From: an uncultured delta proteobacterium
Lineage (GTDB): Bacteria > Desulfobacterota > Binatia > DP-6
Assembly (NCBI GenBank): GCA_963815115.1
Contig: CAWFFN010000008.1
Span: 352,001 to 416,000, forward strand
DNA: 64,000 bases
Direction: 5' to 3'
Under the pieces are notes generated by a model. It saw only the letters and a program-made list of their open reading frames with translations. It was not told where the DNA came from and did no database searches. Both the position numbers and the translations under genes were made by a program. Of this stretch, positions 1-64,000 are shown one piece after another. Within the stretch, counting starts at the first letter, position 1; every line of letters begins with the position of its first letter.

Positions 1-712
<712 letters not shown>

Positions 713-722
713 TGACGCCCCC

Positions 723-1328
723 TTAGACCTTCACCTTGCCCGGCCGGGTCACAATGACCTCGTCGACAAGGCCGTACTCCACGGCCTGCTTGCCGGTCAT
801 GAAGAGGTCTCGGTCGGTGTCTTTCTCCACCTTCTTCAGGCTCTGGCCGGTATGCTTCACGAGGATGTTGTTCATCTGTTCACGCAGCCGCAGGATCTCG
901 CGTGCCTGGATGTCGATGTCCGAGGCCTGGCCCTGCACGCCGCCCGCCGGCTGATGGATCATGATGCGGGCGTGAGGCAGCGCGAAGCGCTTGCCCTTCG
1001 CCCCGGCGGCCAGGAGCCACGCCGCCATGCTCGCCGCCTGCCCGATGCAGATCGTCGACACCTCAGGCTTCACGTACTGCATGGTGTCGTAGATGGCGAG
1101 CCCCGCCGTGACCGAGCCTCCCGGAGAGTTGACGTAGAGGAAGATGTCCTTCTCGGGGTCTTCCGATTCGAGGAAGAGGAGCTGGGCCACGATGAGGTTT
1201 GCGATCTCGTCACCCACCGGGGTTCCGAGCAGGACGATCCGGTCGCGCAGGAGACGGGAGTAGATGTCGTAGGCCCGCTCGCCGCGACCGGTCTGCTCGA
1301 TGACGATTGGGACGAGGTTCGCTTGCAT
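723..1328 (-). CDS. clpP: ATP-dependent Clp protease proteolytic subunit
   Basis: [33 protein letters not shown]-type motif (VNSPGGSV), QAASM, MIHQP. Confidence 0.98.
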
Positions 1329-1356
1329 CGGCGCGGGCCCGTTCTCGGTCGGGATT

Positions 1357-2670
1357 CTACCGGCTTTGATTTTCAACGGCAACTTCTCCGGACCCCGATT
1401 CTGGCACGATCCTTGCGGTTGATACCAGATGCTCCAGGGCTTTCTGTCGTCCCAGACGCACCCGGAGAGCCGAACGGGCTTCGGGACGCTCGTACAGCGC
1501 TCGAATCCGCTCAGGTGACTGTCCCTCGCGGGTGGCAAATGACTCGATCTCCCGCTCCACTGCCTCCTCGTCGGGCATGAAGCCCTCGCGCTCCGCGATC
1601 GCATCGAGAACGAGGTCGGCACGCACCTCCCGCTCGGCCCGGGGCCGCAGCTGCTCGCGCAGGCGCGCCAGTGCCGGCTCCTGCTCGGACCCCTCCGGCA
1701 GGCGAATGTCGAGGGCGGCGATGATGGCCTCGCAGCGCCGGTCCACCAGCGACGCCGGGACCTCGAAGGGATGCCGGGCGAGCACCTGGTCCAGGATGGC
1801 CTCGCGCACCGCTCCCTCCGCGCGTTCCTCGGCCTGGCGCCGGAGATCGGCCCGAACGCGCGCGCGCAGATCCTCGAGCGTCTCGGCCCGCCCGTGGTCG
1901 CGAGCGAACTCGTCGTCGAGCGCCGGCAGCTCCTTTGCGCGCAGGTCGACGACCTCGACCTCGAACGCGACCGACCGGCCGGCGAGCGACGGATTGGAGT
2001 AGTCGGCCGGGTACGGAACCGTGAGCGACAGCCGCGTGCCCCGGTGCTGGCCGACCAGCTGCCGCTCGAGCGCGAGCGGGAAGGACCCGCCGCCCGCCTC
2101 GAGCAGGACGCCCTCGCGTTGCGACGGCTCACCACCCTCGACGCGGCTCGTCAGATTGAGGGAGACGACGTCGCCCGCCCCGATGACCTGGCGATCGGTG
2201 ATCGGCCGGAGCTGCGCCACCGACTCGCGCAACGACTCGATCATGCGCTCGACGTCCTGCTCCGTGACCACGGCCGCCGGCCGCCTGGCCTCGAAGCCTC
2301 CGAGGTCGGCGAGCACGATCGCCGGCCGGACGTCCACCGTGGCCGAGTAGCGCAGCGCCTCGCCCGGCGTGAGCACATCGGCGTCGATCTCCGGCGTGCC
2401 GACGACGGCCAGCTGGTGCTCGTGGATGGCGTGATGGAACGATTCCTCCACCAGCCGGCCGAGCACCTCGCGACGGACCTGGTCGCCGAACATGCGCTCG
2501 AGCACGTGGCGCGGCGCCTTGCCCGGCCTGAAGCCGGGAAGCCGCGCCTGGCGGCCGACGAGCGCGAAAGCGCGATCGACCTCCGCCTGCACCGCCGGCG
2601 CGCCGATCTCGATCTGCAGGCGCTTCCGACTGGGCCCGAGCTCCTCGAGCGTGATCTTGGGGGCGTCCAT
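1357..2670 (-). CDS. tig: Trigger factor
   Basis: GFRPGKAP ribosome-binding motif, 437 aa, canonical tig-clpP-clpX order. Confidence 0.96.
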
Positions 2671-2696
2671 GGCGTCTCGTGGCGTGTTACGGGCAA

Positions 2697-2776
2697 TGCG
2701 AGAGGGGGGACTCGAACCCCCACGGTTGCCCGCGAGATCCTAAGTCTCGTGCGTCTGCCAGTTCCGCCACTCTCGC
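2697..2776 (-). tRNA. tRNA-Leu(TAG)
   Basis: GCGAGAG acceptor, GGCGGAACTGGCAGACGC D-arm, anticodon TAG, long variable arm, GGTTCGAGTCC; usual position upstream of tig. Confidence 0.96.
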
Positions 2777-2844
2777 GTCGTGCGTCGGCACCGGTCGACC
2801 CAATAACAACGCCCCCCGGGCAAGACAAGCCAAAGCCGGCCGTC

Positions 2845-3252
2845 TCACGCCGTGGGCGACCCTTCGCCCGAGTTCTTCAGCTCGAGGACGTTGCCCTCGG
2901 GGTCACGGAGATAGACGGAGGTGCCGTAGCCGCGCGCGCCGTAGCGCACCATCGGCTCGCCGATCGTCTCCACCCCCGCCGCCTCGAGGTGGCGCACGAC
3001 CGCATCCATGTCGGCGGTCGCGATCGCCAGGCACACATGATCGACGTTGGGGTGTTCCCGTGGCGCCGCGCCCGCGTCGGGCACCAGGTCGATCAGGCTG
3101 CGGCCCGCACGCAGCTGGATCAGCCCGATCGCCTCGAGGCGTCGCTCCTCGACGAGACCGAGCACGTTGATATAGAAATCCAGCATACGCTCCTGGTCAT
3201 GGCATCGAAGCACCACGTGGTCGAGCTCCTCGACCTCGAACGGCACGGGCAT
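2845..3252 (-). CDS. VOC/glyoxalase family protein
   Basis: LDHVVLRC...FY..VLGL, DHVCL, SVYLRDPEGNVLELK. Confidence 0.9.
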   Translation of the reverse strand: MPVPFEVEELDHVVLRCHDQERMLDFYINVLGLVEERRLEAIGLIQLRAGRSLIDLVPDAGAAPREHPNVDHVCLAIATADMDAVVRHLEAAGVETIGEPMVRYGARGYGTSVYLRDPEGNVLELKNSGEGSPTA

Positions 3253-3334
3253 CACCCCTCCTCTGCCACGATTGGCCGCGTCGCGGAAGCACGGGAGCAG
3301 TCTGCTCGCTCGCGAGCGCGAGGGGGGCGTCACT

Positions 3335-3751
3335 TCAGTGGAGGAGGTCGGTGGTGTCGAAGAACACCTCCTCCGCACGCTCGCAATCCTGGCATTCGAG
3401 CCGGGCCACGCGGTAACGCTGGCCCGAGAGTTCGCGCGAGCCCTCGCCCCGGCGCTCGAGATATCCGCCGCAGGAGCAGCGCCGGCGGCGCAGGTGGAGG
3501 TCCATCTCGCCGAAGGTTGTCACCGGAATTGCCAGTGCCGGTGAAGAGCCGGGACGCGTGCTCGCGAGGCGCCGGAGACGCGCCCGGCGCCAGCGGCGGT
3601 GCGCCATGACGGCCACCGCGGCCGCCAGCGCGGCCACGAGCAGGAGGTTGCTCAGCGAGCAGTCCCTCGCCGTCCGGGCGCCGAGCAGATCACGTGGTGG
3701 GCGGTTTCGACCTCGCTGCCTGGCCGAGCGCCTTCGCGAGCGCGGCGTCAC
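3335..3751 (-). CDS. Hypothetical membrane-anchored Zn-ribbon protein (start uncertain)
   Basis: Hydrophobic LLLVAALAAAVAV followed by CSCGG...CQDC. Confidence 0.5.
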   Translation of the reverse strand: MTPRSRRRSARQRGRNRPPRDLLGARTARDCSLSNLLLVAALAAAVAVMAHRRWRRARLRRLASTRPGSSPALAIPVTTFGEMDLHLRRRRCSCGGYLERRGEGSRELSGQRYRVARLECQDCERAEEVFFDTTDLLH

Positions 3752-5318
3752 GGCCGTAGAGGTCGGCTCGCGAATGGATCTGCCCGTCCTCGTCCGCCCA
3801 CGCGGTCTGGTAAAGGATGTAGACGGGAACCGGCTCGCGCAGCGACAGCATCCGCGTCGTCCAGTTCGAGAGGAACTGCTTGCGCTTGGCGGGGGTCCAG
3901 CGGGAATCGCCGGTCAGCAGCCGATCGGCCAGCCCGAGGGCGTTGCCCACCCGCACGCATCCCGAGCTGAGCGCACGGTGCGGCTGCGACATCAGCCCCT
4001 TCGCGTTGGTGTCGTGGAGATAGACCGCGAAGCCGTTCGGCATGTGGAACTTGACGCGCCCGAGGGGATTCTTCGGTCCCGGCGGCTGTCGCAGCGTGAC
4101 TCGACCGACGGGGTCGCCGTCGACCTGGCGGTGGGACACGACCTGGATGCCTCGCCGCGCGAGAAAGGCCTGGTTGCGCTGCATCTTCGGCCAGAACTCC
4201 TTCCGCAGGAGCGTCGGCGGCACGGTCCAGGTCGGATTGAAGATCAGCTCGGTGATCTTCGTGGTGAGCAGCGGCGTGCGCCGGTCCGTCCGTCCGACGA
4301 TCACCGGCATCTCGAGCACGGGTCTGCCGTCCTCGACCAGCTTGAGATCGAACGACGGCACGTTGACGGCGACGTAGCGGCGACCGAAGTCCTGCGGCAT
4401 CCAGCGCGCGCGCTCCAGATTGACGATGATCTGGCTGATGCGGTCCGCGACCGGCACGGCGAGCGCGGTGCGCGTCGCCGCACCGAGCGATCCGTCCGCA
4501 GGTACCCCGTTCCGGCCCTGGAACGCCTTCACCGCCTCGGCCAGCGTCTCGTCATAGAGCTGCGAATCGTCATCAGCTCCCTCCACCGACGCGAGCTCCC
4601 CGGTCGCGACCAGTCGGTGGCGCACCAGGGGCACGACGGGATCGGACATCCCCGGTGTGACCGTGGAGCCGCGCGTGGGTATGGCGGGCCAGCCCCCGGC
4701 GCTCGCCGCGGCGCGGTAGCGAGCCAGGGCGTCGACCAGCCCGCGGTAGTCCGGCGAGCCGGGCGCGACGCCGTCGAGAAACGCGGACAGGTCGGGGGCG
4801 GCCGCGGCTGCTTCTGCCAGCGCCTGCGGGTCGACGGGCCGCTCCTCGATGGAGATCTCGTCGCTCAGGGCTCTGCCCGATGTCGCGCCGAGACGCAGGT
4901 GGACGATGAGGTGCATGATGCCATCGCTGGTGAGAACCTCCAGCGCGGCCCGGTCGGACGGCGTGGCAGCCGCCAGGCGGCGGGCGATCGCCTGCCGGTG
5001 ATAGGCGGCCGGCTCGAGCCCATGCGCAGAGGCACGGTCGATCGCAGCGCTGATCGCCTTGCCCCGGCTGGTCGCATCGCCCTCGCCGATCCAGAGGGCG
5101 CGATAGCCTCTCGGCTCGTAGAGACCGCGCAGCAAGCGCACGTCGAGCTGTTCGCCGTCGACGACCGGCGCCTCGTTGCCGTTGAGCAGGGCCGCGATCC
5201 CGACCGTGAGGGCATCCGGGGTCCCTCCGGCAACCGTGGCACCAGGGGGGTCGGCGGCCCCGACGGCACCGCTCACCAGCCAGGGCAGCAGAACCCACGC
5301 CGGAAGGTATCTTCTCAT
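3690..5318 (-). CDS. Murein L,D-transpeptidase (YcbB/LdtD type)
   Basis: Signal peptide, PG-binding domain (AVKAFQGRNG..DG.LG), VYLHDT and RALSSGCVRV catalytic motifs. Confidence 0.93.
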   Translation of the reverse strand: MRRYLPAWVLLPWLVSGAVGAADPPGATVAGGTPDALTVGIAALLNGNEAPVVDGEQLDVRLLRGLYEPRGYRALWIGEGDATSRGKAISAAIDRASAHGLEPAAYHRQAIARRLAAATPSDRAALEVLTSDGIMHLIVHLRLGATSGRALSDEISIEERPVDPQALAEAAAAAPDLSAFLDGVAPGSPDYRGLVDALARYRAAASAGGWPAIPTRGSTVTPGMSDPVVPLVRHRLVATGELASVEGADDDSQLYDETLAEAVKAFQGRNGVPADGSLGAATRTALAVPVADRISQIIVNLERARWMPQDFGRRYVAVNVPSFDLKLVEDGRPVLEMPVIVGRTDRRTPLLTTKITELIFNPTWTVPPTLLRKEFWPKMQRNQAFLARRGIQVVSHRQVDGDPVGRVTLRQPPGPKNPLGRVKFHMPNGFAVYLHDTNAKGLMSQPHRALSSGCVRVGNALGLADRLLTGDSRWTPAKRKQFLSNWTTRMLSLREPVPVYILYQTAWADEDGQIHSRADLYGRDAALAKALGQAARSKPPTT

Positions 5319-5417
5319 GATGCGCGCCTGCCGAGCATCATAGCGGAACTCGACGCGGCGCGCTCGTGACCCGGTCGTTTGCGAGCGGCGTCATCCCGTC
5401 GGTACGCTGTGGCCGCG

Positions 5418-6608
5418 ATGCGCAGGCCGCGGGTGGGGCTGATCGGTGTGCTCTGGATGACCGGATTCGCGGCGCACGCCGGCGAACCTTCCGAGCCCGC
5501 GCTGCAGAGCGCCGCGCGCGCGCTCGGCGCGAACCAGGGCGTGTTCGCCCAGGCGGACGACGGCACCGTGCTGGCCGCCCAGGTGGCCGACTGGCCGGTG
5601 CATCCCGCTTCGGTGGCCAAGGTCGCCTCGTCGCTGGCTCTGCTGGAGCGCCTCGGCCCGGGACATCGCTTCCGGACCAGCATCCTCGCAGGAGGCCCTC
5701 TGCAGGACGGCCGGTTGGGAGGAAACCTGGTCATCGAAGGAGGAGGCGATCCCTCGCTGGTCTACGAGAACGCCTTCCTGATGCTTCGGCGCCTGCGGAC
5801 GATCGGAGTGCGTACCGTGGCGGGCGACCTCGTCGTGCGCGGTCCATTCGTCTTCAACTGGCGTCCCGATCCCGACGGCTCGCGATTCCGCCTGGCCCTC
5901 AGTGGGCGCGACGGCGCTCCGGCGTGGGCCGCGGTCGAGAAGCTGGTGCCGTGGAAGGGACCCACGCATCTGAATGATGCCGGCATCGCCTTCGTAGGCC
6001 AGACCGGCTCCGACGGGACCGTCAGCCGGGTCCTGGTGCACCGCTCGCCCCCGCTCGTGCGCATCCTCAAGTGGCTCAACGACTACTCCAACAACGTCTT
6101 CCAGCTACTGGCGGAGAGCATCGGAGGGGCGCCCGCGGTCGAAGCGATCGCGCGCTCCCACCTGCCGCCCGCGCTGCGCGGCGAGGTCGCGATCGCCAAC
6201 GCGGCGGGAGCGGGAGAGGACAACCGCATGAGCCCCCGCGCCGCCGTCGCGCTGCTGCAGGCGCTCGCCGCGGAGCTCACGCGCCGGGGCCTCTCCTTCG
6301 TCGACGTCCTCCCGGTATCCGGCATCGATCGCGGTACCCTCGAGAAGCGGCTCCTCGATCACCGGGGAACGGTCGTCGGCAAGACCGGCACGTTCGGCAG
6401 TGTCGGCGCCTCCGCACTGGTCGGGGTGGTACGGACGCGGCGGTGGGGGGGCGTCACGTTCGCCATCCTCGACAACTGGGTACCCGTGCCCGAGGCTCGG
6501 CGACGGCAGGATGCCTTCGTCCGCACCCTCCTCGACGCGGGTGGCGCAATTCCATGGCCCTATCACCCCCTGGCGCAGCCGCCGTTCACCGACGCGCGCC
6601 TCGAGTAG
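5418..6608 (+). CDS. dacB: D-Ala-D-Ala carboxypeptidase/endopeptidase (PBP4, S13 family)
   Basis: PASVAK (SxxK), GGGDPSL, YSNN (SxN), GKTGT. Confidence 0.88.
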   Translation: MRRPRVGLIGVLWMTGFAAHAGEPSEPALQSAARALGANQGVFAQADDGTVLAAQVADWPVHPASVAKVASSLALLERLGPGHRFRTSILAGGPLQDGRLGGNLVIEGGGDPSLVYENAFLMLRRLRTIGVRTVAGDLVVRGPFVFNWRPDPDGSRFRLALSGRDGAPAWAAVEKLVPWKGPTHLNDAGIAFVGQTGSDGTVSRVLVHRSPPLVRILKWLNDYSNNVFQLLAESIGGAPAVEAIARSHLPPALRGEVAIANAAGAGEDNRMSPRAAVALLQALAAELTRRGLSFVDVLPVSGIDRGTLEKRLLDHRGTVVGKTGTFGSVGASALVGVVRTRRWGGVTFAILDNWVPVPEARRRQDAFVRTLLDAGGAIPWPYHPLAQPPFTDARLE

Positions 6609-6760
6609 AGACCCGGCGGGCGCCCCGGCAGAGGTCGCCCATGTGCCTGGTTTCCCTCGATTACCATCCATCCGAATGGAGCGCGGGGGCGAAGGAGAAT
6701 GGCGGGCCCGGGCGCCACCGGCGGCAAGATGCGAAGAGTCCCAAAAACGTCAAAAAATAC

Positions 6761-6788
6761 TTGACAGCCGAACGGGGCCGGGAGTAAT
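6761..6788 (+). promoter_or_regulatory. Possible sigma70 promoter for TetR gene
   Basis: Perfect TTGACA after an A-rich tract; only a weak -10 (AGTAAT). Confidence 0.4.
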
Positions 6789-6803
6789 GCGCGCTGAACT
6801 GAC

Positions 6804-7580
6804 ATGTCAGTTTCCGCGGTGACGTCTCCCAGTCCGCCGGCAGGAACGCCCTCGACGCAGTCCCCGAGGACGCGGAGCCGACGTGAGGCGATCCTCGAGT
6901 CGGCCCTCGAGGTCATCGCGCGCGAAGGGTTCCACCGGGCCTCGGTCGCCGAGATCGCCAGCCGAGCGCACGTGTCGCGGGCAACCGTCTACCAGCACTT
7001 CGCGGACAAGCGCGACATCCTGCGTGCCCTGGCGGATCGCGTTGCCCGCCGTGTCATCGAAACGGCGGAGACCTGGCCGCCGCTCCCGGCCGGACCGGTC
7101 GGCGATGCAACGGCGTCCTCGCCCGACACCACGGACCAGCAGCTCCGGCTCGTCATCAGCACCCGGATTTCCCAGATCCTCGAAGCGATCTCGGCCGATC
7201 GCGATGCCGCGCGACTCATCGCCCGCTTGACTCGCGATCACGACGAGGTTGCCGACGATGCGCTGCGCCGCATCGACGATCACGTGGTCAACATCCTGAC
7301 GACCGATATCCAGGAGGCGAGCGGGTCCGGGCTGCTCCGCTCCTGCCGGGCCCGCACCATTGCCAGGTTCCTGTTCGGCGGAATCCGGAGGCTGGTGATG
7401 GACGCGCTCGACCGCGACGAGCAGCACGAGCTCGACCCAGGAGCCGTCGCTCGCGAGGTCGGGGCGTTCGTGTTCTTCGGGCTGGCGGATCGCCAGCTCG
7501 TCGCTCGCGCTCCGCGTTCACCTTCAGCAGCGACACACAGAAGAGGAGTGGAAGCCGAGGTACGTCAGTCCGAGCCATAG
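6804..7580 (+). CDS. TetR/AcrR family transcriptional regulator
   Basis: RREAILESALEVIAREGFHRASVAEIASRAHVSRATVYQHFADK. Confidence 0.93.
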   Translation: MSVSAVTSPSPPAGTPSTQSPRTRSRREAILESALEVIAREGFHRASVAEIASRAHVSRATVYQHFADKRDILRALADRVARRVIETAETWPPLPAGPVGDATASSPDTTDQQLRLVISTRISQILEAISADRDAARLIARLTRDHDEVADDALRRIDDHVVNILTTDIQEASGSGLLRSCRARTIARFLFGGIRRLVMDALDRDEQHELDPGAVAREVGAFVFFGLADRQLVARAPRSPSAATHRRGVEAEVRQSEP

Positions 7581-7836
7581 GACCGCGAGGAGCCGAGCCA
7601 AAGCTGTCACTGCGGCCGGCCACCCCGAACGCCGCCTCGCGAACAAAGTGCCCGCTAGGCGCCCGGAGGTTCCTTGGAATCCGGCGGCCGGCAAGCCCAT
7701 CGCCGGCCGCCGCGAGATCACACAGGCCCCTACGAGGGAGAGCCCGCTATGCGGAGCGTGTGACCGTGTGCAGGCAGAGGCGTCTCGATGGATCGTCCGC
7801 GAACGATCTCGGACTGACACCCAGGAGGATTCAACC

Positions 7837-10008
7837 ATGCTCACTCGTGGCTTGCTCGCAGGCTTATTGGTTCTCGCAGCCCTGACCCGCAACGCGCCGG
7901 CGGCCGTCATCCCGCCGCCGCTGACTGCCACGTTCATCGACTTCGATAACATCCCCGCCGCGCAGGACATCTTCTCGGTCCCCGGGCCGCTCACGAACGA
8001 GTTCGCCTCGCAGGGGGTGATCTTCTCGGGCTTCGGCGAGAACGGCGGCGCGCTCCTGGGCACCGGCGAGGGCACTGGACTGCCCGAGATCTCGCCGCCG
8101 AACTTCGTCGTCTTCATCAGCGCCTTCCCCCTGCAGAACGGCGGGCTTCCCCAGACACCGGAGATCCTCAGCTTCTACCCTCCCGTCACTTCGGTACAGT
8201 TCGACACCGGCACCGGCGGCATCGATTGCTCCGACCCTGACGCGGGCTTGCCGACCACCATGATCCTCACAGTCCAGGGGTTCGGTCCGGCCAGCACCCC
8301 GGTGGGTAGCATCACCCGGCCAGCGTCTCTCGACGGAGCGACCATCCAGATCACCTTCTCGGCCCCCGCCGAGGTGGTGCGCATCACCAGCACCCACACC
8401 TGCGGACCGCCAGGATTCCTCTTCCACGGGGTCGAGATCTTCACCGTCGACAACCTCGCCTTCACCCCCGTCGCCTCGGCCGCGAGCGCCTGCGCGCAGC
8501 TGGCGATGGATGCGGCCGGCAAGAAGGCGAAGGCCGTGGCCGGGTGCTACGCCAAGGCCCTCCAGAAGGGCCTCCCGGTCGATGACGCGTGCATCCAGAA
8601 GGCCGTCGACAACTTCAACAAGGGCTTCGCCAAGGCGCAGGCGAAGGGTGACTGCCTCGCCCCCGACACGGACGCGGCGTCGGTCGAGGCTGCGGTGGAC
8701 AGCATGATCGCGGCGGCCATCCAGACGGTGACCAACGGCGCGCCGGGGCCGGATGTCTGCTTCGGCAAGAAGCTCACTGCCGTCGGCAAGAAGGCGCAGG
8801 CGTTCGCCAAGTGCTTCTCGAAGGCGGCGAAGTCGGGCGTCCAGGTCGACGAGACGTGCGGCCAGAAGGCCGCGTCGTCCTTCAACGGCTCGCTCAAGGC
8901 GTGCGGCACGCCGACGCAGCTCGGCCCGATCGAGGAGCAGATCGATGCCTTCGGGACGGCGTTGTCGCGCTCGCTGACCGTGCCGACGACCACGACGACC
9001 ACGACCACCACCAGCACCACGACGACCACCGCCCCGCCGCCGCTCGGCCAGCACCTGTCGTTCACCACGACGGCAGGCACGGCGAACTGCGGCGCGAACG
9101 GGTTCGGCACGCCGGCCGATCCGCCCTTCTCGGGTGAGCTCGACTCCGACCTCGTCGGCACCAAGCTCGTCGACCTCGGGCTCGGCTGCCTCTACATCGG
9201 TGGCGGCATCGCGACGGTGAACCCTTCGCTCATTCCGGAGAATGCCACCACGGTGCTCGACAGCCCCGACGGCACGACGCTCTCGGGTAGCCTGGGCACG
9301 GGCCGGGCGGACTGCTCCGTCGGACCGCAGGGCACCACCAAGCATTGCGTCAACAACCCGTCCTTCGAGTGCACCAGCGACGGCGATTGCTTCGCGCCGG
9401 GCGGCTGCCAGACCGACGCGACCTGCTACTTCGGCCCGCCGGTCCTCGTGAACGGCTTCCCCTCGAGCTGCGTGGTCAACACCTTCGCGCAGGACGCGAG
9501 CGGGACGCTCAACCTGGCCACGGGCGAGTCGACGGTCGACATCGAGCTCTCGTCGTTCGTCTACCTGACCCTCGGCCAGCTCACCGTCTGCCCGATCTGC
9601 GACGGTGGCTTCTGTAACTACGGGGCCACGCCGGGCGCTCCGTGCACGACCACCAACAGCACGCAGACGACGCTCGATTGTCTGCCGAGCCCGGGCACCT
9701 TCGTGGCCACGCTGCCGGTGAGCCTCAATCCGCTGGCCTCCTCCGTGGTCACGACCACGGCGGCGGACGGGCTCTTCTGCCCGGCGCAGGGGAATGCGGG
9801 GGCCTTCGGCCAGGCGGCAACGCAGGCGATCACGCAGAACGGATCGCCGGCGGGTGACCTGACCGACGGGGCGCCGCATGCCGGCGTGCTCGTGAGCAAC
9901 TTCTGCATCCCGCCGACGGGCAGCCTCGCCCTCGACGGGCTGGCCGACCTGCCGGGCCCGGGCTCGCTCAGCCTGCCCGGCAACGCGCAGTTCTTCGCCG
10001 TACCGTAG
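7837..10008 (+). CDS. Secreted Cys-rich modular protein, tandem paralog 1
   Basis: AGGAGG RBS, signal peptide MLTRGLLAGLLVLAAL, duplicated Cys-helical module, poly-Thr linker, C-terminal ADLPGPG domain. Confidence 0.9.
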   Translation: MLTRGLLAGLLVLAALTRNAPAAVIPPPLTATFIDFDNIPAAQDIFSVPGPLTNEFASQGVIFSGFGENGGALLGTGEGTGLPEISPPNFVVFISAFPLQNGGLPQTPEILSFYPPVTSVQFDTGTGGIDCSDPDAGLPTTMILTVQGFGPASTPVGSITRPASLDGATIQITFSAPAEVVRITSTHTCGPPGFLFHGVEIFTVDNLAFTPVASAASACAQLAMDAAGKKAKAVAGCYAKALQKGLPVDDACIQKAVDNFNKGFAKAQAKGDCLAPDTDAASVEAAVDSMIAAAIQTVTNGAPGPDVCFGKKLTAVGKKAQAFAKCFSKAAKSGVQVDETCGQKAASSFNGSLKACGTPTQLGPIEEQIDAFGTALSRSLTVPTTTTTTTTTSTTTTTAPPPLGQHLSFTTTAGTANCGANGFGTPADPPFSGELDSDLVGTKLVDLGLGCLYIGGGIATVNPSLIPENATTVLDSPDGTTLSGSLGTGRADCSVGPQGTTKHCVNNPSFECTSDGDCFAPGGCQTDATCYFGPPVLVNGFPSSCVVNTFAQDASGTLNLATGESTVDIELSSFVYLTLGQLTVCPICDGGFCNYGATPGAPCTTTNSTQTTLDCLPSPGTFVATLPVSLNPLASSVVTTTAADGLFCPAQGNAGAFGQAATQAITQNGSPAGDLTDGAPHAGVLVSNFCIPPTGSLALDGLADLPGPGSLSLPGNAQFFAVP

Positions 10009-10025
10009 CTTCGGATCATGCGAAC

Positions 10026-10057
10026 TCCCGGCGCCGGTCCCATGGCCGGCGCCGGGA
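10026..10057. repeat. Intergenic GC hairpin, copy 1
   Basis: TCCCGGCGCCGG...CCGGCGCCGGGA inverted repeat. Confidence 0.85.
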
Positions 10058-10078
10058 TCTCTCAGAAGGGGGGGCACG

Positions 10079-12244
10079 ATGATCACGCGCAGCTTGCTTG
10101 CAGGCGTCCTGGTTCTCGCCGCGCTCACTCGCGGCGCGACGGCGCAGCTGGTTCCGCCGCCGCTGACCGCGACGTTGGTCAACTTCGACGAACTCTCCGC
10201 TCCGGAGGGCATCGACCAGCTCACCGGACCGGTCACGAGCGAAGAAGTCTCGAAGGGAGTGATCTTCGCCGGTTTCGGCCAGAACGGCGGCGCGCTGCTC
10301 GGCGCCGGCGAGGGGGCCGGCCTGCCCGAGGTCTCCGGCGCGAACTTCATCGTCTTCGTCAGTGCCTTCCCGATGCAGAACGGCGGACTTCCCCAGTCGC
10401 CGGAGACCCTCTCGTTCTACCCGCCGGTCACGTCCTTGCAGTTCGATACCGGTACGGCCGGCGTGGATTGCTCGGGCACGATGGCAGTCACCGTCCAGGG
10501 ATTCGCGCCGGGCGGCACGCCGGTCGGCTCGACCACGGTGACCATTCCGCCCGAGGGCATAACCGTCCAGGTCGCCTTCTCGGCGCCCGCCGAGCAGGCG
10601 CTCATCACAAGCACCCACAGCTGCGGGCCGCCGGGATTCCTCTTCCACGGGGTCGAGGTGTTCACCATCGACAACCTCGCCTTCACCCCGGTCGCATCGG
10701 CCCCAAGCTCCTGCGCGCAGCTCGCGACGGACGCCGCCGGGAAGAAGGCAAAGGCCGAGGCCGCCTGCTACGCCAAGGCGCTCCAGAAGGGCCTGCCGGT
10801 CGATGCGGCCTGCATCCAGAAGGCCGTCGATACCTTCAACAAGGGCTTCACCAAGGCGCAGGCGAAGGGTAACTGCCTGGCCCCCACGGACTCAGGCTCC
10901 GTGGAAAGTGCCGTCGACTCCATGCTCGCGGCCGCGATCCAGACGGTGACCAACGGCGCGCCGGGACCGGACGCGTGCTTCGCCAAGAAGCTCACCGCGA
11001 TCGGCAAGAAGGCGCAGGCGTTCGCGAAGTGCTTCTCGAAGGCGGCGAAGTCGGGCGTGCAGGTCGACGAGACGTGCGGCCAGAAGGCGGCCTCGTCCTT
11101 CAACGGCTCGCTCAAGGCCTGTGGCACGCCGACCCAGCTGGCGCCGATCGAAGGACAGATCGATGCCTTCGGCGTGGCGCTGTCGCGCTCGCTGACCGTC
11201 CCGCCCACCACCACGACCACGACGACGACGAGCACCACGACGACCACCCTGCCGCCTCCGCTCGGCCAGCATCTCTCGTTCACCACCACGGCAGGCACGG
11301 CCAACTGTGGCACCACCGGGTCGTTCGGCTCGCCGCCCGATCCGCCGTTCTCGGGTGAGCTCGACTCCGACCTCGTCGGCACCAAGATCGCCGATCTCGG
11401 GCTGGGCTGCCTCTACATCGGTGGCGGCATCGCGACGGTGAACCCGTCGCTCATTCCGGAGAATGCCACAACGGTCCTCGACAGCCCCGACGGCACGACG
11501 CTCGCGGGCAGCCTTGGCACCGGCCGGGCGGACTGCTCGGTGGCGCCGCAGGGCACCACCAAGCACTGCCAGAACAACCCGGCGGTCGAGTGCACCAGCG
11601 ACGGCGACTGCTTCGCGCCGGGCGCCTGCGCCCTCGATCCGACCTGCTACTTCGGGCCGCCGGTCCTCGTGAACGGCTTCCCCTCGAGCTGCGTGGTCAA
11701 CACCTTCGCGCAGGACGCGAGCGGGACGCTCAACCTGGCCACGGGCGAGTCGGCGGTCGACATCGAGCTCGCGTCGCTCGTCTACCTGACCCTGGGCAAG
11801 CCCTCGGTCTGCCCGATCTGCGATGGCGGCGTCTGCAACTACGGCGCCAACATCGGTCAGCCCTGCACGACCACCAACAGCACGCAGACGACGCTCGACT
11901 GTCTGCCGGATCCGGGCACCTTCGTGGCCACGCTGCCGGTGAGCCTCAATCCGCTGACCTCCTCCGTGGTGACGACCACCGCGGCGGATGGCCTCTTCTG
12001 CACCGGCGGCCCCGGCGGCGATCAGGTCGATCCGGGGGCCTTTGGCCAGGCGGCGACGCAGGCGATCACGCAGAACGGCTCGCCGGCCGGTGATCTGACC
12101 GACGGGGCACCCCACGCCGGCGTGCTCGTGAGCAACTTCTGCATCCCGCCGACGGGCAGCCTGGCCCTCGACGGGCTTGCCGATCTGCCGGGCCCGGGCT
12201 CGCTCAGCCTGCCCGGCAACGCGCAGTTCTTCGCCGTTCCATAG
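10079..12244 (+). CDS. Secreted Cys-rich modular protein, tandem paralog 2
   Basis: Colinear with paralog 1; identical C-terminal end LADLPGPGSLSLPGNAQFFAVP. Confidence 0.92.
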   Translation: MITRSLLAGVLVLAALTRGATAQLVPPPLTATLVNFDELSAPEGIDQLTGPVTSEEVSKGVIFAGFGQNGGALLGAGEGAGLPEVSGANFIVFVSAFPMQNGGLPQSPETLSFYPPVTSLQFDTGTAGVDCSGTMAVTVQGFAPGGTPVGSTTVTIPPEGITVQVAFSAPAEQALITSTHSCGPPGFLFHGVEVFTIDNLAFTPVASAPSSCAQLATDAAGKKAKAEAACYAKALQKGLPVDAACIQKAVDTFNKGFTKAQAKGNCLAPTDSGSVESAVDSMLAAAIQTVTNGAPGPDACFAKKLTAIGKKAQAFAKCFSKAAKSGVQVDETCGQKAASSFNGSLKACGTPTQLAPIEGQIDAFGVALSRSLTVPPTTTTTTTTSTTTTTLPPPLGQHLSFTTTAGTANCGTTGSFGSPPDPPFSGELDSDLVGTKIADLGLGCLYIGGGIATVNPSLIPENATTVLDSPDGTTLAGSLGTGRADCSVAPQGTTKHCQNNPAVECTSDGDCFAPGACALDPTCYFGPPVLVNGFPSSCVVNTFAQDASGTLNLATGESAVDIELASLVYLTLGKPSVCPICDGGVCNYGANIGQPCTTTNSTQTTLDCLPDPGTFVATLPVSLNPLTSSVVTTTAADGLFCTGGPGGDQVDPGAFGQAATQAITQNGSPAGDLTDGAPHAGVLVSNFCIPPTGSLALDGLADLPGPGSLSLPGNAQFFAVP

Positions 12245-12261
12245 CATCACATAGTACGAAC

Positions 12262-12294
12262 TCCCGGCGCCGGCCCTCCTGGCCGGCGCCGGGA
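12262..12294. repeat. Intergenic GC hairpin, copy 2 (followed by T-run; possible terminator)
   Basis: TCCCGGCGCCGGCC ctcct GGCCGGCGCCGGGA then CTCTTTTT. Confidence 0.85.
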
Positions 12295-12316
12295 CTCTTT
12301 TTGAAGGAGTTCTCTT

Positions 12317-14497
12317 GTGTTGAAACACGGAATTCTGGCCGGCGTTCTGGTGCTCGCCGCCCTGGCCCCCAAGGCACCCGCAGCCGTCGTCCCACCGCCG
12401 ATCACTTCTCCCTTCATCAACTTCGACGACATCCCCGGCGCGACAGACATCCTCTCGGTCCCCGGGCCGCTCACGACCGAGTACGCCTCCCGGGGCGTGA
12501 TCTTCTCCGGCTTCCCTGCCCAGAACGGCGGCGGCATCCTCGGCACCGGTGGGTTTGCCCCCCTGCCGGAGATCTCCCCGCCGAACTTCATCATCTTCCT
12601 GAGCGCCTTCCCGATGCAGAACGGCGGACTCGAGCAGACGCCGGAAACCCTGTCGTTCTACCCCCCGGTCACCGCGGTGCAGTTCGACATCGGGACCCTG
12701 GGTTTCATCTGCGCGGACGGGGACGTACCGACGACCAGTGTGGTGACCGCCCAGGGCTTCGGCGCAGGCGGCGTACCCGTTGGTAGCGTCACCCAGCCCG
12801 CGGTCATCGAGGGTTCGACGATCCTCCTCAACTTCTCGACCCCCGCCGAGCAGGTGCTCATCACCAGCACCCACACCTGCGGGCCCGCAGGATCGCTCTT
12901 CCACGGCGTCGAGCTCTTCACCATCGACAACCTCTCCTTCACGCCGGTCGCGGCGGCTGCGAGCAAGTGCGCCCAGAGTCAGATAGACGCCGCCGGCAAG
13001 AAGGCGAAGGCCGAAGCGGCCTGCTACGCCAAGGCCCTCCAGAAGGGCTTGCCGGTCGATGCGACCTGCATCCAGAAGGCCGTCGACGCCTTCAACAAGG
13101 GCTTCACCAAGGCCCAGGCGAAGGGCGACTGCCTGACCCCCGACACGGACGCGGCCTCGGTGGAGGCTGCCGTCGACTCCATGATCGCGTCCACCATCCA
13201 GACCGTCACCAATGGCGCACCGGGGCCGGACGCCTGCTTCGCCAAGAAGCTCACCGCGATCGGCAAGAAGGCGCAGGCCTTCGCGAACTGCTTCTCGAAG
13301 TCGGCCAAGTCGGGCGTGCAGCCCGATCCGACGTGTGGCCAGAAGGCGGCGTCGTCGTTCAACGGCTCGCTCAAGGCGTGCGGCACACCGACACAGCTGG
13401 GCCCGCTCGAAGGACAGATCGATTCCTTCGGCGTGGCGCTGTCACGCTCGGTGACCGTGCCGACGACCTCGACCACCACCACAACCACCAGCACCACCAC
13501 GACCACCCTGCCGCCGCCGCTCGGCCAGCATCTCTCATTCACCACCACGGCGGGGACGACCACCTGCGCGATTTCCGTGACGGGTGACCCGACGACGTCG
13601 ACGCCGCTCCCGCCGTTCTCGGGCGAGCTCGACTCCGACACCGTCGGCACCAAGATCACCGACCTCGGGCTCGGCTGCCTCTACATCGGCGGCGGTGCTG
13701 CGACGGTAGCTCCGTCGCTTATTCCGGAGAATGCCACCACGGTCCTCGATAGCCCCGACGGCACCACGCTCGCGGGCAGCCTGGGGACGGGCCGGGCGGA
13801 CTGCTCCGTCGGACCGCAGGGTTCGACCAAGCACTGCATCAACAACCCGGGCTTCGAGTGCACCACCGACGGCGATTGCTTCGCCCCGGGCGCCTGCCAG
13901 CTCGACCCGACCTGCTACTTCGGACCGCCGGTTCTCGTGAACGGCTTCCCCTCGAGCTGCGTGGTCAACGCCTTCGCGCAGAGTGCGAGCGGGACGCTCA
14001 ACACGGCCACGGGCGAGTCGACGGTCGACATCGAGCTCTCGTCGTTCGTGTACCTGACCCTCGGCAAGGCCACCGTCTGCCCGATCTGCGACGGCGGATT
14101 CTGCAACTACGGCGCCAACGTCGGTCAGGCCTGCACGACCACCAACAGCACGCAGACGACACTCGACTGCATGCCGGATCCGGGGACCTTCGTGGCCACC
14201 CTCCCGATCAGCCTCAATCCGCTGACCTCGTCCACGATCACGGCGACGGCGGCGGACGGGCTCTTCTGCACGGCGCAGGGACACGCGGGGGCCTTCGGCC
14301 AGGCGGCAACGCAGGCGATCACCCAGAACGGATTGCCGGCGGGTGACCTGACCGACGGGGCACCCCACCCCGGGGTGCTCGTGAGCAACTTCTGCATCCC
14401 GCCGACCGGCAGCCTGGCGCTCGATGGGATCGCCGATCTGCCGGGCCCGGGCTCGCTCAGCCTGCCCGGCAACGCGCAGTTCTTTGCCATTCCGTAA
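12317..14497 (+). CDS. Secreted Cys-rich modular protein, tandem paralog 3
   Basis: Colinear with paralogs 1 and 2; AAGGAG RBS; GTG/TTG start. Confidence 0.92.
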   Translation: MLKHGILAGVLVLAALAPKAPAAVVPPPITSPFINFDDIPGATDILSVPGPLTTEYASRGVIFSGFPAQNGGGILGTGGFAPLPEISPPNFIIFLSAFPMQNGGLEQTPETLSFYPPVTAVQFDIGTLGFICADGDVPTTSVVTAQGFGAGGVPVGSVTQPAVIEGSTILLNFSTPAEQVLITSTHTCGPAGSLFHGVELFTIDNLSFTPVAAAASKCAQSQIDAAGKKAKAEAACYAKALQKGLPVDATCIQKAVDAFNKGFTKAQAKGDCLTPDTDAASVEAAVDSMIASTIQTVTNGAPGPDACFAKKLTAIGKKAQAFANCFSKSAKSGVQPDPTCGQKAASSFNGSLKACGTPTQLGPLEGQIDSFGVALSRSVTVPTTSTTTTTTSTTTTTLPPPLGQHLSFTTTAGTTTCAISVTGDPTTSTPLPPFSGELDSDTVGTKITDLGLGCLYIGGGAATVAPSLIPENATTVLDSPDGTTLAGSLGTGRADCSVGPQGSTKHCINNPGFECTTDGDCFAPGACQLDPTCYFGPPVLVNGFPSSCVVNAFAQSASGTLNTATGESTVDIELSSFVYLTLGKATVCPICDGGFCNYGANVGQACTTTNSTQTTLDCMPDPGTFVATLPISLNPLTSSTITATAADGLFCTAQGHAGAFGQAATQAITQNGLPAGDLTDGAPHPGVLVSNFCIPPTGSLALDGIADLPGPGSLSLPGNAQFFAIP

Positions 14498-14514
14498 CTT
14501 CGAGTAGTACGAGC

Positions 14515-14547
14515 TCCTGGCGCCGGCTCTCCTGGCCGGCGCCGGGA
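14515..14547. repeat. Intergenic GC hairpin, copy 3
   Basis: TCCTGGCGCCGGC...GCCGGCGCCGGGA, same motif as after paralogs 1 and 2. Confidence 0.85.
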
Positions 14548-14763
14548 CCCTTCCTCACCGCCGCGTCTGTGCAGCCTGAAACGGGTGCCGGTACCCCTCC
14601 CAAGAGCACCGAAGCCCGCCAGTAGTGGTGGAGGAAAGGGGGCGGGGTAGCGGCCGCTTCGAGATCGAGGCGGCCGCTACTGCCCCGTCTTCGAGTTGGT
14701 GTACGGCGTGCTCGTGGCGCATCCGCGGTTGCGCGCGGACCACGGAGCCCCTACCTACCTCTC

Positions 14764-15285
14764 ATGCGCCGGCTCTGCGTGGCGTTCGGGATCGCCGTGG
14801 CGCTCGCGAGCGGCGCGCGCGCCGAGTTCGTCGCCCACGCGAAGGACTTCAAGTGTCTGAAGGCGTTCACACCCATCCCGGGAAAGAGCTTCGTGGTCTA
14901 CAACCGCAACCCGAGCAGGCTGCTGCGGGCGGTCCGCATCGCCACGGAAGATCTCGAGCACAGGAAGTATCCCATCGGGACCATCATCCAGGTCTTCCCC
15001 TTCGAGGCGATGGTGAAGCGCGGTGGCGGCTTCAATCCCTCGGGGGGCGGATGGGAGTTCTTCAACCTGAAGGTGACGCCGGATGGAACGCGGATCGTGG
15101 GCCGCACCCAGAACGAGAAGGACGGGAAGCCGCTGCGGAACTTCTTCGGCGCGTGTCAGGACTTTCGCTGCCACGGCGCCAACCAGGTGCGGCCGTACGA
15201 TCGTATCTGCGAGGGCCATCTGCCCCCCCTCTCGCTCACCGAGGCCGAGTTCGAGGCGCTCCGCGCCGATCCGCGCTGTCCCTAG
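14764..15285 (+). CDS. Secreted cytochrome P460/c'-beta-like protein with CX4CH motif
   Basis: Signal peptide; YPIGTII, AMVKR, GGWEF, C-terminal CQDFRCH. Confidence 0.6.
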   Translation: MRRLCVAFGIAVALASGARAEFVAHAKDFKCLKAFTPIPGKSFVVYNRNPSRLLRAVRIATEDLEHRKYPIGTIIQVFPFEAMVKRGGGFNPSGGGWEFFNLKVTPDGTRIVGRTQNEKDGKPLRNFFGACQDFRCHGANQVRPYDRICEGHLPPLSLTEAEFEALRADPRCP

Positions 15286-15369
15286 ACCGCGCCGCCGACC
15301 GTCCAGAACTGCGCTGCGACCCGCTGCTCGAGAGCTGAAGGAATCTCCAAGCCAAAAGGAGGACTGTCC

Positions 15370-15879
15370 ATGAACCGAACACGCCGTACGGTTGGATTCG
15401 TAGCCTTGGGCTTCATCGCGGCCACGCCGGCAGCGGCGGGAATCGCGGACAGCCCCGTGCCTCTGTTGATGGGGCAGAAGGCACAGGTTCTCTACTCGCT
15501 GACGGGGGTCATCAACGCGGGCAGTCTGGGCACGTACGTCTCCTGCACCTCCACGGCAAAGACGCCGAGCATCGTCGCCGTCGAGGTATTCCAGAATTCG
15601 GGCGGTGCGGCGTTCAATGACGCCTCGGCGACATCGTTGAGCGTTGCCCCTGGCGCTACCGTGATCTTCGGGACTGAAAACGCGGCGGGGTTTGCTGAGG
15701 ATTCATTCCTCTTCGACCCCCTCTCGCCGCCCGCAATCACCAAGGGCTCGGCCCGCATCCTGTCCACGTCCAAGTCCCTCATCTGTGATGCCTTCGTGTC
15801 GGATGCCGTGAACACGCCTCCGCTGTCGATGAGGTACCTCACGATCATCGCGAAGACGAAGCAGAAGGCGGCGAACTGA
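15370..15879 (+). CDS. Secreted hypothetical protein
   Basis: AAGGAGG RBS, signal peptide, beta-rich with two Cys. Confidence 0.8.
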   Translation: MNRTRRTVGFVALGFIAATPAAAGIADSPVPLLMGQKAQVLYSLTGVINAGSLGTYVSCTSTAKTPSIVAVEVFQNSGGAAFNDASATSLSVAPGATVIFGTENAAGFAEDSFLFDPLSPPAITKGSARILSTSKSLICDAFVSDAVNTPPLSMRYLTIIAKTKQKAAN

Positions 15880-15981
15880 TCACGCCGCACGTGCCGGACG
15901 GGACCGTCCGGCGCCAGCTCCTCCGGAACGTAGCCACGCGAGAGATCGCCCTCGCGTCCTCCTCGTACGCAGTTGGCGTGC

Positions 15982-17256
15982 TCAGGGTCGCACCGTGAAC
16001 GTCCCCGGCAGCGTCACCGCGCCCGGCCCCGGCAGGTCGGCCGCGAAGTTCACCAGCCCGTTCGACGTGCTCGCGATGCAGAAGATGGCCGCGAGCCGCG
16101 CGGATGCTGGCGTCCCGATCATGATCGGCCCGGCCGCGGCCCCCGTCTCCTGAATCCCGCGGCAGGCTGGAACCCCGAAGCAACCCGGCGTCCCCGGCGT
16201 GCCGCCCTGGTGCGGGCAGAAGTTCCCGTCGAGGGTTGTCATGGAGACGGCGCCCGTCGAGAGCGGCGTCAGATTCACTCCGATGATGCCGACGTGCGCG
16301 CCATCGATGCAGCTGTCATGTCCCTGCGTTCCGGCCTGGCAGTCCTTCGGCGGCGCCCCGGCGCCTCCGCTGAGGCAGTCCCTGGTCAGCCCATTCGAGT
16401 TGGCCGACGCGCAGGCCATCCCCGCTCGAGGGCCACGGTCGCACGCGCCAGTCACGCAGCGTGGACACGGCTGGCCGGCGTTTCCGGTGATGTAGATATC
16501 CGAGCTCAGCGGGACCGAGGTGCTCGAGGTGCCGTCGTCCAGGTTCACGGACCCGGTCGCATCCGTGGCCCAGGTGTTCAGCACGCATGTCGTCAGGTTC
16601 GGCAGGGCCGGGTTCGGAATCGGCAGCGGCGTTCCGAAATTGCAGCCCGTCACCGTGCAATCAGGGTCGGCGCTGACCGGCGCGGGCGGGGTCGGATAGG
16701 GCGAGATGGAGCAGACCCCGCCGCTCGGCTGCGCGCAGCTGAGCTCGAACCGGCTCGTCGAACCGTCCGGCGTCGGTCCTTCGGCGACGGTCGACGCCCC
16801 GCCCCCGATGTTCAGCCCGCCGCAGGTCAGGTCCTTGAGCGGCGCCCCATTCGCGTCCTGGACCTCGCCGCACTTCTCACCCGGCAGGCCGTTCGTGAAG
16901 TCCATGACGTAGTGCTGGCACCCAGCCTCGGGGCAGATCGTGGGCGGCATCATGGGCGGGGTGATGGTCGGGCCCATGGAAGTCGTGGTCGTGGTCGTCG
17001 TCGTGGTGGTCGTCACGCACACGGTGCTCCCGTGACGACACTTCCGAATGAGCACGGCGCGGCGGCACTTTGCCTTGACCTTCGCGCGGCCGTTCTTCCT
17101 GATGACGATGCACTCGGACGGCGCCGTGCGATCGAGGAGCTCGAGAAAGGCCGCGCAGTTCGCGCGGCATTGCGCCTTCGACAGGGGGGCGGCATGCGCG
17201 GGAACGGCCAGGGACAGGGCCAGCAGCAGAGCGAGCAGCGCGAGAAGGCGTGTCAT
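15982..17256 (-). CDS. Secreted protein sharing the poly-Thr linker and C-terminal ADLPGPG domain with the tandem paralogs
   Basis: CGGLNIGGG, FGTPLPI, TCVLNT, CPRC, AADLPGPGAVTLPG. Confidence 0.85.
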   Translation of the reverse strand: MTRLLALLALLLALSLAVPAHAAPLSKAQCRANCAAFLELLDRTAPSECIVIRKNGRAKVKAKCRRAVLIRKCRHGSTVCVTTTTTTTTTTTSMGPTITPPMMPPTICPEAGCQHYVMDFTNGLPGEKCGEVQDANGAPLKDLTCGGLNIGGGASTVAEGPTPDGSTSRFELSCAQPSGGVCSISPYPTPPAPVSADPDCTVTGCNFGTPLPIPNPALPNLTTCVLNTWATDATGSVNLDDGTSSTSVPLSSDIYITGNAGQPCPRCVTGACDRGPRAGMACASANSNGLTRDCLSGGAGAPPKDCQAGTQGHDSCIDGAHVGIIGVNLTPLSTGAVSMTTLDGNFCPHQGGTPGTPGCFGVPACRGIQETGAAAGPIMIGTPASARLAAIFCIASTSNGLVNFAADLPGPGAVTLPGTFTVRP

Positions 17257-17720
17257 GGTAATCCCCCTTCACCGAGTCTCGTCGAGCAGGAACGCCGAGT
17301 GGCTTTCCTCCATGTCGAGGTGCAGCGTCTGGAGATTCGGGAACATGTTCTCATACTGGAGAGCCGTATCCCAGCCATCAACGATATTCGCGCTGGTTAG
17401 GTTCACAGATTGCACCCTAGGGAAGATCAGATCGCGTCTGGGGGCGCATCCGCCGCGAAGTGCCAGCAGGGTGTGAAGAACGCGCGATCGTCTCGACTTC
17501 TGCACGCCGCGGATCTACAACGGCGTGCAGGAGGGCGGGCCACACGGCCCGGACCGAGCATGCTCGGAGAGCTATCGAGAGGCGTATGGCGTCCGACGAC
17601 GCGCCGTGGGTCACCGGCACGGTCCTGCGCGTCGACCGCGGCGCGGGTATGGAGCCACGGCGGACGCCGGTGGCCTCCACCACTCGCCGCGGAGACGCAT
17701 GATGTCGCGCGGAGGAGCGG

Positions 17721-18149
17721 ATGAACCCGACGACGCCTGAGGACCGACCGGCCGACACCTCGGCGCGGCACGCCAACGAGGCCGCGATCCGGAGGTACTG
17801 CGAGGCGTGGCGTCAGGGCGACCTCGCCACGATCCTCGACTGCTACCACGACGACTTCGTCCTCCACTACTTCGGCCGCAGTTCGCTCGCCGGCACGCAC
17901 CGGGGCAAGGCGGCCGCCCTCGCAGCGCTCGCCCGAGTTCAGCAGCTGACCAATCGTCAGCTGCTCGAGATCCACGACGTCCTCGTCGGCGACGACCACG
18001 CAGCCATCCTGGCGCGCGAGCGGTTCGAGCGCGACGGGCAGCAGCTCGAGGCCAGGCGGGTGCTGGTCTACCACATCCGCGACGGCAAGCTGGCGGAGAG
18101 CTGGATATACGACGAGGACCAGCGGGCCGTCGACGAGTTCTGGTCGTGA
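17721..18149 (+). CDS. SnoaL-like/NTF2 family protein
   Basis: [36 protein letters not shown]. Confidence 0.85.
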
Positions 18150-18225
18150 CCGCGGACGCCGCGGGCCGCGCAGCCAGGTGACCGATGTCCCGGCGGCCGA
18201 CGCCATCGACCATGGGAGGATCGCA

Positions 18226-18954
18226 ATGAAGAGCAATGTCACCCAGATCGCCCCCCACCTCTATCGCATCTCGACGTTCCACCCCGACTTCGGCCTGCAG
18301 TTCAACCAGTTCCTCGTCGACGACGACGAGCCCTTCCTGATGCACACCGCCCTCCGGAAGATGTTCCCGGTCACCCTCGCGGGCGTGTCCTCCGTACTCG
18401 ACCCGTCCAAGGTGCGCTGGATCGGATTCAGCCACTTCGAGTCCGACGAGTGCGGCGCCCTGAACGAGTGGCTGCGCGTGGCACCCCGCGCCCAGGCGGC
18501 GTGCAGCTTCGTCGGCGCGAACGTGATGGTGAACGACTTCGCCGACCGTCCCGCGCGCCCGCTCGCCGACAACGAGGTGCTGGAGATCGGCCGCCACCGC
18601 ATGCGATTTCTCTCGACTCCGCACGTTCCGCACTGCTGGGATGCCGGCATGTTCTTCGAGGCAGTGGATGGCACGCTGCTGTGCTCGGACCTCTTCTTCC
18701 ACCCGGGCGACGTAGAGGCCCTGACCGAAGCCGACATCGTCCCGCGCGCGCGCGAAGCCATCGTGAAGGGTCAGGCCGGTCCGATGGCGAAGGACATGCC
18801 CTATACCCCGTACACCGACGGCACGCTGCGCAGGCTCGCGGCGTTGACACCGCGCACGATCGCGCTGATGCACGGCTCGACGTTCCGCGGAGACGGCGAG
18901 CGAGCGCTGCTCGATCTGGCTGCGGTGATCCGGGAGACGCTCGGCGCGCCGTAG
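18226..18954 (+). CDS. Metallo-beta-lactamase fold protein (flavodiiron-like domain)
   Basis: [31 protein letters not shown]. Confidence 0.88.
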
Positions 18955-19116
18955 GTACCCAAGCGGATTGAGGACCGGCGACGCCGCACCCGTTCGGCGC
19001 GTCTCCGCGCGCGAAATCGAGGTACGTGAAGGAGGTTCACGAGCTCTACTGAGGCCTCCCCTTCCTCGAGATGGCCGCTCCGGGCTAGGTTTGCGCATGA
19101 GGGTGTCACGCGCCCT

Positions 19117-19294
19117 GCGCTCGATGGTCCTGGCCTTACCCCTCGTCGGGACGCGCGGCCTCCAGGACTCGTTCGCGGTGGTGCCCGGCATTCGCCAGGT
19201 GAGCAAAGCCCGCCTGCACGAGCTCGTCGATCAGACCTCGCAGGCCGTCGTTGAGCGACTCACCATCGCACTCGAGATCTATCTCGGCGACTGA
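19117..19294 (+). pseudogene. C-terminal remnant of a PemK/MazF-like toxin
   Basis: GLQDSFAVVPGIRQVSKARLHELVDQTSQAVVERLTIALEIYL resembles the MazF C-terminal half; no N-terminal RP motif. Confidence 0.45.
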
Positions 19295-19484
19295 CCCGAG
19301 GGGGGTCAATCCGCCGGAGCGCCGGTGGGCGGCTCGGCCGCGCCGCGCCGGCTGATCCGGTTGCCCTCCGAGCCGTCGGCGAGGCAGTGCCGGGTCGCGC
19401 TTCCCTGCGCTCGACGCATGACCCCGGTTGCGCTAGGCAGACGGACCCGGCCCGACGGCCCCAGGGCGCGGGCGGTCGATCCCG

Positions 19485-20444
19485 ATGGCGGCGAGCGAGC
19501 GAACTCGACGAAGGCGCGAATGGACAAGCCGCCTGATCCTGCTCCTTGCCGGCACCATGACGGGGTTCCTCTTGCTCGAGGGCGCGCTATCCGCCGCTGC
19601 GCTCATCGTCCGCGTGACGGGACGAGCCTCCCCGGTGAGGTTCACGACCGAAAACCTGCGGGTCCTCAGCACGGGCGATTCGAACACATACGGCCTCTGG
19701 GTCTCTGACCAGAAAGCCTACCCCGCCGCGTTCCAGCGCCTGTGGAACGCGCGCCACCCGGACCGGCCGGTCGAGGTCGTGAACGTCGGCTTCCCCGCCA
19801 ACAACTCGTCGGGCCTGCGTAACGTGCTGCCACGCTTCCTCGAGATCGCCAAGCCCAGCGTCGTGACCATCATGATCGGGGGCAACGACTTCTGGACGGA
19901 ATCGCATGCGGTGGTCCAGGATGCCGACGCGTCGGGACCGGACGCGGGGGCGAGCTGGCTCTGGCGCCATTGTCGGGTCTACCGGTTGCTCTTCATGCTC
20001 CGACGCTCCCCGGAGGCGACGCTGGAGGATACTCGCCCGGCGGACGGGTTTTTCCACTTCCGGACGTCCGAGGGTCCCGTCCAGATCGGCGAGGTGGAGG
20101 CAAAGCGCACGACGCCGATTGGCATCCCGCAGCTGGCGGATGACGCCCGGACGAATCTTCTTGCCATCGCCGAGATCGCCCGCCGTCACCACGCCGAACC
20201 CGTCTTCCTCACCTACCCGGCCGACATCAATGTGTACGGGATGGCGAATCGATGGATGCGGGACGCCGCCGCGGCGAGCGGGGCTCGGCTCATCGACCTA
20301 GGCGCGGCGTTCGGACCGCGGTGCTCCGAGAACACCTGCACCGATCTGCTGTTCCCCGACGGGCATCCCACTGCGCGCGGCCACGAGTTCGCCGCCGAGA
20401 CCATGGCCGAGCACTGGGACGAGCCGTCGCCCGTGACGCAGTAG
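19485..20444 (+). CDS. SGNH/GDSL hydrolase, membrane-anchored
   Basis: GDSNTYG, VVNVG, GGND, DGHPT. Confidence 0.9.
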   Translation: MAASERTRRRREWTSRLILLLAGTMTGFLLLEGALSAAALIVRVTGRASPVRFTTENLRVLSTGDSNTYGLWVSDQKAYPAAFQRLWNARHPDRPVEVVNVGFPANNSSGLRNVLPRFLEIAKPSVVTIMIGGNDFWTESHAVVQDADASGPDAGASWLWRHCRVYRLLFMLRRSPEATLEDTRPADGFFHFRTSEGPVQIGEVEAKRTTPIGIPQLADDARTNLLAIAEIARRHHAEPVFLTYPADINVYGMANRWMRDAAAASGARLIDLGAAFGPRCSENTCTDLLFPDGHPTARGHEFAAETMAEHWDEPSPVTQ

Positions 20445-20764
20445 GCTCCCGAGCTCGCGCGTCACGGGCCATGAGGTTCGAACCGATCACCCGCCGGCAT
20501 ACTCGAAGCTGGTCCCGTCTGGCGCGGCGCTAGCCGGCGAGCGCCAGCGCGAACGCGCTTCACGGCCACCCTCATAGAGCAGGTGCAGAGGATACGAGTG
20601 CGAATGGTGACAACGAGCCGGGCGACCTCGACATCGCTGGGCGCCCAGGCGGGATGGACCCCCGAGACTGCCGCGGAGGCGCACGCGTGAGCGCGGTTTG
20701 CAAGCAGATTGCAAGCGGCCGGCTACCAAGCTGGCAACCGGCCGCCCAACTGCCTGATCCGCCT

Positions 20765-20811
20765 GATGGGCCGCGCAGGGATCGAACCTGCGACCCGCTG
20801 ATTAAGAGTCA
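20765..20811 (-). repeat. att copy 1: 47-bp duplicate of the tRNA-Lys 3' half
   Basis: Identical to 41053-41099 (GATGGGCCGCGCAGGGATCGAACCTGCGACCCGCTGATTAAGAGTCA). Confidence 0.95.
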
Positions 20812-21207
20812 CGCCGCATGGTCACTCACGGACGCTACTGGACGCTAACTGCCCGTCGAATCTCACTTCGACCAGGTGGCGAGTGACCAGTGGCGTCCGC
20901 CACGTCCCACCAGGTTGTGACCAACCTGTGACCACGGCCCTTAAGGATGCGGGCATAAGAGCGGCGGCGCGTCGCGAGCTGGCCACTATCTCCCCATATT
21001 GACGCTTCCAGCGGCATGGACTTTCGCCTCGTATGGCAATGCGACCACCATTCTGTCGGCGTGGCATTGTGCCCCGTGCTGGCAACGCTGCGGGGATTCG
21101 CCACGACCACCTGGTGGGCATCATTGACAGCCAGACCAATCGCGACAGAAAGGTCTTGCCAGATCGTCCCCAGAACGGCTATGGATATCCCCATGAGCGA
21201 AACACGC

Positions 21208-22802
21208 ATGACGGTGTCGAAGGCCATCGCGAGGCTGATGGTCGGAACGGGCGCCTTGCTGCTCGTGATGGGCGCCTTCGCGGGCGTCAAGCCGACCCCC
21301 GATCAGAAGTGCGAGGCGGCAAAGCTCAAGCTGGTGGGAAAGAAGGCGGGGTGCGAACTCGGGATCGCGGCGAACCCCAAGAAGGGGAACGACTTCAGCA
21401 AATGCACGACCAGCTATGCCACCGCGTTCCCGAAGGTGAAGGGGACCTGCAGCGGGGACCAGACGGGGCTGGAGACGCAGGTCGACGCCTTCCGGACCGA
21501 GATCGCAGCCGCCCTGACGCCGAACACCAGCAAGTGCCAAGCCGGGAAGATCAAGGCGGCCGGGAAGATGCAGACGTGTGAGCTGCTCGCGGCCGCGAAG
21601 GCCGTGCTGCTGGCGGGGACGGCAGACTTCACGAAGTGCAAGGCCACCTTCGCAACGGCGTGCATGAAGCTGGAGGCGGCCAAGAAGGAAGATTGCACGA
21701 CCACGGGCGATGCGGCGGCGATCGAGGCCAATGTGGACGCGTTCACGGGTGCCGTTCTCGCGGCCATCACCACGACCACGACCGCACTTCCAATTGCCTC
21801 GGGAGCAGCGGGTGACGGTGCCATATCCGCTGCGGGTCAAATCGACAGCTGGACGTTTACGGCCACTGCGGGTGGCAATATCGTCGTGAGTCTCGCCAAG
21901 CTGACCGGTGATAACACCTTTTTTCCGCAGATGGTGCTCTACGGTCCGGACGGCGCACAGCTCGCTGGGTCGCAGACCGAAATCGCCAGGAAGGCGGCCA
22001 GCAGCGGCACCTTCACCGTGCGGGTCAGCGCCGCCATCTACGGCAACGGTGTCTCGGGCACCGGTACGTATCGATTGTATCTTGCCACGGTGCCGGGCGC
22101 CTTTGTGGTACCCGACGGCGACGACGGCGGGCCGCTGACCAATGGCGGAAACCATGATGGGACGCTCCCCTTGGGGGATCTGGACCTGTGGCGTTTCGCA
22201 GCCAATGCAGGTGACAGCATCATCGTGGGCATCGGCACGCTGACCGATGATGGCAACGGGTTTGGGCCGCGGATCCGGCTCTACGGTCCGGACGGCGCAC
22301 TGCTCCCCCAGGGCGCGTCTGGGACCGAAGTCGCCGTGAAGGCGGCCAGCAGCGGCACCTTCACCGTGCTGGTCAGCGCCGCCATCGTCGGCAACGGTAA
22401 CCGAGGCACCGGCACGTATCGGTTGTATTTTGCGAAGGTGCCTGGGGCCTTTGTGGTACCCAGCGGCGACGACGGCGGAATATTGGTTCCGGCCGGACAG
22501 TACGACGGCACGATAGATCTGGGGATCTGGACCTGTGGAGTTTCGCGGCCAATGCAGGAGACAACATCGGCGTGCGCATCGACACGCCGACCGATTTCAC
22601 TGTCAACGGGTTTGATCCGTGGATCCGGCTCTACGGTCCGGACGGCGCACTGCTCGCCCAGCAATACGGTTCGCCGGTCGCCGAAGTCGCCAAGAAGGCG
22701 CCCAGCAGCGGCACCTTCACCGTCGTGATCAGCGACGGCCTCGAGGCTGGGATCGTGGGTACCGGCACGTATCGCCTGACGATATCCGGGATCTCCCCGT
22801 GA
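21208..22802 (+). CDS. Secreted protein: Cys-helical module plus three PPC-like beta repeats; frameshift near 22521
   Basis: KCEAAKLKLVGKK and KCQAGKIKAAGK repeats, TTTTT linker, three LYGPDG...SSGTFTV...GTGTYRL repeats; one extra G in GGGG would join ORFs 21016-22728 and 22572-22802. Confidence 0.78.
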
Positions 22803-23020
22803 GGCCCGCTTCCCGTCGTGACGGCAGTGGCTTCTCATCTTCTGCGCTGCGTCGTTACGGAAGGCGGCGGCCTCGTGCGACGGGCGAGGCGCCAGGCTGC
22901 TACTAGGGTCGCGGCCTTTCGCCTCCGCTGATTCCTGATCAGCGCGGACCCGAGAAGTCCATGCCGGTGCTGGGCTTTTCGCGCTGGTCACAGCAGCGGT
23001 CACAGGGCGATCCCTGTACG

Positions 23021-23373
23021 ATGGCGCGCATGGAGCCCGCGGCTGCAGTCGAGAACCCGCCCGCTGGTCCGAGGGTGCGCCGTCGTCGTGGCTATCGTCG
23101 GAGCGGGTTCTACGCCCTCAAGACCACCCTGCGGCAGCTCGGCCCACGGGTGATCGATAAGTGCACCAGCATCGGCAAGGCGCTGGCACAGTGGCGGGCC
23201 GACTGCGGAAGCAACTCCGTCTGACCCAAGCGGAGTTCTGGCGAGCAGTGCGGCGTCGCCCGCGTCACCGTGACGCGCTGGGAAGCGGCACGCTGACCGT
23301 CGGGACGACCGCCGCCATCCTGATCCGCTTCCTGGCCCAGGAGCGGCGCCGCGCGCGCCAGAAAGGCAGGTGA
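23021..23373 (+). pseudogene. Truncated island gene joined to a degenerate Cro/C1-type HTH
   Basis: ...RVIDKCTSIGKALAQWRAD stops abruptly; LRKQLRLTQAEF / GVARVTVTRWE is recoverable across frames. Confidence 0.5.
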
Positions 23374-23377
23374 CCCC

Positions 23378-24523
23378 GTGAACCGGATCGTACCCTGTGA
23401 GAAGAACGGCCGACCGCAGTACCGCGTCGACTTCATCGGCGCCGACGGGCGGCGGCACCAGAAGTTCCGCCCTACGGAAGAGGAGGCCGAGGATCTACTC
23501 GCCCAAGAGACCATCGCCTCGCGCCAGCCGACGACCTCCGACCTCCCCGCCAGCACCACCCTCGCGCAGTACGCCGAACGCTGGGAGCGCCAGGTGGCTG
23601 CGCACCTGAAGCCCCGCACGCTCGCGAGCTACGGCGACACCTTGCGGCTGCACGTGCTGCCGGCGTTCGGCGCGACCCGCGTGCGCGATCTGCAGCGCGG
23701 GCGCATCAAGCAGTTCCTCGCCGAGAAGCTCAGGACACACTCCGCCAACTCCGTGCGGATCATGCACGCCAGGCTCAGGGTGCTCTTAAACGCCGCCGTT
23801 GACGACGGCCTGATCGTCGCCAACCCGAGCGACAAGCTCGGCCGGAGCATGAAGCTCGTCGTGCGGACGAAGGTGCGGCAGGAAACCATCAAGGCCTTCG
23901 ACCGCGCCCAGCGCGACGCCTTCCTGGCTACCGCGTACCGCATCGAGGCGTGGTGGGCGCCGATGCGGGAGGTCCAGGTACTCTCCGGCCTCCGCCCGGG
24001 CGAGGTCTACGCCCTGGAGGACGCCGACCTCGACCTCGACGCCGCCACGGCCCGTATCGGTCGCACCCTGGCGGACGACGGGCAGAGCGTCGACTCGCCG
24101 AAGGGCAACCGGGGTCGCACGATCGACCTCTCAAGCCGCGCGGTCGCGGTGCTCCGCGCCCATGCCGTGCACGTGCATCGGAAGGCGGAGAAGCTCCGGC
24201 GGAAGTGGCCCGAGCTGCCCGTGCCGTTCTTCTGCTCGACCACCGGGACCTACCCCGATCCCAGGAACGTCCGAGACGCCTTCGCCCCCGTGGTTAAGGC
24301 CGCCACGCTGCCGCACGTCACCCCGCACGGCCTGCGGCACACGTTCGCGTCCCTCCTGCTGCAGGCCGGTACGGACGTGTACTACGTCTCGCGCATGTTG
24401 GGGCATGCGTCGATCAGCGAGACCGTGGACACGTACGGGAGATGGCTGCCGGCGAACCGCAAGGGCGCCCTCGACGTGCTCGACACCCCGGCCGCCGACG
24501 ACCGGTCGGCCGGGAGTCTGTGA
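23378..24523 (+). CDS. Tyrosine integrase (element B)
   Basis: SGLRPGE, HGLRHTFAS, LGHASISETVDTY catalytic residues. Confidence 0.95.
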   Translation: MNRIVPCEKNGRPQYRVDFIGADGRRHQKFRPTEEEAEDLLAQETIASRQPTTSDLPASTTLAQYAERWERQVAAHLKPRTLASYGDTLRLHVLPAFGATRVRDLQRGRIKQFLAEKLRTHSANSVRIMHARLRVLLNAAVDDGLIVANPSDKLGRSMKLVVRTKVRQETIKAFDRAQRDAFLATAYRIEAWWAPMREVQVLSGLRPGEVYALEDADLDLDAATARIGRTLADDGQSVDSPKGNRGRTIDLSSRAVAVLRAHAVHVHRKAEKLRRKWPELPVPFFCSTTGTYPDPRNVRDAFAPVVKAATLPHVTPHGLRHTFASLLLQAGTDVYYVSRMLGHASISETVDTYGRWLPANRKGALDVLDTPAADDRSAGSL

Positions 24524-24586
24524 CCACTCTGTGACCAAAATGGCTAGGATGCCAGAACCTGGCCGCGTAACTACCCGAGTTCCAGT

Positions 24587-24629
24587 ATGGGCCGCGCAGG
24601 GATCGAACCTGCGACCCGCTGATTAAGAG
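24587..24629 (-). repeat. att copy 2: 43-bp duplicate of the tRNA-Lys 3' half
   Basis: Identical to 41054-41096, ending at anticodon loop TTAAGAG. Confidence 0.95.
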
Positions 24630-25001
24630 AGCGTGGACACCCGACACAGCAGACCACAGCCGACGCCAACGGACCGGAATTCTTCGCTTCCGGCGGTGTC
24701 GGCTGTGACTGCTGTACCCCCCTGTGTCCGCGTGGACTCGGACAATTTTCGGACAACGGCGCGCGCGCGTGCCTGCCAGCACACCGCTCATGACGTGACC
24801 AACGGTGGATCGCAGTCGCGTCCGCCGCTCGCCCGCTACCCGGCGCTGGACGGCGGAGGTGACAGCGCGCCGGGCTACTGAGGCGTCGCAGGGATAGGCG
24901 AACGTTCGTTCGCCTCCCGTACGTAAAGAACGCAGCTGACACGACCGGTTGTGAGATGGTCGACTCACGATGAGTCGAATCTGTACTGAGGAGAACTCCA
25001 G

Positions 25002-25565
25002 ATGCGCAGCGTGACCTACTCGATGGCCGTGTCGCTGGACGGCTACGTCGTCGGGCCGGACGGGTCCTTCGACTGGATGGCACCGGACGAGGAGGTCTTT
25101 AACCTAGCCACCGACGAGGTACGCAAGGTCGGAGTCCATCTGCTTGGACGACGGCTGTACGAAACCATGCTGTACTGGGAGACCGCCGACCAGAACCCGT
25201 CGCTCGACTACTCGACGCTCGAATTCGCCGCGATCTGGAGGGCGCTCCCGAAGGTTGTGTTCTCCACCACGCTGTCGGCGGTACAGGGAAACGCCCGCCT
25301 GGCGTCCGGCGGTCTAGAGGAGGAGATCGAGCGTTTGCGAGCCGAAGCGGCGGAGGGCGACATCGCGATCGGCGGCGCGACGCTCGCCACCGAGGCGGCC
25401 GCGTTGGGTCTCATCGACGAGTATCGGATCAGGGTCTTGCCGGTGCTGGTGGGCGGTGGCCGTCCCTTCTTTCCCCAACGCGAGGACCGGGTGAACCTCG
25501 AACTCATCGAGTCCCGTACCCTCAATTCGAGAGTGGTCTACCTCCGCTACCGCGTGGCCCGCTAG
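25002..25565 (+). CDS. Dihydrofolate reductase/RibD C-terminal family protein
   Basis: MAVSLDGYV, LLGRRLYE, IGGATLA, LIDEY...PVLVGGG. Confidence 0.92.
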   Translation: MRSVTYSMAVSLDGYVVGPDGSFDWMAPDEEVFNLATDEVRKVGVHLLGRRLYETMLYWETADQNPSLDYSTLEFAAIWRALPKVVFSTTLSAVQGNARLASGGLEEEIERLRAEAAEGDIAIGGATLATEAAALGLIDEYRIRVLPVLVGGGRPFFPQREDRVNLELIESRTLNSRVVYLRYRVAR

Positions 25566-25776
25566 CCGACTCGTCCCGCCGAGCACAAGAAGGGACACGC
25601 CAGCCAACGGCAAACCGATCCACAGGTCTTGACTATTGCTCGCAGCGCCCCGCTGATTAGGTATCCGTCGGGCGGTGGCAACGTGGCGCGTGACCACGGC
25701 TTTTAGAGGCCTGTCCGGGAACTGTCCGAATCGCGCAGGGCGGTCGCAGTCCATTCGGACTGCGTGGTGTAGCGCC

Positions 25777-26391
25777 TCAGCCCCGTGACGCCCGGACGCG
25801 ATAGTAGCCACCACCCGCGCTCTGGTGGGAGCAGACTGCGTTGGCGAGCTCGTCGCACAGCCGCGCGAGGGCGGCGGCGCGTGCGTGACGGTGTGCCGCT
25901 CTCGCTGCAACAAGCGCCCGGCCCACCGCACGGCGTTCGGCGAGGGGCACCGTGCGCCAGAGCAGCGTGCGGGCCGCTGCGGCGGCGGCAGTCGCTGCGC
26001 GGCGGGCCTCGGGCGTGGCATCCCGCGTCCAGCGGATGCGACGCAGCGTGGCCATGTAGGCGTGGCGCTGGGCGGCGGGCACGAAGCGCCAGCGGGCGGC
26101 GTGCTTCGATGTGCTGGGCGGTGGTGTGGCAGCGGCGAGCTGGTCTGCCGCGCGCTCCGCAGCAGCGGCGAGCGCCGCAGCCCGCGCGCGGGCCCGGTCC
26201 CAGCCGCGCTCCTCGGCGCGGCGGCGGATGAATCGGGCACGCCACGCGGCCTCGTTCAGATCGTAGGGGTCGTCCACCGCGTCGAGGGTAGCACGGAGCC
26301 GCACGACGGCATCTTCCACCACCTGGAATGGTGGTGGAGATGGATCACCGGCATCGGGCAGCAACCTCCGTTCCGTAGCAGTCGGGCGCAC
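25777..26391 (-). CDS. Hypothetical helical protein
   Basis: Ala/Arg-rich ORF following the GIY-YIG-like gene on the same strand; no motif recognised. Confidence 0.4.
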   Translation of the reverse strand: MRPTATERRLLPDAGDPSPPPFQVVEDAVVRLRATLDAVDDPYDLNEAAWRARFIRRRAEERGWDRARARAAALAAAAERAADQLAAATPPPSTSKHAARWRFVPAAQRHAYMATLRRIRWTRDATPEARRAATAAAAAARTLLWRTVPLAERRAVGRALVAARAAHRHARAAALARLCDELANAVCSHQSAGGGYYRVRASRG

Positions 26392-26743
26392 CGCAGTCGC
26401 ATCGTGCCCTAGAACCGTTAGGATGCCCTGCCAATATGGAGAACGGAGTCGACGAGCGGCCGAACCGGTTCGTCGAAGGCTGGTGGATGTTCACCAACTC
26501 CATCTCGCGGAGTCTTGCGCGCGCAGGGCAATGATAGCGCTCAAGTATCTCCACCTCGATCTGTGTGATGCCGTCATGTGCATCGACGAACTGCTGCCAA
26601 GGCGCACTACGTCTGGTCAACGTTCGCGCGCGCCGCTCCGACCCGGATCCGATGTGGAAGAACGCGGCTTCACCCCGCATCCGGTGCCCGTACACCACCT
26701 CGTCCCCCTGGGTCTCATGCTTCGTTGATCGGACCTCAGCCAA
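26345..26743 (-). CDS. GIY-YIG-like nuclease with C-terminal CxCGAxxCxG
   Basis: VVYGH...FFHIGSG..RRA...VEIL...ARLREMELVNIHQPSTN. Confidence 0.55.
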   Translation of the reverse strand: MAEVRSTKHETQGDEVVYGHRMRGEAAFFHIGSGSERRARTLTRRSAPWQQFVDAHDGITQIEVEILERYHCPARARLREMELVNIHQPSTNRFGRSSTPFSILAGHPNGSRARCDCGAPDCYGTEVAARCR

Positions 26744-27630
26744 CGTTACGTCTCCCGCCGGTCCGCCACTCGTCGATGTGCGGTCCTACTGGCGCGACCC
26801 GAGCGCGCTCGCAAGATCGCCAGCCGCTTCCAGCTCGTCGAGGAGGCGCGCGACGTCCGGCTCTGGCCAACGGAGCAGCGCCGCGACCAGCGCCGCGTCC
26901 GCGTCGCAGTCTTCGGGCAACACGCGAGCGCCGCCAGGACGGCGTCGTGGGCAGGCGTGTTCGTGTCGGCGCGCTGCATGGCCGCAGAGTAGCACCTTCG
27001 TTCCGGCAGACGACGTTCATCGCAGGCCACCCACACTCAAAGATCACCGGTAAGCGGACTGCCAGCTTCACGGGTTGGTCACCCGAAGACAGCGACGTGA
27101 CGGGCCACCCCGACAGGGAGGACGATTCACCCAGGCCCCTGACTGTCCCCCGGAATGCAGGACGGACGGATTTTCTCGAAAAGGTAGCCCCCTGGCTGGC
27201 TGTGCCCAAATTGACAGCAGGCGAGCGGCGAACCAACGAACGTCGCGCCAAGTATTTTCGCCTCGCGGGTCCGGCCCTCAAGCCGCTCGCGCCTCCGGGA
27301 CGCCGGAGGCCATGCCTGGCATGCATGGATCGCCGCGAGAATTGCGTCCGGAGCTGTAGGGCGGGGCACACGCCGGGACACATCCGGAAACCCAGCCCGA
27401 GCTTCCCGTTTTCCAGTTACCCCTGTTCCGCAGACAGACGGTCATCGCGCGGGCGTTCGCCTCAGGGTCCCCGAAGTGGGGTGGTCGGGCGAGTGGCAGT
27501 GGCGGGCGAGTGGAGGTGAGCTACAAGGGGGCAGGATGGATTGCCAGATCACTCCCAATTGCACTATGAAGCACCAGGAGCTGGCGTCGGCCCCATGACG
27601 CGCCATGACGCCACCCTAGGGAGGTTATTG

Positions 27631-28610
27631 ATGGGTCCTGTGTCTCCTGGCCTAAGCAGGCTTCTGTTGGCCGCGATCGGACTCACCCTCATCGCGCTTG
27701 GTCCCTCGGAAGCGGCACTTTGCAAGAGGCGAAACGGGGAGCTGATCGTTCACCCCACGTGCGGCGGCAAACTTCTTCCGGCAACCGCTGCCGACCTCGG
27801 CCAGCTGGGCATCGGACCGAAGGGAGACAAGGGCGACGAGGGAATCCAGGGACCGAAGGGCGACAAGGGCGACCAGGGATCCAAGGGCCGAAGGGCGAGC
27901 AGGGGATCCAGGGGGCTAAGGGGGACCAGGGAATCCAGGGGGCCAAGGGGGACCAAGGAGTCCAGGGAGAGAAGGGGGACAAGGGCGACCAGGGACTCCG
28001 CGGACTCCAAGGAATCCAAGGAATCCCAGGCTTCCCGGGAAGCCCAGGGCAAAAGGGGGACAAGGGCGACCCGGGTCCGCCCGGGGTGACCACGCGGGTC
28101 GTAAAGGACTCGCGCGGGGTCACGGTGGGGAAAGTGATTGACCGAACAGAGCTTGGCGTGGCCTCGTTACCGTCGGGAATCTATTTCTTCCGCTCCGTCG
28201 GCCAAATCCACGTCCTCATGTTTTTGCCCGATCCGTTTTCAATTCAGGGCGTCTGCACGCTCTCGCCTTGCGACGTGGTAGCGCTGGACCAAAATAGTAC
28301 CTGTGATGCTTCGGGGCTGCACCCGTCCCTTCTCGTTCCCGTAGATAGCAACATTCAAGCCCTGTTCAGCCCACCCGACTTCTACGTCAGCAGTGTTGTT
28401 GTAGACAGTGAGTTCTTCGGTCCAAACACGCTGCTCTACCCGAGCGATCTGGGCGGGCAGCATGCGATTGCTTCATATTTTACTTACTCCGACCACAGTT
28501 GCCATTCGGGGCCGTTGCCTTACGAGGCTGCTACCTCTGCTGTGCAGTTTCTTGATATGAATGCTTTCACACCGCCGTTTGAGGTGGTTGACGTAGTGCA
28601 GACACCTTAG
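27631..28610 (+). CDS. Secreted collagen-like protein; frameshift near 27878
   Basis: Signal peptide, Gly-X-Y run (GPKGDKGDQGIQ)n, lower-GC C-terminal domain; one added G joins the two ORFs. Confidence 0.8.
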
Positions 28611-28902
28611 CGAGGTTGCTCCTCACACGGTTCAGATGGCCTGGGACGAGGTCGTGGGCGGGCTGACCGGGTTCGGGTGAACCCGGAACTTGGTGCAACC
28701 ACCCAGATGCGCCGCTCGTCAGCGAGCCCGCGGCCTCAAGGCCTAGCAAGAGCAGGAGGCCTCGGGACTTGCCCCTGCTGGGACAAGCCGTCACGTCGAA
28801 TCGCATTCGGTCGCACGATCCGTTCAGGTCGGCTCGGTCGGTGTGTACCGGCTGTTGTACCGGTAACGTCACCATCCCGGAGAAGACCCAAGCGGCTCCG
28901 GT

Positions 28903-29310
28903 GTGGCAGGAGGCGCTTCGACGTCGGGTTTCACAGAAGGTGCTCGGGTGAATGCCACCGTGAATCGATACGAACGCGATCCCCGCGCGCGAACCGAGTG
29001 CATCAATGCACACGGGGCGCGGTGCTGGGTCTGTGGCTTCGACTTCGAGGCAACGTATGGTGCCGTGGGAGCGGGTTTCGTCCTCGTCCACCACCTGGTG
29101 CCGGTGGCGAGACGGGCGGCGGCGGGACCGTATCAACTCGATCCCGTGGCGGATCTGGTCCCGCTATGCGGCAACTGTCATCCGATGATGCATCGGCGTG
29201 CGGATCGGCTCGGTGAGATGGGAGGCTGTCTGACTCCAGACATCCGCCAGCGCCTCGCGCGCTTGAGAGAATTGGCTGCTCTCGACTCGTGGGAGGCGAT
29301 CCGCGATTAG
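28903..29310 (+). CDS. HNH endonuclease (McrA-like domain), possibly N-terminally truncated
   Basis: EGA...NRYERDP, CWVCGFDF..YG, VHHLVP, DLVPLCGNCH. Confidence 0.82.
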   Translation: MAGGASTSGFTEGARVNATVNRYERDPRARTECINAHGARCWVCGFDFEATYGAVGAGFVLVHHLVPVARRAAAGPYQLDPVADLVPLCGNCHPMMHRRADRLGEMGGCLTPDIRQRLARLRELAALDSWEAIRD

Positions 29311-29359
29311 CCGACGCAGCGGTTTGCCCCTGCAGTGACCCGAAGGGCTCGCGTCAATC

Positions 29360-30705
29360 GGTGTGTAAATCCTGAGGATCAGGCGGCGGCCTTCAGCGCC
29401 TTCTCCTTGACGAGCTTTCCGTCCTCGAACTTCCTCCCGTCGTAGACCGCGGCGAGCAACTCGGGCGCATCGAGGCGGCGGAAGCGCCGTTCGGCGACCA
29501 TGAGCAACCGCCACAGCAGCGCCGTCGCGTTGTCAACCTTCTTGAACCGCTTCGCCGCGTCGGTCCGCAGGCGCACGGCCGCGAACGGCGACTCGATCAC
29601 GTTCGTCGTCCGCAGATGCTTCCAGTGGCCCTCCGGGAAATCGTAGAAGGTCACGAGGCGGTCCCAATCCGTCTCGAGAATCTCGACCGCGCGCGGGTAC
29701 ACGCGTCGGTACGTCTTCGCGAACGCATCGCGCCGGCGCTCGGCGTCCGCGCGCGTGGGCGCGTAGGGGATCGCGGCCAAGGCCTCCCGTGCCGCGGCCT
29801 GCACTTTCTTCGGGAGCTGGGTCAACACGTTCACGATCTTGTGATTCCAGCACCGCTGCTCGGCGGCCCCGGGCCAGATCTCGGCGACGGCGGCCCAGAT
29901 CCCCGCAGCGCCGTCGGCCGCCAGCAGCTTCGGCACCTGGAGCCCGCGGTCGCGCAAGTCGCGCAGCACCCCGCGCCACGAGTCGGTCGACTCGCGGTAG
30001 CCGGGCACGACCGCGAGCACTTCCTTGCGCCCGTCGCGCAGCGCCCCGATGATCACGAGCAACGCCGCCTTCTCCCGCTCGAGCCCGGCGCGCACATAGA
30101 TCCCGTCGGCCCACGCGTACACGAGTTCGTGCTCGTCGAACCGGCGGGTCTTCCACAGGTCGTAGTCGCGCACGAACTTCGCTCGCAGGCGCTCGATCGA
30201 CTTCGCACTCAACGGCGCGCCGTCGCCGAGCAGGCCTCGCAACGCCAGCTCGAAGTCCCCTTGGGCCAACCCGTGCAGGTAGAGCTCGGGCAACAGATCG
30301 GCCACTTGCTCGGTGCGCCGCGCGAACAGCGGCAGCACCCGACTCTCGAAGTGCTCCTCGAGCCCGCGCACCCGCGGCCGCTGCACCACGAGCGTCCCGG
30401 TCTGCATCGCCAGCCGCCGCGGCTTCCCGTAGCCGTTGCGGTAGCCGACCGGCGCATCGATCCCGGCCCGCCGCTCGTGTCGCTGGCGACCGAGCAACTC
30501 CGTCACCTCCACCTCCAAGAGATCCTGCACGAACTCCTGGACCTTCTCCCGGACCCAGCCCTCCAACGTCTCCCACGTCGGCCTGGTCCTCGGGCGCTCC
30601 TCTCTGCTACGTCTCCTCATGGGCGATGTCTCCTTCCACCCGGCGCCAACCGGGTCTGGCTTCGGCAGCCGGAAGGTTACGTCGCCCGATCCTCTTTTAC
30701 ACACC
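29360..30705 (-). mobile_element. IS256 family insertion sequence
   Basis: Terminal IRs GGTGTGTAAA...GAGGATC(A/G)GGCG at both ends; no target duplication seen. Confidence 0.9.
29379..30620 (-). CDS. IS256 family transposase
   Basis: YRNGY, ADGIY, ADG, QRCWNHK, RTTNVIES. Confidence 0.93.
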   Translation of the reverse strand: MRRRSREERPRTRPTWETLEGWVREKVQEFVQDLLEVEVTELLGRQRHERRAGIDAPVGYRNGYGKPRRLAMQTGTLVVQRPRVRGLEEHFESRVLPLFARRTEQVADLLPELYLHGLAQGDFELALRGLLGDGAPLSAKSIERLRAKFVRDYDLWKTRRFDEHELVYAWADGIYVRAGLEREKAALLVIIGALRDGRKEVLAVVPGYRESTDSWRGVLRDLRDRGLQVPKLLAADGAAGIWAAVAEIWPGAAEQRCWNHKIVNVLTQLPKKVQAAAREALAAIPYAPTRADAERRRDAFAKTYRRVYPRAVEILETDWDRLVTFYDFPEGHWKHLRTTNVIESPFAAVRLRTDAAKRFKKVDNATALLWRLLMVAERRFRRLDAPELLAAVYDGRKFEDGKLVKEKALKAAA

Positions 30706-30755
30706 TGCTGATCTTAGCCCAGCCCGATCGGTAGTTGGCGGTAGGACGCAGTCAC

Positions 30756-31300
30756 ATGAGACAGAACGAAGAACGCCGGTGCTACCGCTGCGGCGTTTCG
30801 AAGCCATTGGGGGCGTTCATGCAGCGGATCGACGATCGGCACTACAGCATGTGCCGTGTGTGCGTGTCGGAGATCCTCTCACCCGCCGGGGCAGCACTCG
30901 GAAGCAGCGGCTTCCACACACCTCCACTGACCGCGTGTGCTACCTCTGTAGAAGGACGTTGCCCAACGCGGCTTTCACGCGCCGCTCCAACGGCTCGTAC
31001 TTCTCCGCCTGCAAGGAGTGCAATCGCCACGTCTTCGCCCAGCGCAGGCGCGCACGGCTCTGTGCTGCGGAGGGTAGCTACACGCTGGCGGAATGGCAGG
31101 CGCTGGTAGCGCTGTACGATCGCTGTCCCATGTGCCTTCGCGAGTGGGCGTCGATTCCGCCTTCTCTGGGAGGCGCCGACGTGAGGACGATCGACCACAT
31201 CGTCGCCATTTCACGGGGCGGCTCGAATCGAATCGAGAACATTCAACCCCTCTGCTATTCGTGCAACTCTCGGAAGGGCGCGCGCGACCGGCTATTGTAA
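30756..31300 (+). CDS. HNH endonuclease with two N-terminal C4 zinc fingers; frameshift near 30878
   Basis: CYRC..CRVC, CYLC..CKEC, CPMC, DHIVAISRGGSNRIENIQPLCYSCN; joins ORFs 30735-31109 and 30626-31300. Confidence 0.8.
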
Positions 31301-31432
31301 TGCAGCGCCGTCGCCAGCGAGCGTCTAGGGCCCGCCATTGCACTACCGCTCGACCAGCGAGACGACACGGTGTCTCGCAATCAACGCGTTACGACCTGAC
31401 GAGAACTGCTCCATGGAGGAAGAGGAGGACGC

Positions 31433-33255
31433 ATGGACTTGAAGGGCATCAGCATCACGGCGGACGACATTCGAGAGAGCGACTGGCGGGGCGTCATCCG
31501 GGAGAGTTCGGAGCGAGATAGCTCCCTCTATTCTACGGCCTTTCTGCGTGCAGCCACTGCAGAGGGCTGCGTTGAGCCGGAGCGGTCCGTCTTCCTTGTT
31601 CTGGGGGCCTTGACCACGCTCCATCTCAAGCCGCACGACTCAACGGAACCATTTGGCCCGATGCTGGCATTCGGTGGATCGAGATCGCCTCTTCCTGGCG
31701 ACTTCACGACGGAGCAGTTGACAGCTCTGAGCGAGGTGCTTGACGAGATCGACGATGCCGACCTTCGAGCGCGCATAGCCGACGTGCTCTGGTTGCAGAC
31801 CCGAGATCATCGCGCGGCGGTGGCTGCCGTGAACAGCTATCTGGAAGCGGCGTCGGCGCTTGAGGATTGGGAAAATTGGGGAGCCTGCGCAGACCGCTTG
31901 ACGCGGGCCTTTCGGCTAGCGGTAACGCTTGGGCGGGCGGGCGAAAGTTACCCGCGAGCACTGGCCGCTGTCGAGGACGTGATCTCGAGATGCAACGGCG
32001 AGGATCCCTCTTTCTGTCAGCGACGTTGATGGAGCTGCTCCTCGACCATGGAGCAGGCGACCCGAACTGCTACGCTCCGCTGGCGGAGAAGCTAGCAACG
32101 ACCGCGAGTGCCGCAGGCGAAACGCACAGGGGGGAGACCTACTGGAACCTCGCCGCTCGGTGGTGGCGACGGGCAAACGATGAACCCCGAGCGCAGCGGG
32201 CAACAACAGAGGCGGCAGAGCTGTTTGTACGTGAAGCGGAAGCAGCGGAGAAGAGAGGTAGCGCCTTCGTCGCGGCTCTTCAGATGCAGAAGGCGATCGC
32301 TACCTTCCGCCGGGTGCCGAACACCAAGACCCGCGTCGATGAGCTTCACGAGCGGCTTCTCGAGTACCAGGCACGATCGGTATCGGAGTTCAAGGAGGTG
32401 ACGGCTAGTGCAGATATCACTGAGCTAGTCGCGCAGGCCGTCAAGGCGGTGGAAGGGAAGACGTTGAGGGAGGCGTTCGTCAACTATGCGAAGGTATCAT
32501 GCTCGGAGAAGGTGGCCGTTCTGAGAGAAGAGGCAGAGCGCACGCTGGCCCAGTATCCGATGCAAGGTCTGTTCGAGACCGTACTTGTCAATGAAGCGGG
32601 GAAGGTCACTGGACGGAAGGCAGCGGCTGGCTTCGGTACCAGCGGAGACGAGCAGGCCCTGAGCGCGCGAATGTTCGAGCAGGCGCGATTGCACCAAACG
32701 CTATCAGCACATGGGGCAATCGAACCTTGCCGCCGAGTGCTGAATCGGGAACATCCGATCACTCTCTCGACGTTTCTCAGTATAGTCAGGAGCAGTCCGT
32801 TCGTCCCTCCAGGCCGTGAACTCTTGTTCGCCACGGGCCTGATGGCGGGGATGGAGGGTGACTACCTGACAGCCGCACATATCCTGATCCCTCAGGTCGA
32901 GCACACGATGCGATGGTACCTCGCGGGTGAGGGCATCATCACGTCGAGCCTGGATCAAGACGGCATCCAGGAGGAGTTCGATCTCAACCGAGTCTTCCAC
33001 TCGCCAGAGCAATGCGAGGTTCTGGGCAAGTTCATCGGAGAGAATACGGTGTTCGAGCTACGAGGTCTCCTGGTTGAGCGGGCCGGATCAAACCTACGCA
33101 ACCTGATGTCGCACGGCCTCCTTTCCGACAATGCCTTCCTGTCTCCAGCCGTATGCTACCTTTGGTGGCTCGTGCTGCGCCTTTGCATCCTGGGTATCCT
33201 GGCCGCCGAGCGGCATGCGAGCCAACCACCGACGCCTGATGGTTCGCCCAACTGA
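31433..33255 (+). CDS. DUF4209-type protein with C-terminal HEPN-like RX4H; frameshift near 32007
   Basis: LRARIADVLW, SPFVPPGRE, HILIPQVE, NLRNLMSHGL; one added C in CCC restores GEDPLFLS. Confidence 0.78.
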
Positions 33256-33561
33256 GGAAACCGGCTTCACGGACGCGCGGGCGGCCTAGCGCCCCCAAAC
33301 CCGATCGACCCCGCACCACCTCACCGGAAATCGGAACCCAAAGCGGACGGCTCATACAGAGTTTTCATTTTCCGCCGTTGGCGCGATCGCCGCGAGGGGC
33401 GACGTCCGTCAACTCGTGGCGCGTCCTGGCGCCTCCTAGCGCGGGCGTGTGTCTCGCGGCGTCTCGGGGCGTGGAGGTCGTCGCGCGAGAGTACTCGCAC
33501 ACGTCGCGCTCTCTCTTGACGACGTCACAGCGCGAGCCTACAGAGGGAAGCGGAGAGAGGA

Positions 33562-33781
33562 ATGGCGAAGCCGAAGGACAGGACCAACCTTCACGAGGCT
33601 CGCCTACAGCCCTGCGGAGGTCGCGTCGCTGCTCGGCCTCTCGGGGGCGGCGCTGGACCGTTTGCTCCGGGCGGGTACCGTGCCGTCGATCAAGCTGGGG
33701 GACCGGCGGCTGATCGCGCGGGCGGCGCTCGAACGTCTGCTCGCAGGTGGTGCCACGAACAGCGAGTTCCCCGTAGCGTGA
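33562..33781 (+). CDS. Excisionase-like HTH (frameshift near 5' end)
   Basis: RLAYSPAEVASLLGLS....RLLRAGTVPSIKLGDRRLI. Confidence 0.72.
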
Positions 33782-34034
33782 ACGCTCGGTGATGAAAACG
33801 GAGACGATGATGACGTAACTCGCCTGCGACGCACGTCGGCGACGCCACGAACGGCGAGTCGCGAGGCCATCCCGTCTGCCCACGGGAGGATGGACGCTTC
33901 GGCACACGGTGCCCGAGCGGACCTCCGAAGGGCGGCGGCGAACCTCGGGTTCGCCGTTCGTGCGTTCAGGCCCCAGCGCGAGGGGCGAGCGCCCAACCGG
34001 ATGAGACCGGGACGCCCGCCCCTGCGGAGGCCGG

Positions 34035-34241
34035 ATGGACGGTATCGTAGAGCGGCATGGGGAAGGCTGCAACGGGCGCGCGGCATGGCGGGCATGGGTG
34101 ATCCGCGTCGCGACACGCCTGCTCGGCGGCGACGCGGTGGGATTCGATGGCTTCGACGACGACGACAGGCTGGACGTCCTGCGTTGCCTGGCCGAACTCC
34201 TCGCTGGGCGGGATCAGCGGCGGCGGGGCCGGGCGGTATGA
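34035..34241 (+). CDS. Small hypothetical protein
   Basis: ATGA overlap with the Prim-Pol start. Confidence 0.5.
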   Translation: MDGIVERHGEGCNGRAAWRAWVIRVATRLLGGDAVGFDGFDDDDRLDVLRCLAELLAGRDQRRRGRAV

Positions 34242-34887
34242 AAGCGCCGCTGACGCTCCGGGCCGCGCGGTGGTACGCCCAGCACGGGCTGTTCGTCTTT
34301 CCGATCTGGCAGCCTGCGGTCGATGCGGCGGGGACCGTCACCGGGGACTGCACCTGTCCGCCGACGCATCTGAGCCGCGATCCGGGGACGGGCGTCTGTG
34401 CGAGCCCCGGCAAGCATCCGATGACGTCGAACGGACATCTCGACGCCACGACCGATCTCGCGCGCATTGACGCCTGGTGGCGCAAGCATCCGACCGCCAG
34501 CGTCGGCATCGCGTGCGGACCGTCCCGGCTGGCGGTTCTCGACGTCGATCCACGACACGGAGGCGACGACCAGCTAGCCGAGCTTGGGAAGGTCCATGGT
34601 CCCCTGCCCAGCACCTGGCGCGTGCTCACGGGAGGCGGCGGGCTGCATCTACCTTTTCGAGCGCCCGACGGCGTGGCGCTGGTCGATGGCGAGGTCGCCC
34701 GGGGCCTCGACTTCAAAGCGAACGGCTACATCGTCGCGGTGCTGTCGCTCCATGTGAGCGGTCAGCGGTACGTGTGGGAGGTCGGCTACGAACCGTGGTC
34801 GCTCCCGCTCGCGCCATTGCCGCTGGACTTGCCCCCGACCGGCGAACACCCCAGATGTGGGCGTGAGCCCACGAGGAGGGTGTTCGG

Positions 34888-35205
34888 ATGCGGAAGAAGG
34901 TGGAGGGCAAGGGAGCGAGTCGCCGCCCACGGCGATCGTTCACGAGTTCGTTCAAGGCCGAGGTCGTCGCCTTGGTGCGACAGGGTGACCGGACGATCCC
35001 GACGATTTGTCGGGAGATGGACCTGAGCGAGACGGCGGTGCGCCGCTGGGTCGAGCAGGTGGCGGTCGACGCGGGCGAACGGGAGGGGCTGACGACCGAG
35101 GAGCGCGAGGAGCTGCGGCGGTTGCGGCGCGAGGTGCGGGTGCTCCGCGACGAGCGGGACATCTTGAAGCGGGCGGCGGCTTTCTTCGCGATGGAGACCC
35201 GATGA
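34888..35205 (+). CDS. IS3 OrfA
   Basis: RRSFTSSFKAEVV HTH, EELRRLRRE, ILKRAAAFFA. Confidence 0.92.
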   Translation: MRKKVEGKGASRRPRRSFTSSFKAEVVALVRQGDRTIPTICREMDLSETAVRRWVEQVAVDAGEREGLTTEEREELRRLRREVRVLRDERDILKRAAAFFAMETR

Positions 35206-36083
35206 GCCGGTACCGGTTCGTCGAGGCGGAGAGTCGTCGGTATTCGGTGACGCAGCTTTGCCGGATCGCCCAGGTCTCCCGCACCGCCTACTACGAGTGG
35301 CAGGACGGGCCGCCGTCGCAGCGTGAACGAGACGATGCGGCACTGCTGGCGAAGATCAAGGCGATCCATGCGGCGTCGGACGGCCAATACGGCGTGCCCC
35401 GCGTGCTGGCTGAGTTGCAGGCCCAGGGCCACGAGGTCGGCCGCAAGCGCGTAGCGCGGTTGATGAAGGCAGCGGGCCTGCGAGGTCGTCGCCCACCGCG
35501 CTGGGTCCGTACGACGACACCGGAACCGACACCGCCGGCGATCCCCGATCTCGTGCATGGGAAGTTCGAAGCGCCGTCCCCCGACATGCTGTGGGTCGGC
35601 GACATCACCTACATCCGCACGTGGGAGGGCTGGCTGTACCTGGCGACGGTCATCGACGTCTTCTCGCGTCGCGTGATCGGATTCTCCCTCGCCGGTCACT
35701 TGCGCGCATCGCTCGTGTGCGATGCGTTGATGATGGCCGTCGCTACGCGCAGCGGAAACGTTGAGGGTGTCATCTTCCACTCGGACAGGGGAAGCCAATA
35801 CACCTCGGCCGAGTTCCGGGCACTGTGCGATGCGCACGGCGTGAAACAGTCAATGGGAAAGACCGGCGTCTGCTGGGACAACGCCCTCGCCGAGTCCTTC
35901 TTCGCGACCTACAAGCTCGAGCTCATCGAGCCCCGGTCATGGCCGACCCGGGCTCGCACACGGACGGCGACCGTTCACTGGATCGAAGCCGTCTACAACC
36001 GCCAGCGTCGGCACTCAGCCATCGACATGATGAGCCCCGTCGACTACGAGGACCGATACTGGAATCGCCGCGCAGCGGCTTAA
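35202..36083 (+). CDS. IS3 OrfB DDE transposase
   Basis: WVGDITY, HSDRGSQY, DNALAESFF; ATGA overlap with orfA. Confidence 0.93.
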   Translation: MSRYRFVEAESRRYSVTQLCRIAQVSRTAYYEWQDGPPSQRERDDAALLAKIKAIHAASDGQYGVPRVLAELQAQGHEVGRKRVARLMKAAGLRGRRPPRWVRTTTPEPTPPAIPDLVHGKFEAPSPDMLWVGDITYIRTWEGWLYLATVIDVFSRRVIGFSLAGHLRASLVCDALMMAVATRSGNVEGVIFHSDRGSQYTSAEFRALCDAHGVKQSMGKTGVCWDNALAESFFATYKLELIEPRSWPTRARTRTATVHWIEAVYNRQRRHSAIDMMSPVDYEDRYWNRRAAA

Positions 36084-36376
36084 CTCAGGTGTTCGCCCGG
36101 ACGGGGCAAGACCACGCCGTGGCTCCTAGAGCATCGGCGGGCCGAGTCGGCGCATGCGGATCGGCTGTGTGCCGATGGGACCGCCCTGCTCCTGCGCGAA
36201 GGCGAACGCAATCAGGGGCTCTTCCGGATCGGGAGTGCGTTGCGCCGGTACGGCATCGGTGGTGCGGCGCTGCTGAACTGCCTGCGCGCCATCAACCGAG
36301 ATCACTGCGTACCCCCGCTCCGGGAGGCGGAAGTACAGCGGATCGCGACCAGCGTCGCCCGCTACCGCCCCGGCTG

Positions 36377-38031
36377 GACCGTTTCCGAGACGTCCGGGGC
36401 GGCGTCACAACATACCCTCGAGATCGAGGTGGCGTAGTGGCACAGGCGACCTTTACGCCCGTTCGTGTCCCGCACGGCTGGCATCTCGAAGTGCAGGTGA
36501 GCAGCAAGAAGCGGGTCGTCCTTGAAGCGGTGAGCCCCCATTTCGACCGGGGGGCAGTGCGGGCAGCGTTGACCATCCGCGCTGGCAAGACCCTCCTTCT
36601 CCGAGACACGGTGAACCTCACGTCAGCCCGAGCCCGTGCTCGGGTGGTCGCGGCCTTGGCGGAGAAGAAGATCAACCTCGACGAGCGCCCCTTGGTCGCC
36701 CTCGATGAGGCATGCCGGAGCGGGAGGCCTACCGCACAGCCCGGTGGGTGTGACGGGGCCCCGAACGTTTCGGAAAAGGTGCCTGCGCTCACCATGGCCG
36801 AGCTGGAGGCGCGGGTGCGGCACTGGTTGCTCGTCAACGATCCGGCGCTGCTCCCCGTCCTCGTCGGCGCGGTGCTAACTCACCGGCTCGACGGCGATCC
36901 CGTGTGGCTCCTGAACGTCGCGCCGCCCGGCGGGACGAAGAGCGAGTTGCTCCGGGCGCTCTACCGGTACCCCGGCGTCTACCCGCTTTCCGAGCTGACT
37001 CCCAAGACCTTCGCCTCCGGCTTGGAGGTTCCGGGGGGCACGAACCCCTCGCTGCTGGCGCGGCTCACGAACGAGATCCTGGTGCTCAAGGACTTCACCA
37101 CCGTCTTGGAGATGCGGCGCGAGGACCGGCAGACGATCCTCGCTCAGCTCCGGGAAATTTACGACGGGCGCTACGACAAGACGTGGGGTACCGGGAGGGA
37201 ACTCCGCTGGGAGGGCCGCCTGGGCTTCGTGGCGGGCGTGACGCCCATCATCGACAAGCACCAGGCCGCCATGTCGATCCTGGGCGAGCGATTCGTCCTC
37301 TTCCGCCCGATCATGCCGGACCGCAAGCAGCTCGCGATGGCGGCACTCAAGAGTCGCGGACGGGAACGCGAGATGCGCGAGGACCTCGCCCGCGCCATGC
37401 ATGGGTTCCTCGCGGCACGCGGCTCCGCCATGCCCGAGGTGTCGGCGGCGGTGCTCGACCGCGTGGCGACGGTGGCCGACTTCGTCACCCGCGCGCGGTC
37501 CGGCGTGCAGCGTGACGGCTTCAGGCGTGAGCTGGAGTATGCGCCGGAGCCCGAGGCCCCGACGCGCTTCGCGAAGGTTCTCCTGTCGCTCGCGTCCGGC
37601 ATCGCACTCGCCTACGACAGCCCCGAGATCACGGGCCGCGAGCTGGGGCTCGTTCTGCGCGTGGCCCTCGACTGCCTGCCGCTGATCCGCCATCGCGTGA
37701 TCGCGGCGTTGGTCGAGGAAACCATCACGGCGGACGCCGACGGACGGCTATCGACCAGTGCTATTGCGGGCACGGCCCAGTTCTCGGGTACCGCAGTCCG
37801 GCGCGCCTTGGAGGACCTGCAGGCGCTCGACGTCGTGGTCTGCCAGAAAGCCGGGGCCGGAAAACCCGACCAGTGGGCGCTGGGCGAGCGGTGGCGCGAG
37901 GTGTTCCGGGAGCTCGCGGCGGACGCTCGGGGGCCACATACGGGTGCTGGGAATGGTAGAGGTGACGGCTCCCCGGACGTTTCGGAAACGGTCGGTGACA
38001 CCGTGTCCGAGACGTCCGTCCCCCCGTCACA
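36377..38031. repeat. Four iteron-like ~31-bp repeats
   Basis: KGTGACG-N6-CGRACGTYTCGGAMAMGG at 36377-36409(-), 36749-36780(+), 37961-37993(+), 38001-38031(-). Confidence 0.8.
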
Positions 38032-38068
38032 ACCGGACGACGGAGATGTCGGCGAGGTACTCCGATGA
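36437..38068 (+). CDS. Putative replicative helicase/AAA+ ATPase with C-terminal winged helix
   Basis: Degenerate Walker A APPGGTKS, LVLKDF, LREIYDG, GERF; LSTSAIA...TAVRRALEDL; coupled to Prim-Pol. Confidence 0.7.
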   Translation: MAQATFTPVRVPHGWHLEVQVSSKKRVVLEAVSPHFDRGAVRAALTIRAGKTLLLRDTVNLTSARARARVVAALAEKKINLDERPLVALDEACRSGRPTAQPGGCDGAPNVSEKVPALTMAELEARVRHWLLVNDPALLPVLVGAVLTHRLDGDPVWLLNVAPPGGTKSELLRALYRYPGVYPLSELTPKTFASGLEVPGGTNPSLLARLTNEILVLKDFTTVLEMRREDRQTILAQLREIYDGRYDKTWGTGRELRWEGRLGFVAGVTPIIDKHQAAMSILGERFVLFRPIMPDRKQLAMAALKSRGREREMREDLARAMHGFLAARGSAMPEVSAAVLDRVATVADFVTRARSGVQRDGFRRELEYAPEPEAPTRFAKVLLSLASGIALAYDSPEITGRELGLVLRVALDCLPLIRHRVIAALVEETITADADGRLSTSAIAGTAQFSGTAVRRALEDLQALDVVVCQKAGAGKPDQWALGERWREVFRELAADARGPHTGAGNGRGDGSPDVSETVGDTVSETSVPPSQPDDGDVGEVLR

Positions 38069-38493
38069 AGGCGGTCGCATTGCTCGCCTCGCTGCGCCGC
38101 CGGGGACTGCGATTCACACTGCTGGACGACTGGGTCCACGTCGCCCCGCGTTCGTTGCTGACCGACGACGACCGCCAGCGTCTCCGCGCCGTCTTCGATC
38201 AGTTGGAGCGAGTCCTCCGCGACGAAGAGGCCGCTATCCCTGACAGCCCCTGTGGGCTCTGGGGGTCGCCGCTCATCTGGATGAACGAGTGGCCGACGGC
38301 GGGCGCACACCGCTGGCTCTGCCTCACCTGTGCCGACCGTCCAATCCCGACGCTGGCGGACGTGAACGCTACCCTCAGCGACGAGGAGCGCGGGCGGCTC
38401 GCCGAGGAGACGGTGGGCGATGACCTCGCTCGCGGGGTCCTCAACGAGTTGGAGCTGGCCGACCCGGCGGCGACGACGAGGGCGCGGCGATGA
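38065..38493 (+). CDS. Hypothetical protein (TubC N-terminal-like start)
   Basis: LLASLRRRGLRFTL...APRSLLTDDDRQRLR; ATGA overlaps on both sides. Confidence 0.6.
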   Translation: MKAVALLASLRRRGLRFTLLDDWVHVAPRSLLTDDDRQRLRAVFDQLERVLRDEEAAIPDSPCGLWGSPLIWMNEWPTAGAHRWLCLTCADRPIPTLADVNATLSDEERGRLAEETVGDDLARGVLNELELADPAATTRARR

Positions 38494-38981
38494 GCCCGGC
38501 GCTCCAGGTCGCGCTGGAGACGCTCGCGGCGCGGATTGAGACCGCCGCCCGCACTGGCACGCCGCTGCGGACCGCGGAGGCGGTCGCCCTCCTGCGTGCC
38601 GGTGGGATGCCGCGCGACCAGGCGCGCCGCCTGCTCGTCACGGCAGGCGATGGACGCTGGGTCCTAGGACGCGGCCAGACGACCGCGCGCGGGGGGTACC
38701 CGCCCCATATCCTGCTGCCCGTCAGCGCGACTTTCTGCGGGGTTCTCGCGGCGGCAAAAACCCGGTCTGGCGGCGCGCCCGAATGTGTGGACCCTCGCGC
38801 GCGGCTCTTGGCGGCAGCGCGGGCAGTCGGCTTTCCCCGACTGGAGTACGTCTCGGGCCGGATCATCATCGGCGAGGAGTGCTTTTGGGAACGCTTCGCC
38901 GCGCTCGCGACCTCGACCGAGATCGCGACGGCGCTGCGGGCGCTCGGTGTGAACCCTGAAGAAAGGGAGCCGTGGCCGTGA
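38490..38981 (+). CDS. Hypothetical protein
   Basis: Translationally coupled within the element operon. Confidence 0.55.
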   Translation: MSPALQVALETLAARIETAARTGTPLRTAEAVALLRAGGMPRDQARRLLVTAGDGRWVLGRGQTTARGGYPPHILLPVSATFCGVLAAAKTRSGGAPECVDPRARLLAAARAVGFPRLEYVSGRIIIGEECFWERFAALATSTEIATALRALGVNPEEREPWP

Positions 38982-39175
38982 GCCACCGGCGTCCCGTCCA
39001 CCCACTCGTCCGCGCCGTGCGCGCGGCGGGCGGCAGCGTGCGGACGGTGCGAGGCGTCGTGAGGGTGTCGCTGCCGGTGGGCATCCCGCCCGATGACCGT
39101 CCGCTCCTCGCGCTGGTGCTGCGCCAGCTCGTCACGCGCGCGGCACCCGCCCCCAGGACGCGGCGGCGGCGCTGA
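38972..39175 (+). CDS. Small hypothetical protein
   Basis: Overlapping start/stop with neighbours. Confidence 0.5.
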   Translation: MAVSHRRPVHPLVRAVRAAGGSVRTVRGVVRVSLPVGIPPDDRPLLALVLRQLVTRAAPAPRTRRRR

Positions 39176-39603
39176 TGGACGGCACCGGCCAGCCTTCCTC
39201 CGGAGGTGTTCCCTCCTGGCGTCCGCGTGGGGGGGAGCTCGAGCGGGTGATGGCGGCGCTCTGCGCGCACACGACCGCCCTGCCCGAGTTGCTCGACGCC
39301 GTGCCACTCGCCACCGCCCCCGCCCTGCTGGCGGTGCTCCGCACGGTCACCCGCGCGCTCCATGATGCGGAAGGACGCCTCGCCTTGCGGGTCTTCGCGC
39401 AGGCTTCGGGCCCGCCCGCGCGCAGCCCCGCCACGTTCATCTCCATGGCGGACGCCGCGCGGCGGCTGGGGCGCTCCACCCGCTGGCTCTACCGCCACAA
39501 ACACCAGCTGCCCTTCGTCCGCCGCGACGGCTCGCGCGGGCTCCGCGCGTCGGTCCCGGACCTCGAACAGTACATGCGGACCCGACCGACCCTTGCCAGG
39601 TAG
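39175..39603 (+). CDS. Protein with C-terminal excisionase-like HTH
   Basis: FISMADAARRLGRSTRWLYR...LPFVRR. Confidence 0.7.
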   Translation: MDGTGQPSSGGVPSWRPRGGELERVMAALCAHTTALPELLDAVPLATAPALLAVLRTVTRALHDAEGRLALRVFAQASGPPARSPATFISMADAARRLGRSTRWLYRHKHQLPFVRRDGSRGLRASVPDLEQYMRTRPTLAR

Positions 39604-39622
39604 TACGAACGAACTGTAGGAT
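39593..39622 (+). promoter_or_regulatory. Possible sigma70 promoter of the RHH-integrase unit
   Basis: TTGCCA-N18-TAGGAT followed by ACGGCAG direct repeats. Confidence 0.4.
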
Positions 39623-39703
39623 CTCCGTATGCCACGGCAGAGACGGCAGCGGAGGACGGGGGAGGCGCGGCGGACACCCGCCGAGGCGACGAAAGGACCG
39701 GCG

Positions 39704-39844
39704 ATGCAAACGACCACGTTGTCCCTGCCCGAAGACGTGCATTGGAAGCTGCGCGACCTGGCGCTCCAGGAGCGCACCACCGCCCGCGAGCTGATCCGCA
39801 AGGCCATCGAGCAGTACCTCGCGCGGCGGGAGCGGCGGGCATGA
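39704..39844 (+). CDS. Ribbon-helix-helix (CopG-like) regulator
   Basis: MQTTTLSLPEDVHWKLRDLALQERTTARELIRKAIEQYL; AAAGGA RBS; ATGA overlap with integrase. Confidence 0.8.
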   Translation: MQTTTLSLPEDVHWKLRDLALQERTTARELIRKAIEQYLARRERRA

Positions 39845-41046
39845 CCGAGCAGACGGATGACACGACGCCCACCCGGAAGCGCAAGCGCGAGCACACGGGC
39901 GTTTTCCAGCGCGGCACCGTCTGGTGGATTGCCTACTGCCATCGCGGCACCGAGATCCGCGAGAGCGTCCAGAAGGTGACCGGGAAGAACACCAGGGCGG
40001 CAGCGAAAACCTTGCTCACGAAGCGACGCCGCACCGCAGGCACGCCGGACTTCCTCGGTCCTGCAGCGGAGCGCGTGACCTACGACGACCTCGCGACGCT
40101 CTACCTGAACGATTACGGCCTGAACCGCCGCCGCTCACTCCGCGATGCGAAGCGGAACGTCGAGCAACTCCGGGCCACGTTCGGGGAGCTGCGGGCGCTC
40201 GACATCACGACCGACCGAATCGCCTGCTACACGGCGGCACGCTTGGCGGAGGGCAGGCGACCCGCGACGGTCAATCGCGAGCTGGCCGCGCTGCGGCGAA
40301 TGTTCGCGCTCGCGGTGCGCGCGGCGCTGCTCCACCACCGCCCACACATCCAGTTGCTCGTCGAGGACAACGTGCGCGAGGGCTTCCTCGAGCCGTCCGA
40401 CTTCGCTGCCCTGCGGGCGTACTTACCGGGTTGGCTCGTTCTCGCCATCGACTTTCTCTACCTGACCGGCTGGCGTCGCAGCGAAATGACGACGCTCACC
40501 TGGGCCGACGTCGACCTGCGGGTGGGCGTGATTCGCCTCCGGTCCGCCCGCAGCAAGAACAAGCGCCCCCGCGTGCTGGTCCTGCGACGCTCTCTGCGTG
40601 CCGTGCTCGAGGCGCAGGCCGCGAAACGGACGCTCGACTGCCCGCTCGTCTTCCACCGCGATGGCCTACCGCTGGGAGACTTCCGCCGCCCGTGGCGGGC
40701 CGCGTGTGCGGCAGCAGGGCTCGGCAGGCTCCTCGTCCACGACCTCCGCCGCTCCGCCATCCGCAACATGATCCGCGCCAAGGTTCCCGAGCGGATCGCC
40801 ATGGCCGCTAGCGGGCACCTCAACCGCAACGTGTTCGACCGCTACAACATCGTCAGCGAGCAAGACCTCGCGGACGCCGCCGAGCAGACGCTCGCTTACG
40901 TCGAGACCGCCAGCACGGCATCCCCGAGCGTGGTGCCGCTCACAGCCGCGCGCCGGACCCATTCAGCCGGAGAATTCGGACAATTTCCGGACAATCAGGC
41001 TCAGGCGGGGGCCGCGCCGACACCCGACGCGGCCCTAACTGCCTGA
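39841..41046 (+). CDS. Tyrosine integrase (element A)
   Basis: TGWRRSE, SKNK, HDLRRS, SGH..RNVFDRY; ends 8 bp from tRNA-Lys. Confidence 0.95.
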   Translation: MTEQTDDTTPTRKRKREHTGVFQRGTVWWIAYCHRGTEIRESVQKVTGKNTRAAAKTLLTKRRRTAGTPDFLGPAAERVTYDDLATLYLNDYGLNRRRSLRDAKRNVEQLRATFGELRALDITTDRIACYTAARLAEGRRPATVNRELAALRRMFALAVRAALLHHRPHIQLLVEDNVREGFLEPSDFAALRAYLPGWLVLAIDFLYLTGWRRSEMTTLTWADVDLRVGVIRLRSARSKNKRPRVLVLRRSLRAVLEAQAAKRTLDCPLVFHRDGLPLGDFRRPWRAACAAAGLGRLLVHDLRRSAIRNMIRAKVPERIAMAASGHLNRNVFDRYNIVSEQDLADAAEQTLAYVETASTASPSVVPLTAARRTHSAGEFGQFPDNQAQAGAAPTPDAALTA

Positions 41047-41054
41047 TTTCCGGA

Positions 41055-41127
<73 letters not shown>

Positions 41128-41164
41128 GCGAGGGTGGGAGCGCCAGGCGCGCCCACCCGGAAGA

Positions 41165-41241
41165 TGGGGTGAGTGAAGGGATTTGAACCCTCGACCCTCG
41201 GATCCACAATCCGATGCTCTGCCAGCTGAGCTACACTCACC
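41165..41241 (-). tRNA. tRNA-His(GTG)
   Basis: G-1, anticodon GTG, encoded CCA. Confidence 0.96.
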
Positions 41242-41280
41242 GCCGTCGTCGGCACTTGTCTCGATCGTCGTCTCTGCATG

Positions 41281-41354
<74 letters not shown>

Positions 41355-41361
41355 CCAAGCA

Positions 41362-41438
41362 TGGTCGGGGCGAGCCGATTTGAACGGCCGACCACCTGCT
41401 CCCAAGGCAGGTGCGCTACCAGGCTGCGCTACGCCCCG
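41362..41438 (-). tRNA. tRNA-Pro(TGG)
   Basis: CGGGGCG acceptor, CCTGC-CTTGGGA-GCAGG, encoded CCA. Confidence 0.96.
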
Positions 41439-41460
41439 CCACCTCCATGAGGACCGGTCA

Positions 41461-42078
41461 CTAGCACGTGCTGCCCGGACGTCGCAATGCGGGCGACGAC
41501 ATCGAGGCGAGATGCTCGCCGAGCGCGCGGACCGCGCGGGCGCGATGGCTGATGCGGGCCTTCTCTTCCGCCGACGCGGCCGCGAACGTGCACCCCAGCT
41601 CGTCGGCGACGAAGATCGGGTCGTAGCCGAATCCGCCACCGCCGGCGGGTCTCTCGGCGATCGTGCCGTCGCAGGTGCCCTCGGCGGTGACGACGCGCCC
41701 GTCGGGCCAGGCCAGTGCCACGACGCAGCGGAAGCGGGCACGCCGATCCGTGGTGCCGGCGAGGCGCGTCAGGAGCGCCGCGATGCGCTGGGAGTCCGAC
41801 CCAGCCAGGCGCGCCGAGAGCACACCGGGCGCCCCGCGGAGCGCGTCGACCTCGAGACCCGAGTCGTCTCCCAGCGCCGGCAGCCCGGTTGCCAGGGCGA
41901 CGGCCCGCGACTTGGCGACGGCGTTCTCGACGTAGCTCGTTTCGCCCTCCGGCGGCAGCGCCACCCCTCCGGCGGAGAGGTCCCGGGTCTCGATCTCTCC
42001 CCACTCGCGAACCAGGGCGCCCAGCTCGGCGATCTTGCCCGGGTTCGCCGAGGCGAGGACGAGCCGGGGGGGGATCAC
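41461..42078 (-). CDS. rdgB: Non-canonical purine NTP pyrophosphatase
   Basis: ASANPGK, DDSGLEVDAL.GAPGVLSAR, GFGYDPIF, ISHR. Confidence 0.95.
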   Translation of the reverse strand: MIPPRLVLASANPGKIAELGALVREWGEIETRDLSAGGVALPPEGETSYVENAVAKSRAVALATGLPALGDDSGLEVDALRGAPGVLSARLAGSDSQRIAALLTRLAGTTDRRARFRCVVALAWPDGRVVTAEGTCDGTIAERPAGGGGFGYDPIFVADELGCTFAAASAEEKARISHRARAVRALGEHLASMSSPALRRPGSTC

Positions 42079-42830
42079 TTCGCGGCCGGCAGCCGCACGC
42101 CGGCCGCGTGGAGCGTCCGTCGCTGGAGAGTGGTCAGACGGGCCAGCCCTGCCCGGCCGACGGATACCAGCTGGCCCAGCTGGCGGTCGGTGAAGGGGTC
42201 GCCTTCGGCCGTTCCCTGCACCTCGACGAAGCGGCCCGCGCCGGTCATCACCAGGTTCATGTCCACGCCGGCACGGTGGTCCTCCTCGTAGGGTAGGTCG
42301 AGCAGGACCCGCCCGTCGACCACCCCGACGCTCACTGCGGCGACGCTGTCCGTGAGCGGCAGCCGGTCGAGTAGCCGCTGCTGCTCGAGCCGCGCCAGCG
42401 CCAGGGCGAGGGCGACGAAGCCCCCGGTGATCGACGCGCAGCGCGTGCCACCGTCGGCCTGGAGAACGTCGCAGTCGACCAGGATCGAGCGCTCGCCGAG
42501 GGCGGGGAGATCGGTCACCGCCCGCAGGCTGCGGCCGACGAGTCGCTGGATCTCGTGGGTACGACCGCCGGGTCCGCGGCGTTCGCGCTCGATCCGTTCC
42601 GGCGAGCTTCGCGGCAACATGCCGTACTCGGCCGTGACCCAGCCGGTGCCACGACCGCGCAGGAACGGCGGAACGCTCTCCTGCACCGTGGCCGTGCAGA
42701 TCACGCGGGTGGAGCCGAGCTCGATCAGGACCGAACCCTCGGCGTCCGGCAGAAAACCGGGAACCAGCCGGGCGGGACGCAGCTCCTCCGGGCGCCGTCC
42801 ATCGGCCCGCCGTCCATGGCGCTCAAGCAT
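42075..42830 (-). CDS. rph: Ribonuclease PH
   Basis: GWVTAEYGMLP, EIQRLVGRSLR, DCDVLQADGGTRCASI, EVQGTAEG. Confidence 0.97.
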   Translation of the reverse strand: MLERHGRRADGRRPEELRPARLVPGFLPDAEGSVLIELGSTRVICTATVQESVPPFLRGRGTGWVTAEYGMLPRSSPERIERERRGPGGRTHEIQRLVGRSLRAVTDLPALGERSILVDCDVLQADGGTRCASITGGFVALALALARLEQQRLLDRLPLTDSVAAVSVGVVDGRVLLDLPYEEDHRAGVDMNLVMTGAGRFVEVQGTAEGDPFTDRQLGQLVSVGRAGLARLTTLQRRTLHAAGVRLPAAK

Positions 42831-42951
42831 CGGCCGCAAACGACCGATGTACCTTACAAACCGCAAGCTCCATGCGGGAGCGCATAGCATGCGCTGCGCG
42901 CTTCCGCCACGTGCTCCCGCAGGCGCTCGCACAACGAGGATGGGAACGAAC

Positions 42952-43971
<1,020 letters not shown>

Positions 43972-44277
43972 GGCGCATCGATGCCTGCCGCGGCCGGCCG
44001 CGGCGAGCCGGCATCGGCCTTAGCGTGTGCGACCAGAGCAAGTTTTGTCCAACCGCGACGGGGTCGGATCGGCCGCGCGGTGCACCGCGTCGTCAGCCCG
44101 GGAACGGCGTCCTGACGGCGCATGCGCCATCGGCAGCAGGGGACCCTGCGCCGCAGGTAGATATCATTAGAATGTGGGCTGTGTCACCCCGAGGAAGTGG
44201 CATTGCGACGGCGGCATTACTAAGCTAAAAATCTCCTAGCCGGCGCCTTCTCTCGGCGCTCGCCAAAGGAGGGGTCC

Positions 44278-44457
44278 ATGGCTAAAGAGGACGACGTCCT
44301 CATCCAGCTCGCCACCCGCATCCCCAAGGGACTGCACCGCGAGATCAAGCTCTACTGCGTCCAGACCGGCATCTCGGTGATGGAGTTCGTCGCCTCTGCG
44401 CTCGAGGAGAAGTTGCGCAAGGCGAGCGGAAAGGGTCGCCGCTCGGCGGCTCGCTAA
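44278..44457 (+). CDS. Small ribbon-helix-helix protein (59 aa, absent from the ORF track)
   Basis: AAGGAGG RBS; MAKEDDVLIQLATRIPKGLHREIKLYCVQTGISVMEFVASALEEKLRK. Confidence 0.8.
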   Translation: MAKEDDVLIQLATRIPKGLHREIKLYCVQTGISVMEFVASALEEKLRKASGKGRRSAAR

Positions 44458-44469
44458 ACCTTCCAGCGA

Positions 44470-44910
44470 TCAGGACAGGCCGCCCGAGGCCGTCACTGGT
44501 CCGACGCGCGCCAGCACCTGGCCGCGCAAACGACCGGGGTCGATCTCGAGGGTCTCGCAGATGCTGGCGAAGGCGAACACGTCGGTGTGCGCGTCGCTCA
44601 GCATCCAGCTCAGCGCTTCCCTCTCGAGCGTACGCGCACGCCCTCGTCTCGCGCCGGCGTACTTGAGGAGGGTGCGGATGCCGTCCTCCAGCACCGCGAG
44701 CAGGAGCCGACGCTCGCCTTCCGCAGGCTCCGCCCGGCTATAGACCGCTTCGAAGGACAGCGTCACCTCGGCATCATTGCGGGGCGCGCCGACCGCGACG
44801 ACGCGCGCTCGCACCCATGGCAGGGCCACGCCGTGTGCTGCGAATGCCGCTACCCACCGCCAACGCCATGGCACCCGTGCTTCGGCCTCCGCATGCCTGA
44901 TTTCCGGCAA
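44470..44910 (-). CDS. Hypothetical protein (true start probably later)
   Basis: Ordered core ERRLLLAVLEDGIR...W..SD...FAFASICETLEIDPGRLR. Confidence 0.6.
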   Translation of the reverse strand: MPEIRHAEAEARVPWRWRWVAAFAAHGVALPWVRARVVAVGAPRNDAEVTLSFEAVYSRAEPAEGERRLLLAVLEDGIRTLLKYAGARRGRARTLEREALSWMLSDAHTDVFAFASICETLEIDPGRLRGQVLARVGPVTASGGLS

Positions 44911-44996
44911 TCCGACAAGGTGGAGGACGCGGATTTTTTGCCGCCCCGCACTCGATTCCTTGCGCCGTCCACCAGGGCCCTGCTAGCCGGTCGGCG

Positions 44997-46727
44997 ATGG
45001 ACCTCAGCGAGATCGTGGCCGAACTGGGTCGATCGACCGATACGTTCGGTCGCTTCATACGCCAGCAGGCCGAGCGCATCCCCGACCGAACCGCCCTGAA
45101 GTTCGAGGCCGAGGAGGTCAGCTACGGCGCCTACGATCGCGAGGTGAACCGGGTCGCCGCCGGCCTCGCCCGGGCGGGGGTCGCCGCCGGGAGTCCGGTC
45201 GCCATCCTCTGCCTGAACAGCCCGCTCTTTCTCATCGGGCTCGGCGCGGTCGCCAAGCTCGGCGCCATCGGCGCCCTCGTCAACACCCACGTGAGCGGAG
45301 CCGGGCTCACCCATGTGCTGCGCGCCTCGGGCGCCCAGACGGGCCTGTGCGACGCTCACGCGCTTCCCGCCCTGGCCGAGGTCGCGGGCAGCCACGGCGT
45401 GCGCTTCCTGGCCGATGCGGCAGCCGGCAGCGTCCTGCCTGCCGACGTCCGGCCCCTGGACGACCTGCGGCCCGACCACGCGGCAGAGCCCGACATCCCC
45501 GACATCCGGGGACGCGACGTCTTCCTCTATATTTACACCTCGGGCACCACGGGGTACCCGAAGCCGGCAATCGTCCGGCACCTCCGCTTCACGATGGGCG
45601 GGGTGAGCCTCGCCCAGATGCTCGGGATCGAGGAGGGCGAGACGGTCTATGCCCCGCTACCGCTGTACCACGGCGAGAGCCTGTTCGTGGGCTTCGCCCC
45701 CGCCTTCCGGGCGGGAGGTGCATTCGCGTCGCGCCGCCAGTTCTCCGCCAGCACCTTCCTGGACGACGTGCGGCGGCACGAGGCCGTCGCCTTCGTCTAC
45801 GTCGGCGAGCTCTGTCGCTACCTGCTGCGCCAGCCACCGACGCCGCTCGATCGCGCGCATCGCCTGCGCGTGGCCGCCGGTGCCGGGCTCCGTCCCGACG
45901 TCTGGGCGGCCTTCCAGGAGCGCTTCGGCATCGCGCGCATCGTCGAGATGTACGGCGCCACCGAAGGCAACGTCGCCCTCCAGAATCTCGACGGGCGGGT
46001 CGGCTCCGTCGGCAAGCCGCATGCGCTCCTGGAGAACCAGGTGGCGCTGGTGCGGTTCGACCATGCCGCCGGCGACATCGTCCGCGGCGCGGACGGCCGC
46101 GCCGTCCCGTGTGCGGCCGGCGAGACCGGCGAGCTGCTGGGCAAGGTGGGGCTCGCCGGCGCCATGGAGTACGACGGCTACACCGACCGGGCGGCGACGG
46201 AGCGCAAGCTCGTGCGCGACGTCTTCGAGCGCGGAGACGCGTGGTTTCGCAGCGGCGATCTGCTGCGCCGCGACGCCGAGGGCTACTACTACTTCGTCGA
46301 CCGCATCGGCGACACCTTCCGCTGGAAGGGTGAGAACGTCGCCACGCAGGAGGTGGCCGACGTGCTGAGCGGCGCGCCGGGCGTGACGGAGAGCTGCGTC
46401 TACGGCGTGCATATCCCGGGCGAGGACGGCCGCGCCGGGATGGCCGCGATCGTCCTGGCCGAGGGAGCGACCTTCGACCCCGCCGCGTTCTACGCTCACG
46501 CGGAGCGCCATCTGCCGCGCTACGCCCGGCCGGCGCTGGTGCGGATCCTCCCCGCCGTCGACGTCACCGGCACCCTCAAGCAGCGCAAGCTCCGGCTCGT
46601 CGACGAGGGATACGACCCGGGCAAGGTGTCGGACGCGCTGCTCGTGCGCGACGACACCGCCCGCTCCTACCTTCCCCTCACCGCGGCCCGGCTGGACGAG
46701 GTGCAGACAGGGGTTCGTCGCTTGTGA
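44997..46727 (+). CDS. Long-chain acyl-CoA synthetase (FATP/FadD6 type)
   Basis: YIYTSGTTGYPK, YVGELCRYL, YGATEGN, FVDRIGDTFRWKGENV. Confidence 0.93.
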   Translation: MDLSEIVAELGRSTDTFGRFIRQQAERIPDRTALKFEAEEVSYGAYDREVNRVAAGLARAGVAAGSPVAILCLNSPLFLIGLGAVAKLGAIGALVNTHVSGAGLTHVLRASGAQTGLCDAHALPALAEVAGSHGVRFLADAAAGSVLPADVRPLDDLRPDHAAEPDIPDIRGRDVFLYIYTSGTTGYPKPAIVRHLRFTMGGVSLAQMLGIEEGETVYAPLPLYHGESLFVGFAPAFRAGGAFASRRQFSASTFLDDVRRHEAVAFVYVGELCRYLLRQPPTPLDRAHRLRVAAGAGLRPDVWAAFQERFGIARIVEMYGATEGNVALQNLDGRVGSVGKPHALLENQVALVRFDHAAGDIVRGADGRAVPCAAGETGELLGKVGLAGAMEYDGYTDRAATERKLVRDVFERGDAWFRSGDLLRRDAEGYYYFVDRIGDTFRWKGENVATQEVADVLSGAPGVTESCVYGVHIPGEDGRAGMAAIVLAEGATFDPAAFYAHAERHLPRYARPALVRILPAVDVTGTLKQRKLRLVDEGYDPGKVSDALLVRDDTARSYLPLTAARLDEVQTGVRRL

Positions 46728-48264
46728 GGCGCGCCGCCTCGCCGCGCAGCGCGGCCTTGTCGACCTTGCCGCTCCCCTTGGTGGGGAGCGCGTCCTCGCG
46801 CCGGACCCACAGCCCGCGCGGTACCTTGTAGCTCGCCAGCCGGCCCCGGCAATGGGCCAGCAGCTCGTCTTCCGCGACCGGTGCCGCGAGCACGACGAAG
46901 GCGGCGACGTTCTCGCCTCGCAGGGGGTCCGGAACCGGCACGACGTATGCCGCGGCGACGGCCGGGTGCTCGAGCAACACCGCCTCGACCTCCGCCGACG
47001 CGACGTTCGCCCCCGCCGTCTTGATCACGTCCTTCAGCCGGCCGACGAAGTGCAGCGCCCCGTCGGCGTCGAGCCGGCCGAGATCTCCGGTGTGGAAGAA
47101 GCCGTCGGCATCGAGGCAGGCGCCGGGCGTCTCGCCCCAGTACCCGGTCAGCAGCTCCGGTCCCCGGACGCAGATCTCGCCCTCCGTATCGGTCGCGAGG
47201 ACCGCACCGGTGCCGGGATCGACGATGCGCAGCTCCCGCCGGCCCACCGGCGGCCCATGGCTGCCCGCGCGTCGCTCCAGCGACGCGTTCCACGGCCATG
47301 CGGCGCACAGCGGCGGCGTCTCGGTCATGCCGTACGACCCCACCGCATGATGGTCCGGCCCGTACAGAGCCGCCGCCCACTTGGTGTTGGCGCCGACGCC
47401 CTTGCGGAGCCGGAGACGGGTCGCGGCGAACCGGGGATGTGCGACGAGCGCTTCGGCCTGATGTGGCCAGGCGAAGAACACGCTCACCCGCTCCTGCTCC
47501 AGCAGACGGAGGGTTTCCCCCGGCTCGAAGACGTCCTGCAGCACCACGGCTGCGCCGCGAGACAGCGTGGTCAGCGCCACCGCCACCAGACCGCCTGCGA
47601 AGAAGAACGGCAGGTAGCCCCACGTGCGGTCGTCCGCCTCGATGCCGAGGACCGCGGCGTCACCCTCCGCGGCGAGCCGCAGCGCCGCGTGCGTGTGCAC
47701 GGCGCCCTTCGGGGCCGCCGTCGATCCCGAGGTGAACACGATGGTGGCCGGGTCGTCCTCCGCCGGACCGCTGCCCGGGTCGCCCGCTGATCCATCGAGC
47801 ACCGGCCCGAGCGCGAGCGGAGCGTCGGGCTCGAGCAGCACCACCTCGCGCAACGACCCGAAGCGGGGGGCAGCACCCCGTGTGATCCCTGGTGAGAGCG
47901 CTTCCAGGCTCGCCGCGTAGTCGTGACCCAGGAAGCCGCGGACCGCGACCAGCAGCGAGATCTCCGCGTGCTCCAGCGCATGGCCGAGCTCGCGCGGCCG
48001 ATAGAGCGTGCTGATCGGCACCAGCACGCCGCCGCACCGCCAGACGCCGAAGGCGATGGCGAGCCACTCTGGCCAGTTCGGCAGCAGGAGCCCGACCCGT
48101 GTTCCGCGCTCGACGCCGCGCGCAGCGAGAGCGCGCGCCACCCGCGTCGCGAGGTCGGCGAGCTCCCGGAAGCGCACGCGTCCGCGCGCCGAGATGAGCG
48201 CCTCGCGCCCGGCGTGGCGCCCGGCAAGCTCGTCCAGCAGCGCGGGCAGCGTCGCGGGCGTCAC
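46678..48264 (-). CDS. AMP-dependent acyl-CoA ligase
   Basis: FTSGSTAAPKG, YGMTET, FHTGDLG, GRLKDVIK, SGKVDK. Confidence 0.92.
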   Translation of the reverse strand: MTPATLPALLDELAGRHAGREALISARGRVRFRELADLATRVARALAARGVERGTRVGLLLPNWPEWLAIAFGVWRCGGVLVPISTLYRPRELGHALEHAEISLLVAVRGFLGHDYAASLEALSPGITRGAAPRFGSLREVVLLEPDAPLALGPVLDGSAGDPGSGPAEDDPATIVFTSGSTAAPKGAVHTHAALRLAAEGDAAVLGIEADDRTWGYLPFFFAGGLVAVALTTLSRGAAVVLQDVFEPGETLRLLEQERVSVFFAWPHQAEALVAHPRFAATRLRLRKGVGANTKWAAALYGPDHHAVGSYGMTETPPLCAAWPWNASLERRAGSHGPPVGRRELRIVDPGTGAVLATDTEGEICVRGPELLTGYWGETPGACLDADGFFHTGDLGRLDADGALHFVGRLKDVIKTAGANVASAEVEAVLLEHPAVAAAYVVPVPDPLRGENVAAFVVLAAPVAEDELLAHCRGRLASYKVPRGLWVRREDALPTKGSGKVDKAALRGEAARLTSDEPLSAPRPAGPR

Positions 48265-48377
48265 GCGCACGCCCCGGACAGGCGGCGATGGAGCGACATC
48301 GCACGCACTGTGCCCCACGCCCGCGCACGGTGTCCAGAGTTGCCCGCGGCGACCGCGACGGCGTATACGCGCCCGCG

Positions 48378-50144
48378 ATGCGACCCGGCCCGGCGCTGGC
48401 TGCTGCCTGCTTCGCGCTCGCCGCCGGTACCACCATGGCACGAACGTCTCCGCTACGCGGCGTGGTCGAGGGCTACTACGGCCGACCCTGGTCGGGCGAC
48501 GCGCGCCGCGCGGTGATCCGCTTTCTCGGGGCTCACCGCATGAACGCCTTCGTGTACGGCCCCAAGAACGATCCCTACCATCGCGACCGCTGGCGCGAGC
48601 CCTACCCCACCGAGGAGCTCACGGACCTGCGGGCGACCGCCGCCGTGGCCCGGCGCGCCGGCGTCCGGTTCGTCTATGCGCTCAGCCCGGCGCTCGACAT
48701 CTGCTACTCCTGCGACGACGACTTCGACGCGCTGGCCGCGAAGCTGGCCCAGCTGGCGCGCGCTCGCGTCCGTCGCTTCGCGCTCTTCTTCGACGACGCG
48801 CCCGAGACGCTGACGCGCGCCGGGGACGTTGCGCGTTACGGCGGCAGCGACGGCGCCGCGCTGGCGCGCGCGCACGCCGACCTGGTGAACCGTGTCGACC
48901 GCTGGCTCCGCAAGCGGCGCCTGCACGGCGTGTCCTTCATGGTGCCGACCGCCTACTCCGGCACCACGTGCCTGCCCTACCACGTCGAGATCGCCGGCGC
49001 CCTGCGCCGCGGCATCGGAGTCGGCTGGACGGGTCCGGGGGTCTTCGCGCCGCACCTCACGGCGGCCGAGGCCAGGGCCCGACGCGCGTGCGTGCGCCAT
49101 CCCGTGATCCTGTGGGACAACTTCCCGGTCAACGACGGGGTGCTCTCGAACACGCTGCACCTGGGCCCACTCACGGGCCGCGACCCGGAGCTGCCGGGAA
49201 CGCTGGGCGGCTACCTGCTGAACCCGATGACGCAGCCGCACGCGAGTCTCGTCGGCCTCGGCACCGCCGCTGCGTACCTGGAGGATCCCGCGAAGTACGA
49301 GCCGGAAGCGGCCTGGCACGACACGCTTCACCAGCTGGATCCGGCGGGCGGCCTCGCGGTGCTGGCCGAGCAGACGCGCAGCTCGCCGCTGAGCGATCCC
49401 GACTACGCCGACGCCGCGGAGCTGACCTCGGCCGTCGACCTGCTGGAGGCGAGCTACTCGACTGCCGACTGGCCCGCCGCGGTGGCGGCGCTCGAGGCCG
49501 AGGAGCAGCGACAGGCTGCGGCGCCGGCCTCGATCGCGAGCAGCCTCGGCGGCACCGCGCTGGGCGGGGAGATCGAGGCGTGGGTCGCGGAGCTCGGCGC
49601 GCACGCCGCGGCGGGGCTCGCCGCGGTCCGCCTGCTGCGCGCGATGAAGCCGTCCCTGGCATCGCTGATGACGCGGACCGAGGGCGGCGTCCTCACCATC
49701 AGCGGTCGGGCGCTGCCACCCGATGCCGCTCTCGTCGCGGCGCTGGCGCCGGCCTTCCCGCCCCCGCCTCCTCCCGACGTAGCCGGCTATCTGCGCTGCC
49801 TCGGCGACTTCCTCGGTGCCGGCATTCGCCTCTGCCCGCAGTTCGGTCTGAACGTGCACGGCAAGGCGCTCTACATCGTGCCCTTCGACATCACGGACAT
49901 CCGGATAGTCACCGGGAAGAACATTCACCAGCGTCTCATCGGGTTCGTCGCCGAGGCCCACCGGGCATGGGCAGCGCGGCAGCCAGAGACGCCCGCCGGT
50001 CTCTCGCTCACCCTCGACGGCAGGCCGGTCAGCGTCGCCCCCGACGGCTCGTTCAGCGCCACCACCCAGCGCGCGCCGGGCGGCTCTTCACGCCTCGTGC
50101 TCGAGACGTCGGCGGGCGACGCGGTCGCCGTGCAGGTGCCGTGA
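48378..50144 (+). CDS. GH84 beta-N-acetylglucosaminidase (O-GlcNAcase/hyaluronidase-like), secreted
   Basis: RGVVEGYYGRPWS, YGPKNDPYHR..WRE.YP, ALSPA, LFFDD, WDNFPVND. Confidence 0.88.
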   Translation: MRPGPALAAACFALAAGTTMARTSPLRGVVEGYYGRPWSGDARRAVIRFLGAHRMNAFVYGPKNDPYHRDRWREPYPTEELTDLRATAAVARRAGVRFVYALSPALDICYSCDDDFDALAAKLAQLARARVRRFALFFDDAPETLTRAGDVARYGGSDGAALARAHADLVNRVDRWLRKRRLHGVSFMVPTAYSGTTCLPYHVEIAGALRRGIGVGWTGPGVFAPHLTAAEARARRACVRHPVILWDNFPVNDGVLSNTLHLGPLTGRDPELPGTLGGYLLNPMTQPHASLVGLGTAAAYLEDPAKYEPEAAWHDTLHQLDPAGGLAVLAEQTRSSPLSDPDYADAAELTSAVDLLEASYSTADWPAAVAALEAEEQRQAAAPASIASSLGGTALGGEIEAWVAELGAHAAAGLAAVRLLRAMKPSLASLMTRTEGGVLTISGRALPPDAALVAALAPAFPPPPPPDVAGYLRCLGDFLGAGIRLCPQFGLNVHGKALYIVPFDITDIRIVTGKNIHQRLIGFVAEAHRAWAARQPETPAGLSLTLDGRPVSVAPDGSFSATTQRAPGGSSRLVLETSAGDAVAVQVP

Positions 50145-50161
50145 GGGAGGAACCGCGACCG

Positions 50162-50824
50162 TCAGGGCGCGAGGACGCCGCAGCTGAAGGTGAGGCCGCT
50201 GGGTGTGTTGGGGCCGTCGATCCGCTTCAGCCCGCAGCCCAGGATCTCGATGCCGGTCTTCTCGCCCTGCAGCAGCGTGCCGAGCATCTCGCTGTTGATG
50301 CTCGTGCTCACGCGACACTCACCGCCCGCGACGACGCAGCAGCCCGTGACGGAGTCGACGTACCATTGCGGGAGGTCGAAGGTGCACGGCTTCAGCTCGC
50401 ATCGATCGGTCGTGACGCGGACGGCAGCGAGCGCGCACAGCTTGCGTCCCTCGCAGCCGGGGTTGAGGTTCTTGGCGACGAAGCTGAGACGGAAATCACC
50501 GACCGGCGTCGTCACACCGGAGGCCTTCGCGTAGCCGGACTTGAAGAACGGTCCCTGAAAGCCACACTCGGAGTCGCTACGAACCGGCGGACTGCACGCC
50601 GGAATCGCGATCGTGCTTCCCTGAGTCGTCGTGTTGGGCGAGGTGCAAGGGTCGTAGGCGGTAATCAAAGCTGCCTTGACCGACTTCGCTCGTTTCGGCT
50701 CGTCATGCTGCGCTCCCGCGCGGCGAGCCAGGAGCGGGCAGACCAGGAGGGCAATCGCAAGGGCACCCGCAACGATGGTTCTGCGACACACTACCGTAGT
50801 CATACTCGAATCCCCTCCAGACAC
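50162..50824 (-). CDS. Secreted Cys-rich hypothetical protein
   Basis: Signal-like hydrophobic segment, many Cys. Confidence 0.7.
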   Translation of the reverse strand: MSGGDSSMTTVVCRRTIVAGALAIALLVCPLLARRAGAQHDEPKRAKSVKAALITAYDPCTSPNTTTQGSTIAIPACSPPVRSDSECGFQGPFFKSGYAKASGVTTPVGDFRLSFVAKNLNPGCEGRKLCALAAVRVTTDRCELKPCTFDLPQWYVDSVTGCCVVAGGECRVSTSINSEMLGTLLQGEKTGIEILGCGLKRIDGPNTPSGLTFSCGVLAP

Positions 50825-50883
50825 GCAGGGTTACAGTCCAGTCCCCCCCCTGTCAAGCAGTTTCCGCACCTTTGGGCCATCTT

Positions 50884-51633
50884 TCACGCCATCATGCCGC
50901 CATCGACCGGCAAGGCTACACCAGTGACGTATGAAGCGTCATCCGAGACCAGGAACAGGGCGGCCCCGGCCACCTCCTCGGGGGTCCCGATGCGGCCGAT
51001 CGGGACCGCCTGCGCGAGATCCTCGGGGGCACGGCCGGCCACCTCGAGGAATCCGTGCAGCAACGGCGTGTCCGTGCTGCCCGGGCAGAGGCAGTTCACC
51101 CGGATGCCGTGAGGGCCCAGCTCGCGGGCCAGCGAACGCGTCAGCAGGACGACCCCGCCCTTGGAGGCGCAGTAGGCCTCGTTGCGCGCTTGACCCTGGA
51201 GCCCTGACTGGGATGCCGTGTTCAGAATCACGCCGCGGGGGCTGCGGCACAGGTGGGGTAGCGCGGCCCGGCACGCGAGGAAGACGGCGCGCAGGTTGGT
51301 GTCGTGGATGCGGTCCCACTCGGCCGGCTCGAGCTGCGCGAACGGAACGAAGTTCCCGCGCCCGGCGTTGTTGAAGAGGATGTCGAGGCCGCCGAAGCGC
51401 TCGACTGCGGTCCCGATCATGCGCTCGACGTCCCCCTCGAGACTGACATCGATGCGCAGGAACGCCGCCTCCCCGCCACGCTCGCGGATGCCGGCGGCGA
51501 CGGCCTCGCCGGCGGCGTCCAGATCGGCGACCAGCACCGATGCACCCTCGGCGGCGAAGCGGACGGCAGACGCGCGGCCGATCCCCGAGGCTGCCCCGGT
51601 GATCACCGCCACGCGCCCGGCGAGCCGCGTCAT
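50884..51633 (-). CDS. SDR family oxidoreductase
   Basis: TGAASGIG, NNAG, YCASK. Confidence 0.93.
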   Translation of the reverse strand: MTRLAGRVAVITGAASGIGRASAVRFAAEGASVLVADLDAAGEAVAAGIRERGGEAAFLRIDVSLEGDVERMIGTAVERFGGLDILFNNAGRGNFVPFAQLEPAEWDRIHDTNLRAVFLACRAALPHLCRSPRGVILNTASQSGLQGQARNEAYCASKGGVVLLTRSLARELGPHGIRVNCLCPGSTDTPLLHGFLEVAGRAPEDLAQAVPIGRIGTPEEVAGAALFLVSDDASYVTGVALPVDGGMMA

Positions 51634-52442
51634 GCCGGCAACCGATGCCGGGCGAGAAAGCGCAGCACCCGGTCCGCGAAGACCTTCGGCGTCTCGAGGA
51701 AGCAGCCGTGCCCGGTTGCCGGCAGCATCAGCACCTCGCTGCCGGCGAGCGAGGTGGAGACCGCGCGGGCGTAGCGCGGCGGCGTGAGGATGTCGTCCTC
51801 GCCGACCAGGACCAGCGTCGGGATCCGGAGGAGCGGAAGCAGGCCGAGGATGTCGTGGGCGAGGCAGGCGTCGACCTGCCGTTGATACGCCGCCACCGAG
51901 CGGAGCAGCGCGCCGCGCGCCCTCCTCGCCTCCTGGAAGGCCACCAGCTCGGGCGGAGGCGTCGGAAAGATCCGGTAGGTGAAGGCCCAGGGCATCTGCG
52001 CGGCAAGAAACTCCTCGGGAGCGAGGCGCTCGACCTGGAGACGCCACGAGGCCAGGATCGAGGCCAGGAAGCCGTCGGTGCGTCCCCAGGTGCACGCCAG
52101 CACGAGGGTGGCCACCCGCGTCGGCGCCTGGAGCGCCAGGTGCTGCGCGATGGCACCGCCCATCGATGCGCCCAGGACGTGAAAGCGCTCGATGCCGAGC
52201 TGATCCAGCACGCCGAGCGCGTCGGCGGCCATGTCGCCCAGGCCGTACGGGTTTGGCGCCTCGTCGCTCTCGCCCGCGTCGCGATTGTCGAGCAGCACCA
52301 GACGGTGGCGGCGTGCGAGCTCCCCGCGTGTCAGATCCCAGCCGTGGCGATCGCCGCCCAGCCCCATCAGCATCAGGAGCGGCTCGCCGGCTCCGTCGGT
52401 CTCGACGGCGAGCTCGAGCTCGCCCACGCGCAGCCGCGGCAT
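51630..52442 (-). CDS. Alpha/beta hydrolase
   Basis: GASMGG nucleophile elbow, GEDD, GH. Confidence 0.9.
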   Translation of the reverse strand: MPRLRVGELELAVETDGAGEPLLMLMGLGGDRHGWDLTRGELARRHRLVLLDNRDAGESDEAPNPYGLGDMAADALGVLDQLGIERFHVLGASMGGAIAQHLALQAPTRVATLVLACTWGRTDGFLASILASWRLQVERLAPEEFLAAQMPWAFTYRIFPTPPPELVAFQEARRARGALLRSVAAYQRQVDACLAHDILGLLPLLRIPTLVLVGEDDILTPPRYARAVSTSLAGSEVLMLPATGHGCFLETPKVFADRVLRFLARHRLPA

Positions 52443-52502
52443 GGCGCGGGAGTCTTGGCGCTGCCCCTCGCTCAAGTCAATCGCACGCGCTAGGCTCTGC
52501 GC

Positions 52503-53159
52503 ATGCACGAGAAGTTCCTCTCCCTCACTCCCGCGGTCTACGAGTATCTGGTCGCCCACTCGGCGCCGCCCGACGACGTCCTGCGCGATCTCGCGGACGA
52601 GACCGCGGCGCTCGGCCCGGTGAGCATGATGCAGGTCGCCGTCGAGCAAGGGGCGTTGCTCACCATGGTCGCGCGGCTCATCGGTGCGCGACGGATCGTC
52701 GAGGTCGGCACCTTCACCGGCTACAGCGCCATCTGCCTGGCGCGAGGACTTGGCGACGGCGGCCGCCTGCTCTGCTGCGACGTCAGCGCGGAGTGGACGG
52801 CAATCGCGCGCCGCTTCTGGGACCGTGCCGGCCTCGCCGACCGCATCGAGCTCCGTCTCGGTCCGGCACTCGACACGCTCCGCGCCCTGCCTCCGACGGC
52901 AGAGATCGACCTCGCCTTCATCGACGCCGACAAGCCCGGCTACATCGGCTACTACGAGGAGCTGCTGCCGCGCCTGCGCCCGAACGGGCTCCTGATCTTC
53001 GACAACGTGCTGTGGTCCGGTCTCGTCGCCGATGCGGCGGCCATCGACGACCAGACGCGCGCGCTGCGAGCCCTGAACGACCACGTCGCCGCCGATCCGC
53101 GGGTCGAGACGGTCATGCTCAGCGTCGCCGACGGCCTGCTGCTGGCGCGCAAGCGCTGA
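52503..53159 (+). CDS. O-methyltransferase (caffeoyl-CoA OMT type)
   Basis: EVGTFTGYS, FIDADK, DNVLWSG. Confidence 0.93.
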   Translation: MHEKFLSLTPAVYEYLVAHSAPPDDVLRDLADETAALGPVSMMQVAVEQGALLTMVARLIGARRIVEVGTFTGYSAICLARGLGDGGRLLCCDVSAEWTAIARRFWDRAGLADRIELRLGPALDTLRALPPTAEIDLAFIDADKPGYIGYYEELLPRLRPNGLLIFDNVLWSGLVADAAAIDDQTRALRALNDHVAADPRVETVMLSVADGLLLARKR

Positions 53160-53169
53160 CCGCGGCGCT

Positions 53170-54051
53170 TCACGGACCGACGCAGCTCTCGAGCGCGGCC
53201 GGAAGCTCGGGCTGACGCCAGCCGTAGCCGAGACGCTCGGCCACCCGGGGCAGCACGCGCTGGCCGCCGAGCAGCATCGTCGCCATCTCGCCCATGAGGA
53301 GCCGGAGCCCGAAGCCGGGCACCGGCAGCATGGCGGGCCGATGGAGCGCCCGCCCGAGCGCGTGCGTGAAGTCTCGATTGGTGACGGGGTTCGGCGAGGT
53401 CGCGTTCACCGGACCGCCGTACTCCTCGTTCGCCACCGCCTCGCGGAGCAGGCCGACCACGTCGTCGCGATGCACCCACGACATCCACTGCCGGCCACCG
53501 CCGAGCGGCCCGCCGAGCCCGGCGCGGAACGGCAGCAGCATCGCGGAGAGCGCGCCACCATCCGGAGCGAGCACGATGCCGAGGCGCAGGACGACGACCC
53601 GCAGACCGAGCGCCTGCGCACGCTGCGCTTCCGCCTCCCACTCGACGCACACACGGGCCAGGAAGCCGGCGCCGGGTGCCGCGGTCTCGTCGACGGCCTC
53701 GTCACCGCGCTCGCCGTAGAACCCGATGGCGGACGCGTTCACCAGCACCTTCGGGCGAGGCGTCGCGGCGGACACGGCGTCGACCAGTGCGCGCGTGGCC
53801 TCGACCCGGCTCGAGCGGATCGCGGCTTTGCGCGCGGCGGTCCAGCGGCCCCCGGCGATCGGCTCCCCGGCAAGGTTCACGACGGCGTCGGTCTCGGACA
53901 TCACCGTCCCCAGCGCGTCCCAGCCGACGGCGCGCGCTGGCACGCGCCCCGGGTCGCGGCTGACCACCGTCACCGTGTGACCTGCGGCGCGCAGCGCATC
54001 GCACGCTGCCTTGCCCACGAATCCCGTCCCGCCGGTCACCAGCACCCGCAT
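53170..54051 (-). CDS. TIGR01777 family epimerase/oxidoreductase
   Basis: TGGTGFVG, NLAGEPI...RW, GGPLGGGRQWMSWVH. Confidence 0.92.
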   Translation of the reverse strand: MRVLVTGGTGFVGKAACDALRAAGHTVTVVSRDPGRVPARAVGWDALGTVMSETDAVVNLAGEPIAGGRWTAARKAAIRSSRVEATRALVDAVSAATPRPKVLVNASAIGFYGERGDEAVDETAAPGAGFLARVCVEWEAEAQRAQALGLRVVVLRLGIVLAPDGGALSAMLLPFRAGLGGPLGGGRQWMSWVHRDDVVGLLREAVANEEYGGPVNATSPNPVTNRDFTHALGRALHRPAMLPVPGFGLRLLMGEMATMLLGGQRVLPRVAERLGYGWRQPELPAALESCVGP

Positions 54052-54149
54052 CGGGCGCCCCTAGCACGCAGGCGACACGGACCCAAGCGGTCGGCGCGCG
54101 GCGCGCTCACGCTTGCGAGGCGCGGCGCGCCTGTGTCAGACGAGCACGC

Positions 54150-55361
54150 ATGACCATGCCGCTCGACGGCATTCGCGTGATCGACTGGACGATCTGGCAG
54201 CAGGGCCCCGTGGCCTCGGTGATGCTCGGCGACCTCGGCGCCGAGGTCATCAAGGTCGAGGAGCGCGTCGGCGGCGACCCGGGACGCGGCGTGCTGCGCG
54301 CCCAGGGGATCGATCTGCGCGACCGGCCGAACTTCTACTTCGAAGCGAACAACCGCAACAAGAAGAGCCTCACGGTCGACCTGAAGCGTCCCGAGGGCGT
54401 CGAGATCGTGCGCCGGCTGGCGGACCGGGCCGACGTCTTCGTCCAGAACTTCCGTCAGGGCGTCGCGGCCAGGCTCGGGCTCGACGCACCCACGCTCCGC
54501 GCGCGCAATCCACGGCTCGTCTACGCCAGCGCCAGCGGCTACGGTCCCGAGGGCCCGGAGAGCGCCGCGCCGTCCTTCGACTATCTCGGGCTGGCCCGCT
54601 CGGGGATCATGCTCTCGGCCGGAGAGCCGGACGATCCGCCGCTCGCCATCGCGGGCGGCATCGCCGATCAGATGGGCGCGGTGATGCTCGCCTACGGCGT
54701 GCTCGCCGCCCTCCTTGCCCGCGCGCGCACGGGTCGTGGGCAAGAGGTCGACGCCTCGCACCTCGGCTCCATGGCGTGGCTGCAGGGACTCGGGCTGTCG
54801 GGCCGCCTGATGCTGGGACGAGCGCTGCCGCGCGTCCCCCGTGCCTTCGCGACCAACCCGCTGTGGAACCACTACCGCTGCGCCGACGACGCCTGGATCG
54901 CGCTCTCCATGCTGCAGGCCGACCGCTACTGGGCATCGTTCTGCGAGGTGCTGGGCATCTCCTGGGCGGCGACCGACGAGCGTTTCGCCACCATGCTGGC
55001 TCGCATGGGCAACTGCGGCGAGTGCGTCGCGCTGCTCGACGAGACGTTCGCCACCAGACCACGCGACGAGTGGCTCCGCCTGCTCGCCGAGGGCGGCGAC
55101 TTCATCGTCGGCATCGTCAACTCCGTCGACCAGCTCCCCGACGATCCGCAGGTGCAGGCGAACGGCTACGTCACCACCTTCGAGCATCCGACGTTCGGTC
55201 CCACCAGGGTCGTCGGCCTTCCCATCCGCCTGAGCGACACGCCCGGCAGCGTCCGCCTGCCCGCGCCCGAGTTCGGACAGCACACCGAGGAGATCCTCGT
55301 CGGCTTGCTCGGCTACACGTGGGACGAGGTGGCGGAGCTGAAGGACGCCGAGGTGATCTGA
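54150..55361 (+). CDS. CaiB/BaiF family CoA transferase
   Basis: GDLGAEVIKVE, NRNKKSLTVDLK, QNFRQG, PEFGQHTEEIL. Confidence 0.93.
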   Translation: MTMPLDGIRVIDWTIWQQGPVASVMLGDLGAEVIKVEERVGGDPGRGVLRAQGIDLRDRPNFYFEANNRNKKSLTVDLKRPEGVEIVRRLADRADVFVQNFRQGVAARLGLDAPTLRARNPRLVYASASGYGPEGPESAAPSFDYLGLARSGIMLSAGEPDDPPLAIAGGIADQMGAVMLAYGVLAALLARARTGRGQEVDASHLGSMAWLQGLGLSGRLMLGRALPRVPRAFATNPLWNHYRCADDAWIALSMLQADRYWASFCEVLGISWAATDERFATMLARMGNCGECVALLDETFATRPRDEWLRLLAEGGDFIVGIVNSVDQLPDDPQVQANGYVTTFEHPTFGPTRVVGLPIRLSDTPGSVRLPAPEFGQHTEEILVGLLGYTWDEVAELKDAEVI

Positions 55362-56798
55362 GTGCCCCGCCGTCGGCGGCGAGCGGCGGCGCCGTCCGTC
55401 GCGGCGCCGTGCATCGCAGCCCTGCTGGCGTGGGCGGCGGCAGCCCACGCCCAGCCCTCCGTGATGCTCGTCGTGCTCGATACCGTGCGCGCCGACGCCG
55501 TCTCGGCGTACGCCCGGATCGACGGCACGACGCCCACGGTGGACCGCCTCGCGGCGGGAGGGCTGCGCTACGCCCACGCGTACAGCCAGGCCAACTGGAC
55601 GGTGCCGTCACACGCGGCGCTGTTCACCGGCCTGCTGCCGAGCACCACCGGCATGGGATACGTCGGCGCACCACTGCCATCCCGCTTCCGGACGCTCGCC
55701 GAGGTCCTCGCTGCGGGAGGTTACGAGACGGTCGGGTTCTGCGAGAATCCCTGGTTCGGCGACGAGACCGCGCTGGCGCGAGGCTTCCAGCGCTTCACGG
55801 AGCTCGACCGGGCCCGCGAGAACGACATGCCCGCGTCGGTGGCGCGATGGGCTCGCGAGCGTGATCGGAGCCGGCCGTTCTTCCTCTTCCTGAACATCAT
55901 GGACGCGCACGAGCGCTATCCCGTGCGTGCCGACAATCCCTGGCTCCCGCCGTGGATCTCCCTCGAGGAGGCGAACTACGCGGCCGACCACGTCGGCGAT
56001 CTGCGCTGCGCCACGGACGGCCGCTTCGCCGAGCTCGATCTGCTGCGGCGGCTCTACTGGCAGGGCGTGCAGCTGGCCGATGCGAAGCTCGGCCGCGTGC
56101 TCGACGCCATGGCAGCCGCGGGGCTGCGCGACGGGCTCCGCATCGTCGTCGTGGCGGATCACGGCGAGCACTTCGGCGAGCAACGTCAGGTCCTCCACGA
56201 CATCGGCGTCGGCGAGGCGTTGATCCACGTTCCCCTCGTGATCAACGGACTCCCCGGCGTGGCGCCGGCGGTGATCGAGGCGCCGGTGGCCCTCGCCGAT
56301 CTCTATCCCACGGTGCTCGGCTGGGCCGGCCTGTCCGGACCATCGTATTCCCTGGTGGGGCGCCCCCTTCCGACGTCGCCCGACCAGGCGACGGGCGCCC
56401 GGCGTCTGGTCGCCGAGTTCCGCGACGCGGTTCCCGGGGTCGGGTTCCTGCGATCCTTCGAGAGCCTCACCCCGGGCGCCATCCTGGTCGACAGCATCAT
56501 GGCCCAGCTCCGCGCGTTCTGCACCCCCGACGACCGCGCCAGTGGGGATCAGACCGCGGTCATCGAGTGGCCGCACAAGCTCATCTGGTATCAGAACTTC
56601 CCGCCACAGCTCTTCGACCTCGCACAGGATCCCGGCCAGACCGTCGACCTCTCCGGTCGCCAGCCCGACACCGTGCGGGCGCTCCTCGCCGGCGTGCCGC
56701 GCGAAGCGGACGAGCTGCACAACCGCGAGACGGTGCCGGCGGAGGTCGAGCGCGAGCGAGCGGATCGCCTCCGCGCCCTCGGCTACCTCGTCAGGTAG
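55362..56798 (+). CDS. Sulfatase-like hydrolase/transferase
   Basis: LDTVRAD, WTVPSHAALFTG, ADHGE, HVPL, LRALGY. Confidence 0.88.
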   Translation: MPRRRRRAAAPSVAAPCIAALLAWAAAAHAQPSVMLVVLDTVRADAVSAYARIDGTTPTVDRLAAGGLRYAHAYSQANWTVPSHAALFTGLLPSTTGMGYVGAPLPSRFRTLAEVLAAGGYETVGFCENPWFGDETALARGFQRFTELDRARENDMPASVARWARERDRSRPFFLFLNIMDAHERYPVRADNPWLPPWISLEEANYAADHVGDLRCATDGRFAELDLLRRLYWQGVQLADAKLGRVLDAMAAAGLRDGLRIVVVADHGEHFGEQRQVLHDIGVGEALIHVPLVINGLPGVAPAVIEAPVALADLYPTVLGWAGLSGPSYSLVGRPLPTSPDQATGARRLVAEFRDAVPGVGFLRSFESLTPGAILVDSIMAQLRAFCTPDDRASGDQTAVIEWPHKLIWYQNFPPQLFDLAQDPGQTVDLSGRQPDTVRALLAGVPREADELHNRETVPAEVERERADRLRALGYLVR

Positions 56799-57898
56799 CG
56801 GCGGGGCTTTCCTCCGACACGATCCGCTCCACCGCCGCGAGACGATGGGTCAAGGTCGCCGGGTCGTCGCAGCGCACCGTGACGTGCCCGACCTTGCGTC
56901 CCGCGCGCGGCGCCTTGCCGTAGAGGTGCAGGTGCGCCCCGGCGATGGCGAGGATCCTCGCCGGGTCCGGCCACCCTCCGATCAGGTTGACCATGCCCGA
57001 GACCCCCAGCGGGGCAACCGATCCCAGGGGCGCTCCGGTGATGGCGCGCACGTGGTTCTCGAACTGGCTCGTCTCGGCACCCTCGATGGTCCAGTGCCCG
57101 GAGTTGTGGACGCGAGGGGCCAGCTCGTTGGCGAGGAGCCCGCCGCCGACCTCGAACAGCTCGAGTGCCAGCACGCCGACGTAGTCCAGATGCCCGAGTA
57201 GCCGGCCCACGAGCGACCCCGCCGCGGCCTGGAGCGCGTCGGTCACGCGCGGCGCCGGAGCGATCGAGCGCCGCAGGATGCCGCCCTCGGTGTAGGTTCT
57301 CGACCAGCGGATACACGGCGACGGTCCCGTCGCGGCCGCGCACGGCAAGGCAGGACAGCTCGCGAGCGAAGCGGACGAAGCCCTCGAGCAGACAGGGCGC
57401 GTTGCCCAGCGCCGCCCATGCGGTCGCGACCTCCTCCGGGCCGCGCACCACGCGCTGACCCTTGCCGTCGTAGCCCAGGCGGCGGGTCTTCAGGACCGCC
57501 GGCATGGCCACCGACTCGACGGCCGCGGCGAGGGTCCCGGTCGAGTCGATCGGGGCGAACGGCGCGGTCGGGATCCCGAGGCTCCCGAACAACGTCTTCT
57601 CGTGGAGCCGGTCCTGCGAAACCTCGAGCGCCGCCGGCGACGGATACACCGGCACCTGCGCGGCGAGCGTCCGGGCCGCTGCCGCGGGCACGTTCTCGAA
57701 CTCGTAGGTGACGAGGTCGACCCGCGAGACGAGCTCGGCGAGCGCGCGCGGATCGTCGGGCTGCGCGACGAGATGGCTCCCGAGGTCGCCGAGCGCTTCC
57801 GGGGCGGGATCGAGGAAGACGAATCCGTGGCCCAGCGGATACCCGGCGAGTGCCAGCATGCGCCCCAGCTGGCCCCCGCCGAGGACGCCGATGTTCAC
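56791..57898 (-). CDS. purK: N5-CAIR synthetase; frameshift near 57285
   Basis: [23 protein letters not shown], then [12 protein letters not shown] and GRKVGH in the next frame; removing one G gives ENLHRGGIL. Confidence 0.92.
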
Positions 57899-58386
57899 GC
57901 CTTCCTCGGATCCGGATCCGCCAGCACGGCCGCCGTCTGCGTCGAGCGAAAGCGGCGCAGCGCCTCGCGGATCTCCGGGTGCCTGCCGCCCAGGATCGCG
58001 GCCGCCAGGAGGGCGGCGTTCACCGCCCCGGCGCGTCCGATGGCGAGCGTCCCGACCGGCACGCCGCCCGGCATCTGCACGATGGAGAGCAGCGAGTCGA
58101 TGCCTTTCAACGCGGCCGATTCGACCGGCACGCCCAGCACCGGCAGCACCGTCTTCGCCGCCGCCATGCCCGGCAGGTGCGCGGCGCCTCCCGCGCCGGC
58201 GATCAGGACCTCGAGACCTCGCGACTCGGCGCCGCCGGCGTACTCGAACAGCAGGTCGGGAGTGCGATGGGCCGAGACCACCCGCACCTCGTGCGGCACG
58301 CCGAGCTGCTCGAGGGTGTCGGCGGCATGGCGCAGCGTCTCCCAGTCGGACCGGGAGCCCATGATGATGCCGACCAGGGGCTGCAT
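57895..58386 (-). CDS. purE: N5-CAIR mutase
   Basis: [36 protein letters not shown]. Confidence 0.97.
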
Positions 58387-59153
58387 CAGCCGAGCATCAC
58401 CAAACCGCCGTCGACCGGGATCACCTGCCCGGTCACCATCCTGGAATCGTCGGACGCGAGCCACACCGCGGTGCCCGTCAGGTCGTCGGGCTCGAGCGCG
58501 CGGTGAATCGCCATCTGCATGTCGATGATGTACTGCAGGTACTGCTCCGGCACGCCCTGCTTCGTCGCCTCGGTCATCGTCGGGCCGGGCGCGATGGCGT
58601 TCACGCGGATGTTCTGGCGGCCGACGGTGCCGGCCATGAAGTGCGTCATGGCGTTGATCGCCGCCTTCGTGACGCTGTAGTGGAACGACGGCAGCTGCTC
58701 GTCGATCACGGGATACTCCGGGTGCATCCAGGCTGCCGACGACGACTGGTTGATCACCGAGCCGCCTCCGCTCCGGGCCATGAACGGGAAGACCGCCCGC
58801 GACATGAGCCAGGTGCCGAAGTAGTTCACGTCGAAGATCTTCTTCAAATACGCGAACGACGTGTCGAAGTTGTCGATGCCGTAGAAGATGGCGGCGTTGT
58901 TGAGGAGCACGTCGACCTTCCCGGCACGCTCGAAGACCGCCTGCGCCATCCGCCTGGTGTCGTCCTCGCTCGACACGTCGACGCGTTCGAACACCGCGCC
59001 GCCGCCGATCGAGCGCGCCACCGCCTCGCCTTTCTCGGCGTTCACGTCGGCAACCACCACCGTGGCGCCTTCCCGCGCGAACCTGTGGGCGTAGGCCTCG
59101 CCGATGCCCTGACCTGCGCCCGTGATGATGGCCACTTTCCCCTCGAGTCGCAT
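58386..59153 (-). CDS. SDR family oxidoreductase
   Basis: [17 protein letters not shown]. Confidence 0.92.
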
Positions 59154-59172
59154 GCGGGGGTGTGTAGCGCGT

Positions 59173-60024
59173 TCAGGCCAGGCCGTCGAGGAAGCGGCGC
59201 AACGCGGCTCCGGTCTCGACCGGTTTCGCGACGAGAAAATGATGGCCACCGGGAAACACCTCGATCGTCGTGCCGGGACGCGCGGCGGCGATCCGTCCTC
59301 GCTCCGCCTCGTCGAGCACCCAGCTGCTCGCGCCGGCAGCGATGAGGACCGGGCAGCGCAGCGCGGCGAGCAGTCCCGAGATGTCGCCGCCCCCGTCGCC
59401 ATCGAGCGAGAGCACCGCGCGATCGAAGCGGAAGGTCCACTCGCCGGGCGCCCGCTCGCGCACCGCGTGCTCGGCGAGCAGCGCCACGATGTCCGGCGCG
59501 ACTCCGGACTCCTCGGGCACGAAGCGGAAGGCGGCGAGCGCCGCCGCGCGCCCGGCATAGCCGCGGCCGTCGCGCTGCCCGGTGACGCGGCCGCGCCAGC
59601 GCGCGGCCAGCGCGGGATCGACGTCGCCGAGCCGACTGTCGAGCAAGGCGAGGCCGCGCACGTTCGACGGCTGGCGCGCCGCATGGCCGAGGGCGACGCG
59701 ACCGCCCATCGAGTGGCCGACGAGCGCCACCGGTCCCGGCGCCAGGGCGTGACGGACCGCGGTCAGATCGTCGGCAAAATCCTCGAGCCCGTACGCCGGC
59801 GGCTCGGCCCAGTCGCTCTCGCCATGACCGCGCAGGTCGGGCGCAACGAGACGCCACCCCGGAACCAGCGCCGGCACCAGCGGCGTCCACCAGTGCGCGT
59901 GGCCCCCGTTGCCGTGCACGAGCAGCGCGGTGGGATCACCGTCCCGTCCCCAGACGAGGCAGCGCAGCCGGACCGCCCCCGTCCGTACCACGACCGACTC
60001 GGGCTGCGGAAAGGTCAGCTCCAC
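59173..60024 (-). CDS. Alpha/beta hydrolase
   Basis: VHG, DLRGHGES, GHSMGG. Confidence 0.9.
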   Translation of the reverse strand: MELTFPQPESVVVRTGAVRLRCLVWGRDGDPTALLVHGNGGHAHWWTPLVPALVPGWRLVAPDLRGHGESDWAEPPAYGLEDFADDLTAVRHALAPGPVALVGHSMGGRVALGHAARQPSNVRGLALLDSRLGDVDPALAARWRGRVTGQRDGRGYAGRAAALAAFRFVPEESGVAPDIVALLAEHAVRERAPGEWTFRFDRAVLSLDGDGGGDISGLLAALRCPVLIAAGASSWVLDEAERGRIAAARPGTTIEVFPGGHHFLVAKPVETGAALRRFLDGLA

Positions 60025-60800
60025 AGCTCCCGGAAGCGCTCGAGGGCGCGCGGCACCACCGATTCGTATCCTTCCGCCTCGATCGCGGAGCCCAGCAGCT
60101 CGATGTCCCACCAGCCCTCGTACCCGGCATCGGCCAGCGCGCCGCAGATGCGGCGGAGCGGGATGTCCCCATCTCCCATGACGACGCGCTCGCTCGCCGC
60201 CAGCGTGCCGACCTTGAAGTCGCTCACCTGCACGATGGCGATGCGGTCCCGCCGGCGGTGCAGGTTGTCGTACAGTCCGCGCTCGATCCACGCGTTGTTC
60301 AGCTCGAGCACCACGCCGAGCCACGGCGACGGCGTGCCGTCGGCAAAATCGAGCGCCTCCGCGAAGGAGTGCAGGAATCCGAGATCCATCCGGAGCTGGC
60401 TCACGGGCTCGAGCGCGAGCCGCACCCCGAGGCGCTCCGCGTCGCCGAGAAGTTCCTCGAGCAGGGGACGCGACCTGGCCGCCGACTCCTCCCAGGAGAG
60501 CCCGGACGCGTGCCCGGGCAGGACGAGGAGGCAGCTCGCCCCGATCTCCGCGGCGACGGCCAGGTGATCCCGCGTCCGCACGACCGCATCCGCCGCGCCG
60601 CGCGCGTCCTCGAGCGGGAAGAACCCCGAGGAGGTCAGGCACGACGCGGCGAGGCCGGCCTCACGCAGGAGCCTGGCGCCGAGCGTGACCCCGTAGGTCT
60701 CGAGCTTCCGGATCGACACCCCGACTGCCGCGATGCCGTGCCCGGCGAAGAAGGCCACGTCGCGCTCGAAGGGCCAGCCGAAGGTGGTGATCTGGCTCAT
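60015..60800 (-). CDS. Sugar phosphate isomerase/epimerase (TIM barrel)
   Basis: LALEP, QVSD, GDGDIPL, GYEGWWDIE. Confidence 0.85.
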   Translation of the reverse strand: MSQITTFGWPFERDVAFFAGHGIAAVGVSIRKLETYGVTLGARLLREAGLAASCLTSSGFFPLEDARGAADAVVRTRDHLAVAAEIGASCLLVLPGHASGLSWEESAARSRPLLEELLGDAERLGVRLALEPVSQLRMDLGFLHSFAEALDFADGTPSPWLGVVLELNNAWIERGLYDNLHRRRDRIAIVQVSDFKVGTLAASERVVMGDGDIPLRRICGALADAGYEGWWDIELLGSAIEAEGYESVVPRALERFRELWS

Positions 60801-60841
60801 GGACACCCGCGGGGTCACTGGCGCCTCGAAAATGGCCTGGT

Positions 60842-61162
60842 ATGAGGGCTGACAGTCGGGTACTTCTCCCGGCAGGCATGCAAGATCGCGTGGCAAAGCC
60901 GACCGTGAGTCGAAGTCATCGGGCCGAGGCAGCTCGCTCCGACGCGCGCTGGCTCCTCGCCTGGATAGGGGTGTTTGCGGGGTCGATGCTGCTCATCGTC
61001 GTCGCCCATCAGGTCTACCGACTCACCGGCCCGCACCCGCAGATGACGGCGTTCATTCGCCAGCTGAAGCATCATTCACGCTGGCTCATTCCCGGGATGA
61101 AGGGCAAGCGGGCGAGCACCTTCCTGCTGCCCATGCCCCGGCTGCCGATCGAGCCGCACTAG
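60842..61162 (+). CDS. Small membrane hypothetical protein
   Basis: One hydrophobic segment WLLAWIGVFAGSMLLIVVA. Confidence 0.45.
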   Translation: MRADSRVLLPAGMQDRVAKPTVSRSHRAEAARSDARWLLAWIGVFAGSMLLIVVAHQVYRLTGPHPQMTAFIRQLKHHSRWLIPGMKGKRASTFLLPMPRLPIEPH

Positions 61163-61197
61163 CGAGCCCACTGGCCGGCGAGGCTCACCGGCGAGCC

Positions 61198-61842
61198 TCA
61201 CTGCCGGCCGTCCCGCTGGAGCGGGCACGAGGCACAGCGCGCGAACGCCTCGTCGGGCCGCCGTGGCGCCCGGCAGCCCGCCTCCTCCAGCAACCGGAGC
61301 GCCGTCCACAGCGGCAGCCCCATGACGTTGCACCAGCACCCGTCGATGGACTCGACGGGCCGGAAGGGGACGTCCTGAATGCCGTAGGCGCCCGCCTTGT
61401 CCCGTCCGCCACCTCCGGCGACGTAGGCCTCGATCTCCGCTGCGGTGTAGTCACGCATGCGCACGACGCTGTGGCAGGCGGCGCGACGCTCGTTCCCCGG
61501 CGCGCGGACCACGACGCCGGTGATGACCTCGTGGTCGCGCCCGCCCAGCGACGCGAGCATGCGACGCGCCCTCTCTGCCGACTGCGGCTTGCCGAAGACG
61601 GCGCCGTCGAGGACCACGATGGTGTCCGCGGCCAGCACCACGGCGTCGCCCCGAGCCGTGGCCGCCGCTTTCGCCGCCGCGACGACCAGCGCGGACGCCT
61701 CGGGCGCCCGTCCAGCTGCCAGCGCCTCCTCGTCGAGGTCGGCCGGCGCGAGGTCGAAGCTGACCCCCACGGCGCCGAGCAACTCGCGGCGCCTGGGCGA
61801 GGCAGACGCGAGGACGATGCTCCGGGGGGCGGTCGTCGGCAT
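61198..61842 (-). CDS. maf: Maf family nucleoside triphosphate pyrophosphatase
   Basis: LASASPRRRELL, ADTIV, DKAGAYGIQ, NVMGLP. Confidence 0.95.
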   Translation of the reverse strand: MPTTAPRSIVLASASPRRRELLGAVGVSFDLAPADLDEEALAAGRAPEASALVVAAAKAAATARGDAVVLAADTIVVLDGAVFGKPQSAERARRMLASLGGRDHEVITGVVVRAPGNERRAACHSVVRMRDYTAAEIEAYVAGGGGRDKAGAYGIQDVPFRPVESIDGCWCNVMGLPLWTALRLLEEAGCRAPRRPDEAFARCASCPLQRDGRQ

Positions 61843-61947
61843 GCGCGTCCTCTATAACGACGCCGGTCCGGCCGCGCGCAACCCGCGCTGTTCTCGCTTG
61901 CCGGCGCGCAATCACCCCGGTAGCGTCCCGGCGGCCCGTACAGACCC

Positions 61948-63570
61948 ATGACGCGATCGCCCTCGCTCGCCGAGGCACTCGTCCTCGTCACCCTCGTGGC
62001 CGCGCTCGTCCTCTGCTCGGGGCTGAACCGCTACCCGGTATGGGAGCCCGACGAGGCGCGCCACGCCGAGATCGGCCGCGAGATGCTCGCGGCGCCCGGC
62101 TGGGACGGCTGGGTGGTTCCCAGCCTCAACGGAGAGCCGTATCGCAACAAGCCGGCGCCCTTCTACTGGCTGGTCGGCGGCGCGTTCGCACTGCTCGGCG
62201 TGAACGAGCGCGCGGCGCGCCTAGTCTCCGCCATCGCGGGACTCGCGACCGTGCTCGCCGTGTCCTGGTGGGCGGCGGCACGATGGGGCACGCGCGTCGC
62301 GGTCGCCGCCGGCATCGTGCTGGTCACGGCGCTCGAGTTTGCGGTCCTGGGCCGGTTCGTGAGCCCGGACATGACGGTCACGCTGTGGACCACGCTCGGC
62401 GTCCTCGCGATGGAGCGCTTCGCGGAGCGGCCGGGCGCTTCGCTCGTTCCCGCCGCGATCGCGGCGGCGCTCGGGACGCTGTCGAAGGGTCTGGTCGCTC
62501 CGGTCGTCATCGGGAGCGTCGGGCTCGCGTATCTCGCCGCCCGGCACAGGCTCGGCCTCCTCACGCCGCGGCGCATCCTCGGCGCTGGCCTCACCTTCCT
62601 GGCGCTGGTGGCCCCATGGCACGTCGCGGCCGCGATGCTCGACCCGGGCTACCTGCACCAGCTCTACGTGGATCAGCACTGGCACCGCCTCGCCGGCGGC
62701 GGCCGCCGCCTGCACGCGCAATCCTTCCTCTTCTACGTCCCGGTGCTCCTCGCCGGCTTCTTCCCCTGGAGCGCGCTGCTGCCCGCCTCCCTGCTCGCGA
62801 CCCTGCGCCACGAGCGGCGAGGCGCCCCCGAGCTCCTGTGCGGCCTCTGGGCCGGCGTCGTGCTGCTCCTCTTCAGCCTCGCCCGGGGCAAGCTGGCCCC
62901 GTACATCCTCCCGGCCTTTCCGCCGCTGGCGCTGCTCACGGCCCGTCATCTGGAGCGCCTCGTGCGGGGCGGAGAGAGCGCGCGCGAACGGCACCTCACG
63001 CGCGCGGGGCTGTGGATCGCCGCCGGGGCGCTCGTGCTCTCGGTTCCCGCCGCCATCGGCATCGCCGTCAAGCTGTACGACGGCGTGCTCGTCCGGCCGA
63101 GCCTCGCGTCCCTCGTCGTCGTTCCGTTCGCGGCCGCCATCGTCCTGCTGCTGCGGCGCGGACGCATCCCGGAGGCGACGCTCGCCACGGCCGGCGCGAC
63201 GGCGAGCCTGCTCGTCCTGTTCTACACCTTCGGTGCGCCTCGCCTGGCGGACTTCTCGAGCCCGGTGCTCCTCGCCCGCACCGTCGCCGACACCCCGGGG
63301 CAGTCGGCCGCGCCGCTGGTCGCGTTTCACGTGCGCTCGCCCGCGATGAGCTTCTACGTCGGCCGGCCCGTGATGCTGATCGACCGGCCGCGTGCGCTGC
63401 GGGCGCTTCTCGCCGAGCACGAGCTCGTCTTCGTGGTCACGAGTCCCGAGCACGTGCCGCAGCTCCTCGCATCCGGCCCGTTCGTACCCTGGCAGATCGG
63501 CGCACGGCGCTCGCTGTACGCGTCGAGGCTGCCAGTAAACCTTGACTCGCTCGAGCACGCCGGGCGATAA
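61948..63570 (+). CDS. ArnT/PMT-like membrane glycosyltransferase
   Basis: DEARHAEIGREM, NKPAPFYWL, LSKG, KLAPYILP; many TM helices. Confidence 0.9.
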   Translation: MTRSPSLAEALVLVTLVAALVLCSGLNRYPVWEPDEARHAEIGREMLAAPGWDGWVVPSLNGEPYRNKPAPFYWLVGGAFALLGVNERAARLVSAIAGLATVLAVSWWAAARWGTRVAVAAGIVLVTALEFAVLGRFVSPDMTVTLWTTLGVLAMERFAERPGASLVPAAIAAALGTLSKGLVAPVVIGSVGLAYLAARHRLGLLTPRRILGAGLTFLALVAPWHVAAAMLDPGYLHQLYVDQHWHRLAGGGRRLHAQSFLFYVPVLLAGFFPWSALLPASLLATLRHERRGAPELLCGLWAGVVLLLFSLARGKLAPYILPAFPPLALLTARHLERLVRGGESARERHLTRAGLWIAAGALVLSVPAAIGIAVKLYDGVLVRPSLASLVVVPFAAAIVLLLRRGRIPEATLATAGATASLLVLFYTFGAPRLADFSSPVLLARTVADTPGQSAAPLVAFHVRSPAMSFYVGRPVMLIDRPRALRALLAEHELVFVVTSPEHVPQLLASGPFVPWQIGARRSLYASRLPVNLDSLEHAGR

Positions 63571-63579
63571 CGCGCGCGG

Positions 63580-64000
63580 ATGCTCCGCTTGCGCTTTCCG
63601 CCGCGCGCGTCGCGGCCGTCTGCGCCGGCGCTGCCGCCCGAGCTGCGCTGGGATGCCGCGCCGGAGACCGTCGCGCTGCTGCTCAGCAGGCGACAGTTCC
63701 TGCGCGCCGCGGCCGTCGTGCTCGGCGTGCTCGCGCTGCCGTACGGTCGGGCGGAACGCGCCTGGGCGCGCGCCAAGGGACGGTTCTTCACGCGCAGCGA
63801 GCGCGCGACGCTCGACGCGCTGTGCGACCGTATCCTGCCGCCCGACGACACGCCGGGCGCCGCAGCGCTCGGTGCCGGACGATACATCGAGATGATGCTC
63901 ACGGCGTTCGACCACGGCACGCCACGCATCTACGCCGGCGGTCCGTTCAGCGGACGGACGCCGTTCCCGAACAACAAGAAGGGTACGCCGTCCAAGCGCC
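63580..64000 (+). CDS. Gluconate 2-dehydrogenase subunit 3-like protein (partial, Tat signal)
   Basis: SRRQFLR, FFTRSERATLDALCDRILPPDDTPGA; runs off window end. Confidence 0.75.
   Translation, partial: MLRLRFPPRASRPSAPALPPELRWDAAPETVALLLSRRQFLRAAAVVLGVLALPYGRAERAWARAKGRFFTRSERATLDALCDRILPPDDTPGAAALGAGRYIEMMLTAFDHGTPRIYAGGPFSGRTPFPNNKKGTPSKR

Follow-up and report, generated by a model that had tools for sequence, protein, structure and literature searches.

A possible pseudo-attachment site with an inverted arm doublet in tandem integrative elements at a tRNA-Lys gene

Two integrative elements stand in tandem in the tRNA-Lys(CTT) gene of the window (the whole stretch of DNA analyzed, 64,000 nucleotides), B at 20767-24629 and A at 24589-41101, and each of them carries, behind one cargo gene, an additional core-like site with an inverted pair of its own arm-type repeats 41-42 bp beyond (Table 1). 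What such an internal site does inside an integrative element is the question raised by this locus. A preliminary description of the sequence had proposed that the integrase captures, excises or swaps the bracketed gene in an integron-like cassette slot. We lean instead, with confidence evenly balanced, to the reading that the internal site (hereafter pseudo-core) may be a conserved pseudo-attachment site that a family of tRNA-targeting elements carries in its integration module, regulatory or architectural in role and non-recombining, as judged from sequence comparison.

Both elements are delimited by a direct repeat that spans the tRNA from its 3′ end into the anticodon loop, with the intact tRNA adjoining int; these att repeats measure 41-47 bp and end at TTAAGAG, and a 30-nt 3′ part of the tRNA reaching into the anticodon loop occurs in exactly three copies (20779-20808, 24600-24629 and 41067-41096). 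The same direct-repeat layout was found in the related elements L039, L197, L265, L235, L245 and L253. The A/B junction shares its overlap with the flanking att sites and represents an ordinary tandem junction.

A phage integrase family catalytic domain is present in both integrases (PF00589, E-value 3.2e-19 in IntB), as is a core-binding, SAM-like domain (PF14659 and PF22022 in IntB, PF24624 and PF02899 in IntA), and PDB profile matches included Tn1549 Int, XerD and lambda Int, the core-binding domain of the latter aligning from IntB residue 54. Pfam gave no match for the N-terminus of either protein. In the whole-protein AlphaFold model of IntB (pLDDT 86) an N-terminal three-strand sheet and helix (strands 3-9, 12-20 and 26-31, helix 34-48, pLDDT about 90) precede the core-binding and catalytic domains, a topology that we take to be that of the lambda and Tn916 N-domains; as modelled, IntB is built like a heterobivalent integrase. 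Homologs of IntA, whose gene is preceded by a RHH gene (39629-39844) and a HTH_17-like gene (39175-39603), were found in 134 of the 401 genomes of the class. Identity between the two integrases amounts to only 27% over 168 aa, hence the cases of A and B are independent, as the preliminary description had held.

Each window element has arm-type doublets with 11-bp spacing, one beside int (D1) and one about 111 bp inside the far end (D2). Exact TGTGACCA occurs five times in the window, always inside element B (20916, 20927, 24519 and 24530 on the plus strand, 22985 on the minus strand), with a one-mismatch copy at 22997 (minus); TCGGACAA lies at 24738, 24749 and 40976 (plus), with one-mismatch copies at 40987 (plus) and 25722 (minus), the latter paired with an inverted copy at 25711. 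In 11 of the 12 relatives examined a D1 doublet comes after int, and the distance between D2 and the core is held at 109-112 bp (112 in A, L197, L265 and L034, 111 in B and L039, about 111 in L307, 110 in L253, 109 in L235 and L245). Arm-type repeats are thus found on both sides of the core, are element-specific and can be regarded as candidate integrase sites.

Table 1. Features of the tandem elements A and B and of the adjoining remnant; positions are those of the window.
Feature	Position	Strand	Details
Third, older element, remnant arm	20698-20758	+	doublet TTGCAAGC x2 (20698, 20709) and AACTGCCTGAT motif (20748-20758)
attR of B	20767-20813	+	tRNA-Lys 3′ fragment ending GCTGA-TTAAGAG-TCACG
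D2 of B	20916-20934	+	TGTGACCA x2; 111 bp past core centre
Cargo of B	21016-22802	+	repeat protein with PPC (pre-peptidase C-terminal) domain; Pfam
Pseudo-core of B	22925-22943	+	CCGCTGA-TTCCTGA-TCAGC
D3 of B	22985-23004	-	inverted doublet TGTGACCA/TGTGACCG; 41 bp past pseudo-core right arm
Small genes between D3 and intB	23021-23373	+	
Integrase B	23378-24523	+	381 aa; Pfam, PDB profile matches, AlphaFold model
D1 of B	24519-24537	+	TGTGACCA x2; overlaps intB stop; 107 bp before core centre
A/B junction	24589-24629	+	tRNA-Lys 3′ fragment ending GCTGA-TTAAGAG; attR of A, attL-type end of B
D2 of A	24738-24756	+	direct doublet TCGGACAA x2; 112 bp past core centre
Cargo of A	24937-25641	+	705-bp module; carries RibD_C gene 25002-25565 (Pfam)
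Pseudo-core of A	25650-25668	+	CCGCTGA-TTAGGTA-TCCGT
D3 of A	25711-25729	-	inverted doublet CCGGACAG/TCGGACAG; 42 bp past pseudo-core right arm
Integrase A	39841-41046	+	tyrosine recombinase; PF00589 at 1.6e-18
D1 of A	40976-40994	+	TCGGACAA/CCGGACAA, 11-bp spacing; 117 bp before core centre; just past PF00589 region of intA
tRNA-Lys(CTT), intact	41055-41127	-	attL side of A; ARAGORN, sequence, exact 30-nt match
tRNA-Lys core	41085-41101	+	GCTGA 41085-41089, TTAAGAG 41090-41096, TCAGC 41097-41101

Every motif of the preliminary description was recovered in its place, and CCGCTGATT occurs five times in the window against 0.48 expected, a number reached in none of 100 shuffles, and these five are among 17 copies in the whole genome (6.89 Mb, both strands). 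The arms of the B pseudo-core form a perfect palindrome, the same as in the anticodon stem, and its spacer departs from TTAAGAG at five of seven positions; in A the left half agrees with the tRNA core up to and including the third nucleotide of the spacer. The geometry of the two elements is near-identical, with 112 bp in A and 111 bp in B from core centre to D2 start, and CCGCTGATT-N39-GGCTTTT upstream of their inverted doublets (D3) is common to both. Chance resemblance of short motifs in GC-rich DNA, to which we attach next to no probability, was rejected in view of the counts above shuffles, the recurring geometry and the co-variation of the arms with the tRNA.

This co-variation became apparent in related elements, where, with a positive outcome of the check put forward in the preliminary description, the internal core-like site and the inverted doublet are conserved and the bracketed DNA is variable. 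Five more elements of other genomes, targeting tRNA-Lys, Arg, Ala and Leu, carry the module (L197, L265, L011/L307, L285 and L296), and variant forms occur in L039, L019 and L036, the first two with spacers of 15 nt in place of 7 nt. For the real tRNA-Lys(CTT) core GCTGA TTAAGAG TCAGC the pseudo-cores read GCTGA TTCCTGA TCAGC (B), GCTGA TTAGGTA TCCGT (A), GCTGA TCCTCCA TCCGA (L265) and GCTGA TTCTCAG TCAGC (L011/L307); CCTGC TTAGGAG GCAGG of Arg-CCT is paralleled by CCTGC TGAATTG GCAGG in L197, CTTGA ATGCCAT TCAAG of Ala-GGC by CTTGA TGGTCAG TCAAA in L285, and CGGAA TTTTGAG TCCCG of Leu-CAA by CGGGA TTCGCTA TCCCG in L296. Across these seven clear cases the arms match the cognate tRNA at 64 of 70 positions and the spacers at 19 of 49 (counted by eye); in B, L197 and L011 alone the figures are 30/30 and 9/21, all 12 mismatches falling in the spacers (hand-computed hypergeometric p ~2e-6). 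In all seven the 7-bp spacer differs from that of the real core at three to six positions, with the arms retained, and the overlap therefore departs from that of the flanking att sites; agreement with the real core extends over the left arm and 1-3 bases into the spacer.

The geometry is conserved as well, since the right arm and D3 are separated by 41, 42, 43, 43, 42, 43 and 43 bp in seven of eight elements (33 bp in the eighth), and six sequences of this region align gap-free. An automated scan of 50 elements detected an inverted doublet of the element's own D1 word upstream of int in six, four of them with a tRNA-derived 7-mer (at most one mismatch) 42-52 bp from it, against a background of 0.06-0.28 matches per 90 bp. 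A and L265 have only the RHH gene and int in common, yet the module is kept in both, indicating that it moves along with the integrase rather than with the backbone. Not every element carries the module: of those whose two ends were identified, L034, L186rc, L235, L238, L245 and L253 have D1 and D2 only, with no pseudo-core module.

The arms vary with the target tRNA and the doublet varies with the element's own D1/D2 word, and both halves of the module are therefore tied to the two DNA-binding specificities of the integrase. This weighs against a site belonging to another protein or process (an operator for an excisionase or regulator, an origin of replication or transfer, or a terminator hairpin of the cargo) that overlaps integrase-like words, an explanation which we hold to be quite improbable. 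RHH and HTH genes do adjoin int, a T-rich tract precedes D3 in five of eight elements (by eye) and the palindromes of B and L197 could form hairpins of 5-6 bp right behind the cargo genes; nonetheless, no terminator-like site was called at the pseudo-core of A or B, and in A and L265 the two arms lack complementarity.

Related elements keep the layout, and the internal site therefore looks like a working integrase-binding site rather than a gene-swapping slot; we infer for it integrase binding, DNA looping and a regulatory role, which could operate as follows. The site is made up of two core-type half-sites, which reproduce the anticodon-stem arms of the tRNA that the element targets, around an overlap that has ceased to match this tRNA; a T-rich stretch comes next and then, at a fixed 41-43 bp, two arm-type sites of the element itself in inverted arrangement. 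Two heterobivalent integrase protomers may bind there, their C-terminal domains contacting the palindrome and their N-terminal domains the doublet, with the intervening DNA bent, and because the overlaps differ such a closed mini-intasome would be unable to exchange strands productively with attL, attR or attB. Placed at the inner border of the P arm, the pseudo-core might serve as an operator, insulator or titration site that depends on the integrase, and in B-type elements, where it lies 17-28 bp upstream of the first gene in the string leading into int, it could mediate negative feedback by Int. The stretch from D2 to the pseudo-core would be used by neither attP nor the pseudo-core site and would thus tolerate insertions, which may explain why one variable cargo gene resides there. 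The first ORF of the string leading to int starts 17 bp after the end of D3 in B and 27 bp after it in L197, and the N-terminal halves of these two ORFs resemble each other (by eye). Against a regulatory role, no sigma-70-like promoter was called between 20700 and 26000. In element A no convincing plus-strand gene was found after D3, and the backbones past D3 are unrelated between A and L265, so that a simple operator of a conserved operon does not suit the A type.

Elements are commonly arrayed in tandem at a single tRNA in these loci (in the window A, B and a third remnant, besides L186rc, L138 and L181rc), and L181rc contains an internal attR-like site from a different tRNA-Thr, followed by a direct doublet. 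The pseudo-core might likewise be a relic with no function today, an att junction in decay that stems from a past integration or from tandem accretion of the CIME-ICE or PAISt type and is conserved by descent only. The flank left of the pseudo-core is in fact T-arm-like in register in L265 (23/47, T-loop 8/10), in L285 (15/24) and, when the 705-bp module is set aside, in A (29/41 by eye), but only weakly so in B, L197 and L307. Neutral decay, however, would strike arms and spacer equally, contrary to the counts given above, and the 6-bp palindrome of the B and L011 pseudo-cores is better than that of the tRNA itself. Moreover, the 41-43-bp spacing to the inverted doublet is kept across 27%-identical integrases with different arm words, and the genuine tandem junctions of these loci are perfect tRNA fragments of 41-49 bp, with D1 upstream and D2 at +110, neither of which accompanies the internal site. 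Descent alone is therefore unlikely in our view. The conserved pseudo-attachment site that we favour probably goes back to an ancient att junction of tRNA origin, which would have been retained for binding after its overlap was disarmed.

Between D2 and the pseudo-core the elements contain anything from 22 bp, with no gene, to 2.9 kb of DNA, and the encoded proteins are unrelated. Variable single-gene cargo lies directly left of the pseudo-core in five elements, a position that speaks for the pseudo-core as a secondary recombination site, at which the integrase would insert or remove circular cargo with identity needed only at the left cleavage site. The cargo of L307 points the same way, being bracketed by a 10-bp direct repeat, CCCGCTGATT, equal to the left half of the pseudo-core, with one copy 4 nt past D2 and the other in the pseudo-core (its 9-mer has three copies in 9150 bp vs. 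0.09 expected); this second left half-site resembles the footprint of a recombination event at the pseudo-core. Differing overlaps are not prohibitive for every tyrosine recombinase, since the accessible text on IntDOT of CTnDOT, an enzyme with an arm-binding domain, describes the joining of differing overlaps if 1-2 bp match at the first cleavage site, one identical base there being sufficient (PMC2817482), and the pseudo-cores retain identity of that kind, in the left arm and the 1-3 overlap bases next to it. Nonetheless, the real att sites of the present family share long perfect identity (41-49 bp), and tolerance of heterology is putative for their integrases, by analogy with IntDOT. Furthermore, no cassette arrays were seen, the orientation of the cargo gene varies (plus strand in B and A, minus strand in L265 and L307), and no convincing second left half-site follows D2 in B, A, L197 or L265 (by eye).

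The history of the cargo of A bears directly on this point. Its DHFR-like gene encodes a RibD_C-family protein (Pfam) and belongs to the 705-bp module, which is flanked by GCAGC on both sides in the window, has a second copy in unrelated context in the same genome (G000:C8:718108-718812, one mismatch) and was found on identical contigs in four metagenome runs, where the sequence continues unlike the window. This cargo is independently mobile and arrived as its own mobile module. The ends of the latter are not crossover points, one being situated some 180 bp beyond D2 and the other 8 bp short of the pseudo-core, and the second copy is without such sites, hence the module moved by another route; no attC-like element was recognized in it (by eye). 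The cargo of B has no second copy in the genome, and the thin cover of Logan contigs gave no joint across the cargo, a result that carries no weight either way. Integrase-driven cassette exchange is therefore not supported: of the interpretation given in the preliminary description the conserved site beside variable cargo holds, while capture, excision or swapping by the integrase finds no support in the differing spacers or the module ends. The left-half repeat around the L307 cargo leaves the door open to a modified version with a docking site, which we rate as improbable, and a shade more doubtful is a dedicated secondary attachment site, at which the element's own integrase would insert or exchange circular single-gene cargo in an IntDOT-like manner. 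If that were true, tRNA-targeting elements would carry an integron-like acquisition platform made from a disarmed copy of their own att, and the L307 repeat-bracketed cargo, together with all variable cargo directly left of the pseudo-core, would be its footprint.

In the integron analogy of the preliminary description, the shared features are an integrase and a defined place where single promoterless genes gather. The likeness to an integron slot ends there, as the locus lacks an IntI-type integrase, attI, attC and any array, with one gene per element, and the only cargo with a readable history, that of A, moved independently of att-like sites. The best solved-structure matches of the integrases are phage/transposon Int and Xer, IntI4 matching residues 292-363 only.

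A closer parallel is the lambda-type heterobivalent attP, whose core is an inverted repeat around a 7-bp overlap, flanked on either side, at a distance of about 50-120 bp, by paired arm-type repeats, and whose integrase is composed of an N-terminal three-strand-plus-helix domain (modelled here for IntB), a core-binding and a catalytic domain. The elements described here differ from it by a second complete core-type palindrome with non-matching overlap and its own inverted arm doublet, and by up to 2.9 kb of cargo between the pseudo-core and the real attP. The attP of L5 has extra arm-type sites that are dispensable for recombination. Our literature search found no description of such a pseudo-core. 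Tandem accretion of CIME and ICE is reportedly known from work on Streptococcus thermophilus, and the arrays at a single tRNA are common to such systems, to PAISt and to the present elements. Modular excision of PAISt, as outlined in the accessible text of PMC4057263, further resembles our locus in having three att-like sites in direct orientation and a cargo module far from int. The earlier remark that a third site is not predicted by attL/attR models was thus overstated, internal att sites of composite islands having been published (PMC4057263); those of PAISt and CIME-ICE, however, keep the recombining sequence and do recombine (PMC4057263 for PAISt), whereas here the overlap differs in every case, the arms are kept and the adjoining doublet is inverted. 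Tycheposons are also tyrosine-recombinase elements at tRNA genes with partial-tRNA flanks, whose successive integration piles up and leaves degenerate remnants and cargo modules, but the accessible part of that account describes no pseudo-core or inverted arm-doublet module (bioRxiv 10.1101/2020.12.28.424599). With regard to a regulatory role, IntS of KplE1 represses a promoter through arm and core sites, an arrangement predicted to be widespread among tRNA-associated integrases, according to the accessible text of PMC2951348. Integrase arm- and core-type sites that double as operator in the IntS/TorI system would have a candidate counterpart here, with the difference that the KplE1 operator is the functional attL next to int (PMC2951348), while in our elements int points to the tRNA, and a disarmed copy set apart on the far side of the element is the candidate operator.

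Both window elements look decayed, and the function of the site may therefore lie in the past. In B the cargo gene seems frameshifted near 22520 and so does the XRE-like HTH gene between D3 and intB (both by eye). The arm of the third, older remnant is similar to the int-proximal arm of element A, and its word recurs after a paralogous integrase at G000:C7 and in L307.

Integrative elements at tRNA genes are a main route of bacterial gene gain, and their att sites are usually described as one core flanked by two arms; the elements presented here differ from this scheme in possessing a second core-type palindrome, which follows the anticodon stem of the target tRNA but has a differing overlap, together with inverted arm sites at a constant distance, and this arrangement persists between integrases of only 27% identity. 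The 3' part of the tRNA-Lys(CTT) gene, from the 3' end to the anticodon loop, recurs twice in the window, and a 30-nt query from this tRNA has three exact matches there, so that two integrative elements, A and B, stand in tandem at this locus. Their tyrosine integrases, IntA and IntB, share only 27% identity over 168 residues. IntB possesses the catalytic and core-binding domains, and its N-terminus is confidently modelled as a three-strand sheet plus a helix, which we take to be the arm-binding fold; Pfam gave no match on the N-terminus of either integrase. In each element an arm-type doublet with 11-bp spacing lies beside int (D1), another lies inside the far end (D2) and a third is inverted (D3). 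To the left of B, a remnant of a third element contains an 11-bp-spaced doublet of TTGCAAGC and a AACTGCCTGAT motif that adjoins the tRNA fragment; in A and in relatives, this motif is likewise found ahead of the tRNA end. The TTGCAAGC arm word is also used by a paralogous integrase of the window's genome, G000 (G000:C7:1091704-1092852), and by an element of genome G007 (locus L307). Many family members (relatives L024, L075 and L114) conserve a ACTGCCTGA-like motif 10-25 bp ahead of the tRNA 3' end, on the stretch that separates D1 from the core; a host bending protein or some other accessory protein may bind there.

Positions of the tRNA, elements and associated motifs in the window
Feature	Position	Strand	Remarks
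tRNA-Lys(CTT), intact	41055-41127	minus	ARAGORN; first in Lys-His-Arg-Pro cluster
tRNA-Lys(CTT) 3' part, copies	24589-24629; 20767-20808
Element A	24589-41101		integrase, RHH and HTH_17-like genes, Prim-Pol gene, IS256-type transposase
Integrase A	39841-41046
Prim-Pol gene of A	33890-38068 (region)		split by an IS3-type element with ORFs 34888-35205 and 35007-36083
IS256/Mutator-type transposase of A	29379-30704
D1 of A	40976/40987		TCGGACAA
D2 of A	24738/24749		TCGGACAA
D3 of A	25711/25722		TCGGACAA, inverted
705-bp module of A	24937-25641		RibD_C gene
Element B	20767-24629		integrase, two small genes upstream, one cargo gene
Integrase B	23378-24523
HTH gene of B	23161-23373		XRE-like, upstream of intB
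D1 of B	24519/24530		TGTGACCA
D2 of B	20916/20927		TGTGACCA
D3 of B	22985; partner 22997		TGTGACCA, inverted; partner with one mismatch
Third-element remnant	20698-20766		TTGCAAGC at 20698 and 20709; AACTGCCTGAT motif
ACTGCCTGA-like motif	20748-20758; 41037-41047

Both elements contain an internal site, hereafter the pseudo-core, that keeps the anticodon-stem arms around a 7-bp spacer (overlap) differing from that of the real core, with D3 beyond it. Every motif listed for these regions in the preliminary description was recovered in place from the window sequence. Exact TGTGACCA, the arm word of B, occurs five times in 64 kb, each time inside B; A has a word of its own, TCGGACAA, unlike that of B. 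The geometry is near-identical in both elements, with 111 and 112 bp from the core centre to D2, 41 and 42 bp from the right arm of the pseudo-core to D3, and 107 and 117 bp from D1 to the core centre (B and A, respectively); ahead of D3, both internal regions read CCGCTGATT-N39-GGCTTTT. The CCGCTGATT motif (left arm plus two spacer bases) is present five times in the window, as three att copies and the two internal sites, against 0.48 expected, and 17 times genome-wide in 6.89 Mb. Chance resemblance was rejected on these motif counts and on the scan of related elements. That the pseudo-spacers are anticodon loops of alternative target tRNAs was rejected as well, none of the 60 tRNA calls of G000 having such a loop; the GCTGA/TCAGC stem is common to Lys-CTT and Thr-TGT only among these calls. 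A scan of 20700-26000, of little weight for a GC-rich, non-model organism, called no promoter-like site anywhere in this region and no terminator at the pseudo-cores. No joint across either cargo was seen in Logan contigs, whose cover of the window consists of a few short contigs (0.21 of words in the best run, 0.12 in others) and hence carries no weight either way. Both window elements look decayed: the HTH gene of B and its PPC-domain cargo gene (the latter around 22500-22530) seem frameshifted by eye, and the Prim-Pol gene of A is split by an IS3-type element. B is probably no longer functional, and the module formed by pseudo-core and D3 may be no more than a fossil here, even if it works in relatives.

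IntB has hundreds of homologs, chiefly from soil metagenomes (the closest 70-87% identical), and IntA homologs are present in 134 of the 401 genomes sampled from the class. Loci for comparison (L-numbers) were drawn from metagenome contigs, species-representative genomes and relatives of the window's genome; L020, with an integrase 57% identical to IntB, offers just 1.4 kb of upstream DNA and has no tRNA, and most of the GGTAGC doublets of genome G063, being far from any integrase, were left out. An 11-bp-spaced doublet after the int stop, followed by a minus-strand tRNA, was found at 11 of 12 loci in one set and at further loci, the tRNAs being those for Lys, Thr, Arg, Val, Gly, Ala, Leu, Phe and others. 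In several IntA-type loci (L293, L298, L289 and L276), int and the downstream tRNA, e.g., a gene resembling tRNA-Arg(CCT), share one strand, the reverse of the window arrangement. Elements whose far end was found have a direct doublet some 110 bp inward of attR (L039, 111 bp; L197, L265 and L034, 112 bp; L235 and L245, 109 bp; L253, 110 bp; L307, about 111 bp), with the exceptions of L238 (78 bp), L186rc (86 bp) and L019 (123 bp, single site); no attR was present within reach of locus L017. Tandem arrays at a single tRNA are common among the fetched loci, and the left flank of L011 has no synteny with G000. Past D2, L253 carries three TTGGCACC-like direct repeats (6735-6790), a possible accessory-protein (excisionase-type) site set.

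Direct reading and an automated scan revealed the pseudo-core and inverted doublet in five more elements: L197 in G006, a genome of the same family as that of the window (tRNA-Arg CCT, arm GTGACC); L265 in G151, with an integrase 59% identical to that of A (tRNA-Lys CTT, arm GCGCACA); L011/L307 in G007 (tRNA-Lys CTT in the same four-tRNA cluster, arm TGCAAGC); L285 (tRNA-Ala GGC); and L296 (tRNA-Leu CAA). Variant modules occur in L039 and L019, where the correct arms are 15 nt apart, and in L036, where a TGATT-GGG-AATCA palindrome lies 66 bp from the inverted doublet. Fifty elements qualified for the scan by having int with a minus-strand tRNA downstream, a D1 repeat no shorter than 7 nt and no less than 1.5 kb of upstream sequence. 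An inverted doublet of the element's own D1 word was present upstream of int in 6 of these 50, most of which stop short of the far end, so that absence there means little; four of the six have a tRNA-derived 7-mer 42-52 bp from the inverted doublet. Window elements A and B and L197 were missed by the scan, owing to arm-word offset and a tRNA fragment uncalled by ARAGORN, and were read directly. Six elements with both ends in hand (L034, L186rc, L235, L238, L245, and L253) have D1 and D2 only and no internal module; the latter is thus characteristic of just part of the family, although it occurs in both integrase lineages.

In the elements compared, the pseudo-core arms vary with the target tRNA (GCTGA/TCAGC for Lys-CTT, CCTGC/GCAGG for Arg-CCT, CTTGA/TCAAA for Ala-GGC, CGGGA/TCCCG for Leu-CAA and CCTGA/TCAGG for Lys-TTT), and the inverted doublet varies with each element's own D1/D2 word. 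Over the seven clear cases, a count by eye gave matches to the cognate tRNA at 64 of 70 arm positions (ten per site) and 19 of 49 spacer positions (seven per site). The arms of B, L197 and L011 are perfect (30/30) and their spacers match at 9 of 21 positions; a hypergeometric calculation by hand puts the probability that all 12 mismatches lie in spacers at about 2e-6. In B and L011 the palindrome reaches 6 bp, one base better than the tRNA's own. The gap between right arm and D3 measures 41, 42, 43, 43, 42, 43 and 43 bp, and 33 bp in L011, and six module sequences could be aligned free of gaps. RHH and int are the only parts shared by A and L265, the other backbone being unrelated, and the module is present in both. 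Such a pattern would be expected of a site selected both for integrase binding via the two DNA-binding specificities and against recombining with the real att sites. Judging from these sequence comparisons, we give an even chance to the internal site being a conserved, putatively integrase-binding pseudo-att site that does not recombine.

The preliminary description had proposed a cassette slot, in which the integrase may capture, excise or swap the cargo gene next to an internal site. The conserved site with variable content is indeed observed, the DNA from D2 to the pseudo-core being different in every element: 22 bp in L039, about 180 bp plus a 705-bp module in A, about 430 bp with a 126-aa ORF in L197, 1.8 kb with a minus-strand gene for a P-domain protein in L307, 2.0 kb with a PPC-domain protein in B, and 2.9 kb with a 791-aa protein, again on the minus strand, in L265. 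The cargo proteins compared are unrelated to each other. Capture by the integrase is not supported; the cargo of A, the sole one with a readable history, was not acquired through att-like sites. The 705-bp module comprises the RibD_C (DHFR-like) gene plus 65 bp ahead of the gene and 76 bp behind; in the window, the module starts about 180 bp past D2, stops 8 bp short of the pseudo-core and has GCAGC next to both ends. A 7-bp-stem hairpin lies near its left end, and terminal inverted repeats are absent. The module recurs with 0-1 mismatches (99.9-100% identity) in contigs of four runs from four studies (soil, rock, freshwater), which diverge from the window on both flanks, the flanks being different each time. 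A second copy with one mismatch resides in an unrelated context at G000:C8:718108-718812, and G000, with these two copies, is the only one of 401 genomes of the class to carry the module. With copies in foreign flanks and ends off the att-like sites, the 705-bp module is a small mobile unit which inserted between D2 and the pseudo-core.

Locus L307 (4929-5099) has three core-like sites, namely a decayed attR, with D2 about 111 bp further on, a second left half-site (CCCGCTGATT) placed 4 nt past D2 and, past a single 1.8-kb cargo gene, the pseudo-core proper, so that the cargo stands between the second and third sites. It is bracketed by a 10-bp direct repeat of the left half-site, as insertion by recombination at the pseudo-core would leave; moreover, the identity of every pseudo-core to the real core comprises the left arm and the first 1-3 overlap bases, which is the left-side kind of identity that IntDOT needs for first strand exchange (PMC2817482). 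A modified form of the cassette idea, with the pseudo-core as a docking site for cargo, is nonetheless unlikely in our judgement.

As regards the pseudo-att reading, the module of B and L197 stops 17-27 bp short of the ORF that opens the gene string leading to int, a position which suggests that it would exert negative feedback on that string; negative feedback by an integrase on its own promoter was shown for KplE1 IntS (PMC2951348). No conserved gene is evident downstream of D3 in the A type, so that a role as insulator, titration site or architectural element may suit this type better. The literature covered, mostly outside subscription journals, already contains integrase autoregulation via att sites, internal att sites of composite islands, tRNA-flanked cargo elements and heterology-tolerant recombinases; no pseudo-core with co-varying palindrome and inverted arm doublet was found in it. 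Pseudo-core and D3 would constitute a new functional part of tRNA-element recombination modules, which could serve as a built-in integrase sensor or operator (mini-intasome) or, less likely, for cargo docking. Under either reading, it would provide a sequence signature for locating where the cargo zone of such elements has its inner limit and a natural separation of integrase binding from recombination, of interest for integrase engineering.

The internal site probably began as a tRNA-derived att junction. Leftward of the pseudo-core, a likeness to the tRNA T-arm in correct register is seen in the flank of L265 (23/47; T-loop 8/10), L285 (15/24) and A (29/41 by eye, with the 705-bp module set aside); in B, L197 and L307 it is weak. 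Real tandem junctions at the same loci are unlike the pseudo-core: they are perfect fragments of 41-49 bp that have D1 upstream and D2 near +110. A clear case of true accretion, or of retargeting between isoacceptors, is L181rc, the reverse strand of L181 (G063:C7:397000-416999), where an outer attR of tRNA-Thr(TGT), a doublet and a cargo gene are followed by an internal attR-like site of tRNA-Thr(CGT) type, whose element-side sequence is shared with the attR of L034, and then by a second direct doublet.
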